Part shown: positions 1-64,000 of the stretch, one piece after another
How positions within the stretch are numbered: position 1 is the stretch's first letter
How the letters are laid out: each line of letters starts with the position of its first letter
Program-made: the position numbers and the translations under genes
From: Deltaproteobacteria bacterium
GTDB taxonomy: Bacteria; Desulfobacterota; GWC2-55-46; DRME01
Direction: 5' to 3'
Assembly (NCBI GenBank): GCA_011375175.1
Contig: DRME01000072.1
Coordinates: 1,782 to 65,781 of the forward strand
DNA length: 64,000 nt
Notes under the pieces: model-generated
What the model was told of the DNA's origin: nothing
The model's database searches: none
Seen by the model: the letters and a program-made list of their open reading frames with translations, nothing else

Positions 1-548
1 GCGGAAGCGGACCGGCGAGAGGCCGGCGGCGTAGCTCACGAGGTCCCACGGTATGTTCATGAGCCGCAGCATGAGGGTCGTTGAAAAACCCTTCTCTCTC
101 CACCGCTCGTCCATGCGCCGCACCAGGGCCTTTCGCCCCAGGTGTTTCGTAACGGCCTCGCGCAGCACGATGCGGGCCGCGTAGAAGCCCACGACCGTCG
201 AGGCCATACCCCCGAGGGCCACGTAGAGCGTGCCCATAAGAGGGCCGAAGAGCGCGCCCGCCACGACGGTCAGTCCCAGGGATGGGACGAAGAAGAGCAG
301 CGGCTTCACGGCGCACAGCCCGATGAAGACGAGGGGCGCGACGGCCCCCTGTCTCTCGACGAAGGCCCTTACCGAGGCGGCGTCCAGGCCCGGAAGGTTC
401 AGGGCTACCGCCAGGGCCGCGCCGACGGCCGCCGTCGATGCCAGGAGTTTCAGGGGACCGGCCCCGGCGCCGCGGCCCCACTGCGCCGAGTCCCGAGCTT
501 CGCCGCGGCTGTCCCCGCACGCCCAGGCGCTCCTTTCAGTAGAACTCA
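1..548 (-). CDS. DedA/TVP38/TMEM64-family membrane protein; N-terminal part only, the C-terminus lies beyond the window start
   Basis: Reverse-strand translation from the ATG at complement 546-548 gives MSSTERSAW...FVERQGAVAPLVFIGLCAVKPLLFFVPSLGLTVVAGALFGPLMGTLYVALGGMASTVVGFYAARIVLRE...MNIPWDLVSYAAGLSPVRF. Hydrophobic helices and the SNARE-associated/DedA signature are present. Not in the ORF track because no stop occurs in-window. Confidence 0.6.
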
Positions 549-1276
549 TCTTCCTCACCGGTGAGGACCGCCACGCCCTCGGGCGGCGTGAAGGTGAAGG
601 CGTCGGCCGGGAGAGGGGGGTTGAGCCGCACGTCGAAGAGCTCGGTCCTGGTGAGCGCCCCGCCCCTGCCCCGCAGCTCGATGAGCCGCGGCGCGCCGTC
701 GCCGCCGTAGCGTATGCACAGGGACTCGACGAACCGGCCGGCGAGCGCGCTCTTCGGCCTCAGCGAAAGGTCGCTGTATGCGCCGCCGTCGCGGACGGTC
801 ACGACGAACCTCTCTTCCAGGGCGCCGAGCGAGTGCGTCGCCCTGGAGAAGAACTCCATGGCGGTGCGCACGCCGGGGTCGTCCGCCACGGCCCGCTTGC
901 GGACCACGCCCTCCCCGGGGCTGTAGACCCAGAGGGTCCGGCCGTCCGAGACGACCACGAGCCTTTCGGGCTCCGTCACCTCCCAGCGCATGAGACCGGG
1001 ACGGCCGAGAAGGAGCGAGCCGCCGGAGCGTATCTCCCCTTTCAGCAGGACCGTGCGTTTGTACTGGCGGAACGACGCGGAGAGCGTCTCCACGGCCCCG
1101 GCGAGCCCCTGGAGCCGCTCGAGCTCGGCGGCCCGGCGCTCTCCCTCGAGCACTGGGCCTTCGCAGGGGCCGGGAGCCAGGCCATCGCCGCCGGCGTGGG
1201 CGGAGAGGGCCGTCGCCGCGGCGAACCCCATCGCGGCGAACCACACTGCGGCTAACCCCATCGCGGCGAGCCCCAT
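536..1276 (-). CDS. LolA-like outer-membrane lipoprotein carrier / lipoprotein-sorting protein with N-terminal signal peptide
   Basis: C-terminal 246 aa of minus ORF 536..2623: MGLAAMGLAAVWFAAMGFAAATALSAHA...LWVYSPGEGVV...FVVTVRDGGAYSDLSLRPKSALAGRFVESLCIRYGGDGAPRLIELRGRGGALTRTELFDVRLNPPL. This is LolA/LppX-like fold composition. The longer 695-aa ORF upstream is antisense to the radical SAM gene and is judged spurious. The start was chosen at the ATG at complement 1274-1276. Confidence 0.5.
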   Translation of the reverse strand: MGLAAMGLAAVWFAAMGFAAATALSAHAGGDGLAPGPCEGPVLEGERRAAELERLQGLAGAVETLSASFRQYKRTVLLKGEIRSGGSLLLGRPGLMRWEVTEPERLVVVSDGRTLWVYSPGEGVVRKRAVADDPGVRTAMEFFSRATHSLGALEERFVVTVRDGGAYSDLSLRPKSALAGRFVESLCIRYGGDGAPRLIELRGRGGALTRTELFDVRLNPPLPADAFTFTPPEGVAVLTGEEDEFY

Positions 1277-1353
1277 GGAACGCAGCCCCCCACGCAGCCC
1301 CCCACGCAGTTCCGCCCCACGCAGCCCCGCCCCGGCGGCCACCGGCGCTTCCT

Positions 1354-2937
1354 CTACGTCCGCCCGCCGGCGGCCTCGGCCCAGGCGCGCTCGACCTTGC
1401 GCCTGAAGGTGTGCCCGGAGTTGTAGGTGCAGAAGGGGTATAGCCTGCCGTTGGACGCCGAGTAGTGGACGGCGCAGCGGCGCACCCGCTCTATCGAGTA
1501 GTTGTAGTTGTCCATGAAGTGCATTCCGAGGATGAAGAAGGTCTTGTAGGTGTGGCCTTTGTGGGCCTCGTCCCACGAGTATTTCTTGTCGGTGTAGCCG
1601 TCGAGGGTGCGGAGGAACTTCCTGAACGTCAGCCCCTCCGGGGCCCTGTCGCCGTGAAAGTGTTTCTTGAGGATCGAGAGGAGCTTGAGGTCCGAGAAGA
1701 GCCTGAACCTGCGTTTCGACGCCCTGGCCGCAAGGGCGTCGATGTCGGCCAGGGCCTTCTTGTAGTCGAGAAAGCGCGTCACCGGCACGGCGCGCCGCCG
1801 GCGGTCCACGAAGAGGAGCGTGCCTATGACGCAGTGGTGGTGGCATGTGTGGTTTGTGAGGTCCCGGCCCGTGAGCGCCATGCCGAGCTTTACGAAGGGG
1901 GTAGCCGAGCTCACGGGGAACCAGTCGGTCCTCGGGTCGGTCAGTCCCGTCTGGAGGCTCACGTCCCTTGCCATGTCGCCCAGCGTGTAACGCTTTTCCA
2001 GGCGCTCGGCCTCGGGGTAGCGGCCCGTGAAGACGACGGGCTGGATCGAGATGCCCGTCACCACGTCGAGGTTCTCGAAGGCGAGCCTCAGGAGAGGTCC
2101 TATCTGGCCGTCGTTTACGCCCCTGACGATGGTGGGCACGAAGATTATGCGAAGCCCGGCCGCTCTCGCCCCCTCGATGGCGGCGAGTTTCCTGTCGAAG
2201 AGCCCGCGCCCCCGGATCTTCTCGTAGACGGCGTCGTCGGTGCCGTCGATCTGGAGATAGAGGTACTGGAGGCCCGCCTCCCTTGCCGCCGCGGCGAAGC
2301 CTTTGTCCGCGAAGCGCAGCCCGTTTGTGGCGCACTGGATGTGCGTGAAGCCGAGCTCGCGCGTCTTCCTTACGATGTCCATGAATCTGGGGTGCACCGT
2401 CGGCTCGCCGCCCGTGTACTGGACCGTCGCCGCCGGCGCGGGCCGCTGGGCGCGGAGCCTCTCGAGCATGCAGACGATCTCCTCGTAGGAGGGCTCGTAG
2501 GGATTGGTGTTCGAGTCGGCGAAGCAGACGTTGCAGCTCAGGTTGCAGCGGGCCGTGAGGTCCACGTTGGCGAGCGAGGTGTGGGTGGTGTGCATGTTGC
2601 AGATGCCGCACGACGAGGGACACCGCGCGGCGCCGCGAACCTGCGGGTTTTCAAGGCCCCGGCCGTCGCCGAAGTGCCAGTCCTCGAGCTCGAGGTAGAG
2701 CTCGGCGTCGGAGAAGACGAGGTCCCGGAACGTGCCGTGGTCGGGACAGGTCTTGGCGGACATGACGCGGCCGTCTTCGACGAAGTAGCGCGCCCTGACC
2801 ACCTTCAGGCACTCGGGGCATATGGAGTCCACCGTCTTGGGCAGCCCCCTTGTGAGCGGCGGGATGGGCGAGCCCGACAGCGTGCAGGCCACCCCCCCTG
2901 CGACAGTCTCCTCTGCGGGATGGATCGATTCGAGCAT
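1354..2937 (-). CDS. Multi-cluster radical SAM enzyme with an N-terminal rubredoxin/zinc-ribbon-like CxxC...CPxH motif; possibly a Tes / GDGT-MAS-like membrane-spanning lipid synthase homolog
   Basis: 527-aa ORF with diverse composition; the + strand ORF 1465..2955 is the GC-mirror artefact. Motifs: CPECLKV...TCPDHG at the N-terminus; CPSSCGIC followed by VDLTARCNLSCNVCFA (canonical radical SAM Cx3Cx2C preceded by a second Cx3Cx2C); a further Cys/His-rich C-terminus (HTCHHHC, YPFCTYN). The architecture matches multi-[4Fe-4S] radical SAM enzymes such as tetraether synthase. The family assignment is inference. Confidence 0.55.
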   Translation of the reverse strand: MLESIHPAEETVAGGVACTLSGSPIPPLTRGLPKTVDSICPECLKVVRARYFVEDGRVMSAKTCPDHGTFRDLVFSDAELYLELEDWHFGDGRGLENPQVRGAARCPSSCGICNMHTTHTSLANVDLTARCNLSCNVCFADSNTNPYEPSYEEIVCMLERLRAQRPAPAATVQYTGGEPTVHPRFMDIVRKTRELGFTHIQCATNGLRFADKGFAAAAREAGLQYLYLQIDGTDDAVYEKIRGRGLFDRKLAAIEGARAAGLRIIFVPTIVRGVNDGQIGPLLRLAFENLDVVTGISIQPVVFTGRYPEAERLEKRYTLGDMARDVSLQTGLTDPRTDWFPVSSATPFVKLGMALTGRDLTNHTCHHHCVIGTLLFVDRRRRAVPVTRFLDYKKALADIDALAARASKRRFRLFSDLKLLSILKKHFHGDRAPEGLTFRKFLRTLDGYTDKKYSWDEAHKGHTYKTFFILGMHFMDNYNYSIERVRRCAVHYSASNGRLYPFCTYNSGHTFRRKVERAWAEAAGGRT

Positions 2938-3085
2938 GGCAGTCTCCTTGGTTAGACGCCTTTATCAAGCCCGCTGATCTTATTAAAAAATACCCAGCTT
3001 GGCAAGGAAAAACATGGAACCGGCGCCGTCGCTTCGGGCCTTCGGACGGGAGGACTCAAGTTGCGGCCCTCACGATGCGATAAGC

Positions 3086-3480
3086 TTATATAATTGCCCT
3101 GAGGGAACCTTTTTGAAAAAAGGTTCCCTCAGACTCCCTCCAAAAACTTTCGACGCGAGTTGGTTTCCCCCTGTTTTGCCTGGCAAAACAGGGGGAAACC
3201 AACTCGTATCGAAAGTCTTTGAAGGGGGTCTGGGGGAAACTTTCTACAGAAAGTTTCCCCCAGAGCAATTAAAGGGGGCGTCCTGCCCGTGCCGGCCGTC
3301 TCGGGGGGGCTGTACCGGGGGGTTCGGGCCGCAAAGGCGTAAAAATCCCGCCTGGCGCGGGCCGAACCCCCGGTACAGCCGAACATCCGAATAACATACG
3401 ATGGGTCCGGGAGAAATGCGGGCCTGTGGCCCTTTTTCAGAAAGTCTCTCCCGGTGAAACAAATCAGAGCTTCCTATTGA
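3086..3480. repeat. MITE-like modular hairpin repeat element, copy 1 (family described in findings)
   Basis: Perfect palindrome cctgagggaacctttttgaaaaaaggttccctcag. Long imperfect inverted repeat ccaaaaactttcgacgcgagttggtttccccctgttttgcc / ggcaaaacagggggaaaccaactcgtatcgaaagtctttgaagg. Hairpin ggctgtaccggggggttcgggccgcaaaggcgtaaaaatcccgcctggcgcgggccgaacccccggtacagcc. Right end aatcagagcttcc. The same modules recur at 10 other sites. Confidence 0.8.
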
Positions 3481-3519
3481 TAATCATCGTCCGATATGGT
3501 AAGTAGCCTCCTGGCTCGC

Positions 3520-3700
3520 CGCCGTGGTGGGGAGGTGGGATGGTGTGCCTGAGTCTTTGAAGGGGGCGTCGTATGCCCGCGGCGGTTGCCTCGGGGAGGC
3601 CGTACCGGGGTTCGGGCCGCAAAGGCGTAAAGATCCCGCCTGGCGCGGGCCGAACCCCGGTACGGCCGAAGAACCGAGGCACGGACGCCTCAATCGGGGG
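3520..3700. repeat. Second partial copy of the same repeat family (ccgtaccggggttcgggccgcaaaggcgtaaagatcccgcctggcgcgggccgaaccccggtacggcc module)
   Basis: Shares the conserved cgggccgcaaaggcgtaaaaatcccgcctggcgcgggccgaa core and flanking ttgaaggggg with copy 1 and the other copies. Confidence 0.7.
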
Positions 3701-3773
3701 AGGGCCGCTCCAGCGAGGCGTTTTTTTGTGCCCGCGGCAGGCGGGGCATCCGTATCGAGTTGGCAGGTGGAAT

Positions 3774-5198
3774 ATGAGACGTCTTGTTCCGGCGTGGGCC
3801 GTGCTCTCTCTGGCGGCCGTTGTGCTGCTCTCCTGCGAGGCTGTGCCGCTTGGCGGGAGGGGCTCCTTCGACCCGGCGGCATCGAGGCTGCTCCTCTACA
3901 TCCACTCCACGTCGCCGTCGCCGCCGGAAGTGGCCTTCACCATAGAGTCCATAGAGATAGAGTCGGCCGACGGTGAGTGGGGGACCCTCGTCGACAGGAC
4001 GATAGACGTCGACTCCAGGGTGCTTGCGGCCGGTCAGCGTTTCCTTGGCGAGAGCTTCGTAAGGCCGGGCGCCTACAAGGCCGTGAGGCTCGTTGTGAGC
4101 CGGGCCTCCACGGGGGGCGAGGGCGAGAGGGTGAGCCTTGCGCTGCCCGAGCCCGAGGGCACCGTCGTCTTCACAAGGCAGCTCAAGCTCGAGCGCGGCG
4201 AGAGCACGGTCCTCTCCTTTGCCTGGGACGCCGACAGGTCGATTGAAAAGGGGTACCGCTTCTCGCCCGACATCGCCATGGAGGTCCAGGTCCACTCGGC
4301 CCGGGGGCTTCTGCTCTTCGTCTCCAACAGCGGCTCCAACTACCTTTCCATCATAGACCGCAGCCTCGAAAGGGTGGTCGGCGCCGTGACGGTGGGCTCG
4401 CGGCCCATGGGCATGGCCCTCAACGAGACGGCCAACCGTATCTACGTCGTGGGCCGCGGCTCCGGCGAGATCACCGTCGTCGACGCCGTCCACCTCCAGG
4501 TGCTCGACAGGATCGTCCTCACCACCGGCGTGGATCCCACGGACATAGCCTTCATGCCGGAGAGGGAGGGCGCGGCCGACGGGAAGCTCTACATCGTCAA
4601 CCGCATCAGCAACGACGTGACCGTCGTGAGCACAACCGCAAGGCGCGTCATCGGCGTCATCCCCGTGGGCATGAGGCCCGCCTTCATAGCATCGGACCCG
4701 GAGCGCCGCGAGCTCTACGTGGTCAACGAGAGGTCCAACGACCTGCACATCATAAGCGCCGTCGACGACCGCGTGGTGGCCGTCGTGCCCGTCGACCAGA
4801 ACCCCGGCGGGGTGGCGGTCAAGGACGGCTCGGTCTACGTCTTCTGCGAGGGCGCCAACAGGATAAACATAGTCTCGCCGTCGCAGCGCAAGGTGGTGAG
4901 CACGTTCACCGTCGTGGACCCGCCGCGACGGGGCGCAGTCGGCTTCGGCGGCAGGCTCTTCGTGGCCAACACGGCGGTCGATACCCTGACCTTCTTCAAC
5001 ACGCTCAACGTCCCCACCAGGACCATACCGGCAGGCCCCGGCCCCATCGCCTTCGCCGGCGACGAGCGCCGCAACCGCCTCTATATCTCCAACTTCAACG
5101 GCGACACCGTCTCCGTGGCCGACCCCTTCGCCGAAAGGCTCTTGAAGGAGCTTCGCGTCGGGGAAAATCCTTACGGGCTTCTCATCTTAGACAGGTGA
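3774..5198 (+). CDS. YVTN-family beta-propeller repeat lipoprotein (N-terminal DUF4382-like domain plus about six 40-residue YVTN blades)
   Basis: Start ATG 3774 (MRRLVPAWAVLSLAAVVLLSC, lipobox). Repeated blades: RIYVVGRGSGEITVVD, KLYIVNRISNDVTVVS, ELYVVNERSNDLHIIS, SVYVFCEGANRINIVS, RLFVANTAVDTLTFF, RLYISNFNGDTVSVAD. Stop TGA 5196-5198, one nt before the next gene's ATG. Confidence 0.75.
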   Translation: MRRLVPAWAVLSLAAVVLLSCEAVPLGGRGSFDPAASRLLLYIHSTSPSPPEVAFTIESIEIESADGEWGTLVDRTIDVDSRVLAAGQRFLGESFVRPGAYKAVRLVVSRASTGGEGERVSLALPEPEGTVVFTRQLKLERGESTVLSFAWDADRSIEKGYRFSPDIAMEVQVHSARGLLLFVSNSGSNYLSIIDRSLERVVGAVTVGSRPMGMALNETANRIYVVGRGSGEITVVDAVHLQVLDRIVLTTGVDPTDIAFMPEREGAADGKLYIVNRISNDVTVVSTTARRVIGVIPVGMRPAFIASDPERRELYVVNERSNDLHIISAVDDRVVAVVPVDQNPGGVAVKDGSVYVFCEGANRINIVSPSQRKVVSTFTVVDPPRRGAVGFGGRLFVANTAVDTLTFFNTLNVPTRTIPAGPGPIAFAGDERRNRLYISNFNGDTVSVADPFAERLLKELRVGENPYGLLILDR

Positions 5199-5199
5199 C

Positions 5200-7335
5200 A
5201 TGAGACGATCTCCCCTGGCAAAGCTCCTTGTGTCGCTGCCCTTGGCGGCGCTGTGGCTGTGGCCCCTTTCGGGCCGGGCCATGGCCGACGTCTACGCCCA
5301 GGCGGACCTCAACTACCAGAAGTCCAGGACCCGCAGCGCGACCCTCGACACCGAGCAGGTCCGCCTGGTCCAGGGCTACACCCTCGGCTTCAGCCGGGAC
5401 CTGACAAGGACCATAAGGCTCGCCGCCGACGTGCGGCTCACCGTCTCGGATGTGGACGGCGACAAGAGCGAGAGCCTCTTCCCGCAGCTCACCCTCGACT
5501 TCAGGCCGCCGAGCTTCTACTACTTCACCATGGGGTTCAGCAGGACCGAGACGGCTCCGTCCGAGGGGGACCGCCTCTCCACGTCGATCCTCAACGCCTC
5601 GCTCGTGCTCCCCTTCGAGAAGTGGCCCTCCGTCTCGCTCACCTACAACCGGTCGACCATGGAGGACTTCGCCGTCCCCAAGAAGACCGACTCCGTCTCG
5701 AGCATCCTCGGCGCCACGGCCGACTACAACACCACGCTCCTCGACACCGACGTGGCCCTGAGCTACTCCTTCAACAACACCGTCACCGAGGACAGGGTCT
5801 CGGACGTGGAGACCGAGTCGCCGACACACAACGTGACGGCCAACCTGGCGCGCTCGTTCTTCAGGAAGGCGCTCTGGGTGAGGGGCTACGCCGGCTATTA
5901 CACCCAGGAGACCAAGAGCACGAGCATCGGCACGCCCACGAGGTTCGAAGAGACGGCGAGCCCCGACTTCGGCTTCTACGTCCCCTTTGACGACACGCCC
6001 GCAGTGACGACGCTCGTCGACACCGGCGTCGTCACCGAGCTCACCGACAAGAACACGTCGAGCTCCGCCGGCATCGACCTCGATCAGCCCTACAGGAGCA
6101 TCGGTCTGAAGTTCACGCTGCCCCAGACGATCCACAAGCTCTACTACTACATCACCACCACCGACTACACCAACTTCCAGAACGTCTTCAGGAACTACGG
6201 CTGGTACGTCTACTGGAGCAACGACGGCACCAACTGGAAGGCGGTCACGGGCCTGACGATAAATTACGACTCGGCCTTCAAGCGCCTGGTCTTCAACTTC
6301 GTCGAGACGAGCGCCAAGTACTTCAAGGTCGTCAACACCCAGGTGCCGCTCGTCTCGCAGACCGTGTCGGCCACCGAGATCGAGGCCCTGAGATATATCC
6401 TCACGACGCCGAAGGAGACGATCACCTTCGGCACGGACAGGGACTTCGGCGGCTTCAGCCTCGCCTTCTCCCCGCGTTCGTGGTTCAACATCCGCTATGA
6501 CCTGTCGTTCGAACACTTCAGGCAGGACTCGAACGACCTTGAGAACACGTCGGTCACCCACGCCGTGAACTCAAGCCTCGTCGTCTCGCCGCGCTACCTC
6601 GTCATACAGTCGGGCCTGTCGCGCAACATCCTCGATTCCTCCCAGCGGCTCGCGGGCACCACAACCGCCACCTCCCTCGAGACGGAGAGCTCCAACTACA
6701 CGCTCACCCTCAGCTCCAACCCCCTCGACACCCTGAGCTCGAGCCTCACCTTCGGCCGCTTCGACTCCAAGGAGGACGGCGTAATGATATCGACAAACCG
6801 CAACGCCAACCTGGCCGCCAACATGGTCCTCTACTCCGGCATAGACCTCACTCTGACCTCGACGGTCACGAACATAGAGGAGTTCCGCTCCGACCAGACC
6901 ACCGATTCCGTCTCCCATCTCTACAACCTGCGGCTCACTCCCTGGGAGACGGTGACGGTCATCTTCAACGGCGGCCTCATCTCCAGCAGCGTGCACTCCA
7001 AGTCCGGCACCAGGGACTCGGACCTGAACTCTCTGGAGATGATGCTCTCCTACACGCCGACGCGCAAGCTCTACCTCTCCATGGTATGGACCATGGAGCC
7101 CACGGATGCGAAGATCGTCACGCTGGCGTGGCTGCCGACCGCCGCCTTCCAGCTCAACATGCGCTACGGCCTGACCGATACCACAACGAACGCGGGCCTG
7201 GACCTCAGCTGGAGCCCCATACGCAAGCTCTCCGTCTCGGTGGGCTACAACAGGGCGGAGACGGAGGATGTGAGCAGGAGCGTCGTCACCAAGGTGGACT
7301 CCTTTTACGCCAGGTTCTCGGCCCGCTTCGAATAG
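5200..7335 (+). CDS. Large (711 aa) outer-membrane beta-barrel protein of unknown function; candidate porin component
   Basis: Signal peptide MRRSPLAKLLVSLPLAALWLWPLSGRAMA. Amphipathic beta-strand pattern throughout (alternating hydrophobic residues rich in T/S/Y/N/D) and C-terminal strand ...VDSFYARFSARFE. No cysteines or CxxCH. The ATG is 1 nt after the upstream lipoprotein stop (translational coupling). Confidence 0.6.
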   Translation: MRRSPLAKLLVSLPLAALWLWPLSGRAMADVYAQADLNYQKSRTRSATLDTEQVRLVQGYTLGFSRDLTRTIRLAADVRLTVSDVDGDKSESLFPQLTLDFRPPSFYYFTMGFSRTETAPSEGDRLSTSILNASLVLPFEKWPSVSLTYNRSTMEDFAVPKKTDSVSSILGATADYNTTLLDTDVALSYSFNNTVTEDRVSDVETESPTHNVTANLARSFFRKALWVRGYAGYYTQETKSTSIGTPTRFEETASPDFGFYVPFDDTPAVTTLVDTGVVTELTDKNTSSSAGIDLDQPYRSIGLKFTLPQTIHKLYYYITTTDYTNFQNVFRNYGWYVYWSNDGTNWKAVTGLTINYDSAFKRLVFNFVETSAKYFKVVNTQVPLVSQTVSATEIEALRYILTTPKETITFGTDRDFGGFSLAFSPRSWFNIRYDLSFEHFRQDSNDLENTSVTHAVNSSLVVSPRYLVIQSGLSRNILDSSQRLAGTTTATSLETESSNYTLTLSSNPLDTLSSSLTFGRFDSKEDGVMISTNRNANLAANMVLYSGIDLTLTSTVTNIEEFRSDQTTDSVSHLYNLRLTPWETVTVIFNGGLISSSVHSKSGTRDSDLNSLEMMLSYTPTRKLYLSMVWTMEPTDAKIVTLAWLPTAAFQLNMRYGLTDTTTNAGLDLSWSPIRKLSVSVGYNRAETEDVSRSVVTKVDSFYARFSARFE

Positions 7336-7392
7336 AGGAGGACGCGGCGCCGGGCAAACGGAGGGAATGCGCCGGAAAAGGAAGAAAAGTGG

Positions 7393-7421
7393 TTGAACTG
7401 TCAGGGATTGAAAGGTATAAT
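7393..7421 (+). promoter_or_regulatory. Sigma70-like promoter (TTGAAC - 17 nt - TATAAT)
   Basis: TTGAAC at 7393-7398, a 17-nt spacer, TATAAT at 7416-7421, in an AT-rich island between the OMP gene and the lipoprotein gene starting at 7597. Confidence 0.5.
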
Positions 7422-7596
7422 GCCTATTGGTTAATTTTTTTTAATAAATCTCCGTACGAACCTGTTTTTCCGGAGGTCCCGGTCGGACCGGCCGGATTTG
7501 CGGGTTCATCGGCGTCTTTTGTCGCTCCCCCGTAGTACGATTGTTTTCGGTTTGAAAAGTGTAACATATAAAACCATTGAAAGCCATGAGGGGATA

Positions 7597-8184
7597 ATGT
7601 ATAATTTACTGAGAAGACACATCGTTTGCGGTCTTGTGCTTGCGGCGCTGCTGGCAGGGGGTTGCGCGCCCACATCGCTCATATACATAAGCCCTTCGGC
7701 CAACTTCTCCTACATCAAGAAGGTGGCCGTGCTGCCCTTCAACAACCTGAGCGAGGACCGTTACGCCGGAGAGCGGGTGCGCAGCATCGTCACCGTCGAC
7801 CTCATGAGCCGCCAGGTCTTCGAGGTCATGGAGCAGGGCGAGGTCTCCAAGGTCCTGAGCATCATCTTCAGGGAAGAGGGCTTCGAAGAGGGGAGGGCGG
7901 TGCAGGTCGACAAGGAGACGCTCAACCTCATAGAGCAGCGTCTCGGCGTGCAGGCCGTCATCCTCGGAAGCGTCGACGAGTACTCGGGAGGACGCTACGG
8001 CGGCAACACGGTCGTCTCCATCTCGCTGAGGATGCTCGACACGAGCTCGGGGATCATCCTCTGGCAGGTGAGCGTAACGGAGCTGGGCGGCAGCATATGG
8101 CGCAAGCTCATCGGCCTGGAGGACATAGACAAGAGCGTCCTTACCCAGCGGGCCGTGAAGAGGGCACTGGACACGCTGGTCTGA
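7597..8184 (+). CDS. Lipoprotein with TolB-N/LpoB/CsgG-like domain (paralog 1 of 3)
   Basis: ATG 7597 with SD gagggga upstream. MYNLLRRHIVCGLVLAALLAGGC lipobox. Core KKVAVLPFNNLSEDRYAGERVRSIVTVDLMS...VQAVILGSVDEYSGG...ISLRMLDTSSGIILWQ. Paralogous to the N-terminus of 8346..10745 and to 12574..13143. Confidence 0.65.
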   Translation: MYNLLRRHIVCGLVLAALLAGGCAPTSLIYISPSANFSYIKKVAVLPFNNLSEDRYAGERVRSIVTVDLMSRQVFEVMEQGEVSKVLSIIFREEGFEEGRAVQVDKETLNLIEQRLGVQAVILGSVDEYSGGRYGGNTVVSISLRMLDTSSGIILWQVSVTELGGSIWRKLIGLEDIDKSVLTQRAVKRALDTLV

Positions 8185-8345
8185 GGCCGGAGCGCAGAGT
8201 GCGGTTCTTGCCGGCTCCGGGCGGGGGCGGCCCCCGCGAACAAGGGTGTGACGGGAGGCGGTAGGGGAGCGGCTTGCGCCGGGATCGCCCGGGACCCGCT
8301 GCCGTCGCCGGGAAGAGGCCGCCAAGCGGCTAAGGATGATTCGTT

Positions 8346-10745
8346 ATGAAAGGCATCCTCCAAATAGCTGTCGGTTTGCCTGTGACCCGTGAAGGTTCCC
8401 CGCCCGGCCGCCTGCCGCGCAGTCTCGCGGCGACACTGGTGGCCGCAGCGGTCCTTCTCTTCACGGCGGCGGACCTGTCCGCCCCGCCGAGCGCATGGGC
8501 GTCGGTGTCGGCCCGTCACGGCGACGAGGTTTCGTCGCAGAGAGTCGAGATCGACAGCATCGCCATACTCCCCTTCGAGAACCTCACCGACTACCCCGGC
8601 GCTTCGAAGCTCGTGGCGGACATGGTCGCTCAGGAGATCGGGCGCAGGGGCTGGCGCGTGGTCTCCGGCGCCAGGCTCGTCGACGAGTACCTGGCCAAGA
8701 GACGCATCCGCTACACCGGCGCCATCACGAGGACCAGCGTGCGCGAGATGCGCAAGATCTTCGGCATCGACGCCGTGCTGCTCGGATCGATAGACCTCTT
8801 TTCCGCAGAGGGGCGCGACTCGGCGGTGAGCATCAACATGAGGCTCGTCAACACCGTCGACGGCTCCATCATGTGGGCCGATAACCTCGCCTACGCCGGG
8901 CTCGACTTCCAGGGCATACTCGGCCTCGGGACGATCACCTCGCCGGAAACACTCTCGGAGAGGATCGTGCACCGCCTCGTCGCCGGTCTGCCCGACAGCT
9001 ACGCCGTCGAGCTCTCGGAGCTGAGTCCCTACGAGATAGAGAAGATATACCTGAACCCCAAGGTGGCCAAGGGGGGGCAGCCCATCGACCTGCGCGTGAG
9101 GTTTCTGAGCCTCAAGGGCGAGCTGCCCGCGGCGGTCACGGCCGTCATCGACGGCCGCCAGACCGAGCTGCGCCGCTCTCGCGGCGGCTACTACGACGCC
9201 GAGATACCGGCCCCCCGGCGGGAGGGGCTCTATCCGGTGACCATAATCGCCCGCCCCAGGGACTCCCATAAGGCCTTCGTCTTCGACGCCGCCGCCCAGG
9301 TGAGCGTGGACACAACTCCGCCCGACGTGGACGTCTCCCTCTCCAGGACGATCTTCGCCCCCAGAAGGCGCGGCTACGTCATCTTCACGCCCAGGCTCAA
9401 CAACTTCGACATCGTCGACGAATGGAAGATGGAGATACTCGACGCCGACGGCCTCGTCATCAGAAACGACAGGGGCTTCGGCAGTCTCCCCAAGGGGCTC
9501 GTCTGGAAGGGCGAGACCGACAAGAGGCGCATGGTCGACGACGGCACCTACACCTACAGGTTCATCATCAAGGACCCGGCGGGCAACACGAGCACCGTCG
9601 ACGGCAAGCTCCAGGTCAAGAACAAGCCGCCCGACATCAAGGTCGACGTCGACAAGGTGAGGGGGCCCGTCAGGGCGAAGGACAAGCTCATATTCGGCTT
9701 CAACTACGAGGGGCGCGAGAGGGTCAGGTCCTGGCGGCTCACCATAAACGACAAGGACGGCCGGGTGATCGACATCATCGACGGCGAGGGCCCCCTGCCC
9801 GAGCGGCTCGACTATCCCCTCAAGGCCGGGCTCGACGTGGAGAGGATGACCTGCTCCGTATCGGTCGTCGACAGCGACGGCAACGTCACAAAGCTCTCCA
9901 ACGTGTGGATAGACCTCGACAGAGGCGAAGAAGAGGGCGGGCTCATCTTCTCCTTCAGGTACGACCGCAGCGAGGAGATAAGCGCCTGGAGACTCGCCAT
10001 ACTCGACGCCTCGGGCGCCGAAATCGACGTCATCGACGGCGAGGGCCCCCTGCCCGAGCGCCTCGAATACCCCCTGAAGGAGGGGGTGGACGCAAGCGGG
10101 CTCTCCTTCGTGGTGACGGCCGTCGACAAGGTCGGCAACCCCATGAGGCTCACCAACATCAAGGTTGAGGACCGGGTCTCCGACAAGCTCATCTTCTCGT
10201 TCAACTACGACACGAGCGAGCCCATAGAGTCGTGGCGGATATCCATACTCGGCGAGGACGGCGAGGTCCTCGACGTCATCGACGGCGAGGGGCCCCTGCC
10301 CCGGCAAATCGAGTACCCCGTGGCTCCGGGCGTTGACGCGACGAACCTCGCCTATTCGGTGACGGCCACAGACAGGGCCGGCAACCCCTTCAAGCTCGAC
10401 AAGGTCAAGGTCGACGTGGAGGAGCTGCGCAAGTTCGTCAGGGACAAGCTCATCTTCTCCTTCGACTACGACCCGCAGGAGAAGATAGAGCGCTGGCAGA
10501 TCGCCATCCAGGACCTCGACGGCCGGATACTCGACATAATAGACGGAAAAGGAGCGCTTCCATCGCGGGTCGAGTACCCCGTGGGCCGGGACTACGACCT
10601 CAGCAAGATGGCCTTTGTCGTGACGGCCACCGACAAGGCCGGCAATCCCTTCAAGTATTCCAAGGCGCTGCCCACGATCCTCTCACGCAAGCGACCCTTT
10701 GCCGAACTGCGCGGCGACGGCGGTTTCATGATGAAGGATTTCTGA
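8346..10745 (+). CDS. Large lipoprotein: N-terminal TolB-N/LpoB-like domain (paralog 2) followed by 5 tandem FlgD-Ig-like (about 80 aa) repeats
   Basis: IDSIAILPFENLTDYPGASKLVADMVAQEIGRRGWRVV...AVLLGSIDLFSAEG...INMRLVNTVDGSIMWA. Then repeats of KLIFSFNYD...W(R/Q)(L/I)xIxDxDGxxIDxIDGEGPLPxRxEYPxxxGxD...V(T/S)AxDKAGNPxKL, four clear copies plus one degenerate copy containing DGTYTYRFIIKDPAGN. Confidence 0.65.
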   Translation: MKGILQIAVGLPVTREGSPPGRLPRSLAATLVAAAVLLFTAADLSAPPSAWASVSARHGDEVSSQRVEIDSIAILPFENLTDYPGASKLVADMVAQEIGRRGWRVVSGARLVDEYLAKRRIRYTGAITRTSVREMRKIFGIDAVLLGSIDLFSAEGRDSAVSINMRLVNTVDGSIMWADNLAYAGLDFQGILGLGTITSPETLSERIVHRLVAGLPDSYAVELSELSPYEIEKIYLNPKVAKGGQPIDLRVRFLSLKGELPAAVTAVIDGRQTELRRSRGGYYDAEIPAPRREGLYPVTIIARPRDSHKAFVFDAAAQVSVDTTPPDVDVSLSRTIFAPRRRGYVIFTPRLNNFDIVDEWKMEILDADGLVIRNDRGFGSLPKGLVWKGETDKRRMVDDGTYTYRFIIKDPAGNTSTVDGKLQVKNKPPDIKVDVDKVRGPVRAKDKLIFGFNYEGRERVRSWRLTINDKDGRVIDIIDGEGPLPERLDYPLKAGLDVERMTCSVSVVDSDGNVTKLSNVWIDLDRGEEEGGLIFSFRYDRSEEISAWRLAILDASGAEIDVIDGEGPLPERLEYPLKEGVDASGLSFVVTAVDKVGNPMRLTNIKVEDRVSDKLIFSFNYDTSEPIESWRISILGEDGEVLDVIDGEGPLPRQIEYPVAPGVDATNLAYSVTATDRAGNPFKLDKVKVDVEELRKFVRDKLIFSFDYDPQEKIERWQIAIQDLDGRILDIIDGKGALPSRVEYPVGRDYDLSKMAFVVTATDKAGNPFKYSKALPTILSRKRPFAELRGDGGFMMKDF

Positions 10746-10749
10746 TTAG

Positions 10750-11964
10750 ATGAAAAGAAGAGCGTCGAAGTTCACTTTCAAGGTTCTTCCCTTCACCGTC
10801 ATCCTCTCCATCTTTGCCATGTCACCAGTGATAAGCGGCGACGGGCTGGCGCAGCCCAGGGGCGGCGACTGCCGCCGCTGCCATGCCGGTCCCGAAGCGC
10901 GCAAGCGCGGTCTCGTCGACATCTACGGCAGGATCGCCTCGTACCGCTTCCCCCATACGCCGGTCATCCAGGGCAACTGCACGATCTGCCACCGCGTCAG
11001 CACCTCTCCGTCGAGACGCTTCGGCGCCGCGGCGGGCGGGACGAAGACGATCAAGGGACCCGGCGGGCTGAGAAGACGCTACATACCCGTGGCCGCCGAC
11101 AAGGCCGGCTCGACCTACAGGGTGGACCTCACCATCGAGGACGAGCGCGGCCGCGTCATCGGTAAGGCCGGCTTCGACCTCGACCCCCGGTCCGTGAGCA
11201 GCTCGCTTAAGGACGACGGCCGGGAGCCCAGGGCGACGGACGTCAAAGTGGTGGGGGTGAAGCAGGCCGTCTTCATCGAGTCGGTGATCGACTGGAAGAC
11301 CGACAAGGCCGCGACCTCGTACATCGAGTACGGCCCCCGCGACGCCGTGGTCCTGGAGAGATCGCCCGCGCCGCAGGTCTACTCCAAGGAGCACAGGGCC
11401 GTCCTCAAGGGCCTCAAGGCCGAGGTCTACCGCTTCCGCGTCGTCTCCACCGACATCTTCGGCAACAGGGGCGTCTCCAAGGAGTACATCCTCGACGCCA
11501 GAAAGCCCAGGCGCCTGCGGGAGAAGAGAAACCCCGGCGGCGGGTTGGAGAAGCCCTCGCTTCGAGCGGAAGACTTCGTCAAGGTCCCGGCAACGGGCCT
11601 GATCCACCTGCTCGTCAGGACCAGGAGACCGTCGCGGGCCGTCGTGCGCGTCTCGGAGGCGGGCGCCCCGGCCGCGGGCCCGGGAGCCGCTGCCGGAGGA
11701 CACGGCGCGACGGGGAGCAGGAGCCGATACGTCCAGATCGACGCCTGCCTCAAGTGCCACTCCGACGGCGTATCGCACCCCGTGGCCGTAAGAAGCGACG
11801 GCAGAAAGACGCGCATCCCGCCGAACCTGCCGACCATCGAGCACGGCCTCCTGACGTGTGTAACCTGCCACTATCCTCACGGCGGCGACGCGAGGCACTT
11901 TTCGAGGCTCGACAAGAACAGGGACCTCTGCGTAGAATGCCACATCGGCGAGCCTTTTATGTGA
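10750..11964 (+). CDS. Secreted multiheme c-type cytochrome (5 CxxCH)
   Basis: Signal peptide MKRRASKFTFKVLPFTVILSIFAMSPVISG. Heme motifs CRRCH, CTICH, CLKCH, CVTCH, CVECH. The central region is beta-rich (Ig/FN3-like). Confidence 0.75.
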   Translation: MKRRASKFTFKVLPFTVILSIFAMSPVISGDGLAQPRGGDCRRCHAGPEARKRGLVDIYGRIASYRFPHTPVIQGNCTICHRVSTSPSRRFGAAAGGTKTIKGPGGLRRRYIPVAADKAGSTYRVDLTIEDERGRVIGKAGFDLDPRSVSSSLKDDGREPRATDVKVVGVKQAVFIESVIDWKTDKAATSYIEYGPRDAVVLERSPAPQVYSKEHRAVLKGLKAEVYRFRVVSTDIFGNRGVSKEYILDARKPRRLREKRNPGGGLEKPSLRAEDFVKVPATGLIHLLVRTRRPSRAVVRVSEAGAPAAGPGAAAGGHGATGSRSRYVQIDACLKCHSDGVSHPVAVRSDGRKTRIPPNLPTIEHGLLTCVTCHYPHGGDARHFSRLDKNRDLCVECHIGEPFM

Positions 11965-12013
11965 CACCACGATGGCGGAGCCGTGTCCACTTCAATAAAA
12001 GGCGGTATGGCAA

Positions 12014-12577
12014 ATGGAAGACAGGGTTAAAGACAGAAGGCGCATGTTGAACTTCAGCATAAAGCGTGCCATGCAACTGAGGATCTTCGCCAGGATAATG
12101 ATCATAGTGCTCTGCTCCGTGGCCGCCACATCCATCGTCTTCTATCTCTACAGCTACCAGGAGATATCGGGCTCCTACAGGCAGTTCCACGTGCAGGCCA
12201 GGAACTTCCTCGACTACCTCCTGCCGGTCATCGGCATATCGCTTGTGCTCGGCGTCGCGGCGGCCGCGGTGCTGACGCTCTTTTTCCCGCGCAACATAGC
12301 GGGACCGGTCTACAGGCTGGAAAAGGACATAAAGGAGAGGCTGGCCAGGGGGGACCTGACCGTCAGGTTCAGACTCCGCGAGGGCGACGAACTCACCGAT
12401 CTCGTGACGGCCCTCAACGAGGTGGTCGACAACTTCAGGGAGAGGCTCGCCGAGGTGAAGTCGGCGGCGAGGGAACTGGAGGGGCTGCGCGCCGGAGGCG
12501 GCGGAGCGGAGACTGACACCAGGCTCGCCGACGTGGAGAGCCGCCTGAGGGAGACACTGAAAGAATTCAAGCTATGA
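12014..12577 (+). CDS. Small membrane protein with two TM helices and a HAMP-like coiled-coil domain
   Basis: IFARIMIIVLCSVAATSIVFYLY and LLPVIGISLVLGVAAAAVLTLFF helices, followed by NIAGPVYRLEKDIKERLARGDLTVRFRLREGDELTDLVTALNEVVDNF (HAMP signature). The start could alternatively be the ATG near 12044. Confidence 0.55.
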   Translation: MEDRVKDRRRMLNFSIKRAMQLRIFARIMIIVLCSVAATSIVFYLYSYQEISGSYRQFHVQARNFLDYLLPVIGISLVLGVAAAAVLTLFFPRNIAGPVYRLEKDIKERLARGDLTVRFRLREGDELTDLVTALNEVVDNFRERLAEVKSAARELEGLRAGGGGAETDTRLADVESRLRETLKEFKL

Positions 12578-13143
12578 GACGCGTATTCTCCGCCGCCTGC
12601 CTCGCCGTCCTCGTCGTCTCCCTGCTTTCAGTCTCCGCCGGCTGCTACGCCCGCCGGGCAAGGGTGCCGCGGCCGGACCTCTCGGCCATACACAAGATAG
12701 CCGTCATCCCCTTCAGCAATATAAGCGGCAGGCGCGACGCCGGCCGCATAGTCTCCAACATATTCATCACCGAGCTCTTCAAGACCGGCCTCTTCGACGT
12801 GGAAGAGCCCGGCAACGTCATGCAGTTTCTCATTCAGGAACGCATAGACAGCCTCGGCGAGATGGAGCTGGACAGGGTGCGGATACTCGGCAAGCGGCTC
12901 AACGTGGACGCCGTCATAGTGGGCCAGGTCGAGGAGTTCGAGGACGCCTCCAAGAGTTCGTCGGTGCCCGTGGTCTCGCTCTCGGCGAGGATGATCGACT
13001 CCGCCACGGGCAGGATCGTCTGGTCGCACCACGTCAAGCGCCGGGGCGACGACTTCATAATAATCTTCGACTTCGGCAAGATAAGGACCGTGACCGGTCT
13101 TGCCGGAACCGTCGTGAGAGAGATGATAGAGACCCTCATTTGA
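12574..13143 (+). CDS. Lipoprotein with TolB-N/LpoB/CsgG-like domain (paralog 3 of 3)
   Basis: MRRVFSAACLAVLVVSLLSVSAGC lipobox. HKIAVIPFSNISGRRDAGRIVSNIFITELFK...VDAVIVGQVEEFED...SLSARMIDSATGRIVWSH. The ATGA start/stop overlap with the upstream HAMP gene. Confidence 0.65.
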   Translation: MRRVFSAACLAVLVVSLLSVSAGCYARRARVPRPDLSAIHKIAVIPFSNISGRRDAGRIVSNIFITELFKTGLFDVEEPGNVMQFLIQERIDSLGEMELDRVRILGKRLNVDAVIVGQVEEFEDASKSSSVPVVSLSARMIDSATGRIVWSHHVKRRGDDFIIIFDFGKIRTVTGLAGTVVREMIETLI

Positions 13144-13484
13144 CGGCGCGAACGCCGGGGAGGGAGTCAAGAAATCCCTGGAAAAGGCCGGCGCTCTTGT
13201 GTTAAGTTTTACAGTCGAACCGGCCGCGCGGGGCGTGAAGGTCTGGAAAGCCGCCAGCCAGGTCATACCCGGGGTGAGAGTTCTGCAATCGAACCGGCCG
13301 TCCGGGGCGCGAAGGGGCGTGAAGGGGAAAGGCCGCGGTCACGGAAGCCCGGGGCCTTGGGGGTTCGCGCAGGGACCACGCAGCCTTCCGAGCCAGACGG
13401 CCGCCATGCAGCCGTGGGCCGCTGGCGCGCAAAGCCCGCGGCGCTTGCCCCGCGTCGGACGGAGCCGGCAAGTCTTCCCGGCCC

Positions 13485-15038
13485 ATGGTCACGGATAGAA
13501 GGCGTCCGCCGGGGCTCTTCGACGGCATACCGGCGGACGGGAACTTTCAGGCGGCCTCCGCCGTCCGGTCCGCCGCATCAAGGGAGATCGTGAACAGCTT
13601 CGCACTCTTTGCAAGGTTTCTTGTCGTCCTGACGGTCCTTCTGCTTCCGGGCCGCTCTTTCGGGTTCTGGCCCTTTTCCTCGCCCCGGGAGCCCTACCTC
13701 GCCAAGGTGGGCGAGAAGGTCATAACGACCGGGGAGTTCGTCGAGGCCGTAAACAAGCTCCATACGTCTAACCGCGTCGGCAAGGCCCTGGCCGAAAGCC
13801 ACGACAAATCCTTCACAAAACAGAACTACCGCGCCTTCCTCGACGAGATGATAGACAAAAAGCTCATCATCCTCGACAGCGAGAGTCTCGGTCTTGACGA
13901 GGGGGCGCTCTTCAGAAGCAGGTACGACACCTTCCGGCTCAACCTCTTTCTCGAAAGGCTCCGCCAGGAAGAGGTGCTCGACAAGGTGACCGTCACCGAC
14001 GACGAGGTCAAGGCCCGTTTCTTCGAACGGCTCCGCAAGGCCGAAGAGGAGCGCAGGAAGAAGGCCGAGGAGGAGGGGGAGGAAGAAAAGGAGCAGCCCG
14101 AGGAGACCAAGACCCCGGAAGAGAGGTTCGAGGCCCTCCCGGCGGTGGAGAAGGGCAACATCTGGCGCGAGATTTACAGGGAGAAGGTTTCGGCCAGGGA
14201 GAAGGAGTACTTCGAGGCCGTCAAGTCCAAGGCCCAGGTGGTCGTCTACGAAGAGAACCTCGAGGATATCTCCCTCGACGACCCGGACCTGGGCGAGAGG
14301 GTCGTGGCCGAGGTGGACGGCGACCCAATCTACGCCGTGGAGCTCGTAAACCGTGACAGCGTGCCCGGCCCGGAGCAGATGCGCCGCCGCCTCGACGCGC
14401 TCATACTCCACCGCGCCCTCGACCACGAGGCCCTCTCAAGGGGCTACGAGGAGGACGAAGAGGTCCGCAAAAAGCTTGCCGCCTACAGGGAAAAGCTCCT
14501 CGTCGACATCTTCAAGCGCGAGATCATACGCCCCCTCGTGGTCATCACCGACGAGGAGGTGAAGAAGTTCTACGAGGAGAACAAGCAGCGCTACCGCAAG
14601 CCCGATGAGGTGGACTTCAGGATCATCATCGTCGAGACCGAGGACGAGGCCCTCTCGCTCCTCGAAGAGCTGCGCAAGGGGGCCGACTTCGCCTATCTCG
14701 CCAAGAAGCGCTCCATAGACTCCTCTGCCGAGAAGGGCGGGCTCATGACGTCGGTGCCGGTCAACGTCTTTGCGCGGGAGATATACACCCTCTTCTACAG
14801 GTCCCACAAGGGCGATATCCTCGGTCCATTCACGCTCAACGGCAAGTACGCCATAATAAAGCTGCTGGAGATGAGCAAGGGCGAGTACGTGCCCGTTGAA
14901 AAGGTCAGGTCTTCCATCGTGAAGCGCCTGGGCAGGGAGAAGTTCGACGAGCAGCTCAACGCCTATGTGGCGCGTCTGCGAGAGCACGTCCCCATCGAGA
15001 TAAACGAGGACGAACTCAAGCGGATAAGCGGTGAGTGA
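13485..15038 (+). CDS. SurA/PpiD-like periplasmic chaperone with parvulin-type PPIase domain
   Basis: N-terminal SurA-like helical region (LAKVGEKVITTGEFVEAVNKL...) and a PPIC-type rotamase domain (DEVDFRIIIVETEDEALSLLEELRKGADFAYLAKKRSIDSSAEKGGLMTSVP...GDILGPFTLNGKYAIIKLLE). The start is uncertain; a signal-like segment FLVVLTVLLLPGRSFG lies a little downstream of 13485. Confidence 0.65.
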   Translation: MVTDRRRPPGLFDGIPADGNFQAASAVRSAASREIVNSFALFARFLVVLTVLLLPGRSFGFWPFSSPREPYLAKVGEKVITTGEFVEAVNKLHTSNRVGKALAESHDKSFTKQNYRAFLDEMIDKKLIILDSESLGLDEGALFRSRYDTFRLNLFLERLRQEEVLDKVTVTDDEVKARFFERLRKAEEERRKKAEEEGEEEKEQPEETKTPEERFEALPAVEKGNIWREIYREKVSAREKEYFEAVKSKAQVVVYEENLEDISLDDPDLGERVVAEVDGDPIYAVELVNRDSVPGPEQMRRRLDALILHRALDHEALSRGYEEDEEVRKKLAAYREKLLVDIFKREIIRPLVVITDEEVKKFYEENKQRYRKPDEVDFRIIIVETEDEALSLLEELRKGADFAYLAKKRSIDSSAEKGGLMTSVPVNVFAREIYTLFYRSHKGDILGPFTLNGKYAIIKLLEMSKGEYVPVEKVRSSIVKRLGREKFDEQLNAYVARLREHVPIEINEDELKRISGE

Positions 15039-17016
15039 GGAGGGAGAGTTGAGGATCTACAGGGTCTTGAGTCTTTTGCTCCTTGCCGTTGCGGTCGGCC
15101 TTGCCGGCGGGTGCGCGCCTCAGCCCAAAAAGGCCTTCAGGAAGCAGTGCGTCGACTGCCATCAGGCATCGCTCGACAAGTACAAGGCCGGAACCCTGCA
15201 CGCCCCGGTGGCGGAGAACAGGTGCGAGGAGTGCCACAAGCCCCACGGTCTTCTCGGCGGCCTGAGCCTGCGCTCCGACGGCGCGCCGCTGTGCTACCAG
15301 TGCCACGAGGGGCAGAAAAAGACGCTGGAGAAGAAGAGCGTCCACCGGCCCTTCGGGGACGGCAAGTGCCTCTTCTGTCACGACTCGCATTCGTCATACA
15401 GGGCGCCCGGCAGCAGGGGGCTTGTCAGCGCCGCGGGCAACGACCTCTGTTACCAGTGCCACGACAGGGACTCCTACAGCGGAGGCAAGACGGTCCACGG
15501 CGCGGTTGAGAAGGGTTGCATGAGCTGCCACGACCCCCACGCCTCGGACCTTCCCTTCGGACTCAGGGCCGAGGGCGACAGACTGTGCCTGGACTGCCAT
15601 GACCCCGGGGCCTCGGCCTTCCGCAGCGGCCACTCCGGTTACGACGTCGAGGGCACGGCCTGCCTGGCCTGTCACGAGCCCCATTCGACCGACAAGGACC
15701 GGCTCGTGAGGGCCTACGTCCACGAGCCTTTCGCAAGGCGTGCCTGCGCCGACTGCCACCGGGGACCGGACTCCAGCCCCCCCCTTGCCCTCAAGGTCGG
15801 CGGCGAGCGGCTATGCTACGAGTGCCACGACGAGCAGAGGGCCGAGTTCAACAGGACCCACAGCCACGAGCCCGTGGCCGGGGGGCGCTGCACGACCTGT
15901 CACGACCCCCATGTCTCCGACTACGAGAGCATCCTCTCAAGGCCCCAGAAAGAGCTCTGCTACGGCTGCCACACCGACTCGGCGGCCCGTCACGACAGGA
16001 AGTTCGTCCACGGCGTGGTGGAGGAGGGGAAGTGCTCGGCCTGCCACCTGCCCCACGGCTCGGACAACAGGATGATCCTCAAGGCCACGGGCGCGGCCCT
16101 CTGCTACGAGTGCCACTCCAGGGACGGCTTTGCCGACGCCGTGACGCACGCCCCCATACGCGAGGGCGACTGCCTCAACTGCCACGACCCCCACGCCTCG
16201 GACGAGCCGTCCCAGCTTACCGCGGCGCTTGGTCCGCTCTGCTACGGCTGCCACAGCGCCGAGAAGGAGCGCTTCACCAAGGTCTCCATGCACCCCAAGG
16301 TGAGGGAAGGGGCCTGCACGGCCTGCCACTCGCCCCACGCCTCTGCGAGGGAGGGGCTCCTCAAGAGCGGGCGCCGGGAGCTGTGCTTCACGTGTCATGA
16401 GAGCTACGCAAAGCTTCGGGACATGGCGGGAGAGCACCCCGTGGTGAGCCGCGGCGAGTGCCTCAGCTGTCACGACGCCCACGGCAGCGTGAACGCCATG
16501 CAGCTTCTGGCCGTGGACAGCTCGCTGTGCTACAAGTGCCACAAAGAGACGAAGGCCGCCTTCGACAGTGCGCCGACGAGGCACAGGCCCATATCGCAGG
16601 GCAGGTGCCTGGTCTGCCACATGCCCCACGGCAGCAAGATCGAGGGCTCGCTGCCCAGGCCGCTCGACGCGCTCTGCTACTCCTGTCACGACGGCCTCCA
16701 GGCAAGGCTCAAGGACATATCGCTCACCAGCCACAAGCCCGTCTCCGAGGGGCGGTGCGACAGTTGCCACGACCACCACGTCGGCGACAACGACAACCTC
16801 CTCGTCGCCACGGGCGCGGCCCTGTGCGTGGAGTGCCACGGCGAGCGCATGAAGACACCCGGGTACGCCGCGGCCCACGGAGGCATCCCGACCGAGGGGG
16901 TCGAGTGCCTCGGCTGTCACGAGCCCCACGCGGCCGAGGACGCCAAGCTGCTCCACAAGGTGAAGCATGAACCCTTCCGCAAGAGACTCTGCGAAAAGTG
17001 CCACCAGAAGCTTTGA
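15031..17016 (+). CDS. Giant multiheme c-type cytochrome, about 26 CxxCH motifs, of the doubled-CxxCH (paired CxxCH...CxxCH) type
   Basis: 661 aa. Signal peptide/lipobox-like LLLAVAVGLAGGC. CxxCH sites counted: CVDCH CEECH CYQCH CLFCH CYQCH CMSCH CLDCH CLACH CADCH CYECH CTTCH CYGCH CSACH CYECH CLNCH CYGCH CTACH CFTCH CLSCH CYKCH CLVCH CYSCH CDSCH CVECH CLGCH CEKCH. They form a regular repeat CxxCH-x(~10-15)-CxxCHxxH. The antisense ORFs 15016..15390 and 15937..17004 are artefacts. Confidence 0.85.
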   Translation: MSEEGELRIYRVLSLLLLAVAVGLAGGCAPQPKKAFRKQCVDCHQASLDKYKAGTLHAPVAENRCEECHKPHGLLGGLSLRSDGAPLCYQCHEGQKKTLEKKSVHRPFGDGKCLFCHDSHSSYRAPGSRGLVSAAGNDLCYQCHDRDSYSGGKTVHGAVEKGCMSCHDPHASDLPFGLRAEGDRLCLDCHDPGASAFRSGHSGYDVEGTACLACHEPHSTDKDRLVRAYVHEPFARRACADCHRGPDSSPPLALKVGGERLCYECHDEQRAEFNRTHSHEPVAGGRCTTCHDPHVSDYESILSRPQKELCYGCHTDSAARHDRKFVHGVVEEGKCSACHLPHGSDNRMILKATGAALCYECHSRDGFADAVTHAPIREGDCLNCHDPHASDEPSQLTAALGPLCYGCHSAEKERFTKVSMHPKVREGACTACHSPHASAREGLLKSGRRELCFTCHESYAKLRDMAGEHPVVSRGECLSCHDAHGSVNAMQLLAVDSSLCYKCHKETKAAFDSAPTRHRPISQGRCLVCHMPHGSKIEGSLPRPLDALCYSCHDGLQARLKDISLTSHKPVSEGRCDSCHDHHVGDNDNLLVATGAALCVECHGERMKTPGYAAAHGGIPTEGVECLGCHEPHAAEDAKLLHKVKHEPFRKRLCEKCHQKL

Positions 17017-17039
17017 GGGCGCAGTCGATGGTTAAGAGG

Positions 17040-18299
17040 ATGGTATACGCAAAGCGACGGAGACGGCCCGCGGCGGGCGCCCTAACGGCCCTCGCCGGCG
17101 CCGCCGCCCTGCTCGCCGCCTCGGTCCTCGGGCCGGCCGCGGCGGAGGCGGGCGAGGTGAGTCACAGGGTGACAAAGCAGCTCTGTGCCGAGTGCCACGA
17201 CACGTCACGCGCCCTGGCGGCCAAGCCCTACCAGCACAGGCCCGTCGAGCTCGGCAAGTGCACGGCCTGCCACAACCCCCATGCCTCCAGGCACGCCGGG
17301 CTGCTCAGCGAGGAGGGCGGCAGGCTCTGCTTCAACTGCCACGAGCAGGACGAGGGCTTCAAGGGCGCGGTGCTCCACGCCCCCTACGCCTCGGGCCGCT
17401 GTCTCGAGTGTCACGAGGCCCACGTCTCCGACAACGCCGGACTCCTGAAGGTGGCCGGCGGCAAGGGCTGCTACCTCTGCCACAAGCGCGATGAGATAGT
17501 GGCGGGGGCCAACGTCCACCCGGAGGTGAAAAAGGACCACTGTACGGCGTGCCACAACCCGCACTCTTCCGACAACGTGGGACTTCTCACCGCCGACAGG
17601 AACTCGGTGTGCGCCCGCTGCCACTACAAGGACGGCGCGCCCGTCATCCCATGCCCCTACGAGGTGGCCGGCACCGACTGCCTCGGCTGTCACAGCCCCC
17701 ACTCGTCGGACAGGAGAGCCATCCTCAGGGCCTCGCTCCACGACCCCTTCGAGAAGAAGGACTGCGCCGCCTGCCACAGCGGAGCCGACGGCGGCGAGGT
17801 CAGGCCCGGCATAGCGGTGTGCCTGAAGTGCCACGAAAAGGTCATGGAAGGCTTCAACAAGCTGGCGAGCCACCTCATGCCGGCTCCCGGCGGCGGCAAC
17901 GCCTGCTCCAACTGCCACAACCCCCACGGCTCGGACCGCATGGCGCTGCTCAGGGACAAGGAGTCGCGCATCTGCTATAGATGTCACAGCGACGCCAGGC
18001 AGTTCGTCGCCGACAGCCTCTACGTCCATCCCGACCTCGAAAAGTGCACCGAGTGCCACGCCTCGCACGGCTCCAACGAGCCGTTCCTCATGGCCCGCGG
18101 GGCCGAGACCTGCTCGTCGTCGCGGTGCCACGCCACACAGGGCACTTTCACCCATCCCATAGGAGAGGACGTCATCGATCCCCGCTCGGGAGGCGCCATG
18201 GACTGCAACACCTGCCACAACCCCATGGGCTCGCCGGAGGAGACGATACTGCGCGACGAGAAGGACAGGGGGCTGTGCATACAGTGTCACCAGGTTTAA
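17040..18299 (+). CDS. Multiheme c-type cytochrome (about 15 CxxCH)
   Basis: SD aagagg before ATG 17040; alternative ATGs at 17028 and 16998. Signal peptide ALTALAGAAALLAASVLGPAAAEA. Motifs CAECH CTACH CFNCH CLECH CYLCH CTACH CARCH CLGCH CAACH CLKCH CSNCH CYRCH CTECH CNTCH CIQCH. Confidence 0.8.
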   Translation: MVYAKRRRRPAAGALTALAGAAALLAASVLGPAAAEAGEVSHRVTKQLCAECHDTSRALAAKPYQHRPVELGKCTACHNPHASRHAGLLSEEGGRLCFNCHEQDEGFKGAVLHAPYASGRCLECHEAHVSDNAGLLKVAGGKGCYLCHKRDEIVAGANVHPEVKKDHCTACHNPHSSDNVGLLTADRNSVCARCHYKDGAPVIPCPYEVAGTDCLGCHSPHSSDRRAILRASLHDPFEKKDCAACHSGADGGEVRPGIAVCLKCHEKVMEGFNKLASHLMPAPGGGNACSNCHNPHGSDRMALLRDKESRICYRCHSDARQFVADSLYVHPDLEKCTECHASHGSNEPFLMARGAETCSSSRCHATQGTFTHPIGEDVIDPRSGGAMDCNTCHNPMGSPEETILRDEKDRGLCIQCHQV

Positions 18300-18318
18300 G
18301 AGAGAGGGAGTGAGTTTC

Positions 18319-19305
18319 ATGGCTTCTGGGATTTACAGGTCGGCGCCGGCGGGAGTGAGCGAGCGCGCCCCGGCTGCTTCGGTGCGGGCTGTGCTGGGCC
18401 GGAGCCTCTTCGCCGCGGCCGCCGTTGCGGTCTCCCTTGTTGCGCCGCAGGCCGTATCGTCGCAGGACGAGGGGACCGAGATGCTGGCCGTCATCAGCGG
18501 CAACGAGATGATAGGGCGGCTCAAGAACCCCTCGGCCCTCTTCTTCGACGAGGTGAAAAAGCGCATATACGTCGCCGACACGGGCAACAGGCGTCTCGTC
18601 TCCTTCGACAACGAGTACAAGTACCTGGCCGAGCTCTACCTCGAGGAATTCGACCTCCCTTCCGGCATCGTCAAGGACAGCGCCGGTCTCTTCTACGTGG
18701 TGGACAGCGGCAAGGCCGCCATCCTCAGGATAGACGTGCGCAACAACGTGGTCGAGCCCATCGAACCAAGCGGCGTGCCCGAGGCCGGAGAGCCCTTCAT
18801 CCCCGGCAGGATCGCCATCGACGGCAGCGACACACTCTACGTCGTCGACAAGCTCAACAAGAGGATACTGGCCTTGGACGGCGACGGCGTCTTCGTGGCC
18901 CAGTACACCGTGCCGGGCGACGAGAGGCTCACCGGTTTCGCCGACGTGAGGGTGGCCGAAAACGGCGAGGTCTACGCCATCGACACGCTCAGCGGCACCA
19001 TCTATATATTCGACGGCAGTGGCGAGGTGGTCAAGAGTTTTTCCAGGCGCGGCACGGGACGGGGCATGTTGCGCTTCCCCACGAGCATCGCCGTGGACCG
19101 CAACGGCCATATCTACGTCGCCGACCGCCACGGCGGCATGGTCCTCGTCTACGACCGCAGCGGCATATTCCTGCGCGCCATTTCAAGGCCCGGCTTCCGC
19201 GAGGGCGAGCTCTCCTACCCCTTCTACATCTACCTCGACGGGGAGGGCAGGCTCTATACGATAGACGTAACGAGGATACAGGTCTTCAAGGGCGAGAAGG
19301 GATGA
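18319..19305 (+). CDS. Secreted NHL-repeat six-bladed beta-propeller protein
   Basis: ATG 18319 with SD gggagtga. Signal peptide. Blades: RIYVADTGNRRLVSFD, LFYVVDSGKAAILRID, TLYVVDKLNKRILALD, EVYAIDTLSGTIYIFD, HIYVADRHGGMVLVYD, RLYTIDVTRIQVF. Confidence 0.75.
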   Translation: MASGIYRSAPAGVSERAPAASVRAVLGRSLFAAAAVAVSLVAPQAVSSQDEGTEMLAVISGNEMIGRLKNPSALFFDEVKKRIYVADTGNRRLVSFDNEYKYLAELYLEEFDLPSGIVKDSAGLFYVVDSGKAAILRIDVRNNVVEPIEPSGVPEAGEPFIPGRIAIDGSDTLYVVDKLNKRILALDGDGVFVAQYTVPGDERLTGFADVRVAENGEVYAIDTLSGTIYIFDGSGEVVKSFSRRGTGRGMLRFPTSIAVDRNGHIYVADRHGGMVLVYDRSGIFLRAISRPGFREGELSYPFYIYLDGEGRLYTIDVTRIQVFKGEKG

Positions 19306-19311
19306 CCCCCC

Positions 19312-20124
19312 ATGTCCCGCCCTCTCCTCACAACAGTGGTCCTCGCGGCCGCGCTCCTGCTCGTCGGCTGCGAGCCGCCGGTAAAAAGGGTTGACAACCC
19401 GGCGCTCCTCGAAGAGCATCCAGGCCTGGACACCGTGCCGGTCTACAGGAAGGGCTCCGTATCCTTCAGCACTGCCGAGGCCCTGAGGCTCGCCGAGCAG
19501 GACAGGAAGGCGGCGCTGGAGGAGCGTTTCAGGGGCGAGGAGACCTCGTCGCTGGAGATACCGGACCCCTGGATCCCGCCGGCCTACCGCAGCGCATCCT
19601 CGCTACCCAAGGCCCTGCGGGCCTTCCCCAAGGACAAGTTCGGCTATCCCGACTGGACGGCCTCGGTACAGGAGGGGATCATCATGCCCAGGGCGGGGCT
19701 TCTGAACAAGAAGGTCAAGGGCGAGTACCAGAGGGACTACTGGCAGTGGGCCGTCTCCTCGGACGTGATGCTCAAGCTCAGCGACAGCGGAGAGGTCAAG
19801 AAGGGCAAGGAGATAACCCTCGAGGACGTGGAGCGCGAGATAGAAGACGCGCCCTACGACCTGGACATAGTCTTCGAGATCAACGACCGGCTCATGGCCA
19901 ACGTCCTCTTCCCCCACAAAGTGCACTCCTACTGGCTGGGCTGCAAGGTCTGCCATCCCGGCATATTCGTCGCCAAGAAGGGTGCCAACGTCTTTACCAT
20001 GTACGACGTCTGGGAAGGCAAGTACTGCGGCCGCTGTCACGGCAAGGTGGCCTTTCAGCCCAAGGGGTTCGAGAACTGCCAGCGCTGCCACAAGGTCAAG
20101 AAGAAAACCATGGGCATAAAGTAG
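19312..20124 (+). CDS. Lipoprotein c-type cytochrome (3 CxxCH)
   Basis: MSRPLLTTVVLAAALLLVGC lipobox. The C-terminal domain has CKVCH, CGRCH, CQRCH. The stop is immediately followed by a MITE-like repeat. Confidence 0.7.
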   Translation: MSRPLLTTVVLAAALLLVGCEPPVKRVDNPALLEEHPGLDTVPVYRKGSVSFSTAEALRLAEQDRKAALEERFRGEETSSLEIPDPWIPPAYRSASSLPKALRAFPKDKFGYPDWTASVQEGIIMPRAGLLNKKVKGEYQRDYWQWAVSSDVMLKLSDSGEVKKGKEITLEDVEREIEDAPYDLDIVFEINDRLMANVLFPHKVHSYWLGCKVCHPGIFVAKKGANVFTMYDVWEGKYCGRCHGKVAFQPKGFENCQRCHKVKKKTMGIK

Positions 20125-20130
20125 AGGAAG

Positions 20131-20530
20131 CTCTGATTTATTGCACTGAGGGAACCTTTTTGTAAAAGGGTCACAGACCCACGGTTCCCTCAGACTCCCT
20201 CCAAAAACTTTCAACGCCCTGCGGCTCATCCCGATTTTGCTTGCAAAATCGGGATGAGCCGCAGGGAATTAAAAGTCTTTGAAGGGGGTCTGGGGGAAAC
20301 GTGGGCCTATGGCCCTTCTACAGAAAGTTTCCCCCAGATTGCCCGCGTCGGCTCCTCGGAGGCTGTACCGGGGGGTCGGGCCGCAAAGGCGTAAAAAAAT
20401 CCCGCCTGGCGCGGGCCGCCCCCCCGGTACAGCCGAAGATCCGAATAACATACGATGGGGCAGGGGGAAACGCGGGCCTGTGGCCCTTCTACAGAGAGTT
20501 TCCCCCGGTGCAATGAATCGGAGCTTTCTC
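20131..20530. repeat. MITE-like modular hairpin repeat element, full copy with both terminal inverted repeats
   Basis: Left end gaagctctgatttattgcactgagggaacc. Modules ctccctccaaaaactttcaacg, hairpin ctgcggctcatcccgattttgcttgcaaaatcgggatgagccgcag, aaagtctttgaaggggg, gggggaaacgtgggcctatggcccttctacagaaagtttccccc, ggctgtaccggggggtcgggccgcaaaggcgtaaaaaaatcccgcctggcgcgggccgcccccccggtacagcc. Right end aatcggagctttc. Confidence 0.85.
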
Positions 20531-20591
20531 GGTCGGAGTCCATCTCCGGCCGTTCTTGACGACTGGGACGTCTCGGCTTCAGGATTGTCAT

Positions 20592-20837
20592 GTGAGCGAG
20601 TATATCCTCACCTTCGGCTCCGCCCACAAGGCCCTCAAGGCCGAGAGCGTTCTCAGGGAGGCGGGCGCCGCCTTCCGTCTCATGCCCGGGCCCAGGGGGA
20701 TGGACAGGGCCTGCGACCTCGTCATCGCCGTCGATGGCGAAGGAGCGCTCTCGGCTGCGATGGAAGCCCTGGAGCGGGGCGGCCCTGCCGTCAGGGCCGT
20801 CTACCGCAGAGAGGGGGCCCGTTACGTCGCCGTCTGA
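20592..20837 (+). CDS. DUF3343-like small protein
   Basis: Starting at GTG 20592: VSEYILTFGSAHKALKAESVLREAGAAFRLMPGPRGMDRACDLVIAVDGEG...; size and motif pattern resemble DUF3343 proteins. The start is uncertain (the ORF track begins at 20556). Confidence 0.4.
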   Translation: MSEYILTFGSAHKALKAESVLREAGAAFRLMPGPRGMDRACDLVIAVDGEGALSAAMEALERGGPAVRAVYRREGARYVAV

Positions 20838-20888
20838 CCGGCCGCGCGGCCGGTTCCCCGCGCGAAGGCGTGGCCTCCGCTTTCGGCC

Positions 20889-21770
20889 ATGGAACTCAGA
20901 TACCTCGAGATATTCTGCAAGGTCGTCGAGTGCCGCAGCTTTTCGAAGGCCGCGGCCTCCCTCTGTCTCACCCAGTCCACGGTCAGCATCCACATCAAGG
21001 CCCTGGAAAGAGAGCTCTCCGTAAGACTCCTCGACAGGCTGGGCCGCACCGTCACGCCCACCAGGGCCGGCGCCATCCTCTACCGCTACGCCGGTAAGAT
21101 AGTGCGCCTCAAGCACGAGGCCCGCCAGGCGATAGACCAGTTCACGGGCACCATGAAGGGCGTGCTCGAGGTCGGGGCGAGCACCATACCCGGAGAGTAC
21201 ATCCTGCCTCGCTTGATAGGCGAGTTCAAGCGCGCCCATCCCGATGTGCGGCCCGTGCTGCGGGTGGGAGATACGCGCTCCATCTACGGGGAGGTGCTGG
21301 CGGGCCGCGTGGAAGTCGGCGTGGTCGGCTCGCCCATAAAGGACAGGAACGTGCGGTGCGCCCCCTTCGCAAGCGACGAGATGGTCCTTGTGGCGCCGCC
21401 GGACTTCGACCGCTCCGCGCTCGCCCCCGGAGAGCTGGCCGGCGTGGCGCTGCTCGCCCGCGAGGAGGGTTCGGGCTCGCGCAGCTCCGTCGAGGCCCGT
21501 CTCGCCGAGGCGGGCGTGGACCCGGCCACGCTCGTCTACGCCGCCAGTCTCGGCTCCACCCAGGCGCTGAAAGAGGGGGTGAAGTCCGCTATGGGGCTCG
21601 CCTTCATCTCCAGGATGGCCGTCGCCGAGGAGCTCCGCTCCGGTACGCTCAAGGCCGTGGAGGTGAAGGGCCTGAACCTCGATAGGAGCTTCTACGTCAT
21701 CACCCACCGCCTGAGGTTCCTCTCGCCCATAGCCGTCTCCTTCCTCGATTTCCTCTCGGCGCGTCCGTAG
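20889..21770 (+). CDS. LysR-family transcriptional regulator
   Basis: N-terminal HTH MELRYLEIFCKVVECRSFSKAAASLCLTQSTVSIHIKALERELSVRLLDR, and a LysR substrate-binding domain (293 aa). Confidence 0.85.
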   Translation: MELRYLEIFCKVVECRSFSKAAASLCLTQSTVSIHIKALERELSVRLLDRLGRTVTPTRAGAILYRYAGKIVRLKHEARQAIDQFTGTMKGVLEVGASTIPGEYILPRLIGEFKRAHPDVRPVLRVGDTRSIYGEVLAGRVEVGVVGSPIKDRNVRCAPFASDEMVLVAPPDFDRSALAPGELAGVALLAREEGSGSRSSVEARLAEAGVDPATLVYAASLGSTQALKEGVKSAMGLAFISRMAVAEELRSGTLKAVEVKGLNLDRSFYVITHRLRFLSPIAVSFLDFLSARP

Positions 21771-21855
21771 ATTTCCATAGGCCGCATCAAAGACACCGCC
21801 GCCTTCTATTGATGATTCCAATTTGACTTATTCATGAATTTGAGGTATCTTTTAC

Positions 21856-22200
21856 TACAGGTCAGGTTTGTAAAAGGGTCACAGACCCACGGTTCCCTCA
21901 GACTCCCTCCAAAAACTTTTAACGCCCTGCGGCTCATCCCGATTTTGCTTGCAAAATCGGGATGAGCCGCAGGGAATTAAAGGTCTTTGAAGGGGGTGTC
22001 CTGCCCGCATTGGCTGGCCGGGGTGGCGGTCCTCTGGAGGTTCGGGCCGCAAAGGCGTAAGAAAACCCCGCCTGGCGCGGGCCGAACCTCCAGAGGACCG
22101 CCACAGACATCCGAGTAACATACGGTGGGGGAGGGGGGAAACGTGGGCCTATGGCCCTTCTACAGAAAGTTTCCCCCGGGGCAATTAATCAGAGTATCCC
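21856..22200. repeat. MITE-like modular hairpin repeat element copy
   Basis: ggtttgtaaaagggtcacagacccacggttccctcagactccctccaaaaacttttaacgccctgcggctcatcccgattttgcttgcaaaatcgggatgagccgcagggaattaaaggtctttgaaggggg ... cgggccgcaaaggcgtaagaaaaccccgcctggcgcgggccgaa ... gggggaaacgtgggcctatggcccttctacagaaagtttccccc ... aattaatcagagtatcc. Confidence 0.85.
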
Positions 22201-22278
22201 CGGTATTCACCGGCGCCGGGCGGTAACGGGTGTTGTCGGGTCCTTCCGTCCGGTCTTTCTGAGCAAGGGGAGTTGGTT

Positions 22279-23301
22279 ATGAGCAAGAAGATGCTACTCA
22301 ACGCCGCGGCCTTTGTCGTCGTCTCGTCTCTGCTTTTTGCCGCTTCGGCCGCGCCGGCGCAGCCGGTCAAGACGAGAAAGAGTGAGATAACCTACGCCTT
22401 CGAGGTCACGGGCATCCCGGAAGGGGCCCGCAGCGTGCGCGTCTGGGTCCCCTTTCCCACGGACACGGCCGAGCAGCGCATCTACGACATGAGGGTCAAC
22501 AGCCCCTTTCCCTTCGAGATCAACTATGACAAGGTATGGGGCAACGCCATCATATACTTCAAGGGCGAGCCCCGCGACTTCACCTTCGAGATGAAGTTCA
22601 GGGTCGAACGCCGCGAGGCGAGGTCCGAGGACCTCGGCAAGATACGTAACGCCACGGCGGCCGACCGGAGGCTCTTCGCCAAGTACCTGGCCCCCTCGAG
22701 GCTGGCCGTCCGTGACGAGAGGGTGGAGAGGCTTTCGCGCATGGCCGTCGACGGCCGCAGCGACCCGCTTGAAAAGGCGCGGGCCATATACGATTTCGTG
22801 CTGGAAAAGATGGACTACGACAAGAAAACGCCCGGCTGGGGCCGCGGCGACGTGAAGAGGGTCTGTCTGTCCATCGGCGCCCGCGGCAAGGGCACGGGCA
22901 ACTGCACGGACTTCCACTCTTTCTTCTCCTCGCTCATGCAGGCCCAGGGCATACCCGTAGTCTTCGAGATGGGCTATCCCCTCGCTCCCGGCGGCGAGCA
23001 GCGCGAGCCGAAGGAGGGGGGCTACCACTGCTGGGCAAGGTTCTACATACCCGAGGCGGGCTGGGTGCCGGTCGACATATCGGAGGCCGACAAGGACCCC
23101 TCCCGTCGTGACTACTTCTTCGGCTCCCTCTGCGAGAACAGGATACGCTTCAGCCGGGGGCGCGACATAGTGCTCATGCCGCCCCAGGACGGCGAGCCCC
23201 TCAACTACTTCGGACCCGACCCCTATATCGAGGTCGACGGAAAGCCCTTCAATGGCTTCAAGAGGACCATAGCCTACACCAACGAAAGAGAGCGCCTCTG
23301 A
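22279..23301 (+). CDS. Secreted transglutaminase-like cysteine protease domain protein
   Basis: Signal peptide MSKKMLLNAAAFVVVSSLLFAASAAPA. Transglutaminase core Cys motif GTGNCTDFHSFFSSLMQAQGIPVVFEMGY and His/Asp region GGYHCWARFYIPEAGWVPVDISEAD. Confidence 0.7.
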   Translation: MSKKMLLNAAAFVVVSSLLFAASAAPAQPVKTRKSEITYAFEVTGIPEGARSVRVWVPFPTDTAEQRIYDMRVNSPFPFEINYDKVWGNAIIYFKGEPRDFTFEMKFRVERREARSEDLGKIRNATAADRRLFAKYLAPSRLAVRDERVERLSRMAVDGRSDPLEKARAIYDFVLEKMDYDKKTPGWGRGDVKRVCLSIGARGKGTGNCTDFHSFFSSLMQAQGIPVVFEMGYPLAPGGEQREPKEGGYHCWARFYIPEAGWVPVDISEADKDPSRRDYFFGSLCENRIRFSRGRDIVLMPPQDGEPLNYFGPDPYIEVDGKPFNGFKRTIAYTNERERL

Positions 23302-23394
23302 GCGCACGCCCGCGCCGGAGGGGGACCTCGCCCGCGGGGTCCCCCATCCCCTCCGAATGCCTCGTGGGAGACTCCGACTTACTCCGCCGGGGCA

Positions 23395-23470
23395 GCCTCT
23401 TGTAAAGGGCCGGAGACCTCCGGTCCCCTCGGACTCCCTGAAGAAAGTTTCCCCCATGGCGGCCGACCGG
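23395..23470. repeat. Truncated copy of the repeat family (gagacctccggtcccctcggactccctgaagaaagtttccccc)
   Basis: Shares the gactccct...gaaagtttccccc modules with the full copies. Confidence 0.5.
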
Positions 23471-23607
23471 AGCTTTACCTGACTCCCTGCTCTCCGCCTC
23501 GTCTCGATCGTGCTTGACTGCGCGGCGGGCTGCCTCCGTCAGGGGGGAGCGCCGGAGCCGGGAGGGCGCGGTTGCCATCGGCCCCGGGACGTGGTACGCT
23601 CTCCGTC

Positions 23608-24294
23608 ATGGGAGCGAGAAAGGCCCTTGCCGTCATGTTCAAGGCGCCAGAGGCGGGCCGGGTGAAGACGAGGCTCGTGCCGCCGCTCACGGCGGACGAG
23701 GCGGCCTCGCTCTACCGCTCTTTTCTGGCCGACACCTTCGCGCTCGCCTCGGCCGTCGAGGGAGCCGACCGCTTCGGAGTCTACAGCCCCGACGATGCGC
23801 TTTCGCGGGTCCGGGCGCTCGTGCCCCCAGGCTGGCGCCTCGAGCCCCAGCGGGGCCGGGACCTGGGGGAGCGGCTCTTGCGCCTCTTCGCCGGGCTCTT
23901 CGCCCGCGGATACGCCCGGGCGGCCGTAATCGGCGGCGACAGTCCCGACCTGCCGCCGCGGCTCATCGCCGAGGCCTTCTCGAGGCTCGACGGCGGAGAC
24001 GACGTGGTGCTCGTTCCGGCCGACGACGGCGGCTACTGCCTCATAGCCATGTCCGGGCCTCACGGCGCGCCCTTCCGGGAGGTGCCGTGGAGCAGCGAGA
24101 GGGTGCTGGACGTAACAGTCGCAAGGCTCGAGGAGGCCGGGCTCCGTTTCTCGCTGCTCGAGCCGTGGCGGGACGTGGACCGGCCTGGGGACCTGGCCGC
24201 CCTCATGGAGAGCGCCGCCGCCCCGGCGAGCAGGGCGTGGCTTGAGAAGGCCGGCGTGGCGCTCAGGCTCCGCGCGGCGCGGAAAAGCTGTTGA
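23608..24294 (+). CDS. DUF2064 / TIGR04282-family glycosyltransferase-like protein
   Basis: MGARKALAVMFKAPEAGRVKTRLVPPLTADEAASLYRSFLADT...AAVIGGDSPDLPP...VVLVPADDGGYCLIAM; nucleotidyl/glycosyl-transferase-like fold typical of DUF2064. Confidence 0.6.
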   Translation: MGARKALAVMFKAPEAGRVKTRLVPPLTADEAASLYRSFLADTFALASAVEGADRFGVYSPDDALSRVRALVPPGWRLEPQRGRDLGERLLRLFAGLFARGYARAAVIGGDSPDLPPRLIAEAFSRLDGGDDVVLVPADDGGYCLIAMSGPHGAPFREVPWSSERVLDVTVARLEEAGLRFSLLEPWRDVDRPGDLAALMESAAAPASRAWLEKAGVALRLRAARKSC

Positions 24295-24346
24295 CAAGTT
24301 CCGTGAAAGTCAAGTATATTATTACCCTTTAATGCGGGCTCCCCCA

Positions 24347-24910
24347 ATGAAGCTCAACGTCCGGGATATAGGCGAAGCCGGCCGCACCGTGGAGCTTGCG
24401 GAGTCGGTTGCGGACCTCGACGAGAAGACGCGGGGGCTCGGCTACGTCTTCCTCTCCCCGCTCAGGGCCCGTCTCGAAGTGACGCGCAGCGGCGCGGACG
24501 TCTGTGTCCGGGGGACTATGACCGTCGTCTGCTCGCTTGTCTGCTCGCGCTGCACCGAGACCTTCCCCCATACCGTCGACGCCGGGCTCTCGCGCCACTT
24601 CAAGGTCGCCGTCCCGGCGCCCTCCGGCCGCAAGGGCGCGGGCGGAGGCGGGAGACGCCGCGCCGGGGATGTGGAGCTCGGCCCCCGGGATGTGGAGACG
24701 GCGATCCTCGAGGGCGACGAGCTCGACCTGACCGAGCTCGTCGTGGAGCAACTGGCGCTCGAGCTGCCCATTCAGCCGCTCTGCTCGGAGGAGTGCAAGG
24801 GGCTCTGTCCGGTCTGCGGCGCCGACCGCAACAGGACGGAGTGCGGCTGCGCTGCCGCCGGCAGGGTGGACCCCCGCTTCGCCGTTCTCGAAAGACTCAG
24901 GAAGAAGTGA
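24347..24910 (+). CDS. yceD: YceD/DUF177 (large ribosomal RNA subunit accumulation protein), located upstream of rpmF
   Basis: [38 protein letters not shown]...C-terminal [23 protein letters not shown] zinc-ribbon. The conserved yceD-rpmF-plsX synteny supports the call. Confidence 0.8.
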
Positions 24911-25116
24911 ATCTCACGGCCGAAGCCGGCGGCCGGGGGGCGACAAGGGGGGCTGCCAGGCGACAAGGGGGCGGCAAGGGAGGCGGACAGGCGGCCAGGG
25001 GGGCTGCCAGGCGGCCAGGGGGCGGCCAAAGCGGCGGACAGGGGGAGCGGACGTCGCCGGGACGCGCGCCCGGGCCGGCGGGAACAAGAAACGGAAAAAA
25101 GAGAGGTGACAGACCC

Positions 25117-25302
25117 ATGCCCACTCCGAGAAAGAAGAAGTCCAGGTCCAAGCGCAACATGAGGCGAAGCCACGACGCCCTGGCGGCTCCGGCCGCGTCG
25201 ACCTGTCCCAGGTGCGGCGAACCCAAGCGTCCCCACCACGCATGTCCGGCCTGCGGCACGTACAGGGGAAGGGAAGTCTTGAGGACCGGGGAGACGGTCT
25301 GA
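25117..25302 (+). CDS. rpmF: 50S ribosomal protein L32
   Basis: [55 protein letters not shown] (bL32 signature with CxxC...CxxC); SD gagagg upstream. Confidence 0.9.
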
Positions 25303-25322
25303 AGGTCCGGTCCTTTTGACGC

Positions 25323-26363
25323 ATGAAGATAGCCGTTGATGCGATGGGAGGGGACTACGCCCCGGCGGTCGTCGTCGAGGGCAGCGTCCAGGCCGCCGAG
25401 GACCTGGGCATCGCCTCCATCCTCGTGGGAGACCGGGAGAGGATAGAGGCCGAGCTTGCAAGGCTCGGCTCCAAGCACCCCCTCGTCTCGGTGAAGCACG
25501 CCTCCGAGGTGGTGGGCATGGACGAGTCTCCCGTTCTCGCCTTCCGAAAGAAGAAGGACTCGTCCATACGGGTCTGCTTCGACCTGGTGCGCGGCGGCGA
25601 GGCGAGCGCGGTTGTGAGCGCCGGCAACTCGGGCGCCGCCATGGCATCGGGCATCTTCGTGCTCAAAAAGCTCAAGGGCGTGGACCGTCCGGCCATAACG
25701 GTCTGCATGCCCACCCTCGGAGAGCCGGCCGTCATGCTCGACGTGGGCGGCAACGTGGACTGCAAGCCCGTTCACCTCGTGCAGTTCGCCATCATGGGCG
25801 AGGTCTACGCGAGGTACGTGCTCGGAAAGGACCGCCCCCGCATAGGGCTGCTCTCCAACGGCGAGGAGGAGGGCAAGGGCAACGAGCTCACCAGGGCGAC
25901 CCACGCCATCCTCAAGAAGACATCGCTCAACTACATGGGACCCGTCGAAGGGCGCGACATCTTCTACGGCAACGTCGACGTCGTGGTGACCGACGGCTTC
26001 GTAGGCAACGTGGCGCTCAAGATAAGCGAGGGCATCGTCGAGGCCGCGGGCGCCATGCTCAAGGCCGAGATAACAAAGCGTCCGGCCGCGAAGCTCGGCT
26101 ACCTGCTCGGCAGGGGGGCCCTGGCCGGGCTGAGAAAGAAGCTCGACTACTCGGAGTACGGCGGCGCGCCTCTTCTGGGCATAGGAGGGGTCTGCATCAT
26201 AAGCCACGGCGGCTCGTCGGCCAAGGCCATACGCAACGCCATAAGGCTCGCCGCCGAGTACGCGAGGATAAAGGTCAACACCCACCTGCTCGAAGAGCTC
26301 GAGAGGAACAGGGACCTCGACAGGCTGGCCAGGGGGGAGGCCGGCGGGGTCATGAACGCCTGA
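25323..26363 (+). CDS. plsX: Phosphate acyltransferase PlsX
   Basis: [37 protein letters not shown]... full-length PlsX (346 aa) in the conserved position. Confidence 0.9.
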
Positions 26364-26371
26364 GGCGGGCC

Positions 26372-27352
26372 GTGGTGCGTGCGAGGATAGTCGGCACGGG
26401 CTCCTATGCGCCCGAACGTGTGGTCACCAACCGCGAGATCGAGCTGATGGTGGAGACCACGGACGAGTGGATAAGGACCCGCACGGGCATAAGCGAGCGC
26501 AGGGTCACGACGGGCGAGAACCCCTCGGAGATGGCCGCCAAGGCCGCCAGGGCGGCGCTGCGCAGCGCCGCCCTGGCGCCGCGCGACATAGACCTCGTCG
26601 TCGTCGGCACCGTAACGCCGGAGATGACCTTTCCGTCGACGGCCTGCTTCGTCCAGTCGCAGCTCCACATACGAAGCGGCGTGCCCGTCTTCGACGTCTC
26701 GGCCGCATGTTCGGGCTTCATATACGCCCTCGACGCCGCCGACAAGTACATACGCAGCGGCGCCTGCACAAACGCCCTCGTCATAGGGGTCGACGCCTTC
26801 TCGAGGATAGTGGACTGGAAAGACCGCTCCACCTGCATCCTCTTCGGCGACGGCGCCGGGGCCGTGGCGCTCACGGCCCACAGGGGCAGGCGAGGCATAC
26901 TCTCGTCGCGCATCCATTCCGACGGAAGGCGCTGGGAGATGCTCTACGCCAGGGGACCGGCCGCGGCCAGCCCCTTCGAGAGGGGGGAGAGGGGCCAGGA
27001 CCCGGGGCCGCTGAAGATGCAGGGCAACGAAACCTTCAAGATAGCCATAAAGACGATGAGGGCCGTATGCGGCGAGCTCCTCGAGGAGACGGGCCTTGCG
27101 ATGTCGGACGTCTCGCTCGTCATCCCGCACCAGGCCAACATACGGATCATCAAGGCCCTCAGCGAAAAGCTGCGGCTTGCCGAGGACCGGGTATACTCCA
27201 ACATCGAGCGCTACGGCAACACCTCGGCGGGCTCCATACCGCTCGCCCTCGACGAGGCCGTGCGCGACGGCAGGATAAAGGACGGCGACATCGTGCTCTT
27301 TGTCGCCTTCGGAGGGGGGCTCACCTGGGGCGCCACCGCCGTCAGGTGGTAG
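26372..27352 (+). CDS. fabH: 3-oxoacyl-ACP synthase III (FabH)
   Basis: VRARIVGTGSYAPERVVTNREIELMVETTDEWIRTRTGI... active-site context DVSAACSGFIYAL, ...HQANIRII..., GNTSAGSIPLAL. Confidence 0.9.
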   Translation: MVRARIVGTGSYAPERVVTNREIELMVETTDEWIRTRTGISERRVTTGENPSEMAAKAARAALRSAALAPRDIDLVVVGTVTPEMTFPSTACFVQSQLHIRSGVPVFDVSAACSGFIYALDAADKYIRSGACTNALVIGVDAFSRIVDWKDRSTCILFGDGAGAVALTAHRGRRGILSSRIHSDGRRWEMLYARGPAAASPFERGERGQDPGPLKMQGNETFKIAIKTMRAVCGELLEETGLAMSDVSLVIPHQANIRIIKALSEKLRLAEDRVYSNIERYGNTSAGSIPLALDEAVRDGRIKDGDIVLFVAFGGGLTWGATAVRW

Positions 27353-27419
27353 GGCGCCATCGCCGCGGCCGGTTGCCGGCGCGCGGTCAGCAGGAAAGAC
27401 ACCACGGAGCGGACAAGAC

Positions 27420-28364
27420 GTGAAGAGGACGGCGTTCATATTTCCGGGCCAGGGCTCGCAGTACGTGGGCATGGCCAAGGGATTCTTCGATGACCGCAGG
27501 GACGCGAGGGATGTCTTCGAGAGGGCGAGCGAATGTCTGGGCTACGACATGGCCGCCCTCTGCTTCGAGGGGCCCCGCGACGAGCTCGACAGGACAGAGA
27601 AGACCCAGCCCGCGATCCTCACGGCCAGCGTGGCGGCGCTTACGGCCCTGCGCGGCGCCTGCGACGGCGAGCCCGCCTTCGTGGCGGGCCACAGCCTCGG
27701 CGAGTACACGGCGCTTGTGGCCTCCGGCGCCCTCGACTTCGAGACGGCGCTGCGTCTGGTGAGGCTGCGCGGCAGGTTCATGCAGGAGTGCGTGGCCGAC
27801 GGCGTCGGCAGGATGAGCGCCGTCATAGGGCTCGACGCCGACACGGTCTCGGAGCTGTGCAGGGAGGCCTCCAACGACACGACGCAGGTGGTTGCGGCCA
27901 ACCTCAACAGCCCGGAGCAGGTGGTCGTCTCGGGCCACGCCGAGGCCGTCGAGAGGTTCGCGGCCCTTGCCTCGGAGCGCGGCGCGCGAAGGGTCATACC
28001 CCTGCCGGTGAGCGTGCCGTCCCACTCCCATCTCATGAGCAGGGCCGTGGAAAGACTCACGGCCGAGCTCGAGGGCGTGGAATTCAGGAAGCCGAGGGTG
28101 CCGGTCGTCTCAAACGTCGAGGCCGCTGCGGTGAGCGACGAGGGGCCGATACTGGAGCTGCTTGCGCGCCAGCTCATCTGTCCGGTGCGCTGGGTCGAGT
28201 CGGTGAGGTTCATGGCCCGGGCCGGCGTGACCACGACCGTCGAGATCGGGCCCGGCAAGGTCCTGAGCGGCCTCGTGCGCCGCATCGACAGGTCCCTGCG
28301 AACGCTCAACATAGACTCCCCCGCCGACCTCGAAGGGGTGGTCGCGGCGTTGCGGGAGGCGTAG
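27420..28364 (+). CDS. fabD: Malonyl CoA-ACP transacylase (FabD)
   Basis: GTG start. FIFPGQGSQYVGM..., GHSLGEYTALVASG active-site motif. Confidence 0.9.
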   Translation: MKRTAFIFPGQGSQYVGMAKGFFDDRRDARDVFERASECLGYDMAALCFEGPRDELDRTEKTQPAILTASVAALTALRGACDGEPAFVAGHSLGEYTALVASGALDFETALRLVRLRGRFMQECVADGVGRMSAVIGLDADTVSELCREASNDTTQVVAANLNSPEQVVVSGHAEAVERFAALASERGARRVIPLPVSVPSHSHLMSRAVERLTAELEGVEFRKPRVPVVSNVEAAAVSDEGPILELLARQLICPVRWVESVRFMARAGVTTTVEIGPGKVLSGLVRRIDRSLRTLNIDSPADLEGVVAALREA

Positions 28365-28450
28365 GCCGTCGAGACCGGGGGGCGCGGACCGGGGGCGCGA
28401 AAGGGCGGCGGGGAGAACGCTTCGCTGCGGCACTGTGGGGAGGTGAGGAA

Positions 28451-29185
28451 ATGGATGGCAGGTGTGCGCTCGTCACGGGCGCAGGTCAGGGCATAGGAAA
28501 GACTGTGGCGCTGAGGCTCGCCTCGGCGGGGGCCCACGTGGCCGTCGCCGACGTGAACGCCGACAAGGCCGCCGAGACGGCGGCGGCGGTCGAGGCCATG
28601 GGGAGGAAGTCGGCGGCCCTCAAGGCCGACGTCTCCATGGCTCAGGAGGCGGAGGCGATGGTCGACGCCGCGGCCGGCGCCCTCGGGTCCATCGACATAC
28701 TGGTGAACAACGCCGGCATAACCCGCGACGGCCTCCTCCTGCGGATGAAGGAAGAGGACTGGGACCTCGTCATGGCGGTGAACCTCAAGGGCGCCTTCAA
28801 CTGCACCAAGGCGGCCGTGAGACACATGAGCAGGAAGCGCTACGGCCGCATAGTGAACATAGCCTCCATAGTGGGGCTCATGGGCAACGTCGGGCAGGCC
28901 AACTACTCGGCCAGCAAGGCCGGGCTCATCGGCCTCACCAAGACGGTGGCCCGCGAGTTCGCCCGCCGGGGCATCACCTGCAACGCCGTGGCCCCGGGCT
29001 TCATAGAGACGGCCATGACCGACAAACTCCCGGAGAATGTGAGGGACGAGCTCTCCGCCCGGATACCGATGGGACGGCTGGGCTCGCCGGAAGACGTGGC
29101 CGACGGCGTGCTCTTTCTCGCCTCCGACGCCTCGTCCTACATAACGGGACACGTGCTGAGCATAAACGGCGGCATGTACATGTGA
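28451..29185 (+). CDS. fabG: 3-oxoacyl-ACP reductase (FabG)
   Basis: MDGRCALVTGAGQGIGKTVAL (Rossmann motif TGxxxGIG), NNAGI, catalytic YSASKAG. This frame is part of track ORF 27533..29185; the ORF 28462..29340 is out of frame and rejected. Confidence 0.9.
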   Translation: MDGRCALVTGAGQGIGKTVALRLASAGAHVAVADVNADKAAETAAAVEAMGRKSAALKADVSMAQEAEAMVDAAAGALGSIDILVNNAGITRDGLLLRMKEEDWDLVMAVNLKGAFNCTKAAVRHMSRKRYGRIVNIASIVGLMGNVGQANYSASKAGLIGLTKTVAREFARRGITCNAVAPGFIETAMTDKLPENVRDELSARIPMGRLGSPEDVADGVLFLASDASSYITGHVLSINGGMYM

Positions 29186-29327
29186 GACCCCTCGTAGGCC
29201 CCCCTCGCAGGGGCCTGGAAGGGGGGAGCGCCGCGGGGGCTGCGCGGGAAGTTTCCCCGGGGAAATTGACAATCGTCGTCAAAGGATGGTATACACAGTG
29301 TGCCGTCCTTTCGAACGACCGTCAGGG

Positions 29328-29640
29328 AAGCTCTGATTAAGGAAACTCCGATTTATTTCGCTCTTCGAGCCGCGTCGCCTCTTGCGACGGCCGGAGGATA
29401 TGAGATTCCTTTGGCCCCAATAGAAAGTCTTTGAAGGGGCGTCCTCCCCGCGCCGGCCGCCTCGGGGGGCGGCGCCGGGGGTGTCCGGGCCGCAAGGGCG
29501 TAAAACCCCGCCCGGCGCGGGCCGGACACCCCCGGCGCCGCCGGAGATCACAATAACATGCGAGGGGCGCGGGGGGAGGGGCGGACCTATGGCCCTTCTT
29601 CGGAAAGTTTCCCCCGGAGTGCTTAATCGGAGCTTGCTTG
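29328..29640. repeat. MITE-like modular hairpin repeat element copy inserted between fabG and acpP
   Basis: Left end ggaagctctgattaagg. Modules aaagtctttgaagggg, gtccgggccgcaagggcgtaaaaccccgcccggcgcgggccggac, cccttcttcggaaagtttccccc. Right end gcttaatcggagcttgc. Confidence 0.8.
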
Positions 29641-29797
29641 GGAGTAAAGGGGGGCGCTGTCCGCGGCCTCTGGTCTTCGGGCGGCCCCGGCCCGGTCTGT
29701 TCTCATTATCCAAAGGCTTCCGCTTCAATCGACGCTATCGGTTTGAGGGGGACGAGGCCCGCTCAGGCGGGGTCAACCACTTCAGGAGGTGCAGGAA

Positions 29798-30031
29798 ATG
29801 TCGACCGCAAACAAGGTTAAGAAGATCATCGTAGACCAGCTCGGCGTCTCGGAGGACGAGGTGACGCCCCAGGCGTCCTTCGTCGACGACCTCGGCGCCG
29901 ATTCGCTCGACAGGGTCGAGATGGTCATGGCCTTCGAGGAGGAGTTCTCCATAGACATACCGGACGAGGACGCCGAAAAGATACTGACCGTCCAGGACGC
30001 CATCGACTACATCGACAAGAAGGCCAAGTAG
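29798..30031 (+). CDS. acpP: Acyl carrier protein
   Basis: SD aggagg. [50 protein letters not shown] (DSLD phosphopantetheine site). Confidence 0.95.
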
Positions 30032-30167
30032 GGCATCGAAGACCCGCCGGGAACAGGATGTAGGCCGAGGGCCTTGCGTCCTGTTTTCTTTTTGACCGCC
30101 GGAGAAGACGCCGCCGGGCGGCCGCCGTGTACGCCCGCGACCCCGGAGAACGGAGAGATACGGCCAG

Positions 30168-31406
30168 ATGAGAAGGGTAGTTGTCACAGGCTTGGGAATC
30201 ATTTGCCCGCTGGGGACGGGCACCGACGCCGTATGGGAGGCCGCGAGGGAGGGCCGCAGCGGCATCGGACCCATAACGAGGTTCGACGCCTCCGGCTTCC
30301 CGGTGCGCATAGCCGGAGAGGTGCCCCGTTTCGATCCCTCGCCCTTCATCCCCCGCAAGGACCTCAAGAAGATGGACCTCTTCATCCAGTACGCCATGGC
30401 GGCGAGTCTCATGGCCTTCGAGGACTCGGGGCTGGTCATAGACGAGGACAACGCCGAGCGGGTGGGCGTGTACATCGGCGCCGGCATGGGGGGGCTTCCC
30501 GCCATCGAGCACTGGCACAACGTTATGCTCGAAAAGGGGCCGGAGCGGCTGACCCCCTTCTTCATCCCCATGGTCATAATAAACCTCGCCTCCGGCCAGG
30601 TCTCCATAAGGCTCGGCGCCAAGGGGCCCAACAGCTGCGCCGTCACGGCCTGCGCCACCGGCACCCACTCCATCGGCGACGCCGCCAAGCTCATAGAGCG
30701 CGGCGCCGCCGACGTGATGATAGCCGGAGGCGCCGAGTCGACCATAACGCCCCTTTGCATCGCCGGGTTCAACGCCATGAAGGCCCTGTCGCGCCGCAAC
30801 GACGAGCCCCGTCGGGCAAGCCGCCCCTTCGACGCCGAGCGCGACGGCTTCGTCGTCGGCGAGGGCGCGGGCGTAATGGTGCTCGAGGAGTACGGGCACG
30901 CCAGAAAGCGGGGCGCCCGCATATACGCCGAGCTCGTCGGCTACGGCCTCAACTCCGACGCCTTCCACATGACCACCCCCTCCGAGGGCGGCGAGGGAGC
31001 GGCCCGCTGCATGGAGATGGCCCTCGAGGACGGGCGGCTCAACCCCGAGGATATCGACTACATCAACGCCCACGGCACGTCTACCTACTATAACGACATG
31101 TACGAGACCATGGCGGTCAAGAGGGTCTTCGGCGACCACGCCCGCCGCCTCATGATGAGTTCCACCAAGTCCATGACCGGCCATCTCCTCGGCGCGGCCG
31201 GCGGCATAGAAGCGGTCTTCACCGTAAAGGCGCTACACGACGGCGTCGTGCCTCCGACCGTGAACTACGAGAACCCGGACCCGGACTGCGACCTCGACTA
31301 CGTGCCCAACAGCGCGCGCGGCGCGCGGCTCCGGGCGGCCATAAGCAATTCCTTCGGCTTCGGAGGCACCAACGCCGTGCTCGCCTTCCGGGCCTTCCGG
31401 GGGTAG
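30168..31406 (+). CDS. fabF: 3-oxoacyl-ACP synthase II (FabF)
   Basis: [18 protein letters not shown]... active-site motifs [18 protein letters not shown], and a GHLLGAAG C-terminus. Confidence 0.9.
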
Positions 31407-31414
31407 CGCAGGCC

Positions 31415-31885
31415 ATGGGCGCGCGGGAGAGCAGGGTCGTGGCCATAGCGAGCGACCACGCCGGCAGGGAGCTCAAGGAGGACATAAAGGAGTTCCTCAA
31501 AGAGTCCGGCTACGAGGTGCTCGACATGGGCGTCAACAGCGACGCCTCCGTCGACTACCCCGACTACGGCATCCCCGTGGCCGAGAAGGTCTCGAGCGGC
31601 GAGATCGAGCGGGCCATACTCCTGTGCGGCACGGGCGTGGGCATGAGCATCGTGGCCAACAAGTTCAAGGGTGTGCGCGCCGCCCTGGTGGGCGACATAT
31701 ACGCCGCCAGGATGGCGAGGGAACACAACGACGCCAACGTGCTCGTCATCGGCGGCCGCCTCGTGGGCAAGGGGCTCGCCCGCGAGATGGTCAGGGCCTG
31801 GCTCGAGGCGCGTTTCGAAGGCGGACGCCACCAGCGCCGCCTCGACAAGATAAGAGAGATAGAGGCCAGGATGGTCAAACCTTGA
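31415..31885 (+). CDS. rpiB: Ribose 5-phosphate isomerase B
   Basis: RVVAIASDHAGRELKEDIKEFLKESGYEVLDMG...ILLCGTGVGMSIVANKFKGVRAAL... Confidence 0.85.
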   Translation: MGARESRVVAIASDHAGRELKEDIKEFLKESGYEVLDMGVNSDASVDYPDYGIPVAEKVSSGEIERAILLCGTGVGMSIVANKFKGVRAALVGDIYAARMAREHNDANVLVIGGRLVGKGLAREMVRAWLEARFEGGRHQRRLDKIREIEARMVKP

Positions 31886-31889
31886 GTCC

Positions 31890-32100
31890 TCCCAGGCGGA
31901 GCCTCTTCGTGAAGGGGCTTGAGGGCCGAGGTTCGTTCGAGTCGCCTTGTGTGTCGTTATGTTTCCCCCCGCCCCCGCGAGGGGTCGGGCCGCAAAGGCG
32001 TACCCCCCCCGCCTGGCGCGGGCCGACCCCTCGCGGGGGCGGGGGAAGTGGATCTGAAGAAGGGGGGGCGGTTCCCCCGGCGTAAATCGATCAGGGCTTC
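31890..32100. repeat. Partial copy of the repeat family (cgggccgcaaaggcgtacccccccgcctggcgcgggccga core) between rpiB and glyA
   Basis: Hairpin gccccccgcgaggggtcgggccgcaaaggcgtacccccccgcctggcgcgggccgacccctcgcgggggc; ends aatcgatcagggcttccc. Confidence 0.7.
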
Positions 32101-32123
32101 CCTGAGATGGTAGGAGACGTGAG

Positions 32124-33374
32124 ATGTCGGTGCTTAAGGAATTCGACCCGGAGATATACGAGGCCATAAGGCTCGAGACGGAGCGCCAGGAGTACAAGCT
32201 CGAGCTCATAGCCTCGGAGAACATCGTGAGCGAGGCCGTGCTCGAGGCCCAGGGGAGCGTCATGACCAACAAGTACGCCGAGGGCTATCCGGGCAGGCGC
32301 TACTACGGCGGGTGCGAGTACGTGGACATGGCCGAGGAGCTTGCGAGAAGCAGGGCCAGGAGGCTCTTCGGCTGCGAGCACGTCAACGTGCAGGCCCACT
32401 CGGGCACGCAGGCCAACATGGCCGTCTACATGACGGTGCTCAAGCCGGGCGATACGATTCTCGGCATGAACCTGAGCCACGGCGGCCACCTGAGCCACGG
32501 AAGCCCCGTCAACTTCTCCGGCCAGGTCTACCGCTCGGTCTTCTACGGCGTGGACAGGGAGACCCACCGCATAGACATGGACGAGGTGAGGCGCCTTGCA
32601 CTGGAGCACAGGCCCAGGCTCATCGTCGTGGGAGCGAGCGCCTATCCGAGGACCATAGACTTCGAGGCCTTCCGCGCCGTGGCCGACGAGACGGGGGCCA
32701 TGCTCATGGCCGACATCGCCCACATAGCGGGACTCGTGGCCGCCGGCATCCACCCCTCGCCCGTGCCCCACGCCGAGTTCGTGACGACCACCAACCACAA
32801 GACTCTCCGCGGCCCGCGAGGCGGCATGGTCATGTGCCGCCGGGAGTTCGCAAAGACGCTCGACAAGCACGTCTTCCCGGGAATGCAGGGCGGCCCGCTC
32901 ATGCACGTAATCGCCGCCAAGGCCGTGGCCCTCAAGGAGGCCCTGGAGCCGTCCTTCAGGGACTACCAGCGCCAGATAGTGCGCAACGCGGCGGCGCTCG
33001 CCGAAAGGCTCATGGAGCTCGGCTACGACCTCGTCTCCGGCGGGACGGACAACCACCTCATGCTCGTGGACCTCACGGCGCTCGACATAACGGGCAAGGA
33101 GGCCGAGGAGGCCCTCCAGAGGGCGGGCATAACGGTCAACAAGAACACCATACCCTTCGAGACGCGAAGCCCCTTCGTGACGAGCGGCATAAGGATCGGC
33201 GTGCCGGCCGCGACCACCAGGGGCATGAAGGAGGACGAGATGCGGCTCATAGGGGACCTCATAGACCGGGCCGTCAAGGGCCGCGCCGACGAGGCCGGGC
33301 TCGACAGGATAAAGGCCGAGGTCAGGGACCTCTGCAAGCGCTTTCCCTTCTACGCCCACAGGCTCGAGGACTGA
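32124..33374 (+). CDS. glyA: Serine hydroxymethyltransferase
   Basis: [63 protein letters not shown]...[14 protein letters not shown] (PLP lysine motif). Confidence 0.95.
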
Positions 33375-33399
33375 TCGGCGCCGGGCCCCGGCGGCCGCC

Positions 33400-33600
33400 G
33401 TTTGAACGGCGGGGGAACCTTTGAAAAAGGGGCCGCGGAGCCGCAGCCGGCCTCCGACCCCTGTCCCCGGTGGTTCCCAGCGGCGTCCTCCGGGAGGTCG
33501 GGGCGCAAGGGCGTATAATCCCGTCCCGGCGCGCCCCGACCTCCCGGAGGACGCCGTGAAGGCGCGGTCAAAGGGAGATCTCCCCCGGTGACGCCCTGTC
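33400..33600. repeat. Degenerate copy of the repeat family after glyA
   Basis: gggaacctttgaaaaagggg, and ccgggaggtcggggcgcaagggcgtataatcccgtcccggcgcgccccgacctcccgg (same architecture as the cgggccgcaaaggcgtaaaaatcccgcc core). Confidence 0.6.
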
Positions 33601-33763
33601 ACGATTACAGGTTGATTTTTTTTGTTCCCTGAGTTATAATAGTAATGTTTCCTTGGGATGTTTCCGGTCTGGATTGATGAATCATGGGGGGGCGGGCCTC
33701 TTCGTTCGAGGGTGAGGCCGCTCCGAGGGTTGGTGCGCGCCTCCGGCGGGCCGGGCCCGAAAC

Positions 33764-34831
33764 ATGGTGAAAGGCGAGCTCATGGATACCATGGGGTACA
33801 AGACTGAAGAGGCGCGCCACACCGGCAGCGGCGGCTCCATAGCCAGGCCTCACAGGGTGCTCATCGTCGACGACAATGCCCAGAACCTGGAGCTTCTCGA
33901 CGCCCTGCTGACCACGAGCGGCTACGAGGTCGTAAGGGCCTCGAACGGCAGGGAGGCGCTGGAGCGCGTGGAAGAGGACCCGCCCCACATCATCCTCCTC
34001 GACGTGCTCATGCCCGTGATGGACGGCTACGAGACGTGCCGCAGGCTCAAGGAGAGCGAGAAGACGCGTTTTATCCCCGTTGTCATGGTGACGGCCCTCA
34101 ACAGCCTCGAGGACCGGGTGCGCGGCATCGAGGCCGGCGCCGACGACTTCATATCCAAGCCCTTCCAGCGCCCGGAGCTGCTGGCCAGGGTCAAGTCGCT
34201 GGTGCGGGTCAAGGGTCTGCTCGACGAGCTCGAGAACGCCCACAACGTCCTCATAAGCCTCGCCGTGGCCCTCGACTTCAACGACCCCTACACCCACGGC
34301 CACTCCCAGCGGGTGGCCGAGTACGCCGCAAGGCTCGCGGCCTTCATCGGCCTCTCCGAGGAGGAGCAGGGCAACATACGCAACGCCGGCATCCTCCACG
34401 ACATAGGCAAGATAGCGACCGACAAGGGCGTGCTCCACAAGCCCGGCGCCCTCAACGACACGGAGTACGACCACGTGAAGCAGCACCCCGTGGTGGGCGA
34501 GAAGATATGCAGGCCGCTTAAGTTCGCGCAGCCCTTCCTCCCGGCCATCAGACACCACCATGAAAAGCACAACGGCACGGGCTACCCCGACGGCCTCGCG
34601 GGCGAAGAGATCCCCCTGGGCGGCAGGATAATCGCCATCGTCGACGTCTACGACGCCCTCACCACGGTGCGGCCCTACAGGCGCGGCATGCCGCCCAACG
34701 TGGCCGTCGAGGTGATGAAGGCCGAGGCGATCAAGGGCTTCTGGGACAGAAGGCTCGTCGACGCCTTCGCCGGCCTGCTCCGCGAGGAAGGCACCGCCGG
34801 GCGCACCCCCGCCCGGGCCATCGGCGTCTGA
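33764..34831 (+). CDS. Response regulator (receiver domain) fused to HD-GYP c-di-GMP phosphodiesterase domain
   Basis: Receiver RVLIVDDNAQNLELLDALLTTSGYEVVRASNGREALE...IILLDVLMPVMDGYE...IPVVMVTAL. HD-GYP: HGHSQRVAEYAARLAAF...ILHDIGKI...HHHEKHNGTGYPDGL. The start is uncertain (33764 or the ATG near 33782/33794). Confidence 0.8.
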   Translation: MVKGELMDTMGYKTEEARHTGSGGSIARPHRVLIVDDNAQNLELLDALLTTSGYEVVRASNGREALERVEEDPPHIILLDVLMPVMDGYETCRRLKESEKTRFIPVVMVTALNSLEDRVRGIEAGADDFISKPFQRPELLARVKSLVRVKGLLDELENAHNVLISLAVALDFNDPYTHGHSQRVAEYAARLAAFIGLSEEEQGNIRNAGILHDIGKIATDKGVLHKPGALNDTEYDHVKQHPVVGEKICRPLKFAQPFLPAIRHHHEKHNGTGYPDGLAGEEIPLGGRIIAIVDVYDALTTVRPYRRGMPPNVAVEVMKAEAIKGFWDRRLVDAFAGLLREEGTAGRTPARAIGV

Positions 34832-34889
34832 CCCGTTTTTCTCCCCCTCCGGCACGTTTGTGCTTGTCTTCCGCCTCCCGCAATGTTAT

Positions 34890-34980
34890 CCTTTCATTAC
34901 CCTGGGGGAGACGTGGGCCTATGGCCCTTCTACAGAAAGTTTCCCCCAGGGCAATTAATCAGGGTTTCCATCTTTCCACC
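34890..34980. repeat. Short copy (right-hand modules only) of the repeat family immediately upstream of the ANTAR regulator
   Basis: gggggagacgtgggcctatggcccttctacagaaagtttcccccagggcaattaatcagggtttcc. Confidence 0.75.
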
Positions 34981-34981
34981 G

Positions 34982-35596
34982 ATGACCAGGACCGAGCAGA
35001 TGAGACCAGGGTCTGAGAGCCGCCCGGCCGGTGTCCTCGTCGTCGAGGATGACGAGGCGACGAGGCGGTGTCTCTGCGACCAGCTCACAACGCTGGGCTT
35101 CAAGGTGGCCGGCGCGCTCACTTCCGGCGAGGAGGCCGTCGAGCAGGTGGAGCGGATAAGGCCTTCGCTCGTGATAATGGACATCAAGATGCCGGGCATG
35201 GACGGCATCGAGGCGGCGAGGCTCGTGAGCCAGAGACACCCCTGCCCCGTCATCATCGTGACCGGCCACTCGCAGGAGGAGCTCATGGACGACGCCGCCG
35301 GGGCCGGCGTCTTCGCCTACCTCACGAAACCGGTCACCCGCGCCGCGCTCCAGCCGGCCATCAAGCTGGCGCTCGCCCGCTACGGCGAGTTCAGGGCGCT
35401 GAGCGAGGGCATAGACAACCTCAAGGAGGCCCTCGAAACGCGCAAATTGGTGGAGCGGGCCAAGGGCATTCTCATGAAGAGATGTAATGTAGGCGAGGAC
35501 GAGGCCTTCAGGATGCTCCAGGCCCACTCGCAGAGGGAGAACAGGAAACTCAAGGATATCGCGGAGATGGTCATCTCGGCGAGCAAACTCATGTAG
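34982..35596 (+). CDS. Response regulator with ANTAR RNA-binding antitermination output domain (AmiR/NasT-type)
   Basis: Receiver VLVVEDDEATRRCLCDQLTTLGFKVAGALTSGEEAVEQV...LVIMDIKMPGMDGIEAARLV...VIIVTGH. ANTAR: LETRKLVERAKGILMKRCNVGEDEAFRMLQAHSQRENRKLKDIAEMVI. Confidence 0.8.
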   Translation: MTRTEQMRPGSESRPAGVLVVEDDEATRRCLCDQLTTLGFKVAGALTSGEEAVEQVERIRPSLVIMDIKMPGMDGIEAARLVSQRHPCPVIIVTGHSQEELMDDAAGAGVFAYLTKPVTRAALQPAIKLALARYGEFRALSEGIDNLKEALETRKLVERAKGILMKRCNVGEDEAFRMLQAHSQRENRKLKDIAEMVISASKLM

Positions 35597-35662
35597 CCCC
35601 GGCAAAGCGGCTGGCCGGTTGTTCCAGAATTAATCGTGTATTAAAAGTTTGTAATTTTAAGC

Positions 35663-35691
35663 TTGACACCCGCACCGTTGTCTGATAACAT
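35663..35691 (+). promoter_or_regulatory. Sigma70-like promoter (TTGACA - 17 nt - TAACAT) preceding an approximately 250-nt structured leader of the OmcS-like gene
   Basis: TTGACA 35663-35668, spacer 35669-35685, TAACAT 35686-35691, in an AT-rich block (ttaatcgtgtattaaaagtttgtaattttaagcttgacac). The SD aggagg lies at about 35925 before ATG 35940. Confidence 0.45.
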
Positions 35692-35939
35692 GAGGGTAAA
35701 GGCGGAGTTGAAGGGGACGGATCATGACAGGGGCGTCCCTGCGGAGCGACGGTTGCTCGAGTATCCGCCTTGCGCGGCCTCAGAGGTTACGGCAGCCTCA
35801 CACGGTTACTGCAGGTGACGGTCTCCACTATACTTTTGAGGCTTTTTCTGTGTCTCGAAAGGGCGGCGTCAGGGTTCAGCAAAGGGTTTCAGGCTCATAA
35901 TCGTTTTTTAACCGTACCATCAGGAAAGGAGGATAGGGT

Positions 35940-37226
35940 ATGAAAAGGCTTGTGGTGGCAACCCTCGCAGCTGTCGCTGTCGGGCTCTTCGCGGCCGGGC
36001 CGTCCATGGCTCTCCACAAGAACTTCGACAACAAGCTCACATGCGGCAACTGCCACACCATGCACAACAGTCAGGGTAACAGCGAGATCGGCGGTACCAC
36101 GGGTACCGGGGCGCTCGTGCTTCTCAGGGGCAACGTCTCCGGCAGGCAGGAGATCCACAACTTCTGTCTCCAGTGTCACGCCTCCAACGGCGCCCAGGCC
36201 GGCGACACCTTCAACAACAACCACCCGGCTCCCAAGGTCTACATCGACGGCTCCGACGGCGGCGGCATAGGCGGTACCGGTGTGGACTTCAAGAGCACCG
36301 GCGACTTCGGCCAGATAGGCGCCGGCGGCGACTTCTCCGGCGAGCTCACCGGTAACAGCTCCGGCTGGAGTGTGAGGACCGACAGGGGCCAGAACAACAT
36401 AGCCCGCGGCTTCGGCCATTCGCTGGGCGCCACCAACGTGCTGCCTCCCGGCTCGGCCGACGGCAACCTCGCCGCTTTCTCCTGCACGAGCTGTCACGAC
36501 CCGCACGGCGCGTACGACGCCGACACCAGCACGGTCGACAAGTATCGTAACCTGAGGAAGACCCCCACCGGCTCTGGCTCCACTTCGGTCAACGTCAACG
36601 ACAACACGACGAGCTGGATAGGCATGGGCGGGCAGAGCTCGGCGGCCTTCGCCAACGCCGTCATGATCGGTACCGACAAGACGACGGCCATCTGGCCCGT
36701 CTACGACTCGGACAACACCCTCGTCGGTGACGGCGGCACGGCCGACCAGGCGATATCCAACTACTACCCCGTCAACTCGGGCGACAGCATCTCCAACTGG
36801 TGCGCCACCTGCCACGACAACTGGCACGAGGACATCGCCACGACCAACGACACGGGCAGCGGCGACTGGAGACGCCACCCGGTGGACGAGATAATCTACG
36901 CCCCCGGTAACGCCAACCAGAAGTCCGGCGCCGGCGTGGACATCATCAACCTGAGCAACTACACCCAGGCGCTCATCGCGGCCGGTAAGGCGCTGCCTGT
37001 GGCCAACAACGCGTCCGACGGCAGCGGTGTATACTACCTCGACCCGGCGAGCTACAACAGCACTGACAGGGTCTTCTGTCTCTCCTGTCACTTCGCCCAC
37101 GGCGGTCCCTACTACGACAACCTCAGGTGGGACTACCTCAGTGAGGTGTGGCCGGGCGGCTCGGCCGGTCAGTCCGGTAACTCCATCGCCTCGACCGTCG
37201 GTTGTCAGCTCTGCCACAACAGGTAA
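35940..37226 (+). CDS. OmcS-family six-heme c-type cytochrome (cytochrome nanowire subunit-like), secreted
   Basis: Signal peptide MKRLVVATLAAVAVGLFAAGPSMA. Six heme sites in the same order and context as Geobacter OmcS: CGNCHTMHN (OmcS CEGCHTMHN), CLQCHASNG (CLNCHQHAG), CTSCHDPHG (CSSCHDPHG), CATCHDNWHE (CANCHTDIHN), CLSCHFAHGG (CLSCHRAHAS), CQLCHNR (CNKCHAKD). G/S/T/N-rich low-complexity spacers, about 428 aa like OmcS. Confidence 0.75.
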   Translation: MKRLVVATLAAVAVGLFAAGPSMALHKNFDNKLTCGNCHTMHNSQGNSEIGGTTGTGALVLLRGNVSGRQEIHNFCLQCHASNGAQAGDTFNNNHPAPKVYIDGSDGGGIGGTGVDFKSTGDFGQIGAGGDFSGELTGNSSGWSVRTDRGQNNIARGFGHSLGATNVLPPGSADGNLAAFSCTSCHDPHGAYDADTSTVDKYRNLRKTPTGSGSTSVNVNDNTTSWIGMGGQSSAAFANAVMIGTDKTTAIWPVYDSDNTLVGDGGTADQAISNYYPVNSGDSISNWCATCHDNWHEDIATTNDTGSGDWRRHPVDEIIYAPGNANQKSGAGVDIINLSNYTQALIAAGKALPVANNASDGSGVYYLDPASYNSTDRVFCLSCHFAHGGPYYDNLRWDYLSEVWPGGSAGQSGNSIASTVGCQLCHNR

Positions 37227-37273
37227 AGACGACCGGTAGTCGGACGACGGTTCGACAAGGCTGAACTTCTGAA

Positions 37274-37307
37274 GGGGGGAGGGATTCACACTCCCCCCTT
37301 TTTTTGT
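37274..37307 (+). terminator. Rho-independent terminator after the OmcS-like gene
   Basis: gggggagggattcacactcccccc stem-loop followed by ttttttt. Confidence 0.6.
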
Positions 37308-37402
37308 GGCGGCCGCTGTCGCCGGCGGGAGGAGACCGGAGAGAAAGGTAACTCAGGGCTTCAACGGTCCGCCGCGACAGGGCCGGGAAACCGGGTGCGC
37401 AG

Positions 37403-38353
37403 ATGTCGGCAGTCATCTACAGGCTCATAGGCGCGGTTGTTGCGGCCGCGGTCCTGCTGCTCCCAACACCGTCAGGCGTCCACGCACAGGACGAGCAGCG
37501 CGGGCCGGCCACCGTCTACGTGAAGTTCCTCTTCGGCTTCGACGCAAAGCTCAGCGGCACACCCCTCACCTGGGTGAGCTGCATCTTCATCGACCCGGCC
37601 AGCGAGGAGGTCTACCTCCTCGACTCCGGCAACAGTCGGGTCGTCGTCACCGACAGGGAGGGCATCTTCCTCTACCAGTTCCGCTACAGCGAGGCCGGAC
37701 TCTCAAACCCCCGCTACCTCTCCGTCGATCCCCGAAACGGCGACATCTACATGGCCGAGAACAACCGCATCGCCGTGCTCAACTACAGGGGAGACTACAA
37801 GCGCGACGTGGACCTCACCAAGGTGCCGGACTACGAAAGACTCCAGATACAGTCCTTCTACATCGTATACGACGACGACGGCGGCGGCCGCATATACATG
37901 GGCGACAATACGCTCGGCAGGGTGGTGACCGTAACCCTCGACGGCGAGTTCGTCGGCCAGTTCGTGAGGGACGACGTGGTCTTCGGCAATGTCAAGGGCC
38001 TCTACGTCGACGAGGAGAACGAAGAGCTCGTCTTCCTCGATCCCGGCATGTTCAGCGTCTTCATCTTCGGTCTCGACGGCGAGTTCATCCACCGCTTCGG
38101 CCGTGTCTCCAGTCTCATGGGAGGGTTCAGCATGGCCACGGGCATGGCCGTGGACAAGGCCAACGGGAGGATAATCGTAGTCGACACGAACAGGATGATG
38201 ATCATAGGGTTCGACTGGGACGGCAAGGCCCTCTTCGAGTTCGGCGGCCCCACGGTCTTCAAGTGGCCCCGCGCCGTGGGCGTGGACTTCGAGGGGCGCA
38301 TATACGTGGCCGACAACACCGGGGTCATCAAGGTATTCGAGGTGGTGGAGTGA
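37403..38353 (+). CDS. Secreted NHL-repeat beta-propeller protein
   Basis: Signal peptide MSAVIYRLIGAVVAAAVLLLPTPSGVHA. Blades EVYLLDSGNSRVVVTD, DIYMAENNRIAVLN, RIYMGDNTLGRVVTV, ELVFLDPGMFSVFIFGLDGEF, RIIVVDTNRMMIIGFD, RIYVADNTGVIKVFEV. Confidence 0.75.
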   Translation: MSAVIYRLIGAVVAAAVLLLPTPSGVHAQDEQRGPATVYVKFLFGFDAKLSGTPLTWVSCIFIDPASEEVYLLDSGNSRVVVTDREGIFLYQFRYSEAGLSNPRYLSVDPRNGDIYMAENNRIAVLNYRGDYKRDVDLTKVPDYERLQIQSFYIVYDDDGGGRIYMGDNTLGRVVTVTLDGEFVGQFVRDDVVFGNVKGLYVDEENEELVFLDPGMFSVFIFGLDGEFIHRFGRVSSLMGGFSMATGMAVDKANGRIIVVDTNRMMIIGFDWDGKALFEFGGPTVFKWPRAVGVDFEGRIYVADNTGVIKVFEVVE

Positions 38354-38412
38354 GCGAAGCGTCCCCGCAGAGAGCTTCCTTGCGCCGGCGCCCACGGCGT
38401 GATGCGGCGTCC

Positions 38413-39318
38413 ATGGCCGGCGCCTGCCGCATAGGCGCCCTCGTCCTCGCCGCCGCGGCGCTCCTGCTCGCGCCGTGGGCCGGAGGCGGGGAGGCCCTGG
38501 GCAGCGTCCATGGACTGCGCCTGCTCAGCACCATAGAGCGCTACTACGGCGAGACCTTCGATACGCCGCTCGACATCTTCGTGAGCCTCGACGACGAGGA
38601 GATATACCTCGTCGACGGCGGAAGGAGCGAGGTCTTCATCTTCGACCTCGAGGGCACCCCCATCTTCCGCTTCGGCAGGCGCCAGGGCGTCTCCAATCCC
38701 ACGGCCGTGGCCGTGAGGGACGGGCTTATCTACCTCAGCCAGGAGGGAAAGGACTATATCGAGATATTCAACTACCGCGGCGAGAGCGTGGGACGCATAG
38801 CCCCGGACGGCGGCGTCCCCTTCAGCCCGGGCAAGATGCGTTTTGACGTGGCGGGAAACCTCTACGTGGTGAACAAGGCCCGGTCCACCTGTATCGTCTT
38901 CGACAGTGAGCTCAACTACGTGGGCGCCGTGGGCAGGCGCTTCAACTCGCTGACGGCCGTGGCCGTCTCCGAGGAGAGGGTGTATCTCATAACCCCCTAC
39001 GAAGAGCAGGCCGTCAACGTCTACGGCCTCGACGGCGCCTTCATCATGAGCTACGAGGCGCTGGAGACGAGGGGGGGGACGCTGGGGCTCCCCATCGACG
39101 GCCGTGTCGACGCCTCCGGGAACCTGTGGCTCGTCGATGCGCTCCGCGGCGTGGTGGTCTACGACCGGGACGGACGGGAGCGCTGGCGTTTCGACCGCTA
39201 CGGAACGGCCCGTGGAGAGGTCTTTTTCCCCGTCGATATTGATTTCGGCAGGGAAAATATGGTATATTTATTAGAAAAAGGCACTAAAAGAATCAGCGTT
39301 TTCAGGATGCTCGACTGA
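38413..39318 (+). CDS. Second secreted NHL-like beta-propeller protein
   Basis: Starts at in-frame ATG 38413 inside track ORF 37306..39318, which is an artificial fusion across the upstream antisense-free region. MAGACRIGALVLAAAALLLAPWAGG signal. Blades EIYLVDGGRSEVFIFD, LIYLSQEGKDYIEIFN, NLYVVNKARSTCIVFD, RVYLITPYEEQAVNVYGLDG, NLWLVDALRGVVVYD, MVYLLEKGTKRISVF. Confidence 0.65.
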   Translation: MAGACRIGALVLAAAALLLAPWAGGGEALGSVHGLRLLSTIERYYGETFDTPLDIFVSLDDEEIYLVDGGRSEVFIFDLEGTPIFRFGRRQGVSNPTAVAVRDGLIYLSQEGKDYIEIFNYRGESVGRIAPDGGVPFSPGKMRFDVAGNLYVVNKARSTCIVFDSELNYVGAVGRRFNSLTAVAVSEERVYLITPYEEQAVNVYGLDGAFIMSYEALETRGGTLGLPIDGRVDASGNLWLVDALRGVVVYDRDGRERWRFDRYGTARGEVFFPVDIDFGRENMVYLLEKGTKRISVFRMLD

Positions 39319-39422
39319 GTCCGGCGGTAGACGGCGAGAGCAACGCGGAAGTGTGCCAGTACCCCCGGCTCCCGGGCCGGCCGTGGCAGGGATAGGCCCA
39401 CACAGCCCCGAGAGGAAAGCGA

Positions 39423-40601
39423 ATGCCTTTGTCGACTGGAGTCTCAAACCGTGGAGCCCTCTGGAGGCTGATAAGCAGGGTCGTTTCTCTTGCAGCGGCG
39501 CTGCATATCGGCATCGGCGTCGGCCTGGCCGGCGAGTATCACGCCACCAAGGAGGAGACCTTCTCCAAGACCACGGAGACACTGGCCTGCTCGCAGTGCC
39601 ACACCATGCACGGCACCCAGGGCGGGGCGTCCATGATATACACGGGGGGGACGGCCACCTATCCGGCGCTCATCCGCGCCGCCTCCATAGTGGAGCTGTG
39701 CCGCACCTGCCACGAGGCCAACTCCCTGGGGATGAGCAATCCCACGCCGCCCGACGTGTGGAACAACACGCTCGGCTACGTGGCCTCGGCCGGCGACTTC
39801 AACGACAGGGGGGTCTCTCCGGCCAACGAGGCCAACCGCCATTCGGTGGGGCAGAGCAACAAGGTTCCGCCGGGCTCCAACCCGACGCTCACCATACCCT
39901 ACTTCAGCTGCATAAGCTGCCACGATCAGCACGGCAACACGAATTTCAGGAACCTGCGCTTTCGTCCCGGCAACGCCACATCGGACATAACGGTCAGCTA
40001 CAGGCTCGACAACAGCTCGCAGTGCTCGGACGGGACCTCCACGCCCTGTGACGTGAACAACGATACCACCTCAAACCCCCTTTCGCAGGCCAATCTCACC
40101 AAGTACCAGCGCGACAACGTGACGTTCACCAGGACGGCCAGCAACACCAACGGCATCGCCGCATGGTGCGGCGGCTGCCACAACGACTTCCACGGCGCCG
40201 GCGGGGCCTCCAACATGGGAGGAAGCCCCTCGGGCGACACCAACACGGGGAACCCGTGGAAACGCCATCCGGTGCGGGACGTCGATATAAACGAGGGACA
40301 GACCAACATGCACGCCGACAGGGCCAACTGGGCCTCCGAGTATCCGACCGCCCAGCTCAGGGTGGTCAACCCCGACGACGTAGACCCGACCTCCAGCGTG
40401 GCCGACGAGCAGCCCTTCTGCCTCACCTGCCACTATGCGCACGGCGGCGGCAACCCCAACAGCGCCACCGACCCGGCTTACGACCACAGCAACCTCGTGC
40501 AGCTCGATACGTCGGTGCCGCCGAAGCTCAACATCGAGAGCGGCTACAACACCTCCACCGGCATGCTCCGAAACGTCTGCCAGAAGTGCCACAACCAGTA
40601 G
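39423..40601 (+). CDS. Second OmcS-family six-heme c-type cytochrome paralog
   Basis: Signal segment LWRLISRVVSLAAALHIGIGVGLAGEYHA. Heme sites CSQCHTMHG, CRTCHEANS, CISCHDQHGN, CGGCHNDFHG, CLTCHYAHGGG, CQKCHNQ, collinear with 35940..37226 and with OmcS; T/N/S-rich spacers. Confidence 0.75.
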   Translation: MPLSTGVSNRGALWRLISRVVSLAAALHIGIGVGLAGEYHATKEETFSKTTETLACSQCHTMHGTQGGASMIYTGGTATYPALIRAASIVELCRTCHEANSLGMSNPTPPDVWNNTLGYVASAGDFNDRGVSPANEANRHSVGQSNKVPPGSNPTLTIPYFSCISCHDQHGNTNFRNLRFRPGNATSDITVSYRLDNSSQCSDGTSTPCDVNNDTTSNPLSQANLTKYQRDNVTFTRTASNTNGIAAWCGGCHNDFHGAGGASNMGGSPSGDTNTGNPWKRHPVRDVDINEGQTNMHADRANWASEYPTAQLRVVNPDDVDPTSSVADEQPFCLTCHYAHGGGNPNSATDPAYDHSNLVQLDTSVPPKLNIESGYNTSTGMLRNVCQKCHNQ

Positions 40602-40889
40602 CCGGCCTCAGGCGGCCCACCGCCGTGCCGCATCCCTCTTGGCTTGTTCCGGGCGAGATTCGGGAGCCTCCCGGCAGAGGCCTCTTCTCATGGGCAGCCG
40701 CGAGGCCTGAGCGCGCCAGGCGGGGTTTGTTACGCCTTTGCGCTCCGGCCTCGCGGCCTCCGCTACGCGGGCAGGCCGCAATAGACGGGGAATCCGAGGC
40801 GGGCGCTGGGCCCGGGCTCCCTTCTTCGGAAAGGGTTCCACGCCGGCAGTGAACGAATCATATCTTCCAGAGGGGAAAGAGGAACGTCC

Positions 40890-41651
40890 ATGAAACAGAT
40901 CGGTCTTGTCGTCGTCATGGCCCTTCTCATAGGCGGGGTCATCTACGGCGGCTACTACGGCTACAAACTCAAGAACACGCCGCCCGAGCAGGTCGTCTAC
41001 ACCGACGCGGCGCAGATGCAAGAGGACATCGAAAGGCTCGAGGGCCTGAAAAAGAGCAGGGGTCTGAGCTGGCAGGACGCCTACCGTCTCGGCGTGGCCT
41101 ACGTCCAGAGCGGCCGCATCGCCGAGGCCGTGGCCCAGCTCGAGGACGTGGCCGAGCGCAGGCCCCGTTTCTACAAGACCTACGTCTCCCTCGGCATGGC
41201 CTATTTCCGCAGCGGAGAGTACGAGAAGGCCGTCTCCGCATGGAATACCGCCATGGAGCTCGACCCGGAGCAGTCGGCCTTCCTCGACGAGATGATAAAG
41301 AGGGCCGAGCGGAAGATCGAGTTCATAAAGAGGATAGCCGAGCTCGAAGAGGAGATACAGAGACCCGGAGCCTCGTGGGAGAAACGTTTCGAGCTGGCCA
41401 CCCTCTACTTCGGCATGAAAGAGGTCGCCAAGGCGAGAGAGCAGCTCGAAGAGGTCGTCAAGAGCCGCAAGGACATGCCCGAGGTGTACGACGCCCTCTC
41501 GCGCACCTACATGATGGAGGGGCGCGTAAAGGATGCCGCCGATGCGCTGGGCAGGGCCGCAGAGCTCAGCCCCGACAACGAAGACTACAAAAAACGCCTC
41601 TCCGAGATGGAGAACTACCTGGCCGCTCAAGAGGAGCGCCCCGACCGGTAG
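40890..41651 (+). CDS. TPR-repeat protein with N-terminal membrane anchor
   Basis: MKQIGLVVVMALLIGGVIYGGYY anchor. TPR units (AYRLGVAYVQSGRIAEAVAQLEDVAERRP; KTYVSLGMAYFRSGEYEKAVSAWNTAMELDP; ...ELATLYFGMKEVAKAREQLEEVV...YDALSRTYMMEGRVKDAADALGRAAELSP). Confidence 0.7.
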   Translation: MKQIGLVVVMALLIGGVIYGGYYGYKLKNTPPEQVVYTDAAQMQEDIERLEGLKKSRGLSWQDAYRLGVAYVQSGRIAEAVAQLEDVAERRPRFYKTYVSLGMAYFRSGEYEKAVSAWNTAMELDPEQSAFLDEMIKRAERKIEFIKRIAELEEEIQRPGASWEKRFELATLYFGMKEVAKAREQLEEVVKSRKDMPEVYDALSRTYMMEGRVKDAADALGRAAELSPDNEDYKKRLSEMENYLAAQEERPDR

Positions 41652-41749
41652 GGCACGGCCCGCCGACACCCCCAACACACCGTTTTTTTGTCAACACCTG
41701 CTAAAGAAAGCCGTCCCCCTTCCGAAAAGTATTATATCGGCTCCATGAG

Positions 41750-41965
41750 ACGGCCTCATATGATCGATTACCCTGAGGGAACCTTTTTGAAAAAAGGTTC
41801 CCTCAGACTCCCTCCAAAAACTTTCAATACGAGTTGGTTTCCCCCTGTTTTGCCAAGCAAAACAGGGGGAAACCAACTCGTATTGAAAGTCTTTGAAGGG
41901 GGTCTGGGGGAAACGTGGGCCTATGGCCCTTCTACAGAAAGTTTCCCCCAGGGTAATTAATCAGA
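41750..41965. repeat. MITE-like modular hairpin repeat element copy
   Basis: gatcgattaccctgagggaacctttttgaaaaaaggttccctcagactccctccaaaaactttcaatacgagttggtttccccctgttttgccaagcaaaacagggggaaaccaactcgtattgaaagtctttgaagggggtctgggggaaacgtgggcctatggcccttctacagaaagtttcccccagggtaattaatcagagtttgcc; nearly identical to copy 1 at 3086. Confidence 0.9.
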
Positions 41966-41999
41966 GTTTGCCGAACATTTCATCAAAAGGAGGGGGACT

Positions 42000-44192
42000 G
42001 TGCATACTCCTCGCGGAGAGTCTCAGTCCGGCGGTGGCAAGAGGTACTCGTTGAAACTGTACAGGCCCAAGATAGGCGTAGGTCCCAAGACATGGATGGC
42101 GTTGTCGGTGATATTCTGGGTGCCCATCGTGGGACTGGCCGCCGTCCTGTTTTTCTTTTTCAAGAGCATAGTCTATGAAGAGACGCTCGGTTCCATAAAC
42201 ATCCACCTCAAGGGGGCGGAGGGGGTGTTCAGCGAGCGCCGCCAGGTGGTGGAGAGTCTGGCCGCCGAGGCGGCCGGCCGTCAGGAGGTGCGCTCGGCGC
42301 TTGCGGGCCGTGACGAGGCCGCCCTGAGGTCGGTGCTGCTCGAGCTCGGAAAGCGCAATCCCTTCATCGACATCTGGGCCTTCGTAGACGACAAGCAGCG
42401 TGTCGTGGCCAGGCGAAGCGGCGCGAGCGGCGATATCATGCGCCTGGGCGACACAATCCCCAACGCCATAACCCAGGGCGATGTGACAAGCTCGGTGGAG
42501 CTTGTGAGCACCGAGTTCCTGGCCCGCGAGTCACGGGAGCTCACCGAGCGCATAAAGGACAAGACGGCCATAGCCCAGTTCGTCGTCGCTCCTGTGAGAG
42601 GCGGCGACAAGGTGATCGGCGCCCTCGTGGCCGGCATGGTCCTCTCCGGCGACCCCTGGCTCGGCAACGCGGTCTACGAGCGTTACGGCATAGAGCTCGC
42701 GCTCTTCGCAGGCGAGCCCCCGGAGTACTCCTTCCTCCACGCCACGGCCTCCCTGCCCAGGAGCACCTGGGTCATCGGCCAGCCCATACCCGAAAAGCTC
42801 AACTTCGAGATATCGCTCGGCAGGCCCTTCAGCGGCATCGTGACCGTAGACGGCAGGGAAAACCTCGTGGCCTTCGAGCCCCTGAAGGACAGCCGCAACC
42901 GCATCATCGGCGCCCTCGGCGTGAGCATGCCGGCAAAGGAGATCGAGGGGCTTGTGCTCCGCACCATCGCCAAGGGCGTTGCCATTGCGGCCCTGCTCGG
43001 TCTCGTAATAGCCGCCGTAGTCACCTTTTTCATCCATGCCGACATCACCAGGCCCATGAAGCTTCTGGTGGAGGCCATGGAGGCCTTCGGCAGAGGCGAG
43101 ATCGACATAAGCGTCGACCTCAAGACGGGCGACGAGTTCGAAACCCTCGGCTCGGGTTTCAACGTCATGGCCCAGGGCATCCAGAGGCGGGAAGAGCGTC
43201 TGAAAAAGCACAACGAGGTCGCCAAGCTGCTCATGAGCACCCTCAACCTGCAGGAACTCCTCGAGAGGATACTCGACATAGTCGTGGAGGTGACGGACTC
43301 GCAGCTTGGGATCATATACCTGTGCGAGAACGAGGGCGGCGAGGCGGTCCTCTCGCCGCGCGTGCGCTACGGCACGGCGTCGGAGCTCAAGACCCTGAAG
43401 ATTGACTCCGGCTATCCCGGCCGGGCCGCCAGGGACATGCGCACCTTCATCGTGGCGACGCCGGAGGGCGCCGAGGCGGAGCTCATGGAGCTCGGCTTTG
43501 CCAAGGTCACGCCCCGGGAGGTCGCCTACATACCGCTTTCCTACCAGGAAAAGCTGCTGGGCGTGCTCGTCGTGGGAAGCTCGGGCCGGTACAGCGAAGA
43601 CGAGGTCCAGCTCTTCGACTACCTGGCCAGCCAGATTTCCATCGCCCTCGACAACGCCATAATGCACCAGCAGATCCAGGAGCTCTCCATCACCGACGCC
43701 CTCACCGGCCTCTATAACCGCCGCTACCTCAACAAGCGGCTCGGCGAGGAGTGGGCACGCAGTCTGCGCCACAAGGAGCCGCTCTCCATCTTCCTCTCCG
43801 ACGTCGACAACTTCAAGTCCGTCAACGACACCTACGGCCACGACCGCGGCGACGAGGTCCTCAAGCACATCGCCGCCACCATCAAAAAATGCGTGCGCAA
43901 GGAAGACATCGCAGCCCGCTACGGTGGAGAGGAGTTCGTCATCGTGCTGCCGGACACGAAGGGCGAGGACGCCCGCGTCTTCGCCGAGCGCGTGGCCGCC
44001 GCCGTGAAGGAGCACAAGTTCGAGTGGATGGGCCGGGGTGTGACCATGAGCATAGGCATCGCCTGTCTCCCGGAGGTGAAGGTAGACAGCTACGACGACC
44101 TCGTCCAGGCCGCCGACCAGGCCATGTACCGCGCCAAGGTGACGGGCAAGGACCGGGTGGTGGTCAAGGGCGCCGACGGCGACGACGCATAG
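42000..44192 (+). CDS. Membrane sensor diguanylate cyclase (periplasmic sensor domain - HAMP - GAF - GGDEF)
   Basis: TM MALSVIFWVPIVGLAAVLFFFF; second TM and HAMP (AIAALLGLVIAAVVTFFIHADITRPMKLLVEAMEAFGRGE). GAF-like region. GGDEF domain with intact active site RYGGEEFVIVLPD and SITDALTGLYNRRYL. The start may instead be the ATG near 42103. Confidence 0.8.
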   Translation: MHTPRGESQSGGGKRYSLKLYRPKIGVGPKTWMALSVIFWVPIVGLAAVLFFFFKSIVYEETLGSINIHLKGAEGVFSERRQVVESLAAEAAGRQEVRSALAGRDEAALRSVLLELGKRNPFIDIWAFVDDKQRVVARRSGASGDIMRLGDTIPNAITQGDVTSSVELVSTEFLARESRELTERIKDKTAIAQFVVAPVRGGDKVIGALVAGMVLSGDPWLGNAVYERYGIELALFAGEPPEYSFLHATASLPRSTWVIGQPIPEKLNFEISLGRPFSGIVTVDGRENLVAFEPLKDSRNRIIGALGVSMPAKEIEGLVLRTIAKGVAIAALLGLVIAAVVTFFIHADITRPMKLLVEAMEAFGRGEIDISVDLKTGDEFETLGSGFNVMAQGIQRREERLKKHNEVAKLLMSTLNLQELLERILDIVVEVTDSQLGIIYLCENEGGEAVLSPRVRYGTASELKTLKIDSGYPGRAARDMRTFIVATPEGAEAELMELGFAKVTPREVAYIPLSYQEKLLGVLVVGSSGRYSEDEVQLFDYLASQISIALDNAIMHQQIQELSITDALTGLYNRRYLNKRLGEEWARSLRHKEPLSIFLSDVDNFKSVNDTYGHDRGDEVLKHIAATIKKCVRKEDIAARYGGEEFVIVLPDTKGEDARVFAERVAAAVKEHKFEWMGRGVTMSIGIACLPEVKVDSYDDLVQAADQAMYRAKVTGKDRVVVKGADGDDA

Positions 44193-44428
44193 ACCGTCTC
44201 GACGAGACCCCGAGCCCCGCGGGGAAGCTCTCTGAGCAGGCCCGCCTCCCCCGCCCGCACACCACTTCGATAACTCTGACTCGGGCCGAAGGGCCTCGTT
44301 CCCTTCCTTCGGGCATGAACGCGGACGCGGCTCGAAGAGCGAATGAGAGGTCTTTGGAGGTTCCCCCGGTCTCGTTACGGCGGGAGAGGGTTGTCTCTTA
44401 CGGGCGGGGCGGAACACGCCCCGCCCGT

Positions 44429-44989
44429 TTACCGGTCGTCGAGGAAGGCCAGTCTCCTTTCGAGTTCGGCGCCGTCGCCGAGTGACTCGGCGAGCCCGGC
44501 TGGCCGGCCTTGCGGCGGGAGGCCGACCACCGGCCTTCGCCGCAGCCCCATCCCCCTCAGCTCCCTTTTCAGTTCGCCGTGGTGGGGGTCGATCTCAAGG
44601 CCCTTTCTGAAGGCCTTGGCGGCGAACTCCAGGCATCCTCCGAGCTGGCAGACGCGACCGAGGTTTAGATATATGTCGGGATTGTGGATCTCTCGTCGAA
44701 CGGCCATTATGCCGAGCGAGAGGGCCTGTTCGTAGTCGCCTTCCACTCTGGCTATACTGAGGGCGTAGTACGAAAGGGCGGCGGCGTCCATGGTGAAGAG
44801 CAGGTCCTTTTCGAGGACCTCTATGGCCTCGGCGTAGCGGCCGGCCCGCGCAAGGGCCATGCCCTCTTCGATCCTTCTCCGGTTGTGGGGGTCAAGCATA
44901 GGCGGCCCTTCGATGGTTGCGCTATTTGCAGAGAGCTGCAGACGGCGGGTGAGCCCTGTTTGATTATAGCCGTCCGGGCGCGCCGCCAT
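44429..44989 (-). CDS. TPR-repeat protein (minus strand)
   Basis: ...MALARAGRYAEAIEVLEKDL...AAALSYYALSIARVEGDYEQALSLGIMAVRREIHNPDIYLNLGRVCQLGGCLEFAAKAFRKGLEIDPHH. A likely true start is the internal ATG near 44899 (MLDPHNRRRIEEG). Confidence 0.55.
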   Translation of the reverse strand: MAARPDGYNQTGLTRRLQLSANSATIEGPPMLDPHNRRRIEEGMALARAGRYAEAIEVLEKDLLFTMDAAALSYYALSIARVEGDYEQALSLGIMAVRREIHNPDIYLNLGRVCQLGGCLEFAAKAFRKGLEIDPHHGELKRELRGMGLRRRPVVGLPPQGRPAGLAESLGDGAELERRLAFLDDR

Positions 44990-45569
44990 ATGTGACGTGG
45001 GTCACGGGACGGGTGAATTTCGGCGATCCCTTTAATGCGGTTGTTTTTTTCTTGATGATCGGATATAATGGAAAGCAATCGTTGATGCGGTCTTCTCGCA
45101 ACCGGCCTTCCGGGCCGGTGTCGCCCGGTCGGTTGTCGCTTGACCCTTCCGGTGCTCAAGCGGACACCTCGAAGCCCTGTGCGGCGGGACCTTCGATTTC
45201 GATTCTGCACAGACATTTGCGGTGACGCCTTTATTCGCTCGACCAATGCCTTTCGTGACCGGGTGTCCAGGAGCCTTTCCATTTTCATGTAGATATCGGC
45301 AGTGGGGTGACGGCAGGTTGGGCCGCCGGTGTTGACGTCTACAGTCTTCCCGTCCCGCCGGTTCCGGTGCCGGCAGGCTCGCGGCCGGTGAGGGGTTGTA
45401 GCTCGGTCCCGAAGGCCGCCGGAGGTGGGGCTGTTTGCAGGTGCGCGGCCTTTGGCGTCGGGTCTTTCGACTCCGGCGTCCGCTGAACTGGTGAAGCGTA
45501 GAACTCTGTAACGGTGCCGGCGGCCGGCGACTCCCTCCGACGCCGTGCGACAAAGAAGGTGACGGCCGA

Positions 45570-46952
45570 ATGCTCAAAGGTCTTCTGAGGAAAAAGCGCA
45601 ACAGCAGGAAGCTCTGCATAGTCGGTCTCGACGGCGTGCCCTGCACGCTGCTCAAGGAATACATGGACAAGGGGTATCTGCCGTCCCTGTCGCGCATACT
45701 CGATGGCGGTTTCAGGCTCCACCAGATGGACGCCTCGATCCCCGACGTCTCGTCCACGTCGTGGACCTCCTTCATGACCGGCGTGAACCCGGCCGAGCAC
45801 GGCATCTACGGCTTCATGGACCTGCGGCCCGGAGGCTACGAGCTCTTCTTCCCCAACTCGTCGGACATAAAGGCCCCGGCGCTCTGGGACATCGCCGGGA
45901 AGAGAGTCGACGGCAAGACGTCGACTCTCGCCGAGAGTTACGGAGACCGCCTTTGCGAGCCTCTTCGTTCCGTCGTGCTCAACATACCGCAGACCTACCC
46001 GGCCCGGCCTCTGAACGGCCTGCTCACCGCCGGGTTCGTCTGCCCCGACCTGAGAAAGGGCACCTACCCAGACTCGCTCTACCGCTACCTCGACTCCATC
46101 GGCTATCTCTCCGACGTCGACGCAACCAGGGCGGTGAGCGACGCCGACGGCTTCTTCAGGGAGCTGTTCGAGGCCCTCGAAAAGCGAAGGATCGCCTACG
46201 AGCACCTCATGAGGAACGAGGAGTGGGACCTCTTCATCGGCGTAGTCACCGAGACGGACAGGCTCCACCACTTCTTCTTCCACGCGGCCCGCGACGACGG
46301 CGACCCGCGCCACCGGGTCTTCGTCGACCTCTACCGGGAGATCGACTCGCTCGTGGGCTCGCTCTTCGACACCTTCATGGACATGACCGGCGGCGAGGGC
46401 TTCTTCATGACCATGTCGGACCACGGTTTCACTACACTCGAGAGGGAATTCTACATCAACGCATGGCTCAGGCGCGAGGGCTTCCTCAAGCTCGACCCCT
46501 CGGGCAGCTTCTACGAGCAGGTGGCCGCGGGCACCAGGGCCTTTGCGCTCGATCCCGCCAGGATATACATCAACGTCGAGGGGAGGTATCCGCGTTCCGG
46601 TGTCGCCGCCGCCGACAGGGACGCCGTGAAGTCGGAGCTCAAGTCCCTCCTCTCGGAGATCCGCCACAGTGACGGCAGGAAGGTCGTAAGGGAGATATAC
46701 GACGGCGACGAAATCTACGACGGACCCATGCGCGCCAGCGGGCCGGACCTGGTCTGTCTCCCCAGCGACGGCTTCGATATCAAGGGCGCCCTGAAAAAGG
46801 ACGAGCCTTTCGGAAAGGGACACTTTACGGGAATGCACACATCCTATGACGCCCACTGCGTGCTGCCCGAGGGAGCGCGGACGCCGGAGCGCCTTCAGAT
46901 AGAGAACCTCGCCTGGATCGCCCTGGAATACCTCGCCGGTCGAGGCGCTTAG
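45570..46952 (+). CDS. Alkaline-phosphatase superfamily enzyme, type I phosphodiesterase/nucleotide pyrophosphatase-like
   Basis: KLCIVGLDGVPCTLLKEYMDKGYLPSLSRI...DVSSTSWTSFMTGVNPAEHGIYGF...FMTMSDHGF: metal-ligand pattern of the PF01663-type phosphodiesterase family. Confidence 0.65.
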   Translation: MLKGLLRKKRNSRKLCIVGLDGVPCTLLKEYMDKGYLPSLSRILDGGFRLHQMDASIPDVSSTSWTSFMTGVNPAEHGIYGFMDLRPGGYELFFPNSSDIKAPALWDIAGKRVDGKTSTLAESYGDRLCEPLRSVVLNIPQTYPARPLNGLLTAGFVCPDLRKGTYPDSLYRYLDSIGYLSDVDATRAVSDADGFFRELFEALEKRRIAYEHLMRNEEWDLFIGVVTETDRLHHFFFHAARDDGDPRHRVFVDLYREIDSLVGSLFDTFMDMTGGEGFFMTMSDHGFTTLEREFYINAWLRREGFLKLDPSGSFYEQVAAGTRAFALDPARIYINVEGRYPRSGVAAADRDAVKSELKSLLSEIRHSDGRKVVREIYDGDEIYDGPMRASGPDLVCLPSDGFDIKGALKKDEPFGKGHFTGMHTSYDAHCVLPEGARTPERLQIENLAWIALEYLAGRGA

Positions 46953-46973
46953 TTCGGAAAGGAGTTACATGCC

Positions 46974-47777
46974 ATGGATCATCTCAGTGCGCTGGAGAAC
47001 AAGAGCATCTTCATAATAAGGGAGGCCTACTACAGGTTCCGCAACATCGCCATGCTCTGGTCTGTAGGCAAGGACTCTACCACCCTTCTGTGGCTTTGCC
47101 GCAAGGCCTTCTTCGGCAGGATACCCTTTCCGGTAATCCACATCGACACGGGCTACAAGTTCCCCGAGATGTACAGGTTCAGGGACGAGTACGCCAGGAA
47201 ATGGGGGCTCAACCTCATAGTGGGGCGCAACGAGGAGAAGATAGCCGAGGGCATGGGGCCCGACAAGGGCGCAAAGCTCGACTGCTGCAACGAGCTCAAG
47301 ACCAACGCCCTCAAGCAGACCATAGCGAAGTACGGGATCGACGCGCTCTTGCTGGGCATACGGCGCGACGAGCACGGAATACGCGCAAAAGAGAGGGTCT
47401 TCTCGCCGCGCGACGACGACTTCAAGTGGAACTACGAGGACCAGCCCGCCGAGCTCTGGGACCAGTACAAGTCCACCGCCGCCGAGGACAATCACTTCAG
47501 GATACATCCCATACTCCACATGACGGAGCTTGACATCTGGCGCTACATCAGGCGGGAGAATATCCCTCTCTCGGAGCTGTATCTTGCCAGGGACGGCAAG
47601 CGCTACCGGAGCCTGGGATGCGTGCCATGCTGCGGCCCCGTGGAGTCGACGGCGTCGAACGTGGACGAGATTATATACGAGATCGAACACTCCACGACCT
47701 CGGAGCGCGCCGGAAGGGCCCAGGACAAGGAGGATGCCTACACCATGCAGAAACTGCGCTCGCTGGGCTACATGTAA
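46974..47777 (+). CDS. cysD: Sulfate adenylyltransferase subunit 2
   Basis: MDHLSALENKSIFIIREAYYRFRNIAMLWSVGKDSTTLLWLCRKAFFGRIPFPVIHIDTGYKFPEMYRFRDEYARKWGLNLIV... (PAPS reductase-like fold, SxGKDS motif). Followed 13 nt later by the cysN GTPase. Confidence 0.85.
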   Translation: MDHLSALENKSIFIIREAYYRFRNIAMLWSVGKDSTTLLWLCRKAFFGRIPFPVIHIDTGYKFPEMYRFRDEYARKWGLNLIVGRNEEKIAEGMGPDKGAKLDCCNELKTNALKQTIAKYGIDALLLGIRRDEHGIRAKERVFSPRDDDFKWNYEDQPAELWDQYKSTAAEDNHFRIHPILHMTELDIWRYIRRENIPLSELYLARDGKRYRSLGCVPCCGPVESTASNVDEIIYEIEHSTTSERAGRAQDKEDAYTMQKLRSLGYM

Positions 47778-47789
47778 GGAGGAACCGCG

Positions 47790-49013
47790 ATGATGGAGGA
47801 GAATTCGCTTCACATAGTGATAGTAGGGCACGTCGACCACGGCAAGAGCACCCTTATAGGGAGGCTCTTCTACGACACCGGTTCCCTCCCCCCCGACAAG
47901 CTCGAAGAGATAAGGCGCATAAGCGCTTCCCAGGGCAGGGACACGGAGTTCGCCTATGTGATGGATCACCTCGAGGAGGAGCGCAACAAGGGCATCACCA
48001 TAGACATAGCCCATACCTTCTTCACCACCGACAGGCGCCGCTACGTCATAATAGACGCGCCCGGCCACAAGGAGTTCATAAAGAACATGATAAGCGGAAC
48101 GTCGCAGGCCGAGGCGGCGCTCCTTCTCGTCGACATAAGCCAGGGCATAAGGGAGCAGACCCGCAGGCACTGCTACATACTGAGCATGCTCGGCGTGAGA
48201 CAGGTGGCGGTGGTGGTCAACAAGATGGACATGGTCGGCTACGACCGTCAGCGCTTCGAGGCCCTGGCAACGGAGATCACGGCGCTTCTCGAAGGTCTCG
48301 GCGTGACCCCTTCCTATGTGATACCAATCAGCGCAAAGCTGGGCGACAACGTGGCGGCCCGTTGCGAGCGGCTCGACTGGTTCGACGGTCCAACGGTGCT
48401 CGAGGCCCTTGACAGTTTCGAGGCCCTCAAGGTGGAGGAGAAGGGGTTGAGGTTCCCGGTCCAGGACATCTACGACCTCGACGGTGTCGCCGTCGCCGTG
48501 GGCCGGGTGGAGGCCGGACGGATCGAAAAGGGCCGCAAGGCGATAGTCCTTCCCGACAACAGGGAGGTGACGATCCTTGAGGTGAAGAAATTCGGCGAGG
48601 ACGACATGGCCTGCGCCGGCGCCGGCGAGTGTGTGGGGCTGAGGATCGAGGGAGAGGGGCTGCGCAGAGGTCACGTGCTCGTCGACAAGCCCACGGCGAC
48701 CGTGACCGACACCATAGAGGCCAATATCTTCTGGATGGTGGAGAAGGATTACGAGATGGGCGTTCCCGTCACATGGAAGTGCGCCACCCAGGAGGCGCGC
48801 GGCACGATAAGGAAGATCAGCAAGCGCTTTGATCCCGCCTCCATCGAGATCATAGAAAAGGACGCCAGCCGCATAAAGCCCGCCGAGGTAGCCGAGGTTG
48901 AGATAAGACTCGACCATCCGGTGGTCATCGACAGGTTCGCCGACATCCCCGAGATGGGGCGCTTCGTCCTGGAGCACAGGGGATACCCCGTCGCCGGCGG
49001 CATCATAATCTGA
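47790..49013 (+). CDS. cysN: Sulfate adenylyltransferase subunit 1 (GTPase; no APS kinase fusion)
   Basis: [20 protein letters not shown] (G1), DAPGHKEF (G3), NKMD (G4); 407 aa EF-Tu-like three-domain protein. Confidence 0.85.
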
Positions 49014-49153
49014 CGATTCGGCGGCCGCGGCGAACCGGCAATGGCGTGGTCTCGGGAAGGTCCGCCGCCGTGTGCTCCACGTGGCGACGGCAAACCTGCC
49101 AGTTCCTCACATAAAAACGTCTAATCAACGAAGTATGATGTCTTCAAACGTCT

Positions 49154-49500
49154 GTGGCGCAAGTGACTACGCAGCGTTCCGTACTCTGTGAGGGAGTTGG
49201 GGCATTCTGTTGCCGGCTGATAGAGTATTGTAGTCGAAGCGGCACGGCCACCTGCTTCCCGGCCGAGAGCCTGTTGTTCGACCGCCCTCTCGCAGCCTCG
49301 CTCGCTGAGGCAAGGCTCGACACCATATGCTTCTCCATTGATGACTTTGGTGGGACAGCGGATGCCGTTCGGCGGAAGCGGGTCGCATTCGTCAAGGTAA
49401 GACGGGTGCTCGAAAACGTCCTTACAGGGCGCGGCGGGGCAAACGACCGAAGATCGAGATATGCACGACCATATTCGATTCTGCAAGCGGTTGAAATCAA
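49154..49500 (+). pseudogene. Decayed fragment of a radical SAM/SPASM gene, paralogous to the central part of 58971..60128. It lacks the Cx3Cx2C N-terminus and is frameshifted after ...ENVL
   Basis: IEYCSRSGTATCFPAESLLFDRPLAASLAEARLDTICFSIDDFGGTADAVRRKRVAFVKVRRVLENVL aligns with IEHCSRNGMATYFPTNSLLLDRDTAASLVEAGLDTIYFSLDDVGETGDAIRGSDGSFAKVKQALENVL of the intact gene. The next conserved segment PKIEVCTTVSNM appears as KIEICTTIFD in a different frame (about 49448-49490) and is followed by a stop. Confidence 0.6.
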
Positions 49501-49516
49501 GGGACCGGAGGATGGC

Positions 49517-51310
49517 GTGGCTGTTTTGTCTTCGGAAAAGATCGATTTGCTATACAACGAGGTGCGCAGGGGTGGGTGGACTAAAGGATTCTCGCTGTTG
49601 GCCTCGTCTCTGCCTTTCGATGAGGTATTGCTCCTGGACAATGTCGTCAACGGCGGCTTTGTTGGCTGGAAGTTGCTCCTTGATCTCTCTGGAATAAGAA
49701 GAGCCTTGATAGTTGAGACTCTGCTGGGGAATATAACGGAATCATTCGCACTCCATTGCGGCGAAGTCCACACGCTGCACTTCGATCAGCGGATACTGGA
49801 ATGTGTAGTGGAAAGGTTGAAGGAGAAGAAGATTGAAAATGTAACCCATGGCAGGCTTGATGGCGGCAAGGACCTGCCTTTTGTCGATAACTCCTTTGAT
49901 CTGATTGTCGTGCACGATATGGGTGTCGTATTCCAGTATCTTGACGGCGGGGCGGCACATAAAGAAAAGTTGAAATGGTTTTTGGGGGAGACAAGAAGGC
50001 TCTTGGCGGAGTCCGGTACCCTTTACCTTTCGTTCGGTAACAGGCTCGGCCTCTATAATCTTTTTCACCGGACAAGGCGCGGGAGCGGTGTTGCAACTCC
50101 AGGAAGTGAGAGGGAGTTGTTCTCAATGTATGAGGTTAAGAGGGTTCTGCGTGAAAGCGGTCTAAACTCGTTTAAATTCTATGCGGCAAACCCCTCAATA
50201 GAGGAGATGAGACAAATCAGGAGGTTGTGTTCTCCCATGGACTTTAGCTGGAGGGAGAAGGGTGGGAGCAGGGGGGTTAAAGCCGCTATAAAGGATTACT
50301 TCAAGAGTTCGGGTATATGCGCTCAGGCCTTTGTGGTCACTGCCTCAACTTCCGGGGGGGCAGGATTCTTGGAACAAATAATCGATTATTCAGGGTTGGG
50401 CGAGAAAGGATGCAAGATAAAGGATTTCAAACTGGGCAATGTCCCTATAGCGATACTCGAATCTGACGAAAACAAAGTACGTGACGGAGGTTTCGTCGTA
50501 CGCTTGCCTCTCGACAAAGAACGCATCGGTCTTTGCAAGCGCAACGCCGACACATTGAGCTTGCTGGCGGAGATGAAGTGGGAGGGGGTCGGCATATCCC
50601 GTCCCTGGAAAAAGACTTACAATGGACTGACCTTCTTTGTGGAGGATAAGATAGCGGGTGTTTCGGCCAGAGACAACCTCGGCGCTTCCTTCGCAGACTG
50701 CTTTACGAATATTGCCGATTACTTGATCGACATGCACCTGAGAACCGCAAGAAGGGCTACATTGACGGCTGATTCTTTCGTAAGGCTTTTTGAACCCTAT
50801 AAGAGCTTTCTTGAAAGCAATCTCGACAAGGCCGACGGCGGTCGTCTCGGCTCCTTCGAGAGGTTTGTGAGGACGAGGCTCGTGGGGGCGGAGCTTCCGA
50901 AGGTGCTCCAGCACGGCGACTTGAGCCTGGAGAATGTCTTGGTCGACCCGGAAACGGCTTCCGTTAATGGTATCATAGACTGGGAGTTCTCCGAGCACGA
51001 GGGACTGCCTTTTATTGACTGCCTTCAGCTGATCGCTTCCAAGCGAAGAGTGCAACAGAGGAAGACTCTCGGCGATATCTTTGCGACGGTCATCTTGCCG
51101 TTGAGGTTCGATGCCTTGGAGAAAAACTTTGTGGAAAGGTATGTCGAAGCTCTTGGAATAGACAGGAACCTTCTGGCGCCGTTGGCGATCATATCGTGGC
51201 TTCATCATATTGTAAGAAAAGTGCGATTTCAATTCTTGTGGAGCCATCCCGAGTGGAAGGAAAACGGGATAGCCGGACCATTCAGGGTCGTAAGGTCCCT
51301 GTACTTGTGA
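49517..51310 (+). CDS. Bifunctional-looking protein: class I SAM-dependent methyltransferase-like N-domain plus aminoglycoside/choline-kinase-like phosphotransferase C-domain (low-GC island gene)
   Basis: In frame with track ORF 49154..51310; the start is uncertain (GTG 49517 proposed; no in-frame ATG until far downstream). MTase-like region: LLLDLSGIRRALIVETLLGN...FDLIVVHDMGVVFQYL...ESGTLYLSFGNRLGLYN. Kinase-like region: Brenner motif HGDLSLENVLVD and IIDWEFSEHEGLPFID. Confidence 0.5.
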   Translation: MAVLSSEKIDLLYNEVRRGGWTKGFSLLASSLPFDEVLLLDNVVNGGFVGWKLLLDLSGIRRALIVETLLGNITESFALHCGEVHTLHFDQRILECVVERLKEKKIENVTHGRLDGGKDLPFVDNSFDLIVVHDMGVVFQYLDGGAAHKEKLKWFLGETRRLLAESGTLYLSFGNRLGLYNLFHRTRRGSGVATPGSERELFSMYEVKRVLRESGLNSFKFYAANPSIEEMRQIRRLCSPMDFSWREKGGSRGVKAAIKDYFKSSGICAQAFVVTASTSGGAGFLEQIIDYSGLGEKGCKIKDFKLGNVPIAILESDENKVRDGGFVVRLPLDKERIGLCKRNADTLSLLAEMKWEGVGISRPWKKTYNGLTFFVEDKIAGVSARDNLGASFADCFTNIADYLIDMHLRTARRATLTADSFVRLFEPYKSFLESNLDKADGGRLGSFERFVRTRLVGAELPKVLQHGDLSLENVLVDPETASVNGIIDWEFSEHEGLPFIDCLQLIASKRRVQQRKTLGDIFATVILPLRFDALEKNFVERYVEALGIDRNLLAPLAIISWLHHIVRKVRFQFLWSHPEWKENGIAGPFRVVRSLYL

Positions 51311-51891
51311 CGATCGCCACCGTGGACGGTATGAAGAACCGAATAGTATTGTTTTTCGCCATGGCCGACTCAGACATCGGCAACGTCTTTTCGGGACGGC
51401 CTGTTAATACTCCGGCCACAAGTATGCCTGAATATGCTATAGTAATCTCGTGGAAAAGATAGAGACTCGCAGACTATCCGAAGCAGTGTTTGAGGACAAG
51501 GGCCTTAAGCCGCTGCGGTTGATGAAGAAGGGGATTGGTCGCCTCCGAAGTGGAGGAAGTTGCAGGTCTACATGGAGAGACTGACGGGTTGGTGTCCGTT
51601 CCGGGCGATCATCAGCTCGGATAAGGCGCTCAGCTCCATGGACGGCTTTCGCGGTAGGGGCCGGAACGCTTTTGAGAGTATTTCCGGCGTGAAGATCCAC
51701 TATACTTCCATGGAAATTGTGTTTAACTACCTTGAGGGAGCCGGGGGCTTATACGCCGGCTCCCCCGGCGGAACACATCAGAGTCTCCATAATAGATATA
51801 GCCGGTCGACTTGACGGCCACCGTTGGGTATCGAAGAAGTTTCCTGAGATGGGTTAAATCGACTTTTCTTCCATCAGTGTACGCCTGAGTT

Positions 51892-53010
51892 ATGAGAGTA
51901 GAGCTTATAGAATCGTGCGACGGCCTCAAGCGGCTCTCGGGCAGATGGAATGAACTGCTGGAGGAGAGCGGCTGCGCTAACATATTCCTCACCGAGGAAT
52001 GGGTCTGGACGTGGTGGGAGTGTTTCGGTGACGGCAAGCGACTGTATATAATAACCGTGTATACCGACGAGGGAGAGCTTGTGGGTATCGCGCCCTTCTT
52101 GAGACATCGTGTCCGGACTTGCGGAATGGACTTCACGGCGGTGGGATTGCTTGGTTCGGGCGACGAAGTCTCGCCCGACTACCTCGACATAATCGTCCGT
52201 AAGAATATGAGCGACAAAGTAGCGGAAGAGGTGGCCGGCTTTCTTCTCGGCGCCGGCAAGAGGGACTGGGACCTTGTTGCTCTCAACGATGTGCTCTCCA
52301 ACTCGATCGTGATGGCCATGGTGAAGAAAATGGCCGACAGCCGGGGATTGAAGTTGTGGGACTTTCCCCACAACGCTTGTCCGTATATCCGTCTGCCCGA
52401 TACGTGGGACGAATACTCCAAGAGTATCTCCGGCAAGAAGAGATACGAGATGAGAAGGAGGCTCAAGCTGCTGAAAAAGGACCACCGTGTGGAGTTTGTG
52501 CGGCTTGAGAGGAGAGAGGATGTTGAAGACGCCCTCAGTACCTTCTTCTCCCTACATTCAGGCCGCTGGGAGGGACGGGGTAAAAAAGGGATGTTTGACG
52601 CCCATAATAATGTCATGGCCTTCCACAGGAAAGTGGCACCTCTGCTCTTTGAAAGGAACTGGCTTCGCATCTTCTTCTTGAAGGTCGACGGCAAGCCGGT
52701 GGCGGCGCTCTACGGCTTCGAATACGACCGACGACTCTTTCACTACAACGCCGGCTACGATATCAGCTGGTCGAAGTTTGGAGTGGCCAAGCAACTCATT
52801 GCCTTTGTAATCGAGGAGTCTATCGTCAATGGTCTTGTTGAGTTTGACTTCCTGAAAGGGGAGGAGCCTTACAAGTACGACTTCACTAAGACCCAGCGAC
52901 AGCTCTTCACCGCTCTGCTCTGGAGCGACTCGCTGAAAGGAAGGCTCCACAGGGTGGCTAATGGCGCCTTGCGTAAACTGAAAGGCTATAAACGACAAAT
53001 CAACACCTGA
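51892..53010 (+). CDS. FemAB-like / CelD-like GNAT-fold acyltransferase (PEP-CTERM/exosortase-locus type), paralog A
   Basis: MRVELIESCDGLKRLSGRWNELLEESGCANIFLTEEWVWTWWECFGDGKRLYIITVYTDEGELVGIAPF... Collinear with 57797..58945 (SVFLTWEWLYTWWKSFGDDKQLYIIVAGDDETRAILPLY). Low-GC coding sequence. Confidence 0.7.
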   Translation: MRVELIESCDGLKRLSGRWNELLEESGCANIFLTEEWVWTWWECFGDGKRLYIITVYTDEGELVGIAPFLRHRVRTCGMDFTAVGLLGSGDEVSPDYLDIIVRKNMSDKVAEEVAGFLLGAGKRDWDLVALNDVLSNSIVMAMVKKMADSRGLKLWDFPHNACPYIRLPDTWDEYSKSISGKKRYEMRRRLKLLKKDHRVEFVRLERREDVEDALSTFFSLHSGRWEGRGKKGMFDAHNNVMAFHRKVAPLLFERNWLRIFFLKVDGKPVAALYGFEYDRRLFHYNAGYDISWSKFGVAKQLIAFVIEESIVNGLVEFDFLKGEEPYKYDFTKTQRQLFTALLWSDSLKGRLHRVANGALRKLKGYKRQINT

Positions 53011-53039
53011 AGGTGGGGGCCGTATACGACTTGCAGGTT

Positions 53040-53340
53040 GACTTTGCTGGTGGTCAGGGAAGCTCTGATCGATTACCCTGGAGGAAATTTGCTGTAGAAG
53101 GGCCATAGGTCTGAGGGAACCGCGGGGCTATGCCCCTTTTATTACCCTGAGGTAACCTTTTTGTAAAAAGGTTCCCTCAGACTCCCTCCAAAAACTTTTA
53201 ACGCCCTGCGGATCACCCCGATTTTGCTTGCAAAATCGGGGTGATCCGCAGGGAATTTAAAGTCTTTGAAGGGCCTGGGGAAAACGTGGGCCTATGGCCC
53301 TTCTACAGAAAGTTTCCCTCAGTGTAATAAATCAGAGCTT
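53040..53340. repeat. MITE-like modular hairpin repeat element copy inside the low-GC island
   Basis: Left end ggaagctctgatcgattaccctggagg. Modules cctgaggtaacctttttgtaaaaaggttccctcag, ctccctccaaaaacttttaacg, ctgcggatcaccccgattttgcttgcaaaatcggggtgatccgcag, aaagtctttgaaggg, gaaaacgtgggcctatggcccttctacagaaagtttccc. Right end aataaatcagagcttcc. Confidence 0.85.
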
Positions 53341-53383
53341 CCATAAGAGTATAAACACTCCAAGCCTAAAAGGATGATGAACT

Positions 53384-54790
53384 ATGAGCGGTACCGGTAG
53401 ACCCAACATGATAATTTTTCTCATGGACTGCGTCAGGCCCGATCACATGTCCTGTTACGGCTATCGGAGAGAGACGACGCCCAACTTGGACAGGATGGTA
53501 AAGGAGGAAGGGACCCTCTTCAGGCAGGCTATCACTACTTCCGGATGGACACTGCCTACTCATGCTTCCCTGTTCACCGGCGTATACCCTTCTCTTCATG
53601 GGGCGAGTAAGGAATACCTCAGTCTGGACAAGACTTATCCGACGATGGCGGAGATATTGGGGGAGGTTGGCTACCAGACGGCAGGTTTCAGTTCCGTCGG
53701 CTATGTAAGCAGGGCCACAGGGCTGGATAGGGGATTCGATGCCTTTTTCGAGAGCTTCGATAAGGAAGGGATGGGCGCCAATCTCAATAGATACATGTTA
53801 AAGTATTTGGCGTTGCGGTTGCTGGCCAAGCATACCGGCCTGGGGTGGAAGGACGCCATACCCGGTAAGATCGTCAACTGGAAGGTTAAGGACTGGCTTC
53901 GCAGATGCGACCGCTCAAGGCCTTTTTTCTTGTTCATCCACTACATAGACGCACATAAGCCTTACTCGTTCAACCGCTTTTACAACCGCAAGTTCATTGG
54001 CTGCGACGGCAAACTCAAGCTGTCGAAAGAGATATCCCACTACAACTGGCCACATTTTACACTCCAACTCGACTCACTCGACAAGGAGCTCATTACAGAC
54101 CTTTATGACTCGAAGATATATACCGTGGACTACTGTATATCCGAAATTATGGATTACCTGAAGAGGCTCGGCAGTTATGACAACACGGCATTTTTTGTCA
54201 TGGCTGACCATGGAGAGATCGTCACGGACAGATACGATCACCACTTCTTTCTGAACGAAGACGTGCTGCGGATACCTCTTCTTGTGCGGTGGCCGGCGCT
54301 CTTCGAGCCAGGCACCGAGAGGGATGAACTCGTAAGTATCGTGGATATCCTCCCAACTCTCCTCGACATTGCCGGCGTGGCCACGCAAGGCCGGTTCGAT
54401 CATCTCCAGGGCCGGACTCTCCTGTCGTCCTGTGATGAAGAGAGGTTTGTGATAGCCGAGCGAGGCAAGATGCTGGATCCGTGGTTTGAGAAATTTCCGG
54501 AACTCAAGGAGCGGGATGACATCCCACCCCTCGACTGCGTTATGAAGGTATTGAGGACGAAGCGATACAAATACGTATGGTCCTCCACCGGGGAAGAGGC
54601 CCTTTACGACGTCATCGCCGACTCGGCGGAATCCGAGGACCTCGCTGCGGCGCTGCCTGAGGTGGTTGAAGAATACAAGGGATTGCTGTTTGAAACACTC
54701 AAGGGGGGGAGGAACAGGAGTGACCGGCAAAAGAGCACGGAGGTAGAGGAGACGGTGCGAAAATCTCTGGAGAGTCTTGGATACCTTTGA
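53384..54790 (+). CDS. Sulfatase-family (PF00884-like) hydrolase/transferase lacking the formylglycine CxPxR motif
   Basis: NMIIFLMDCVRPDHMSCYGYRRETTPNLDRMVKEEGTLFRQAITTSGWTLPTHASLFTGVYPSLHG; the position where sulfatases carry C/S-x-P-x-R reads GWTLPTH, so true sulfatase chemistry is doubtful. Full alkaline-phosphatase-like core follows (FLFIHYIDAHKPY..., VMADHGE). Confidence 0.6.
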   Translation: MSGTGRPNMIIFLMDCVRPDHMSCYGYRRETTPNLDRMVKEEGTLFRQAITTSGWTLPTHASLFTGVYPSLHGASKEYLSLDKTYPTMAEILGEVGYQTAGFSSVGYVSRATGLDRGFDAFFESFDKEGMGANLNRYMLKYLALRLLAKHTGLGWKDAIPGKIVNWKVKDWLRRCDRSRPFFLFIHYIDAHKPYSFNRFYNRKFIGCDGKLKLSKEISHYNWPHFTLQLDSLDKELITDLYDSKIYTVDYCISEIMDYLKRLGSYDNTAFFVMADHGEIVTDRYDHHFFLNEDVLRIPLLVRWPALFEPGTERDELVSIVDILPTLLDIAGVATQGRFDHLQGRTLLSSCDEERFVIAERGKMLDPWFEKFPELKERDDIPPLDCVMKVLRTKRYKYVWSSTGEEALYDVIADSAESEDLAAALPEVVEEYKGLLFETLKGGRNRSDRQKSTEVEETVRKSLESLGYL

Positions 54791-55035
54791 AGTGTCGGTT
54801 GCCGAAGCCGCCGCCCTGCCTTACATGATGACGGCGCTTTGTTGCTCGTGTGGAGACGAGGGGGATGGCGGTGTTGGCTTTACCACCTGGAGAGCATGAT
54901 ACTTTGCCAAGTAAGAAGGCAGCTTCTGCCGCTGCCGGTGACTGGTGGAGACGAAAGAGGGGTGCTTGATCATCCGTCTGGCGTGAGGCTTGGGCACCGG
55001 GGGAAGAGCGGAAAATGAGATGAACAGGCGATACC

Positions 55036-56079
55036 ATGAAAAAGAAGGCACTCGCATGGCTTCTGTATTACAGCGGGGTCCTGTGGCTGCGGACACTTTA
55101 CAACCGCATATTCGGTTCAAAGAAGCTGATAATACTTGCATATCACCGGGTTCTGGATATCGACCGCAACGCGTTCGCCTACGACGAGGGGGTGGTTGAC
55201 GCCTCTGTGGCCGACTTCGAATGGCAGATGAAATTCGTATCCCGCCATTTCGATGTGATAACCTTCGGCGACCTCGACAGATACGCCACAAGAGAGGCGT
55301 TGCCAAAAAATCCCCTCATTATAACATTCGATGACGGCTACAAGGACAACTATACCAATGCCTATCCCATACTCAAGAAATACGGCCTTCCGGCGGTAAT
55401 CTTTCTCGCCACCGGCCATATCGGCACGGATAAGCTCTTTTGGTGGGATAGGCTCGCCTATCTGATCAAGATGACGGATAGGAAGAGGATGGATGTTGCG
55501 CCGTCGTTAGGCTTTGATCTGAGGGGAAGGGGGGAGAGAAGCAGAGCCATCCGGGAGGTGGACGCCTGGCTCAAGACCATGGGGGACGACGAAAAGGAGA
55601 GGGTCTTAGCCTCCCTCGAAGAAACGCTCGACGTCGACATTTCCCCGGCCGTGGGCGAGGGAATGCTCCTCTCTTGGGATGACGTCGAAGCCATGTCGGA
55701 AGGTGGTGTGGAGTTCGGGGCTCATACGGACAGTCACAGGATCCTTACCAACATATCGTCATCTCAAGAGATTCTGGAAGAGATCGAGATTTCCCGTAAA
55801 AAGATCGAGGAACATATCGGCCGGCCCGTAATCTCCTTTGCCTATCCGTCGGGGAAGGTCGATGAAAGGTCCAAGGAGTTGCTTGCAAAGACTGGTCTGA
55901 AGTTTGCCTGCACATGCGAGGGGGGGAGTAACCCCATTGACAGGGACCCTCTACAACTGCGACGATTTCTCGTGAACCCCTCTATAGACAGGCGTATGTT
56001 TGCGGCTCTGCTGCTCTTTCCTTCTCTCATGAGTATGAATCTTCCCGGTGTCTTCTCGTTTCCGGCAGGGAAGAGATAA
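55036..56079 (+). CDS. Polysaccharide deacetylase family protein (exosortase/EPS-locus type)
   Basis: KLIILAYHRVLDIDRN..., NPLIITFDDGYKDNYTNAYPILKKYGLPAVIFLATGHIGT (NodB-like motif DDGY...), ...EFGAHTDSHRIL. Confidence 0.75.
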   Translation: MKKKALAWLLYYSGVLWLRTLYNRIFGSKKLIILAYHRVLDIDRNAFAYDEGVVDASVADFEWQMKFVSRHFDVITFGDLDRYATREALPKNPLIITFDDGYKDNYTNAYPILKKYGLPAVIFLATGHIGTDKLFWWDRLAYLIKMTDRKRMDVAPSLGFDLRGRGERSRAIREVDAWLKTMGDDEKERVLASLEETLDVDISPAVGEGMLLSWDDVEAMSEGGVEFGAHTDSHRILTNISSSQEILEEIEISRKKIEEHIGRPVISFAYPSGKVDERSKELLAKTGLKFACTCEGGSNPIDRDPLQLRRFLVNPSIDRRMFAALLLFPSLMSMNLPGVFSFPAGKR

Positions 56080-56166
56080 GATCGGGGCATCAAAAGAAGT
56101 ACGGAGAGGTCTTTGCCCCCATGGCTGGAGGATGAAGGGCTGCTTAGTGTGCCGCTGTGATCGACG

Positions 56167-57780
56167 ATGAACAAGAACAGCTACGAGGAGCAGACGCCCG
56201 CCGCTTCGCTTCCTCCCTGCGCCGGGCCTTCCCGCCGGGATGCCGCCGCGCCGGGGCGGCAGAGCCATCCGCTGCCGGATGCGCTCAGGGATTCGCCGGC
56301 CGTCGTCCTCGTGCTCTGCATGGCGGTCATCCTCCTCTTGGTCCTTTATATTCCGGTCTTCGCATCATTTGTGGATGTATGGTGGAACTCCAAGGTATAT
56401 TCCTACGGCTTCTTCGTCATCTTCATAAGCCTCTATCTGGCGTGGGACGACAGGGAGAGGCTCGCAAGGGCCGCCGTGGCGCCGTCGCTCGGCGCGGGCT
56501 CAGCCGTCGTGGCCGCGGCCGGCGTCCTGTATGTGGCGGGCGGGGCCGGCGCCGTGGATATGCTCCGGCAGCTCTCCTTCGTGGTCATGGTGGCTGGACT
56601 TACGCTGCTGCTGGCGGGCAGGGAGGTTCTTCGGGTGCTGTCGTTTCCCGTGGCGAACCTGCTCTTCATGATCCCCTTTCTCGACGCCGTTACCACGAAG
56701 GTCCACTGGCCGTTCCAGTTGCTCGCAGCCCGGGCCAGCGCCTGGGTGCTCAAACTCATGAGCGTGCCCGTCTTCAGGGACGCCCAGTTCCTTGAGCTGC
56801 CCACAACGCGCCTTGAAGTGGCAGTCGAGTGCAGCGGGCTGAGCTACCTCATGTCCATACTGGCCGTAAGCGTCCCGCTTGCGCACATTACGCAGCGAGG
56901 CTGGAAGAGGAAGGCGGCCCTCGTCGCCGCGGCCCTGCTCGTGGCCGTGGCGGCCAACGTCTTGAGGGTGGTCCTCATAGGGTGGTGGGTGTACTTCCAC
57001 AACCATACGACCGTTCACGGCCCGCTCCATATCTTTCAGGGATTCTTCGTCTTCCAGGTGGGGCTGGTCTTCCTGTTCATCCTCGCCTGGCTCTTTTCAC
57101 GTCTACCGGCCGCCGGGGCCGCAGGCCCGGCGCCCTCGGCGGCGGAGCCGGTGGCTGTGGACGGCCGGAGGCTGGCCCTGTCGGCCGTTACGGCCGTGGC
57201 GCTGCTCGCTTCGGTACTCGCCTGCTCGAACTTCAGGCGTCCTCAGCCCGTTGGCCTGAAAGAGGACCTCTCGGCCGTGCCCGCTGTCCTGGGCGACTGG
57301 AGGGCGAGGGGCGAGGGGGGGACGAGGCGGTGGTTCAACGAGTTCGAAGGGGCCGATACCGAGCTTCTCAGGACTTACCGGGACCGGGCCGGCAGGGAGA
57401 CGGACCTCTACATCGGCTACTTCGCATCGATGAGACAGGGCGGGGAGCTGGCCGGCTACCTCGCCACCAAGATGCACCGTGGCGTGGAGGAGACCGAGGT
57501 GGACGCAGAGGGCGGCTCCGTCAAGGTCAACAGAGCCGTGTTGCGGGCCGGGGGCGGAAGCTTTCTCGTCCACTTCTGGTACCATCTCAACGGCCGGGTG
57601 GTGACCGACCTGTACGGCGTCAAGCTGCTGACCATATACAACGCCCTCGTCAACGGACGCAGTAACGGGGCCGTCGTCGTCGTCTCGACGAGGCTCGGAG
57701 GCGACGACACGACAGCGGTGGAGGAAGGCCAGAGGCGTTTCGTCGAGACGGTCCTGGCCGTGACAGAGGGGCTTTTCTGA
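56167..57780 (+). CDS. Exosortase (EpsH/Xrt family) fused to a C-terminal EpsI-like exosortase-associated domain
   Basis: Eight or so TM helices with exosortase hallmarks: WNSKVYSYGFFVIFISLYLAW, catalytic Cys context LEVAVECSGLSYLMSIL, Arg motif AANVLRVVLIGWW. C-terminal soluble region (about 230 aa: DLYIGYFASMRQGGELAGYLATKMHRG...LVHFWYHLNGRVVTD...) resembles the EpsI family. High-GC (native) composition. Confidence 0.75.
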   Translation: MNKNSYEEQTPAASLPPCAGPSRRDAAAPGRQSHPLPDALRDSPAVVLVLCMAVILLLVLYIPVFASFVDVWWNSKVYSYGFFVIFISLYLAWDDRERLARAAVAPSLGAGSAVVAAAGVLYVAGGAGAVDMLRQLSFVVMVAGLTLLLAGREVLRVLSFPVANLLFMIPFLDAVTTKVHWPFQLLAARASAWVLKLMSVPVFRDAQFLELPTTRLEVAVECSGLSYLMSILAVSVPLAHITQRGWKRKAALVAAALLVAVAANVLRVVLIGWWVYFHNHTTVHGPLHIFQGFFVFQVGLVFLFILAWLFSRLPAAGAAGPAPSAAEPVAVDGRRLALSAVTAVALLASVLACSNFRRPQPVGLKEDLSAVPAVLGDWRARGEGGTRRWFNEFEGADTELLRTYRDRAGRETDLYIGYFASMRQGGELAGYLATKMHRGVEETEVDAEGGSVKVNRAVLRAGGGSFLVHFWYHLNGRVVTDLYGVKLLTIYNALVNGRSNGAVVVVSTRLGGDDTTAVEEGQRRFVETVLAVTEGLF

Positions 57781-57796
57781 ACGGCGGCGCAGGCTC

Positions 57797-58945
57797 TTGT
57801 CTCAGCACGTTTCGTCTGCACAACGTGGCGTAGCGAAGGACGATACAGCATTGATGAAGGTCAGGGTCGTAAGCGATGAAGGGGAGTTCCGCGCCATGAG
57901 ACAGGCGTGGGACGCCCTGCTCGGCAGGTCGGGGACGGGCAGCGTCTTCCTCACATGGGAATGGCTCTACACCTGGTGGAAGTCGTTCGGCGACGACAAG
58001 CAGCTCTACATAATTGTCGCCGGCGACGACGAGACGAGGGCCATACTCCCCCTCTACAGGCGAAAGGTCCCGGGCTTTGTCTATCCAGGCTCCGTGAAGC
58101 TCGAGTTTCTCGGCACCGGCGAAGAGCGCAGCGACGAAGTCTGTTCCTACATGCTCGACATGATAGCGGAGGCGGGCTGTGAGGAGCAGGCTTACGCCGA
58201 CATCTTCGCCTTCCTGCGCGAGGTCCGTCCCTGCGACTGGGACTTGATGTCGCTTAAGTTCGTCTCCTCCCGTTCGGGATTCATCGACGCCGCGAGGCGC
58301 TACTTCGGAGAGGACGCCTATACGGTCCATGTGGAGGAGAGCTTCCGCAACGGCATAACCCTCCTGGACGACGGCTGGCAGGGGTTCTACAACGGTCTCG
58401 GGAAAAAGACCCGCAAGATGGTGAGAAGCGGCAGGAGGCGGCTTGAGTCCATGAACGGCTTTTCATACAGGTTCCTGCAGCGGCGCGACGAGCTTAGCGG
58501 TATGCTCGACGCCTTCGTGAAGCTGAGCCTCAAGAGGTGGGGCGGGGGAGGGGCCTTCGCGAGCCCCAAGTTCAGCAGCTTCCAGAGGGCCGTGTGCGAG
58601 GAGTTCGCCGACCGGGGGATGCTCAAGCTCTCCCTGATGGAGGTCGGGGGCAGACCCGTGGCCGGCAACCTCGACTACTGCTACAGGGACACGGTGTACG
58701 GATATCAGACGGCCTTCGACGCCGGTTTCAGCAAGAACTTGAGCGTGGGGCTTCTGGGCATGCTCTACTGCATCGAGAACGCCGCCGAAGAAGGGTTCAG
58801 GAAGTATGACTGGTACAGGGTGGCCCGGGAGAGCTACAAGGAGCGCTTCATAAGCTGCTATGAAGAGATCGTGAACTTGGTGGTGGCCAGGAAGAGCTTC
58901 TACATCGCGCTGCTCGGCCTGTTAGGGAGGCTCAAGAAGCTGTGA
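57797..58945 (+). CDS. FemAB-like / CelD-like GNAT-fold acyltransferase, paralog B (high-GC)
   Basis: MKVRVVSDEGEFRAMRQAWDALLGRSGTGSVFLTWEWLYTWWKSFGDDKQLYIIVAGDD...GNLDYCYRDTVYGYQTAFDAGFSKNLSVGLLGMLYCIENAAEEGFRKYDW. Confidence 0.7.
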   Translation: MSQHVSSAQRGVAKDDTALMKVRVVSDEGEFRAMRQAWDALLGRSGTGSVFLTWEWLYTWWKSFGDDKQLYIIVAGDDETRAILPLYRRKVPGFVYPGSVKLEFLGTGEERSDEVCSYMLDMIAEAGCEEQAYADIFAFLREVRPCDWDLMSLKFVSSRSGFIDAARRYFGEDAYTVHVEESFRNGITLLDDGWQGFYNGLGKKTRKMVRSGRRRLESMNGFSYRFLQRRDELSGMLDAFVKLSLKRWGGGGAFASPKFSSFQRAVCEEFADRGMLKLSLMEVGGRPVAGNLDYCYRDTVYGYQTAFDAGFSKNLSVGLLGMLYCIENAAEEGFRKYDWYRVARESYKERFISCYEEIVNLVVARKSFYIALLGLLGRLKKL

Positions 58946-58970
58946 GAGCGTCGTCGCCTCGGAGTGTCGG

Positions 58971-60128
58971 ATGATCAGGTTGCTTGCATCAGTAGCCGAG
59001 AAGTTGGCCAGGGCCGCCGAGCTCGAGCGTTGCGACCGCAGGCTGCGGGGGCTCAACGCCATGGTCTTTCTCACCTACAGGTGCGGGAGTCGATGCAGGA
59101 CCTGCACCATGTGGAAGAGGACGGACCCGTCGTCGGAGGAGCTGGGATGGGAGCAGTGGCGCACGGTGCTCGACAGGCTCTGCGCCTACGGCATAAAGAC
59201 GGTAGAGCTCTTCGGCGGCGACGCCCTGTTGCGAAAGGACATAATCTTCCGGATGATAGAGCATTGCAGCCGGAACGGCATGGCCACCTACTTCCCTACG
59301 AACAGCCTGCTGCTCGACCGTGATACCGCGGCCTCGCTGGTAGAGGCCGGGCTCGATACCATTTACTTCTCGCTCGACGACGTCGGTGAGACGGGAGACG
59401 CCATTCGGGGAAGCGACGGCTCTTTTGCCAAGGTGAAGCAGGCGCTCGAGAACGTCCTTGCCGAGCGCGGCGAGGCGCGGCATCCGAAGATCGAGGTATG
59501 CACGACCGTATCCAACATGAACTGCGACCGTTTCGTCGAGATCGTCCGGTTCCTCTCCCGTTACCGTGTCGATACGATCAACCCCAGGGTGGTCGGCGAG
59601 TTCTCGAAGGAGAAGGTGGAGTCCTCCGTCGTCGACGGTGTGAGGGCCGAGCCCTACTTCGTGCCCAGCGACGGGAGCTCGCACCTTCTGAGCGCCGACG
59701 AACTCCGGCGCTTCAGGGAGTCGCTCGACGCGGCAGACTGTATCGAGGGCGCTCCCTTCGTCAACCGCTGGGCCGTGGACATGGCCGGCGATGACGCCTT
59801 CACAAAGGGACTCTACGAGGCGGAAAGGTGCCTGTTGTGCACCACCCTCGTCACCGTGGACCCTTACGGAAACGCCATGCCGTGCCCCATGTTCCGTGAC
59901 TACAGGCTGGGCAGCCTTGTGGAGGCGGACCCGGGGCAGGTGTGGGGCAACGCCCGTCACCGCATCTTCGTCGAACGCCAGAGGGCGGGGGCGATAGAGC
60001 TCTGCCGTAACTGCAACATAAGGATCTACTATCCGCGTCTGGCCGATGTGATGAAGTACTATTACAGGAAGGCCCGGGAGAAGGCGTGGAGGAGGTTGGG
60101 GCGGAGCGCCTCGTCCGGGACGCCGTGA
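58971..60128 (+). CDS. Radical SAM / SPASM-domain protein (EPS-locus associated)
   Basis: MVFLTYRCGSRCRTCTMW (Cx3Cx2C). ...FGGDALLRKDI... C-terminal Cys cluster CLLCTTLVTVDPYGNAMPCPMF...CRNCNI (SPASM-like). Same family as the partial gene at 63593 and the pseudogene fragment at 49154. Confidence 0.75.
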   Translation: MIRLLASVAEKLARAAELERCDRRLRGLNAMVFLTYRCGSRCRTCTMWKRTDPSSEELGWEQWRTVLDRLCAYGIKTVELFGGDALLRKDIIFRMIEHCSRNGMATYFPTNSLLLDRDTAASLVEAGLDTIYFSLDDVGETGDAIRGSDGSFAKVKQALENVLAERGEARHPKIEVCTTVSNMNCDRFVEIVRFLSRYRVDTINPRVVGEFSKEKVESSVVDGVRAEPYFVPSDGSSHLLSADELRRFRESLDAADCIEGAPFVNRWAVDMAGDDAFTKGLYEAERCLLCTTLVTVDPYGNAMPCPMFRDYRLGSLVEADPGQVWGNARHRIFVERQRAGAIELCRNCNIRIYYPRLADVMKYYYRKAREKAWRRLGRSASSGTP

Positions 60129-60772
60129 GCCCGTCGCTGTGGGGGAAGATAAGGAAGGCCTACAGGGAGGGCGGCCTCGGCCTCGTCGCCGTCAGGGCGC
60201 GGAAGGTCCTCCTGCGGAGCAACTCGGCGTGGTGGTACGTAAGGGACCTCTCCAGGCCGGTCGCGGCGCGGGATTGCGGGCTCGACGTCCGTGTATCGAG
60301 AGAAGCGCCCGGGCCGGTCGTCGAGTACATGAGGCGCAAGGAGTACCTCAACGACAGGGAGCTCCGCGAGGCGCGAAGGTCCGGCCACTGGTTCGTCGGT
60401 CTCTACGAGGGCGGCGGTGTCGCCGGCTTCTGCAAGTGCGGCTTCACGAGCGTCTACGTGAACGACTTCGGCGAGGTCCTGACTCTGCCCCCTCATGTGG
60501 CCTTCATATACGAGTATGAAATAGACGAGCGGCTGCGGGGCAGGGGGGTGGGCGGCTTCTTCGTGGGCCGGGTGCTCGAGGCGTTGCGGGAGGCCGGCTT
60601 CCGTCACGTCATCTGCCACGTGCCGCCGTGGAACAAGGCGTCGATGAAGGTCGTAGAACGGTGCGGCTTCGAGAAGGTAGGCTACATCAGGTTCGTGGAA
60701 GTGGCGGGACTCAAGTTCAGGACGGGAAGTGTCGAGACAATACTTGCATCTCTGGAGAAGGGGAGCGGCTGA
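60086..60772 (+). CDS. GNAT-family N-acetyltransferase
   Basis: HWFVGLYEGGGVAGFCKCGFTSVYVNDFGEVLTLPPHVAFIYEYEIDERLRGRGVGGFFVGRVLEALREAGFRHVICHVPPWNKASMKVVERCGFEKVG (acetyl-CoA binding R-G-x-G-x-G motif). The start is uncertain; an ATG near 60332 is also possible. Confidence 0.6.
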   Translation: MEEVGAERLVRDAVSPSLWGKIRKAYREGGLGLVAVRARKVLLRSNSAWWYVRDLSRPVAARDCGLDVRVSREAPGPVVEYMRRKEYLNDRELREARRSGHWFVGLYEGGGVAGFCKCGFTSVYVNDFGEVLTLPPHVAFIYEYEIDERLRGRGVGGFFVGRVLEALREAGFRHVICHVPPWNKASMKVVERCGFEKVGYIRFVEVAGLKFRTGSVETILASLEKGSG

Positions 60773-61869
60773 TGGACGGGCTTGACAGGCGGGGCTTTCT
60801 GCGGCTTCTCGCCGGGCTCGGCCTCTGCGCCCTCGGCCCCCTGCCGGCGGGGGCGCAGGCGGCGCCGTCGCGGTCCTCTTCCGTCCTTTCGCCGGAGAAG
60901 GGCGGGGACCGGGTGGTGGCGCTATCGTCGGAAAAGCTCTTCCCCTGGGACGGCCGAAGCCGTCCCTACGTGGATGCGGTGGAGAGGGAGGAGCTTGATC
61001 GTCTCGTCGACGCCGGCGTCAAGAGGCTCACCGGGGCGGCGAGCGCAAGGCAGGCGTGGCGCTCGCTCTTCGACTACGGCAGGGGTGAGAAGGTCGCCCT
61101 GAAGCCGAACCTCAACTGGATAAAGGACGGCTTTGAAAAGGTCGTGACCTCGCCCCAGCTTGTGGGCAGCACCATACGGGGCCTCGTGGAGCATGTGGGC
61201 GTGCGCGAAAGCGACATCTTCGTCTACGACGTCTCCCGTCCCATCCCCGCCGCCTACAGGGAGAGGGTCGGCTACGACGTGCGTTACGTCCAGCGGGCCG
61301 TCTCCTTCAGCGCCAGGGTGTACAGGCGGATATTCGGCGACCTGACCAGTCCGTCGCAGCGGCGGGTGCCCTTGAGTAACCGTGTGGTGACCGACGAAGG
61401 GGTGGAGCTCGGCTGCTTTGTGCCGCAGGTGGTGGCGCGGTGCGACCACCTCGTGAACCTGCCGGTGCTCAAGTCCCATCAGTTCGTGCTCTTCTCCGGG
61501 GCCATGAAAAACCTCTTCGGCAGCGTCGTCTTCGATAACGGCGACACCACTCCGCGCCATATGCACGGAGCGCACCTTGAGGACCACATAGCCGAGGTTG
61601 CCGCGTCCATGAGGGATGTCACCAGGCTTGTCGTCTGCGACGCCATGGCCGGCACGTGGAGCGACGAGCGTCACGGAGCGCCGGAGCGATGGGAGAGTTT
61701 CGGCGGCGGCTGGCCCTCGTCGCTATTCTTCGCCCGCTGCGCGGTGGCGATGGATGGACATCTGCGCCGCGTGGTGGCCGCCGAGAGGAGTCTGCGCGGC
61801 CTTGAGCTGAGGTCGAGTGCCTTTGTCGAGAGGGCAAAAGAGCTGACAGGATGCGGAAAAAACCCCTGA
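60772..61869 (+). CDS. Tat-signal DUF362-domain protein
   Basis: MDGLDRRGFLRLLAGLGLCALGPLPAGAQA (twin-arginine motif). DUF362-like core GEKVALKPNLNWIKDG..., NLPVLKSHQF. Confidence 0.55.
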   Translation: MDGLDRRGFLRLLAGLGLCALGPLPAGAQAAPSRSSSVLSPEKGGDRVVALSSEKLFPWDGRSRPYVDAVEREELDRLVDAGVKRLTGAASARQAWRSLFDYGRGEKVALKPNLNWIKDGFEKVVTSPQLVGSTIRGLVEHVGVRESDIFVYDVSRPIPAAYRERVGYDVRYVQRAVSFSARVYRRIFGDLTSPSQRRVPLSNRVVTDEGVELGCFVPQVVARCDHLVNLPVLKSHQFVLFSGAMKNLFGSVVFDNGDTTPRHMHGAHLEDHIAEVAASMRDVTRLVVCDAMAGTWSDERHGAPERWESFGGGWPSSLFFARCAVAMDGHLRRVVAAERSLRGLELRSSAFVERAKELTGCGKNP

Positions 61870-62076
61870 TTGTCATTGCGAAGAGTGATTTCCGCGACGG
61901 AGCAATCAAGTGTCTGTTTTATTCAAAGACGAAAGGGCTTTGCGGTCCTCCGCTCGCCATGACCTCATTTCGGGTTTTCCTCATCCTGATATTGCGACGA
62001 TGGGTGTCACCGACTAAGCGGGAGCAGACACAGGCCGCCACCGCATGAGCGTCAATGAACAAGTAGTGGTTATCGT

Positions 62077-63573
62077 ATGTCAGGGAAGGTAGACGGATAC
62101 CAGGTGCATACTGAACTCAGAAATTTTCTGCAACATTCCTCTGTGTATTTCGTCGGAAACCTTTTGAACAGGCTTGCCGTCTTTGTACTGCTCCCAGTCT
62201 ATACGAATTATTTGAGGCCGGAAGAGTACGGCCTCCTTGAGCTCGTCCTGGTCCTCAGCTCCATTACGAGGGAACTGCTGGGGTTGCGTCTCGGTCATGC
62301 AACTATCCGATTCTTCTTCGAATACGACGACGTGGCGGACAGAAAGAGACTTGTCGGCACCTCGCTCGTCTCCATAACAGTCTGGTGTCTTCTGCTGACC
62401 ATTCTGCTCATGGCGTTTTCGAAGCACTTTTCGGTTCTTCTCTACGGGAGCAGCGAATACGCTCTCCTCATCGTGCTCGGTTTTGGCTGCATGTTTTTCG
62501 AGGTAACCAACCAGGTCCCTTTAGCTTTCATGAGGGCGGCGAAGCGCTCTGTCTTGTTTGTCTCTTCGTCTTTCGTCCATCTGGTAATTCGGATCGCGCT
62601 CAACATTTATCTTGTCGTCTTCCTCCATAAAGGAGTAGAGGGGGTCCTTCTCGGAAACCTGATCACGAGCTTTTTTTACTGGTCTTTTCTCAACATATTT
62701 GTGATCTGGCACTCGGGGCTCAGTTTTGATTTCCCGAAACTCAAGAATCTATGGATGTATAGTTATCCGCTGGTTATTGCGGCGCTACCGGGAATCTTTC
62801 TGTCGAACATGGACAGAATATTTCTCGGTTGGTACACCTCCCTTGAGACCGTCGGCATATACGCTCTCGCAATCAGGTTCGGTCTTCTGATTCACGCCTT
62901 GCTTCTCAATCCTTTTCAGATGAATTACGGTCCTTTCAGGTTCTCCATAATGAAGCAGGACAATGCGCCGCAGCTATATTCTCGGATGCTCATCTATTTC
63001 CTTTATGTAGTGACGGTTGTGGGTCTTGCTGTTGCCTTCTTCTCCCGTGAGATAATTGAGGTCATGGCTTCAGAGGCCTTTGTGGACGCCTACAAGTTCG
63101 TTCCCTTTATAGTGCTTGCCATTATCTTCAACGGTATAAACTATATCTTTCAGACAGGCTTAATGATCGCGAAGAAAACAGCCGATATAGCCTATATCAC
63201 GGTCATTGGCGCGGCGGTTAATGTGGCGTCGCTCTATATTCTGGTTCCGAAGCTGGGTATCTACGGTGCTATAATCACTTACGTGCTGGTGTCCTTTCTC
63301 ATGATGACGCTTACTTACGTGTTGTCGCAGAAATACTATCGTATCGATTACGACTTGCTGCGTGCCGGAAAGATTGCAGCAGTAGCTTTTACGCTTTTCC
63401 TTGCAACGTCGTTGCTGGATGCGATGGCATTTTATGAAAGGGTGGTGTCCAAGACTTTTCTGATCCTGACCTTTCCTTTTCTCCTCGTGCCGCTGGGATT
63501 CTATACGAAAGGCGAGATTGAGAAGTTTCAGGTGCTCAGGCAAAAAGTGGGCCTGAGATTTTTTTCGCAATAA
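62077..63573 (+). CDS. Wzx-like oligosaccharide/polysaccharide flippase (MOP superfamily); low-GC gene
   Basis: 498 aa with about 12-14 TM helices. N-terminal SVYFVGNLLNRLAVFVLLPVYTNYLRPEEYG (Polysacc_synt family signature). Confidence 0.7.
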   Translation: MSGKVDGYQVHTELRNFLQHSSVYFVGNLLNRLAVFVLLPVYTNYLRPEEYGLLELVLVLSSITRELLGLRLGHATIRFFFEYDDVADRKRLVGTSLVSITVWCLLLTILLMAFSKHFSVLLYGSSEYALLIVLGFGCMFFEVTNQVPLAFMRAAKRSVLFVSSSFVHLVIRIALNIYLVVFLHKGVEGVLLGNLITSFFYWSFLNIFVIWHSGLSFDFPKLKNLWMYSYPLVIAALPGIFLSNMDRIFLGWYTSLETVGIYALAIRFGLLIHALLLNPFQMNYGPFRFSIMKQDNAPQLYSRMLIYFLYVVTVVGLAVAFFSREIIEVMASEAFVDAYKFVPFIVLAIIFNGINYIFQTGLMIAKKTADIAYITVIGAAVNVASLYILVPKLGIYGAIITYVLVSFLMMTLTYVLSQKYYRIDYDLLRAGKIAAVAFTLFLATSLLDAMAFYERVVSKTFLILTFPFLLVPLGFYTKGEIEKFQVLRQKVGLRFFSQ

Positions 63574-63592
63574 GCCTCGGTCGGAGATGCCG

Positions 63593-64000
63593 ATGTCATA
63601 CAAAAAATATCTGAAAGCATTTGTAAAGAAGATCGTACCCCCTGTAGTCATCAGTAATGTCAAGGGAACGGTGGATGCCATCAGGACTTATTATCCTGAC
63701 TTTATTTTCGGAGATGGCAAGGTTAGGTCGTTGCGGAGTGTCTGCATCGAGGTTACCTTCAAGTGCAACTGCCGTTGTCAGATGTGTCCTCTCTACGGAG
63801 TTCAGGTGGATGGAGGTAAGGAGCTTTTAGAGTCCATCGGCAAGGAACCGGAGATGACGGTGGAAGAGTTCAAGATGCTGTTTGACGGACTCAAAAAGAT
63901 GGGGACCCAGTCGGTAGCCTTTTCAGGAGGGGAGGCGTTCCTGAGAAAGGATATGGCGGATATCACCAGGCTTGCAAAGGATGCCGGCTTCGAGGTCCAC
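63593..64000 (+). CDS. Radical SAM protein, N-terminal part (continues past window end)
   Basis: ATG 63593. MSYKKYLKAFVKKIVPPVVISNVKGTVDAIRTYYPDFIFGDGKVRSLRSVCIEVTFKCNCRCQMCPLYG...VAFSGGEAFLRKDMADITRLAKDAGFEV; Cx3Cx2C and GGE motif. Paralogous to 58971..60128. Absent from the ORF track because no stop occurs in-window. Confidence 0.7.
   Translation, partial: MSYKKYLKAFVKKIVPPVVISNVKGTVDAIRTYYPDFIFGDGKVRSLRSVCIEVTFKCNCRCQMCPLYGVQVDGGKELLESIGKEPEMTVEEFKMLFDGLKKMGTQSVAFSGGEAFLRKDMADITRLAKDAGFEVH

Follow-up and report, generated by a model that had tools for sequence, protein, structure and literature searches.

A tetraether lipid synthase (Tes/GDGT-MAS) family gene in a conserved, envelope-related operon of a hydrothermal-vent bacterium

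The window, a 64,000-nucleotide stretch from an 87 kb contig of a hydrothermal-vent "Deltaproteobacteria" MAG, was found to carry a bacterial member of the Tes/GDGT-MAS family of radical SAM proteins as the first gene of an operon whose gene order is in part conserved among related bacteria. By analogy with the characterised archaeal enzyme, the gene probably encodes a functional member of this family, one that couples the tails of a fatty-acid-derived envelope lipid. Bacterial Tes homologs have already been published, and it is the conserved operon context for which no report was found: the literature searched, of incomplete coverage and not proof of absence, held no earlier mention of the Tes-LolA synteny. 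The features discussed below are given in Table 1.

Table 1. Features of the Tes gene, its product and adjacent genes (positions in the window; residue numbers refer to the Tes protein; A1, alignment of 24 homologs)
Feature	Position	Strand	Basis or remark
Tes/GDGT-MAS-family radical SAM protein	1354..2937	-	ATG start, 527 aa; gene 1 of operon
Rubredoxin-like mononuclear iron site (predicted), C40-x2-C43-x20-C64-x2-H67 (CPEC...CPDH)	2737..2820	-	Spacing, Pfam, conservation
N-terminal auxiliary [4Fe-4S] site (predicted), CX3CX2C, C106/C110/C113 (CPSSCGIC)	2599..2622	-	Alignment to GDGT-MAS
Radical SAM CX3CX2C, C131/C135/C138 (CNLSCNVC)	2524..2547	-	Pfam and MJ0619 alignment
C-terminal auxiliary [4Fe-4S] cluster region (predicted)	1429..1833	-	HMMER alignment to MJ0619, conservation in A1
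HTCHHHC, residues 363-369	1831-1851	-	Motif positions
C369	1831-1833	-	MJ0619 Cys338 by alignment
M472	1522-1524	-	MJ0619 Met439 (labile ligand) by alignment
C488	1474-1476	-	MJ0619 Cys455 by alignment
Y492	1462-1464	-	MJ0619 Tyr459 by alignment
C503	1429-1431	-	MJ0619 Cys470 by alignment
YPFCTYN, residues 500-506	1420-1440	-	Motif positions
Sigma-70-like promoter match, TTGCCA-17-TAAGAT	2977..3005	-	9/12, consensus match only; ~40 nt upstream of Tes start codon
LolA-like periplasmic carrier (predicted), 246 aa	536..1276	-	Operon gene 2; Pfam LolA E 7e-20
DedA/VTT-family membrane protein	1..549	-	Starts at 549; first 183 codons of a 250-aa gene continuing past the window start; Pfam VTT_dom E 3.7e-22
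Palindromic REP/MITE-like repeat copies	3091..3677		Repeat analysis; upstream of Tes, filling the place of the relatives' acyltransferase

Family assignment and predicted metal sites

The initial annotation had proposed a 527-aa radical SAM protein with features of Tes/GDGT-MAS. The ORF was confirmed on the reverse strand with all of the motifs listed for it, and its GC content at third codon positions (0.91) matches that of the real genes in the window. Against NCBIfam NF045702, an equivalog model for tetraether lipid synthase Tes with a curated cut-off of 450 bits, the protein scored 470.8 bits (E 4.5e-141), narrowly above the cut-off, with residues 37–520 aligned to profile positions 3–483 of 486. 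On the same model MJ0619, the GDGT-MAS of Methanocaldococcus jannaschii, scored 737, acidobacterial homologs 574–578 and relatives from the clade described below 475–506, so that the window protein scores lowest among the homologs tested, a point which counts against its being a functional member. A sequence search of the PDB returned an end-to-end match with GDGT-MAS (7TOL, 7tol_A, E 6.9e-109, residues 28–517), and identity to MJ0619 was 38%. The AF2 model of the protein (pTM 0.83) was also submitted to Foldseek, where the predicted fold matched 7TOM/7TOL with a TM of 0.76–0.81 over approximately 495 columns, the next PDB match being MoaA with a TM of only 0.34. Judged by the E-values for Radical_SAM, Zn_ribbon_HMPTM, Tes and the PDB match, sequence assignment to the Tes/GDGT-MAS family is well beyond chance. 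The comparison with Tes and GDGT-MAS had been named beforehand as a check, and with Tes as the best model and GDGT-MAS as a full-length match it supports the family originally proposed.

The N-terminal CPEC...CPDH stretch, noted at the outset as a rubredoxin- or zinc-ribbon-like site, has a spacing identical to that of the GDGT-MAS iron site, C9X2C12X20C33X2H36 (PMC9433317). This region matches Pfam Zn_ribbon_HMPTM (E 7e-17), and its four putative ligands are invariant across the 24 homologs of alignment A1. Two consecutive CX3CX2C motifs follow, as described initially, which by alignment belong to two different predicted clusters. The first aligned with C73/C77/C80 of GDGT-MAS and is followed by His116 and His119, either of which is a candidate ligand. 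The second is the canonical radical SAM motif, since it lies inside the Pfam Radical_SAM match (residues 127–285, E 2.9e-24), and it aligned with the motif CNLNCPIC of MJ0619. Both cysteine triplets and both histidines are invariant in A1. The Cys/His-rich C-terminal stretches HTCHHHC and YPFCTYN, also pointed out in the initial annotation, hold aligned ligands of the C-terminal cluster. C369, C488 and C503 are assigned as the ligands of this predicted cluster by alignment and conservation and, together with M472 and Y492, are invariant in A1; the GDGT-MAS counterpart of the latter, Tyr459, is strictly conserved among archaeal homologues (PMC9433317).

Operon structure, host and related loci

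The operon comprises twelve co-directional genes with intergenic gaps of −14 to 130 nt, in the order Tes, LolA-like, DedA, B12-radical SAM, ATP-grasp, FlgO/CsgG-like, CE4 deacetylase, small membrane protein, ketosynthase (KS), CLF-like, methyltransferase and KS. The methyltransferase has the accession HHL38997.1. The promoter match upstream of Tes was the only one detected within 3.7 kb, 0.1 being expected from shuffles. The membrane- and envelope-related neighbours named initially, the LolA-like and DedA-like genes, were both recovered by Pfam and overlap by 14 nt. The LolA-like protein has a hydrophobic N-terminus ending in AHA and scored 93.1 bits on TIGR00547 (lolA), under the equivalog cut-off of 112; it has a LolA-type domain, yet is not a canonical lipoprotein chaperone by the NCBI criterion. 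Its match to the "flexirubin biosynthesis/transport protein LolA2" model was weak (33.8 bits, far under the cut-off of 125).

For the B12-radical SAM enzyme, NCBIfam gave no tie to a named lipid enzyme, with BchE, HpnJ and "lipid biosynthesis B12/rSAM" all far under their cut-offs, and PDB searches with this protein, the ATP-grasp enzyme and the deacetylase returned generic family matches only. The CLF-like protein is Cys-less and is accompanied by the two KS genes, on top of the housekeeping FAS of the host. The 92-aa ORF between the deacetylase and KS genes was considered as an ACP and rejected, having two hydrophobic helices and no PP-binding match; in relatives the corresponding position is taken by similarly short hydrophobic ORFs of 66 and 82 aa. 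No ACP, ketoreductase or dehydratase gene is found in the operon, which counts against the proposed function. Rfam and tRNA scans of the window gave no matches.

The host is a bacterium with a normal bacterial FAS II, encoded by a plsX-fabH-fabD-fabG-acpP-fabF operon at 25.3–31.4 kb of the window. The gene calls for the contig regions read (record 2060–87308) gave no match to the archaeal ether-lipid Pfam families (UbiA, GGGPS, G1P-dehydrogenase, GGR-type). An ether-forming enzyme (Ger/PlsA or Elb) was likewise not seen on the contig, and this also counts against the proposed function.

In a neighbour-joining tree with MJ0619 as the sole archaeal sequence, the relatives of the window protein from Thermodesulfobacteriota, Nitrospirota and NC10 formed a clade apart from the acidobacterial homologs. 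In this clade Tes is immediately preceded by a gene for an LpxL/PatA-like acyltransferase at 36 of 39 loci and immediately followed by a LolA-like gene at 33 of 35, with neither LolA-like nor LpxL-like genes found within 10 kb of Tes at any of 43 acidobacterial loci. The acyltransferase belongs to PF03279, with best matches to PIM acyltransferase (108–127 bits) and lipid A lauroyl acyltransferases, and scores under every curated cut-off. Around this core are found one to three B12-radical SAM proteins, often a SPASM radical SAM protein, an ATP-grasp enzyme, a CE4 deacetylase and extra ketosynthases; counts were 23/25 for ATP-grasp, 21/25 for B12-radical SAM and 20/25 for the deacetylase, and DedA was present in seven of 25 related loci with long flanks. 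The locus in the window is without the acyltransferase carried by its relatives, a further point against the proposed function, and no LpxL-like remnant was detected upstream of Tes or elsewhere on the contig (all tblastn E > 0.3). The repeats found in its place recur in further intergenic regions across the window and contig.

Proposed reaction and alternative explanations

By analogy with GDGT-MAS, the radical SAM cluster would cleave SAM, and the resulting 5′-deoxyadenosyl radical would take a hydrogen off the last carbon of a saturated lipid tail. The lipid radical would then be held by one of the sulfurs of the C-terminal [4Fe-4S] cluster, with M472 as the labile ligand, until a second SAM-derived radical, formed on a second tail, attacks the held carbon to give a Csp3-Csp3 bond. 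The rubredoxin-like iron and the N-terminal cluster would lie at the protein surface, as in GDGT-MAS. We infer that a fatty-acid-derived lipid of the bacterial envelope, and not archaeol, is the most likely substrate here, and that the product would be a membrane-spanning lipid (of diabolic-acid or brGDGT type) or a macrocyclic one. In the GDGT-MAS crystals both lipid pockets were occupied, by a pair of phosphatidic acids from E. coli, with no hydrogen bonds running directly between protein and head groups (PMC9433317), from which it follows that the fold accepts ester-linked bacterial lipids. Of the operon partners, the two KS, the CLF-like protein and the methyltransferase may supply or shape chains, the B12-radical SAM enzyme could tailor them, and the CE4 deacetylase and ATP-grasp enzyme could modify the head group. 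DedA and the LolA-like carrier would move the product over the inner membrane and through the periplasm.

The same radical C-C coupling might instead act on a substrate other than an ordinary glycerophospholipid, either the acyl chains of an outer-membrane lipid of glycolipid or lipid-A-like type or long alkyl chains made by the KS and CLF-like proteins, yielding a macrocyclic or leaflet-bridging lipid specific to the outer membrane. Such a substrate is rather unlikely, although several features of the related loci point towards it: the PF03279 acyltransferase directly upstream of Tes with its PIM and lipid A lauroyl matches, the periplasmic LolA-like protein directly after it, a deacetylase and an ATP-grasp enzyme suggestive of sugar or amine head-group chemistry, and two extra KS and a Cys-less CLF-like protein despite a housekeeping FAS. 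The acyltransferase, however, scores below all curated cut-offs and is missing from the locus in the window, and lipid A is exported via Lpt, not Lol, in well-studied bacteria. The pockets of GDGT-MAS, moreover, bind glycerophospholipids (PMC9433317). Synthesis of true isoprenoid GDGTs or macrocyclic archaeol, from archaeal-type ether lipids made by the host itself, would agree with the score above the Tes equivalog cut-off and with the conservation of all GDGT-MAS catalytic features. It is nevertheless very improbable in a host with a bacterial FAS II operon and no match to the four archaeal Pfam families among the genes called on the contig regions read; the operon partners are KS enzymes of fatty-acid type, and isoprenoid GDGTs are not known from any bacterium (PMC8941075).

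Even less credible is a role as 7,8-dihydro-6-hydroxymethylpterin dimethyltransferase, a pterin methylase; MJ0619 was formerly annotated in this way, and the label survives in the names given by JGI to several homologs and in that of the Pfam domain Zn_ribbon_HMPTM. The activity was not reproduced by Lloyd et al. (PMC9433317), the long hydrophobic lipid tunnel of GDGT-MAS is ill-suited to a pterin (PMC9433317), and the gene context is wholly envelope- or lipid-related. The least credible explanation of all is that the protein is a TrsS radical SAM (seleno)protein of a sister family, or a peptide maturase that merely resembles Tes. The TrsS model NF045646 was indeed second-best with 324.4 bits, but this is below its cut-off of 490, and models for PqqE and other SPASM maturases reached 40–55 bits, so that no other radical SAM subfamily was found to match best. 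What the window protein has in common with TrsS is the N-terminal zinc ribbon, the auxiliary-cluster site and the radical SAM core; the best TrsS stretch is restricted to residues 35–331, whereas the C-terminal half of the protein matches Tes instead and its cluster domain aligns with GDGT-MAS. As MJ0619 also scores 421 on the TrsS model, the cross-match reflects the kinship of the two families.

With tail coupling of a fatty-acid-derived envelope lipid as the preferred function, a wider possibility is put forward tentatively. The clade may represent an undescribed pathway of anaerobic diderms (Thermodesulfobacteriota, Nitrospirota, Methylomirabilota and others), in which a core of LpxL/PatA-like acyltransferase, Tes and LolA-like protein, with accessory enzymes, makes a tail-coupled, multiply methylated or bridged lipid exported through the periplasm to the outer membrane. 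If so, it could contribute GDGT-like lipids of the branched or "overly branched" kind to hydrothermal and anoxic environments, by a route separate from acidobacterial Tes and from Mss. Branched GDGTs serve widely as proxies for temperature and pH, yet their producers and biosynthesis are unsettled; there are two candidates for the tail-coupling enzyme, one of them being the bacterial Tes homologs. This locus alone leaves that picture unchanged. What it does show is a large non-acidobacterial Tes clade whose genes share a conserved operon with those for an acyltransferase, a periplasmic carrier and tailoring enzymes of the B12-radical SAM type, and this supplies a defined set of genes to express heterologously. 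An outer-membrane lipid of anaerobes is also suggested as a possible product, which would add further organisms and settings to those contributing GDGT-like lipids.

Comparison with known systems

The window protein has the same four-domain architecture and length as MJ0619 (7TOL, 7TOM), with the iron site, both CX3CX2C motifs, the C-terminal ligands and the equivalents of Met439 and Tyr459 in common. It differs in having Gly (GMHFMD) in place of Cys438 (SCMHFMD) and an extra invariant Cys365, and in being encoded by a bacterial host with FAS II. The published archaeal example MA_1486 adjoins ferredoxin and GGR genes; the gene in the window is found instead with LolA-like and DedA genes. Aryl-polyene/flexirubin-type clusters and the rhizobial very-long-chain fatty acid lipid A cluster also group KS, CLF-like, methyltransferase, LpxL-family acyltransferase and LolA-like genes; they build a special lipid, carry it to the outer membrane and have ACP, KR and DH genes of their own. 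To our knowledge, these clusters contain no Tes-like or B12-radical SAM enzymes.

The acidobacterial Tes homologs (Ca. Koribacter, Ca. Solibacter, Edaphobacter) have been proposed as brGDGT/iso-diabolic acid synthases (Zeng et al., 2022), and no bacterial Tes homolog has a demonstrated activity (PMC11868695), which also counts against the proposed function. They belong to the same family and are 53–56% identical to the window protein, but form a separate clade nearer to MJ0619 (43–45% identity), with unrelated genes as neighbours. A functional analogue of the activity proposed here is Mss of Thermotoga and Thermoanaerobacter, a radical SAM enzyme that couples two fatty-acid tails to diabolic acids (Sahonero-Canavesi et al., 2022). 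Mss has been described as only remotely related to Tes, the published criterion for its homologs being E ≤ 1e-50 with at least 30% identity. Known producers of diabolic and iso-diabolic acids are mostly without Tes and rely on Mss (PMC13159169), which counts against the proposed function. In archaea, the products of Tes are tailored by B12-radical SAM proteins (Grs, Gmm, Cgm/Pgm, Ted) and SPASM proteins (Gms), and bacterial gms has been reported to cluster with tes (PMC11214058); both are counted here as a parallel in favour of a tail-coupling Tes in the window.

Family assignment and metal sites

The initial annotation had noted features of the Tes/GDGT-MAS family in the 527-aa radical SAM protein of the window (Tes), and membership of that family was shown by profile, structure and fold comparisons. 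The protein scored 470.8 bits over residues 37–520 with the NCBIfam equivalog NF045702 ("tetraether lipid synthase Tes"; curated cut-off 450), with the second-best NCBIfam model, TrsS, below its own cut-off (324 bits vs 490). A best match to a PqqE-like or other subfamily, named at the outset as counter-evidence, was absent, with PqqE, SPASM and MoaA-type models reaching only 40–73 bits. Pfam domains Radical_SAM (residues 127–285, E 2.9e-24) and, at the N-terminus, Zn_ribbon_HMPTM (E 7e-17) were detected. The best solved structure was GDGT-MAS of Methanocaldococcus jannaschii (MJ0619; PDB 7TOL/7TOM; residues 28–517, E 6.9e-109), followed by SkfB (E 9e-11). An AlphaFold2 model with 24 homologs as input (pLDDT 76.6, pTM 0.83) matched 7TOM/7TOL with a TM of 0.76–0.81 across ~495 columns, the next fold match being MoaA by the radical SAM core only (TM 0.34). 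The third-position GC of the ORF (0.91) is typical for real genes of this 64% GC window, and the long antisense ORFs overlapping it are the usual high-GC artefacts.

GDGT-MAS holds four metal sites, namely a rubredoxin-like iron (C9X2C12X20C33X2H36), an N-terminal [4Fe-4S] cluster (C73, C77, C80 and a His), the radical SAM cluster and a C-terminal [4Fe-4S] cluster with a labile Met439, and its Tyr459 is strictly conserved in archaeal homologues (Lloyd et al., PMC9433317). Every motif initially named was found in its place, and when 24 bacterial homologs with 57–71% identity to the window protein were aligned, the equivalents of all these site residues and of Tyr459 did not vary; the assignment of C369, C488 and C503 as cluster ligands rests on alignment and conservation rather than on coordinates. 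The protein departs from MJ0619 in two small ways: Cys438 of MJ0619 is replaced by Gly, and Cys365 is an extra invariant Cys of the bacterial clade.

Coordinates of features of Tes, the window, the host contig past the window start (L088) and related loci (other L numbers)
Feature	Location	Strand	Details
Tes ORF	window 1354-2937	minus	ATG start, 527 aa
Rubredoxin-like iron site	Tes C40-x2-C43-x20-C64-x2-H67		HMMER alignment to GDGT-MAS
N-terminal [4Fe-4S] cluster equivalents	Tes C106-x3-C110-x2-C113, then H116/H119		HMMER alignment
Radical SAM cluster	Tes C131-x3-C135-x2-C138		HMMER alignment
HTCHHHC	Tes 363-369
C-terminal [4Fe-4S] cluster equivalents	Tes C369, C488, C503 with M472		HMMER alignment
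Equivalent of MJ0619 Tyr459	Tes Y492		HMMER alignment
YPFCTYN	Tes 500-506
Palindromic repeats	window 3091-3677, 20140-20510, 21891-22188, 29436-29524, 31985-32026, 41771-41960, 53145-53342
Palindromic repeats	L088 9947-10108, 12548-12700, 15836-16032
Secreted or lipoprotein-like genes	window 3573-13143		divergent from Tes
Multihaem cytochromes	window 10750-11964
Cytochrome/NHL-repeat modules	window 17028-20124, 35940-40601
plsX-fabH-fabD-fabG-acpP-fabF	window 25323-31406		housekeeping operon
PEP-CTERM/exosortase polysaccharide (EPS) locus	window 49154-64000		exosortase at 56167-57780
SPASM-type radical SAM gene	L085 13234-13992; L087 12397-13365		equivalents in L006-L024
Extra B12-radical SAM gene	L087 7566-9011; L019-L024, L052		NC10-type loci

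Phylogeny and conserved gene context

The family comprised 501 clusters at 50% identity (E ≤ 1e-30), and 320 relatives, MAGs throughout, were found in species-representative genomes. The best 80 of these 320 matches were all bacterial, with Thermodesulfobacteriota and "Deltaproteobacteria", Dissulfurispiraceae and other Nitrospirota, and NC10/Methylomirabilis at 57–70% identity and Acidobacteriota at 53–56%. A phylogeny constructed by neighbour-joining and rooted on MJ0619 as a single archaeal outgroup sequence gave two clades: clade A (Thermodesulfobacteriota, Nitrospirota, NC10), in which the window protein is sister of two Thermodesulfobacteriota MAGs, and the acidobacterial clade B. Clade A diverges more from the archaeal enzyme (Tes HMM 737 bits for MJ0619), with 37–39.5% identity to it and 475–506 bits for the relatives and 38% and 470.8 bits for the window protein, than clade B (43–45%, 574–578 bits). 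By these sequence values the window protein qualifies as a family member, though a peripheral one.

Related loci (83) were searched with the operon proteins and profiles derived from them. A LolA-like gene was directly downstream of Tes on the same strand in 33 of the 35 clade A loci with at least 800 nt downstream, and a PF03279 (LpxL/PatA-like) acyltransferase gene directly upstream, also on the same strand, in 36 of the 39 with at least 900 nt upstream; the best models for the latter were PIM acyltransferase and lipid A lauroyl acyltransferases, every score being below cut-off. The flanks of the 25 clade A loci with at least 8 kb carried ATP-grasp (23), B12-radical SAM (21), CE4 deacetylase (20) and DedA (7) genes, and in annotated examples the B12-radical SAM genes number up to three and a SPASM radical SAM gene is also present. 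Within 10 kb of Tes in the 43 acidobacterial loci neither a LolA-like nor an LpxL-like gene was present, the neighbours being unrelated genes.

In Nitrospirota and NC10 relatives the SPASM-type gene, absent from the window's Tes operon, lies between LolA-like/DedA and the B12-radical SAM genes and may encode a bacterial homolog of the GMGT synthase Gms. The extra B12-radical SAM gene of NC10-type loci, upstream of the acyltransferase gene, matched hopanoid C-3 methylase HpnR best (238 bits vs a cut-off of 650) and probably encodes another lipid C-methylase.

A bacterial Tes homolog as such is an already-known kind of gene, since these homologs have been on record since 2022, when they were proposed as brGDGT enzymes (PMC8941075; PMC9433317), and some close relatives of the window protein are already named "tetraether lipid synthase Tes" by NCBI. 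That role was still unconfirmed in 2025 (PMC11868695), an equivalent job has been demonstrated for Mss in Thermotoga and Clostridia (PMC13159169), and bacterial tes clusters with gms have been reported (PMC11214058). No report of the acyltransferase-Tes-LolA-like arrangement or its non-acidobacterial restriction was found in the searchable literature, and this conserved arrangement, limited to one clade, is the part worth pursuing.

The Tes operon and its contig

A hydrothermal-vent metagenome (ENA ERZ940665) contains an 87,308-bp contig that encodes an identical protein, entered at NCBI as [quoted passage not shown]; the window corresponds to about 4139–68138 of this contig, reverse-complemented. 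Tes heads a co-directional run of 12 genes, most of it past the window start. It is followed by LolA-like and DedA/VTT genes, which bear out the membrane/envelope neighbours noted initially, and then by genes for a B12-binding radical SAM protein (DUF4070), an ATP-grasp enzyme, a FlgO/CsgG-like periplasmic protein, a CE4 deacetylase with DUF3473 ("XrtA system polysaccharide deacetylase" model, 273 bits, cut-off 276), a 92-aa membrane protein with two helices, a FabF-like ketosynthase (KS) whose Cys-His-His triad is intact, a CLF-like KS homolog that lacks the active-site Cys, a class I methyltransferase and another KS. Next come a histidine kinase and a response regulator. Intergenic gaps are −14 to 130 nt. 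A 3.7-kb stretch gave a single sigma-70-like consensus match, ~40 nt upstream of the start codon of Tes. As the contig also carries a housekeeping fatty acid synthesis operon, the two KS and the CLF-like genes are additional copies.

The window locus is an exception within clade A, being without the LpxL-like gene, and none was found anywhere on the host contig; dispersed palindromic repeats occupy the space where relatives have the acyltransferase. Two kinds of these intergenic repeats, which look REP/MITE-like, are dispersed across the contig: a palindrome of ~180 nt, and a hairpin of ~150 nt whose core is GGGGTTCGGGCCGC...GCGGGCCGAACCCC. Identity among copies is 85–97%. The ENA call of the operon methyltransferase begins inside a repeat copy and is for that reason 414 aa, vs 371 aa at NCBI.

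The genes that flank Tes on its other side are transcribed in the divergent direction, without counterparts in related loci. This run, none of it conserved beside Tes there, includes genes for a DUF4382 protein, a 711-aa protein without a family match, several small proteins whose N-terminal domains are CsgG/FlgO/GNA1162-like, and a 789-aa protein with about five tandem ~95-aa repeats (KLIFSFNYD...W.L.I.D.DG...D.IDGEGPLP). The contig also has many multihaem cytochromes: two similar modules each pair those of the c-type with a beta-propeller protein of NHL repeats, and a 908-aa multihaem cytochrome lies outside the window; the host may perform extracellular or periplasmic electron transfer. The exosortase locus holds EpsH+EpsI, two FemAB-like acetyltransferases, a CE4 deacetylase, a sulfatase, an APH-like kinase, a Wzx-type flippase and two SPASM radical SAM genes. 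Its markedly lower GC at 50–56 kb and 62–64 kb (0.49–0.54 vs ~0.64 elsewhere) suggests acquired DNA.

Proposed function and comparison with known systems

If the GDGT-MAS mechanism (PMC9433317) carries over, Tes would take a hydrogen from the terminal carbon of a lipid tail, a carbon-sulfur intermediate would form on the C-terminal cluster, and a second radical would make the C-C bond. We infer a bacterial lipid derived from fatty acids as substrate, because the host has FAS II, the genes called on contig stretches within record positions 2060–87308 gave no match to archaeal ether-lipid pathway Pfam families, and GDGT-MAS accommodates two phosphatidic acids from E. coli and does not contact their head groups directly (PMC9433317). 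Among the neighbours, the B12-radical SAM and SPASM proteins have archaeal parallels in Grs, Gmm, Cgm/Pgm, Ted and Gms, which tailor Tes products (PMC11214058). DedA and the LolA-like protein of the periplasm hint that the product departs the inner membrane, and the deacetylase, the KS genes and the ATP-grasp enzyme may have roles in the pathway.

The LpxL/PatA-like neighbour of Tes in relatives keeps open another reading, in which the coupled chains are carried by a glycolipid or lipid-A-like molecule. The operon may also be comparable to two other kinds of cluster, those for aryl-polyenes/flexirubin and those for rhizobial long-chain lipid A; the LolA-like protein gave one weak LolA2 match.

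What the first reader, a model, noticed from the sequence alone, without database searches (positions are those of the whole stretch)
15031..17016. 661-aa cytochrome with about 26 CxxCH sites in a regular doubled-CxxCH repeat
Heme-binding motifs occur about every 25 residues in a repeating CxxCH-x(10-15)-CxxCHxxH pattern across the whole protein, giving an exceptionally high heme density. This layout matches the doubled-CXXCH class of Geobacter-type cytochromes and implies a long linear heme wire. The adjacent gene carries a further 15 hemes. Each about 50-residue unit looks like a tandem duplication module. The repeat count may vary between strains.
Basis: seen in the sequence. Interest (0 to 1): 0.55.

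Follow-up and report, generated by a model that had tools for sequence, protein, structure and literature searches.

The report
26-heme lipoprotein cytochrome, MtrA-like wire
This gene encodes a real lipid-anchored protein carrying 26 iron-containing heme groups in a row, a member of an already described but functionally untested family that probably joins a neighbouring 16-heme protein and an outer-membrane barrel to carry electrons across the cell envelope.

Summary
The ORF at 15031-17016 has exactly 26 CxxCH motifs spaced 23-28 residues apart, matching 13 paired-CXXCH domains (PF09699/TIGR01905). The likelier start is TTG 15049, giving 655 aa.

It is not new as a kind. It is the 26-heme member of the conserved operon PPIase / 26-heme / 16-heme / six-bladed propeller described by Skennerton et al. 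2017 (Geobacter GSU2495/Gbem_1124; the Oet cluster of Murali et al. 2023), whose function is still untested. The window comes from a hydrothermal-vent Deltaproteobacteria MAG.

What I add:
- The lipobox Cys, all 26 motifs and about 26 distal His are invariant at ~35% identity.
- The repeats are ancient, and the heme number is fixed at 26 rather than variable.
- The closest solved structure is MtrA.
- A conserved upstream 711-aa protein models as a ~28-30-strand barrel whose best match is MtrB.
- The neighbour has 16 heme sites (15 CxxCH + 1 CX4CH), not 15.
- Widespread 42-heme proteins are colinear fusions of the 26- and 16-heme proteins, one of them in the same operon slot. This suggests the two dock end to end as a heme chain of roughly 36 nm.

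Function and topology remain inferred.

The parts
15049..17016 (+). F: 26-heme c-type cytochrome lipoprotein (655 aa from TTG 15049; 661 aa if the GTG at 15031 is used)
   Evidence: ORF. 26 CxxCH. PF09699 x13 and TIGR01905 x13. SD GGAGGG at 15039-44 followed by TTG. The public call is 655 aa.
15049..15114 (+). Lipoprotein signal peptide MRIYRVLSLLLLAVAVGLAGG-C; the lipobox Cys codon is at 15112-15114
   Evidence: Sequence. This Cys (C28 in 661-aa numbering) is invariant in 24 of 24 orthologs, and the orthologs show canonical lipoboxes.
15148..15759 (+). Module 1: hemes 1-9, four A-B pairs plus a cap heme, ending CHEPH...VHEPFARRACADCH
   Evidence: Unit dissection.
15814..17004 (+). Module 2: hemes 10-26, eight A-B pairs plus a cap heme, ending CHEPH...KHEPFRKRLCEKCH
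   Evidence: The junction with G is compared with the fused proteins.
17028..18299 (+). G: 16-heme cytochrome (15 CxxCH + CX4CH) with an ordinary Sec signal peptide and no lipobox; HHL40064.1
   Evidence: It aligns colinearly to the C-terminal 16 hemes of the 42-heme proteins.
13485..15038 (+). E: SurA-like PPIC-type peptidyl-prolyl isomerase, a core operon gene
   Evidence: Pfam Rotamase_2 and SurA_N. Conserved immediately upstream of the 26-heme gene in L001, L003-L007, L009 and L027.
18310..19305 (+). H: NHL-repeat six-bladed beta-propeller, a core operon gene
   Evidence: Pfam NHL and DUF5128 6-bladed propeller. Conserved downstream of the 16-heme gene.
19312..20124 (+). I: lipoprotein with a C-terminal c7-type triheme domain
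   Evidence: TIGR04257 at 66 bits, PF14522, and lipobox LLVGC.
5200..7335 (+). 711-aa outer-membrane barrel candidate with a central discoidin-like insert (about residues 257-402); HHL40056.1
   Evidence: No Pfam hit. Homologous to the ~700-aa gene in L001, L004, L005 and L027. AF2 pLDDT 84.5 with ~28-30 long strands. Best PDB fold match is MtrB, 6r2q_B. One homolog carries PF00754.
7597..8184 (+). GNA1162-like (DUF799) lipoprotein with lipobox LAGGCAP; conserved accessory gene
   Evidence: Pfam hit. Public call is 195 aa. Conserved in L001, L003-L005, L007 and L009.
8376..10745 (+). A: GNA1162-like N-terminal domain followed by Ig-like repeats (four ~85-aa repeats); conserved accessory gene, shorter in relatives
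10750..11964 (+). B: 5-heme cytochrome
12014..12577 (+). C: small membrane protein with a HAMP domain; also found next to the PPIase in L003
12574..13143 (+). D: LpoB/CsgG/TolB_N-like lipoprotein with lipobox SAGC; conserved accessory gene
3573..5198 (+). DUF4382 plus beta-propeller protein; conserved at the edge of the block

Best explanation
F is a lipid-anchored c-type cytochrome that binds 26 bis-His hemes. It is built from 13 ancient, diverged paired-CXXCH units arranged as a 9-heme and a 17-heme module, and it folds like an elongated MtrA.

It is the 26-heme component of the conserved operon PPIase / 26-heme / 16-heme / NHL propeller (GSU2495 family, Skennerton 2017, probably OetB of Murali 2023).

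Most likely it acts as a passive electron-conducting rod. Heme 26 at its C-terminus docks onto heme 1 of the 16-heme protein G, giving a continuous 42-heme chain. That chain works together with the MtrB-like ~28-30-strand barrel encoded upstream as a porin-cytochrome conduit linking the periplasmic redox pool to the cell exterior. The SurA-like PPIase and the lipoprotein set would help assembly.

Shown here: heme-site count and conservation, lipobox, family membership, synteny, MtrA-like and MtrB-like folds, and the existence of natural 26+16 fusions.

Inferred: the end-to-end docking, passage through the barrel, which protein faces outward, the direction of electron flow, and the length. The length is about 22 nm for F and about 36 nm for F+G, scaled from MtrA's 80 A per 10 hemes.
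For: - Motifs and families.
- Invariant lipobox Cys, 26 CxxCH and 25 invariant extra His, with one more candidate (H518) that is not invariant in the alignment, at ~35% identity.
- MtrA (6r2q_A) is the best solved relative by phmmer (E 6.5e-22), by profile (E 7e-32) and by Foldseek on an AF2 model with pLDDT 83.7 (E 8e-8, the only significant hit).
- A conserved gene block is present in Desulfobacterota, Acidobacteriota and a Betaproteobacteria MAG.
- The barrel candidate is modelled at pLDDT 84.5, and its best fold match is MtrB (6r2q_B) with the highest TM-scores.
- The 42-heme proteins are F (residues 12-660) plus mature G (residues 60-432), colinear, with a normal heme spacing across the junction. 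One fusion lies in the same PPIase-[42]-NHL slot.
- Literature: the operon is described in PMC5539420, the Oet conduit model in PMC10553843, and MtrA's 80 A chain inside a 26-strand MtrB in PMC7198977.
Against: - There are no experimental data for this family. [quoted passage not shown]
- Deletion of NHL-associated cytochrome clusters in D. ferrophilus, which are analogous but not shown to be orthologous, gave no Fe(III) oxide defect (PMC9769857).
- The barrel has no sequence-level match to MtrB/PioB, and its TM-scores to MtrB are modest (0.36-0.39).
- Model coordinates could not be inspected, so straightness and length are extrapolations.
- Some 42-heme genes, such as the Zixibacteria locus L026, lack the operon context.
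- A lipid anchor at the N-terminus together with G docking at the C-terminus is topologically awkward for a straight rod threaded through a barrel.
Confidence: 0.6

Rival explanations
1. F is a periplasm-confined relay or electron store (capacitor). F and G stay in the periplasm. F is tethered to the inner face of the outer membrane, and together they bridge or buffer electrons between inner-membrane quinol oxidoreductases and other outer-membrane conduits, without passing through the 711-aa barrel themselves.
For: - Skennerton et al. predicted all four core proteins to be periplasmic with no TM helices (PMC5539420).
- A periplasm-spanning or capacitor role has been proposed for the 21-27-heme PCC3 cytochromes (PMC10734462).
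- A scaled length of ~22-36 nm is of the order of a periplasm width (my scaling from PMC7198977).
- Some 42-heme genes occur without a nearby barrel.
Against: - The MtrB-like barrel is conserved in the same block in many phyla.
- The closest solved homolog, MtrA, works inside such a barrel (PMC7198977).
- The lipobox is invariant, which argues for a fixed membrane location.
Confidence: 0.25
2. F is a surface-displayed extracellular wire (the MtrC/OmcB role). Only G threads the barrel, while F is exported and lipid-anchored on the outer leaflet, extending contact to minerals, electrodes or partner cells.
For: - Murali et al. describe OetB as an extracellular lipoprotein cytochrome and OetA as periplasmic (PMC10553843).
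- F has the lipobox and G does not, in all orthologs seen.
- MtrC, OmcA and OmcB are lipoproteins (established knowledge).
Against: - The mapping OetB = 26-heme was not verified by sequence.
- F is MtrA-like rather than MtrC-like.
- In the fused 42-heme proteins one polypeptide would have to lie on both sides of the membrane, and most of them lack a lipobox.
Confidence: 0.3
3. F is a catalytic multiheme enzyme (a reductase or oxidase of a soluble substrate) rather than a wire.
For: Many multiheme cytochromes are enzymes, such as NrfA, HAO and MccA (established knowledge). Weak Foldseek hits to nitrite reductases appear.
Against: - 25 invariant non-motif His, plus one further candidate (H518), would give every heme a sixth ligand and leave no open coordination site.
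- There is no non-heme domain, and the protein is peptide-minimised at ~24-25 aa per heme.
- The nitrite-reductase hits are non-significant, with E >= 0.2.
Confidence: 0.03
4. The ORF or its heme count is an assembly or frameshift artefact.
For: It is a MAG contig from a metagenome, and the exact 661-aa sequence is not in the protein collection.
Against: - F is colinear with 23 orthologs, with every motif conserved.
- The same 26/16 split is found in 8 independent loci.
- The absence from the collection is explained by the 655-aa start call.
Confidence: 0.01

Closest known systems
26-heme cytochrome of the PPIase / 26-heme / 16-heme / six-bladed propeller operon (Skennerton et al. 2017, PMC5539420); G. 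sulfurreducens GSU2495 / G. bemidjiensis Gbem_1124 (PMC2996986; bioRxiv 10.1101/2025.11.06.686851)
   Same: Same four core genes in the same order, the same heme numbers (26 and 16), about 70 kDa, and a Desulfobacterota host.
   Different: It is only 35-40% identical to any relative retrieved. G uses a CX4CH at site 14. Orthology to GSU2495 itself rests on the literature descriptions, not on an alignment made here.
OetABI conduit (Murali et al. 2023, PMC10553843)
   Same: A periplasmic cytochrome plus a lipoprotein cytochrome plus an outer-membrane barrel in one cassette, derived from the Skennerton cluster. F has a lipobox, G does not, and a barrel is encoded upstream.
   Different: The correspondences OetB=F, OetA=G and OetI=711-aa protein were not verifiable from the text or the supplements. 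No OmcS or OmcX homologs were identified in this window.
MtrA/MtrB of MtrCAB (PDB 6R2Q; PMC7198977); DmsE/MtrA family TIGR03508
   Same: MtrA is the closest solved relative of F, and MtrB is the closest fold match of the barrel. Both have bis-His hemes in paired-CXXCH units.
   Different: F has 26 hemes against 10. F is a lipoprotein, which MtrA is not. The barrel has ~28-30 strands plus a discoidin-like insert, against 26 strands, and has no MtrB/PioB Pfam match. The TIGR03508 score arises from 7 partial matches. There is no MtrC homolog.
Uet complex of Tenderiales/Gallionella (bioRxiv 10.1101/2022.05.06.490989; PMC10734462)
   Same: The same parts list in kind: a PPIase, NHL propellers, a barrel, c7-type triheme cytochromes and a doubled-CXXCH multiheme cytochrome.
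   Different: The central Uet cytochrome has 11 hemes, and there is no 26/16 pair. Homology of the individual proteins was not tested here.
PCC3 periplasmic multiheme cytochromes (21-27 hemes) of Gallionellaceae (PMC10734462)
   Same: Long, mostly linear predicted cytochromes proposed to span the periplasm, paired with a barrel.
   Different: PCC3 heme numbers vary (21, 24 or 27, and 10-35 for the extracellular partner), whereas here the numbers are fixed at 26 and 16. PCC3 has no PPIase or NHL core. Homology was not tested here.
Geobacter c7-polymer 'nanowire' cytochromes (GSU1996 family, TIGR04257) and OmcS/OmcE/OmcZ filaments
   Same: High heme density and a proposed wire function.
   Different: F does not match TIGR04257. 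OmcS (6ef8) and 7tfs, which I believe is OmcE though the output labels it only 'Cytochrome c', match only marginally. F has a two-heme rather than a three-heme period, and nothing indicates polymerisation.

Membership tests
Paired/doubled CXXCH domain (PF09699, TIGR01905) | HMM match above the curated cutoff | tested here: met
   PF09699 scores 472 bits (cutoff 20.6) in 13 stretches. TIGR01905 scores 443 bits (cutoff 25.2) in 13 stretches.
Skennerton operon 26-heme cytochrome (GSU2495 type) | 26 heme-binding motifs | tested here: met
   26 CxxCH. All 26 are conserved in orthologs.
Skennerton operon 26-heme cytochrome (GSU2495 type) | Adjacent 16-heme cytochrome unrelated to HmcA | tested here: met
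   G has 15 CxxCH plus a CX4CH aligned to a conserved site. The HmcA model matches only at E 0.0075.
Skennerton operon 26-heme cytochrome (GSU2495 type) | Flanking peptidyl-prolyl isomerase and six-bladed beta-propeller | tested here: met
   E is a PPIC-type PPIase and H is an NHL / 6-bladed propeller. The same order is seen in 8 loci.
Skennerton operon 26-heme cytochrome (GSU2495 type) | Direct sequence orthology to GSU2495 / the SEEP-SRB1 proteins | not testable with these tools
   Those sequences could not be fetched, so the assignment rests on the papers' descriptions (PMC5539420, PMC2996986).
OetABI conduit | Lipoprotein cytochrome (OetB) plus non-lipoprotein periplasmic cytochrome (OetA) | tested here: met
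   F has an invariant lipobox Cys. G and 7 orthologs have plain signal peptides.
OetABI conduit | Outer-membrane beta-barrel (OetI) in the cassette | tested here: met
   The 711-aa protein models with ~28-30 long strands at pLDDT 84.5, best fold match MtrB, and it is conserved in synteny. Homology to the named OetI (OEU57520.1) was not tested.
DmsE/MtrA decaheme family (TIGR03508) | Ten hemes in a protein of ~300 aa | tested here: not met
   F has 26 hemes in 655 aa. The 427-bit score comes from 7 partial stretches.
DmsE/MtrA decaheme family (TIGR03508) | Partner barrel of the MtrB/PioB sequence family | tested here: not met
   The barrel has no Pfam family. It resembles MtrB only at the fold level.
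c7-type triheme polymer 'nanowire' cytochromes (TIGR04257, GSU1996 type) | Repeated c7 triheme domains | tested here: not met
   F has no TIGR04257 hit and a two-heme period. Only gene I carries that domain.
Filament-forming cytochromes (OmcS/OmcE/OmcZ) | Sequence or fold similarity to the solved filament subunits | tested here: not met
   OmcS matches at E 0.005 and 7tfs at E 1e-5, over short stretches only. Neither appears among the Foldseek hits.

The most novel reading that the evidence does not exclude
The 26-heme and 16-heme proteins are two halves of one fixed-length, 42-heme hard-wired conductor of roughly 36 nm. It threads an unusually large MtrB-like barrel and is long enough to bridge the outer membrane plus the whole periplasm, so no diffusible periplasmic carriers would be needed. 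The strict conservation of 26, 16 and 42 hemes across phyla would then reflect a molecular-ruler constraint set by envelope geometry. The fused 42-heme genes of Zixibacteria, Latescibacteria, Krumholzibacteria, Gemmatimonadota and Acidobacteria would extend this mechanism far beyond Desulfobacterota.
Probability: 0.3. Interest if true: 0.7.

Novelty: new member of a known kind. Interest (0 to 1): 0.42.

Why it matters
This operon has been implicated in direct electron transfer between methane-oxidising archaea and their sulfate-reducing partners, and it occurs in Geobacter, yet nobody knows what it does. Three things found here turn a vague 'large cytochrome' into a structural hypothesis that can be tested in the genetically tractable G. 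sulfurreducens (GSU2494/2495):
- The two cytochromes occur naturally fused in register.
- Their heme numbers are fixed.
- They are paired with an MtrB-like barrel.

The finding also flags a large, apparently undescribed set of 42-heme proteins in poorly studied phyla.

Tried and rejected
The single-protein scan worked but found no relative closer than 40% identity.
- The first homolog search did not return the window's own protein. The exact look-up of the 661-aa form failed because the public call is 655 aa.
- TRF found no tandem DNA repeats in F/G or in gene A. A recent repeat expansion is therefore rejected.
- Supplements and the preprint of Murali et al. did not state heme numbers for OetA and OetB, so that mapping is left open (one search was a malformed query).
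- Model coordinates are not exposed to scripts. Rod length, bending and heme-site spacing could not be measured and are scaled from MtrA.
- An NJ tree of the 26-heme regions gave about 3 fusion/fission changes, but at distances above 1 substitution per site and without support values. I do not rely on it (one search timed out).
- Considered and rejected: enzyme, c7-polymer, OmcS-like filament and HmcA (see the membership tests).


Full report
OBSERVATION.
- The ORF at 15031-17016 (+) exists.
- It contains exactly 26 CxxCH motifs at start-to-start spacings of 23-28 residues, with 53 Cys and 56 His. From its own Cys and His content fewer than one motif would be expected by chance.
- E's stop codon (15036-38) is followed immediately by GGAGGG, and a TTG lies at 15049. 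The public gene call for this contig is 655 aa. The protein most likely starts at 15049.
- The window is part of an 87-kb hydrothermal-vent metagenome contig assigned to a Deltaproteobacteria MAG (locus tags ENJ37_06090 to ENJ37_06130).

ANATOMY.
- Pfam PF09699 and TIGR01905 (paired CXXCH) each match 13 times.
- The unit is CxxCH-x(12-17)-H-x(5-8)-CxxCHxPH, about 46-53 aa long.
- The register is not uniform. Four A-B pairs are followed by a lone cap heme (heme 9), then eight A-B pairs by a second cap heme (heme 26). Both modules end with CHEPH...(V/K)HEPFxxRxCxxCH.
- In an alignment with 23 orthologs at about 35% identity, the invariant columns are the lipobox Cys, all 26 CxxCH motifs and 25 further His. 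One more candidate His is not invariant in the alignment. This fits a lipoprotein in which every heme is bis-His ligated, leaving no open catalytic site.

ARE THE REPEATS RECENT OR VARIABLE?
- TRF finds no tandem array. The DNA copies are only about 60-70% identical and are confined to the motif codons.
- Units within F are about 34% identical to each other. Each unit's best match in an ortholog is the unit at the same position in 126 of 247 cases, against about 8% by chance. The architecture therefore predates the divergence of the orthologs.
- Of four orthologs counted with 25 CxxCH, three have a CX3CH exactly at heme 20. So 23 of 24 keep 26 sites.
- All eight genomic loci with the split arrangement have 26.
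- In an exhaustive search of 1.84 billion representatives, every single-stretch full-length match has 26 sites.
- The idea that repeat number varies between strains is therefore not supported. True strain-level data are lacking, because the nearest relative is only 40% identical.
- Across the wider superfamily (17,569 representatives at E <= 1e-3), CxxCH counts run from 11 to 131 at 24-35 aa per heme. The heme density here is ordinary for the class.

WHAT IT RESEMBLES.
- The closest solved protein is MtrA, chain A of the Mtr complex 6R2Q. This holds by phmmer (E 6.5e-22), by profile search (E 7e-32) and by Foldseek on an AlphaFold2 model (mean pLDDT 83.7, pTM 0.61; E 8e-8, the only significant hit).
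- OcwA-type, MtrC and HmcA cytochromes follow far behind. OmcS and 7tfs (which I believe is OmcE) are marginal.
- NCBIfam's DmsE/MtrA decaheme model scores above its cutoff, but only through seven partial matches. F is therefore an elongated relative of MtrA, not a member of that family.

CONTEXT.
- F sits in a plus-strand block. In order it contains: a DUF4382-propeller protein, a 711-aa protein with no Pfam hit, a GNA1162-like lipoprotein, a GNA1162-like protein with Ig repeats (A), a 5-heme cytochrome (B), a HAMP membrane protein (C), an LpoB/CsgG-like lipoprotein (D), a SurA-like PPIase (E), F, G, an NHL propeller (H) and a c7 triheme lipoprotein (I).
- The same block recurs in loci from Desulfobacteraceae, Desulfobacterales, Geopsychrobacteraceae and Acidobacteriota, in unnamed metagenome contigs, and partly in a Betaproteobacteria MAG. 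It usually lacks B and sometimes C.
- G has 15 CxxCH plus CSSSRCH, which aligns to a CxxCH in seven orthologs. That gives 16 heme sites. G and its orthologs have ordinary signal peptides.
- The 711-aa protein is homologous to the ~700-aa gene at the same place in other loci. With an alignment of 17 homologs it models at pLDDT 84.5 as about 28-30 long antiparallel strands interrupted by a compact insert at about residues 257-402. One homolog carries the discoidin domain PF00754. Its best fold match, with the highest TM-scores, is MtrB (6r2q_B). TonB-dependent receptors and LptD follow.

LITERATURE.
- Skennerton et al. 2017 (PMC5539420) described exactly this core: a six-bladed propeller, a 16-heme and a 26-heme cytochrome, and a PPIase. 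They found it in SEEP-SRB1, Ca. Desulfofervidus, Desulfuromonadales, Geobacter, Anaeromyxobacter and Desulfurivibrio. They reported no known function and no expression during metal respiration.
- The Geobacter member is GSU2495 (= Gbem_1124; 26 motifs, ~70 kDa). It lies next to GSU2494 in the omcS/omcT region.
- Murali et al. 2023 (PMC10553843) renamed the conduit OetABI: a periplasmic cytochrome, a barrel and a lipoprotein cytochrome. Which cytochrome has which heme number is not stated in the text I could read.
- Related parts lists are known for Uet and PCC3. For PCC3 a periplasm-spanning role has been suggested.
- Deleting NHL-linked cytochrome clusters in D. ferrophilus did not affect Fe(III) oxide reduction.

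NEW OBSERVATION: 26 + 16 = 42.
- Most of the best database hits to F are ~1060-aa proteins with exactly 42 CxxCH. They come from Zixibacteria, Krumholzibacteria, Latescibacteria, Gemmatimonadota and others.
- F residues 12-660 align colinearly to their residues ~25-678. Mature G (residues 60-432) aligns to their residues ~685-1070.
- The heme 26-to-27 spacing across the junction (20-28 aa) is an ordinary repeat spacing. F's 3-aa tail plus G's 11-aa mature N-terminus roughly match the fused linker.
- One fused gene (P0001) sits in the same slot, PPIase-[42-heme]-NHL, with a ~724-aa barrel homolog nearby. Another follows a D-like lipoprotein in an Acidobacteriota MAG. A Zixibacteria example lacks this context.
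- A full-text search for '42 heme(s)' found no relevant paper.
- This Rosetta-stone pattern is the basis for proposing that F and G dock end to end.

MECHANISM.
- Scaling from MtrA (an 80 A chain for 10 hemes, threaded through the 26-strand MtrB; PMC7198977) gives a chain of about 22 nm for F, 13 nm for G and 36 nm for F+G, if the chain is straight.
- The best-supported reading is a porin-cytochrome conduit in which MtrA-like rods work with an MtrB-like barrel.
- Not determined: whether F is inside or outside the cell, which segment occupies the barrel, and the direction of electron flow.

VERDICT.
- The feature is real and the motif count is correct.
- It is a new, divergent member of a known but uncharacterised family.
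- The fixed heme numbers, the natural 26+16 fusions and the MtrB-like barrel with a discoidin insert are the points worth following up.

Noticed in passing
P0001-P0094 (proteins); loci L010, L026, L027: About 1060-aa proteins with exactly 42 CxxCH, from Zixibacteria, Krumholzibacteria, Latescibacteria, Gemmatimonadota and Acidobacteriota, are colinear fusions of the 26-heme and 16-heme proteins. A full-text search for '42 heme' found no relevant paper.
   Followed up: yes
window 5200-7335: A 711-aa protein with no Pfam match models as a ~28-30-strand barrel with a discoidin-like insert at about residues 257-402. Its best fold match is MtrB. It is conserved in the cytochrome block.
   Followed up: yes
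window 17028-18299 (G), near residues 362-368 and ~393-400 of the 423-aa form: G's 14th heme site is CX4CH (CSSSRCH). In the penultimate motif the usual CHxPH His is replaced by Met (CHNPMG) here and in L001, L003 and L004, while L007-L009 keep His. This may indicate a His/Met heme near the C-terminal end of the chain.
   Followed up: partly
window 35940-40601: A second, smaller cytochrome/NHL cluster: a 6-heme protein (35940-37226), an NHL propeller (37403-38353) and another 6-heme protein (39423-40601), followed by a TPR protein (40890-41651).
   Followed up: partly
window 8376-10745 (A): Protein A contains four ~85-aa repeats that look much more alike than F's units do (my impression from reading the sequence; similarity not measured), each with a ...LIFSF.YD...W.I.I.D..G..I..IDGEGPLP..IEYP... 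pattern. Its orthologs are only ~500 aa. Domain-number variation seems to occur in this neighbour rather than in F. TRF finds no DNA-level array.
   Followed up: partly
window 7597-8184 and 15049-15120: The GNA1162-like lipoprotein and F share the same lipobox context, LAGGCAP.
   Followed up: no
window about 49000-56000 and 62000-64000: GC drops from ~64% to 49-54%. The low-GC stretches hold a methyltransferase/APH-domain protein, a GNAT, a sulfatase and, at 62077-63573, a polysaccharide-synthesis protein. An exosortase EpsH gene (56167-57780) lies just after the first stretch, where GC is back to ~64%. This is possibly a horizontally acquired exopolysaccharide / PEP-CTERM island.
   Followed up: partly
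P0140, P0141, P0181: The same superfamily includes giant proteins of 3274-3949 aa with 120-131 CxxCH motifs.
   Followed up: partly
window 15049-17016; The window's own F protein was not returned by the word-seeded homolog search, although its contig is in the collection, and the record shows no precomputed Pfam hit for it. Highly repetitive heme proteins may be under-retrieved by that index.
   Followed up: partly
window 1354-2937 (-) and L001 19302-20804: A radical SAM enzyme lies at the edge of the block both here (with a Zn-ribbon HMPTM N-domain) and in L001 (with a B12-binding domain). ResB/CcsA cytochrome maturation genes are inside the block in L001 but not in this window.
   Followed up: no

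Follow-up and report, generated by a model that had tools for sequence, protein, structure and literature searches.

Short palindromic repeats without coding capacity that resemble miniature transposons: an uncatalogued family in uncultured bacteria

Related repeat families

Short repeats composed of interchangeable hairpin-forming boxes are known from several bacteria, the examples being BOX of Streptococcus pneumoniae and ERIC/IRU of enterobacteria, whose size variants come from insertion or deletion of internal blocks at fixed positions; BOX has, to our knowledge, neither clear terminal repeats nor target duplications. The repeats described here resemble these families (see the table in PMC3184786) in their modular build and size variants, with no sequence relationship. 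The general features of bacterial MITEs have also been described (PMC3184786; PMC10969869). The MITEs with a TA target, namely Correia/NEMIS of Neisseria, RUP of S. pneumoniae and Nezha of cyanobacteria, have in common with the present family a size of 100–250 bp, the lack of coding sequence, terminal inverted repeats, short TA-containing flanking repeats, a high intergenic copy number, very stable predicted hairpins and the occurrence of truncated or one-ended copies. The present family differs from them in having no known parent insertion sequence, an internal stretch of ~160 nt that is nearly base-for-base the same across phyla, a local hairpin at each end and a hypervariable, perfectly paired central stem.

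A deltaproteobacterial MITE is already on record, Chunjie of Geobacter uraniireducens Rf4, which is 178–235 bp long, folds very stably and is inserted within operons (PMC3184786). Chunjie is A+T-rich and carries 21-bp terminal repeats and 9-bp direct repeats, whereas the family described here has a terminal repeat of ~13–20 bp and YTAR flanks of 2–4 bp; identity of the two was rejected on these defining features, as described for Chunjie. REPINs and BIMEs (PMC3116915) are alike in being inverted hairpin doublets with a variable spacer, extragenic and long-lived, with singlet remnants and mosaic motifs. REPs, however, measure 20–40 nt and have a GTAG foot, whereas the units studied here measure ~55–60 nt, lack that foot and, in the subfamily of the window (the whole stretch of 64,000 nucleotides analysed, part of a hydrothermal-vent MAG), bear terminal repeats and YTAR flanks.

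The family is real and was previously uncatalogued, as a preliminary description of this DNA had proposed. Rfam gave no match at gathering score over the whole window and, at the E-value threshold over 20100–20560, only generic miRNA-like hairpin matches far below gathering scores. A full-text literature search with four diagnostic oligomers found no occurrence, and a topic search (MITEs in Deltaproteobacteria; TTAA together with MITEs) no match.

Architecture and copies in the window

The basic unit, ~200–220 bp in size, consists in order of a TA-centred YTAR flank, a terminal repeat (~13–20 nt), a hairpin, a flank, a central perfect hairpin, a second flank, a second hairpin, the other terminal repeat and a YTAR flank. 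The ends form an inverted repeat of 13–20 nt, GGAAGCTCTGA...TCAGAGCTTCC. Next to one of them lies a subterminal 13-bp hairpin (module a, or T-half), followed by flank bL and by the central hairpin of variable sequence, while the second hairpin (module c, or C-half) stands between flank bR and the other terminal repeat. The two halves are inverted paralogues that stand to each other like the two ends, left and right, of an insertion sequence; what distinguishes one half from the other is conserved across genomes. The half-site, ~57 nt, is made of AAAGTYTTTGRAGGGRGTYTG and the 13-bp hairpin, and a TACA loop is found on the outward strand in both halves, a dyad symmetry that would be expected for two transposon ends. 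As single-stranded DNA, the copy at 20126–20528 is predicted to fold with –146.7 kcal/mol (z = –16.5) and that at 41753–41971 with –83.5 kcal/mol (z = –18). Coding capacity is absent: the copies, of 69–403 nt, hold merely short chance ORFs, and a six-frame translation of the composite used as a query matched no protein family, the sole matches being two gene calls that overrun the repeats.

Self-BLAST together with direct reading yielded 12 copies or fragments in the window, 2524 nt in total (3.9%), against at least 11 counted earlier; the addition is a solo module d at 40694–40776, the only copy on the minus strand, all others given below being on the plus strand. A further segment flagged by BLAST, 44208–44343, was rejected as a copy because it contains no module. 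None of the copies overlaps a gene call of the source contig, so that all are intergenic. The hairpin modules quoted in the preliminary description were all recovered at their places. Module a is exact at 3098–3132 and 41772–41806 and has 2 mismatches at 53146–53180; bL and bR occur five times each, module c six times (≤4 mismatches), and both arms were found for both types of inner hairpin. Module d is exact at 3308–3380 and has a variant stem at 22028–22049/22078–22099.

The full composite at 20126–20528 begins 2 nt past the stop codon of a cytochrome gene (19312–20124). From its left terminal repeat (20126–20138) it runs through a long a (~20146–20193), bL (20195–20216), a central perfect hairpin of type 2 (20219–20264), bR (20272–20288), c (20292–20335), d (~20361–20436) and a second c (20463–20506) to a right terminal repeat with 2 mismatches (20516–20528). 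The composite at 3079–3474, flanked by divergent genes (a radical SAM gene starting at 2937 and a DUF4382 gene starting at ~3774, the latter mapped from L126 coordinates), has a decayed left end, then a (3098–3132), bL (3134–3155), a central hairpin of type 1 (3160–3202), bR (3212–3228), a short c (~3232–3261), d (3308–3380), a further c (~3404–3450) and a perfect right terminal repeat (3462–3474). A third composite, 21856–22199, is truncated on the left and has no left terminal repeat; a partial a is followed by bL (21903–21924), a type 2 central hairpin (21927–21972), bR (21980–21996), a d whose outer stem is different and fully compensated (22028–22099), c (22134–22177) and the right terminal repeat (22187–22199). 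Without module d, the basic unit a-b-c is seen at 41753–41971 (219 nt), where after a decayed left end come a (41772–41806), bL (41808–41829), a type 1 central hairpin (41834–41876), bR (41886–41902), c (41906–41949) and a right terminal repeat with 2 mismatches (41959–41971).

Two further copies are two-ended. That at 29326–29637, which sits in the fab operon in the interval between fabG and acpP, shows a second architecture: its terminal repeat (29326–29338) is followed by a second repeat-like copy (29341–29353), an unrelated small hairpin, bR (29424–29440), d (~29469–29541), a c-like hairpin and the right terminal repeat (29625–29637). The copy at 53058–53342 lies within a lower-GC stretch (49.4–54.1 kb) and comprises a terminal repeat (53058–53070), an inverted c-like hairpin (~53076–53120), a (53146–53180), b with a type 2 hairpin (53206–53251) that carries two compensated changes, c (53277–53320) and the other terminal repeat (53330–53342). 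The remaining copies are one-ended or solo modules: a fragment with a bR-like flank and d at 3548–3677, whose d shares 98% identity with the core of that module at 3319–3370; a decayed remnant at 23395–23470, missed by BLAST and read directly, with an a-like hairpin, the 3′ arm of c and a degenerate terminal repeat; 31970–32101, a solo d (~31965–32046) after which come a degenerate c and, at 32089–32101, the right terminal repeat; a solo d at 33482–33556, in which compensated changes reach the inner stem (GGGGCGC...GCGCCCC); and a solo right end at 34901–34969, with c (34904–34947) and terminal repeat (34957–34969).

The terminal repeat GGAAGCTCTGATT has 14 matches in the window (≤2 mismatches) where 1.66 are expected, and none of 100 shuffles reaches 14. 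The preliminary description had full copies bounded by terminal inverted repeats, which holds in that the repeats are far above chance, while a good repeat at both ends was found in only three window copies (20126/20528, 29326/29637 and 53058/53342). Outside the window, two-ended copies are present at 8322/8524 and 17290/17509 on L004, the second contig of the same MAG, and in eight copies of NC_groundwater_1635. The interchangeability of modules was borne out, since 7 of the 8 possible combinations of long or short a, inner type 1 or 2 and long or short c were seen among 10 copies; a few multi-copy subfamilies per genome are defined by the central hairpin. These observations support the description of the elements as dispersed, modular repeats that do not code for protein and have terminal inverted repeats as their bounds.

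Dispersal, host range and flanks

The preliminary description allowed that the repeats might be only local duplications; copies occur, however, on L004 and in many other genomes. L004 holds at least seven copies in 21.7 kb and L126 one further copy, and the density on the two vent-MAG contigs examined is one element per 3–6 kb. The ~160-nt core is also present in other MAGs, at 120 loci or more, and varies hardly at all between uncultured bacteria of several phyla; the 50-mer of the C-half is identical or nearly so in hosts that share 64% identity in FabH. Doublets number 109 among 125 loci plus the window. The basic unit had no blastn match in PLSDB plasmids or INPHARED phages, a scan of viral contigs gave 0 matches, and so did a genome scan with a module-c pattern that requires a long loop. 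A JGI metagenome scan had a single match, L003, which on reading turned out to be due to chance and is no copy of the element.

In the wider family a recognisable terminal motif is present in just 51 of 151 ends, the outermost 7–8 nt differ by lineage, and many members, for example in SMAG_U8218, seem to end at hairpins. The internal core is conserved better across phyla than the termini, which is the reverse of the usual MITE pattern.

YTAR follows 28 of the 51 ends with a recognisable motif, where ~1 is expected. In nine clean copies the two flanking 4-mers are identical: TTAA in five, TTAA/TTAA also in L122, and once each TTAT (L004, 17290–17509), TTAG (L105, ~3306–3590) and CTAA (L043). 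The flanks of the clean copies are, as sequences, consistent with target-site duplication. In the window, matching 4-mers were found in 0 of the 5 two-ended copies. TTAA is itself palindromic and, for non-palindromic flanks, direct identity exceeds inverted identity by just 3 to 1, so that duplication is not proven. At orthologous positions the element is variably present: in one conserved operon of four MAGs it occupies differing intergenic slots or is absent, and at the slot filled in L122 it is missing from L119, while an empty site aligned at the nucleotide level was found in none of the loci compared.

Stem covariation and candidate origins

Compensatory changes between copies, including those in the outer stem of module d at 22028–22099, are real. 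Among the stem pairs, 1715 are Watson-Crick and 3 are G·T; changes are nearly all double-sided, G·T is in no excess over other stem mismatches and shows no strand bias, and the G·U strand asymmetry that marks a transcribed strand is absent. The loops are conserved with dyad symmetry in both halves. Double-sided Watson-Crick changes and symmetric loops point to symmetry at the DNA level or to template-switch homogenisation of the palindrome arms, and the pattern fits maintenance of a DNA palindrome at least as well as selection on RNA, which the preliminary description had read from it. The family is a clean natural example of stems in which covariation is saturated and yet free of G·U intermediates. 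It is useful for telling selection on structure from template-switch homogenisation, a distinction that matters wherever covariation is taken as evidence of a functional RNA.

With some reserve, we favour the view that the copies belong to a family of MITE-like, non-autonomous DNA transposons whose ends are long and structured and which are moved by a transposase encoded elsewhere. A DDE transposase from another genomic locus would bind the ends, and insertion would take place at YTAR or TA sites with duplication of 2–4 bp. The 310–400 bp window copies, 20126–20528 included, may be mosaics that go back to nested insertion or to recombination involving another type of element, the carrier of module d, and the modules may have been shuffled by frequent exchange between copies. 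The perfect variable stems could be kept at the DNA level by template switching between palindrome arms, by selection for transposition competence or by both, and an RNA function would not be needed. The enzyme might be of the IS5 (4 bp, YTAR) or IS630/Tc1 (TA) type. In ISfinder descriptions, IS5-group and IS630-family ends start with GGAAG... and the target duplication is a 4-bp YTAR or a 2-bp TA; we treat the assignment as a lead only. No full-length insertion sequence or transposase with these ends was found in the sequences examined: no terminal-repeat pair stood at insertion-sequence spacing, no transposase domain was listed among the genes of L001, L004 and L126, and no transposase-like ORF family recurs across the 125 loci. 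The gene families that recur beside the elements are generic.

It is also conceivable, although we hold it doubtful, that the ~160-nt dyad-symmetric core is the true unit of selection, a long-lived replicator or a functional nucleic-acid structure with a dedicated enzyme (REPIN-like or new), the terminal repeats being lineage-specific additions. The core would then comprise the T-half, the hypervariable yet perfectly paired hairpin and the C-half, the flank stem keeping four invariant non-Watson-Crick positions, and Thermodesulfobacteriota, Planctomycetota, Nitrospinota and Firmicutes would share it nearly base for base. If the cross-phylum core did have an enzyme or function of its own, this persistent genomic replicator would be of a new kind.

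A rival reading, in our estimation unlikely, makes the core REPIN/BIME-like: two inverted REP-like hairpins with a variable spacer hairpin, which a domesticated, RAYT-like tyrosine transposase of the HUH type would mobilise as ssDNA, with terminal repeats and YTAR in some sublineages only. REPINs are described as hairpin-forming inverted REP doublets (PMC3116915), and the core is likewise a doublet of inverted hairpin units, with singlet half-units in Firmicutes and Brocadiia MAGs; the conserved core with variable or missing termini, the dense, extragenic distribution biased to gene 3′ ends and the perfectly paired stems, as expected if hairpins are recognised in ssDNA, also agree with it. On the other hand, the hairpin foot has no conserved GTAG-type tetranucleotide, the units are much longer than REPs, and the terminal repeats and direct YTAR flanks of the window subfamily fit a staggered cut. 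Nor was a RAYT (Y1 HUH) gene seen in the ~0.9 Mb of carrier loci, where a single-copy gene is easily missed.

A role of the elements, or at any rate of their core, as exapted cis-acting RNAs (stabilisers of mRNA 3′ ends, attenuators or processing sites), with covariation due to selection on the RNA fold, appears improbable to us. The extreme stability of the fold, the strong covariation and the presence of copies within operons, as in the fabG/acpP interval, would suit it, and so would the preference of the wider family for gene 3′ ends, 15 of the intergenic regions being convergent and 2 divergent. Yet the variable stems are essentially free of G·U on both strands, and the loops are symmetric on both halves and not conserved on one transcript strand. 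The a-b-c cores of the vent MAG are mostly co-oriented with the flanking genes (7–8 against 1), but the figure becomes 12 against 4 once solo d modules are counted, and the wider family has no orientation bias (14 same, 18 opposite). This trend, weak and seen in the vent MAG alone, was not relied on. The proposed role as terminators finds no support: none of the hairpins is followed by a T-tract, intrinsic terminator-like sites in 19900–22400 number 3 where 2.0 are expected, and the only ones that fall within elements are weak minus-strand stems of 5 bp, situated in the loop of module d.

In integron attC sites a paired centre of variable sequence is enclosed by flanks that are conserved and imperfectly paired. 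By analogy with them, the core might be a DNA site for protein binding or recombination (by a site-specific recombinase or a nucleoid protein), but this is highly improbable: in all of 26 sequences the flank stem does keep four positions that are invariant and non-Watson-Crick, beside a freely varying, always-paired centre, and a lone ZIP transporter gene of a Eubacteriales MAG stands between two inverted units of 135 nt, whereas cassette arrays, an adjoining integrase and, on direct reading, R″/R′ boxes (RYYYAAC/GTTRRRY) are lacking and copies are scattered among unrelated housekeeping genes. The likeness to attC was itself rejected on such defining features.

Whatever their origin, the elements break short-read assemblies and mislead gene callers, and for both reasons many uncultured Thermodesulfobacteriota would be better annotated and binned with a model of the family. 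Assemblies break at copies in L002 and L127, short-read contigs of an independent run break inside elements, and gene starts have been called inside them, for example for the 'SagB/ThcOx' gene P0121 and at L126 20883.

Architecture and distribution of the family

The copy at 20126-20528 has exactly the sequence given in the preliminary description, and all the modules quoted there are present where it had placed them. Its estimate of at least 11 copies is borne out: repeat finding, self-BLAST and direct reading together identify 12 copies, whole or fragmentary, which occupy 2524 nt (3.9%) of the window. The 13-nt terminal repeat GGAAGCTCTGATT has 14 matches with up to two mismatches, against 1.66 expected, and none of 100 shuffles reaches 14. 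A solo module d (40694-40776, minus strand) is absent from the earlier list; a further segment flagged by BLAST, 44208-44343, is without any module and was dropped. As single-stranded DNA, copy 20126-20528 folds with –146.7 kcal/mol (z = –16.5) and a basic 219-nt copy with –83.5 kcal/mol (z = –18).

Two kinds of unit can be distinguished, type I (repeat-a-b-c-repeat, e.g., 41753-41971), in which b consists of two flanks, bL and bR, around a variable central hairpin, and type II (repeat-x-bR-d-c-repeat, e.g., 29326-29637), and the copies of 310-400 nt, including 20126-20528, look like joins of the two. The linker joining c to the terminal repeat itself contains TTAA and thereby offers an internal target. 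The modules had been called interchangeable and indeed, among the ten a-b-c cores of the source assembly (hereafter the vent MAG), seven of the eight combinations of short or long a, type 1 or 2 centre and short or long c (or d in its place) are found, which implies that modules were swapped between copies, or gained and lost repeatedly. Module d is a separate hairpin of ~80 nt, solo or within composites, found in the vent MAG only (eight times in the window and four in L004, a second contig of the same assembly).

The window derives from a contig of 87 kb in ENA ERZ940665, the assembly of a hydrothermal-vent metagenome (run SRR4453772) that was deposited as a "Deltaproteobacteria bacterium" MAG. 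A composite query made of stop-free translations of the repeat caught two gene calls overrunning repeats and hence two more loci, L004, with at least seven copies in 21.7 kb, and L005, a contig of another assembly (56% GC) with one copy. A further 8.6 kb of the source contig (L126) adds one more, while L002 and L127, short contigs assembled from an independent run and 100% identical to the source, terminate inside elements, as expected from the effect of a multi-copy repeat on short-read assembly. Public gene calls begin inside elements at L004 10001-10083 and from L126 20883 onward, the translated repeat forming ~27 N-terminal residues of a "SagB/ThcOx family dehydrogenase" (P0121) in the former and the start of a methyltransferase gene in the latter; these starts are likely annotation artefacts.

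One genome per GTDB species was then scanned with a degenerate 27-nt pattern (flank bR/bL plus the foot of the adjoining hairpin), for which we estimate ~0.01 chance matches. At least 120 stretches were recovered, and all matches listed are MAGs, among them many groundwater or sediment Thermodesulfobacteriota/"Deltaproteobacteria", a Planctomycetota, a Brocadiia, Nitrospinota and, from the gut, several Oscillospiraceae, Ruminococcus and Eubacteriales. With copies on L004, L005 and these stretches of other MAGs, the family is not merely a set of local duplications.

An HMM of the 62-nt half-site, run on the loci and the window, gave 471 matches and 109 complete cores, each with one T-half (AAAGTTTTTGGAGAGAGTTTGAGAGAACCTTTTTACAAAAAGGTTCTCTCA) and one C-half (AAAGTCTTTGAAGGGGGTCTGGGGGAAACTTTCTACAGAAAGTTTCCCCCA), inverted, around the central hairpin. 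Module a corresponds to the hairpin of the T-half, module c to that of the C-half and the b flanks to the inner portions of the two halves, so that module a is an inverted paralogue of c; the symmetry reaches the unpaired bases, because the loop reads TACA on the outward-reading strand in both halves. The two flanks pair imperfectly: all 26 cores in an alignment from about 15 MAGs share, without variation, two U·G pairs as well as two positions at which A and C are opposed. Hairpins a and c can each be short or long, the long form having a further mini-hairpin at its apex. The terminal hairpins of another MAG, NC_groundwater_1635, carry a different apical insert, e.g., CGACCCATCCTTCGGATGGGTT (L105 3306-3590; L019, L020, L023, L048, L058, L066, L102 and L108), so the same positions take unrelated inserts in different lineages; L105 has an additional hairpin between bR and c. 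Beyond the hairpins, ...TTTTTCAGAGCTTCC is common to the vent MAG and NC_groundwater_1635, ...TTTTCAGCAGCCTG is found in other MAGs and ...GGCTCTTGGGAATTC in the Planctomycetota MAG, while many copies, such as those of the MAG SMAG_U8218, have no recognisable terminal motif. Just outside the termini, a block TTAAATATCTATCACAGGT is conserved in MAGs of different lineages (L050 ~790-830 and ~990-1030, inverted on the two sides; L122 ~1925-1950), which suggests either that there is a further outer module or that elements prefer to land there.

Gut Firmicutes and a Brocadiia MAG have the half-site singly, in a different unit of ~135 nt that is followed by heptamer repeats of the GCGTCCC type (L029 2959-3092 and 4008-4140; L090 204-259 and 1562-1621; L057 97-161, 3139-3222 and 5930-6012). 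Two such units, inverted and inward-facing, surround one gene in two genomes, a ZIP transporter in L029 and a histidine kinase in L090.

Probable insertion sites and likeness to mobile elements

In clean two-ended copies the flanks are TTAA/TTAA in five copies of NC_groundwater_1635 and in L122, TTAT/TTAT at L004 17290-17509, TTAG/TTAG in L105 (~3306-3590) and CTAA/CTAA in L043, and four more pairs differ by one base. YTAR follows 28 of the 51 ends with a recognisable terminal motif (TTAA 17, TTAG 6, CTAA 4, CTAG 1; ~1 expected by chance), a pattern compatible with staggered cutting of a target centred on TA, although among non-palindromic flanks direct exceeds inverted identity by only 3 to 1. 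Duplication of 4-bp YTAR, as in the IS5 group, or of 2-bp TA, as in IS630/Tc1-like elements, would explain these ends equally well. None of the five two-ended window copies has matching flanks, consistent with older copies or rearranged mosaics. At the level of gene order, position also varies between genomes: in a conserved four-gene operon the element lies between c4 and c3 (L092), past c3 (L053), between c6 and c5 (L021) or nowhere (L009), and the spacer between the c2-family and kdsC-like genes, filled in L122, is a 62-nt empty one in L119.

The family is real and a MITE-like nature, which we consider somewhat more probable than all else, is the best supported reading. It works like the bacterial MITEs Correia, RUP and Nezha, with the size, non-coding character, terminal repeats and dispersal of such elements. 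As regards a parent, the sequences examined contain no insertion sequence with the same ends and no repeat pairs at insertion-sequence spacing, and in the loci examined the gene tables list no transposase domain and no candidate ORF family recurs. Conservation across hosts would, in an ordinary MITE, be expected of the transposase-binding ends alone; here the internal core is better conserved than the termini, the C-half 50-mer being identical in the vent MAG and L005 and one base off in a Ruminococcus MAG (L090), while FabH is 64% identical between the vent MAG and SMAG_U8218. This could mean that the long structured halves serve as binding sites, that the family is spread by horizontal transfer, or that the core possesses its own function or enzyme.

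A REPIN-like mechanism is unlikely, though it comes next: the family's arrangement in doublets, its singlets in other phyla and the conservation of its core recall REPINs (PMC3116915), from which it differs in its longer units, in lacking the GTAG foot and in the terminal repeats and YTAR flanks of this subfamily. BOX and ERIC elements are alike in modularity. Chunjie, the Geobacter MITE, was ruled out by its described features (21-bp repeats, 9-bp duplications, A+T-rich; PMC3184786). There was no match in Rfam 15 at the gathering threshold, in PLSDB, INPHARED or IMG/VR, or in the literature searched by the diagnostic oligomers, and the family, set apart from Chunjie by description, is new and uncatalogued; it belongs to a known general kind but is atypical in some features.

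Stem covariation and possible roles

The compensatory covariation reported earlier is real, both in module d and in the core. Over the 30 pairs of module d (12 copies), 95.3% of cells are paired and double-sided changes affect 20 pairs, values not reached in any of 500 shuffles (slid controls, 36-49% paired). The 26 cores are 97.6% paired, and most of the variation falls within a 7-bp segment of the central stem (74 double-sided changes vs. one one-sided), the remainder of the ~160 nt being nearly invariant; in the ten vent MAG copies, four polymorphic stem positions are each fully compensated, with no uncompensated substitution.

The step from covariation to selection on RNA, which would suit an exapted cis-RNA, is not justified by the data. 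In RNA under selection G·U is usually tolerated, on just one of the strands, whereas 97 distinct central hairpins contain 1715 Watson-Crick and 30 other pairs, only three of them G·T and seven A·C (G·T on the opposite strand). The absence of such tolerance on either strand, taken with the dyad-symmetric conservation of the loops, points to a constraint on the DNA or a mechanism that operates on it. A documented mutational process, template switching between quasi-palindrome arms, transfers a change from one arm to its partner in a single step and is able to generate perfect hairpins and keep them so (PMC7202029, PMC8794818, PMC5941160). Selection for transposition competence, whereby copies arise from intact masters alone, would look no different. 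Sequence-specific selection also acts, since homogenisation has not erased the invariant mismatches of the flank stem.

Gene context was assessed for 105 oriented elements with crude ORF-based gene calls. Elements lie between convergent genes in 15 cases and divergent ones in two, a 3'-end bias that is usual for extragenic palindromes and can be the outcome of purifying selection against promoter insertions; between co-directional genes there is no orientation preference (14 same, 18 opposite). In the vent MAG the a-b-c cores are co-oriented with genes in 7-8 cases against one (12 against four with solo d), a weak trend. The suggestion that copies may act as terminators found no support, as terminator-like sites are not enriched and the hairpins have no T-tracts. 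An exapted cis-RNA role is rather improbable, and a DNA recombination or binding site still more so. On the minus strand the apex of module d (20401-20415 and 22067-22081) is weakly terminator-like, with ATTTTTTT or GTTTTCTT coming after a GC stem of 5 bp, but not above chance.

Genes around the copies in the window

The copies, described as intergenic, have zero overlap with the gene calls of the source contig; the one at 20126 starts 2 nt past a stop codon, in keeping with the reported abutment, and that at 29326 lies between fabG and acpP. Copy 53058-53342 lies within a lower-GC stretch (49.4-54.1 kb). Two stretches, 49400-54100, which also holds a GNAT-family and a sulfatase gene, and 61800-63700, have ~45-50% GC (62.6% in the window overall) and may have been acquired horizontally.

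Copies 20126-20528 and 21856-22199 bracket a pair formed by a small Se/S-carrier-like gene and a LysR regulator (20592-21770). The closest relative of the regulator is just 59% identical, its relatives are named "selenium metabolism-associated", and one Logan contig is made up of just these two genes and terminates in the repeats. A multihaem cytochrome gene cluster at 15031-20124 has many CxxCH-containing internal repeats (families D2, D4, D9, D10, D18 and D19) and is followed by an NHL-repeat protein and a cytochrome c7-like gene. Three tandem repeats of ~250 bp at 9768-10403, 65-75% identical to the reference copy and within a long ORF (8346-10745), are probably a repeated Ig-like domain.
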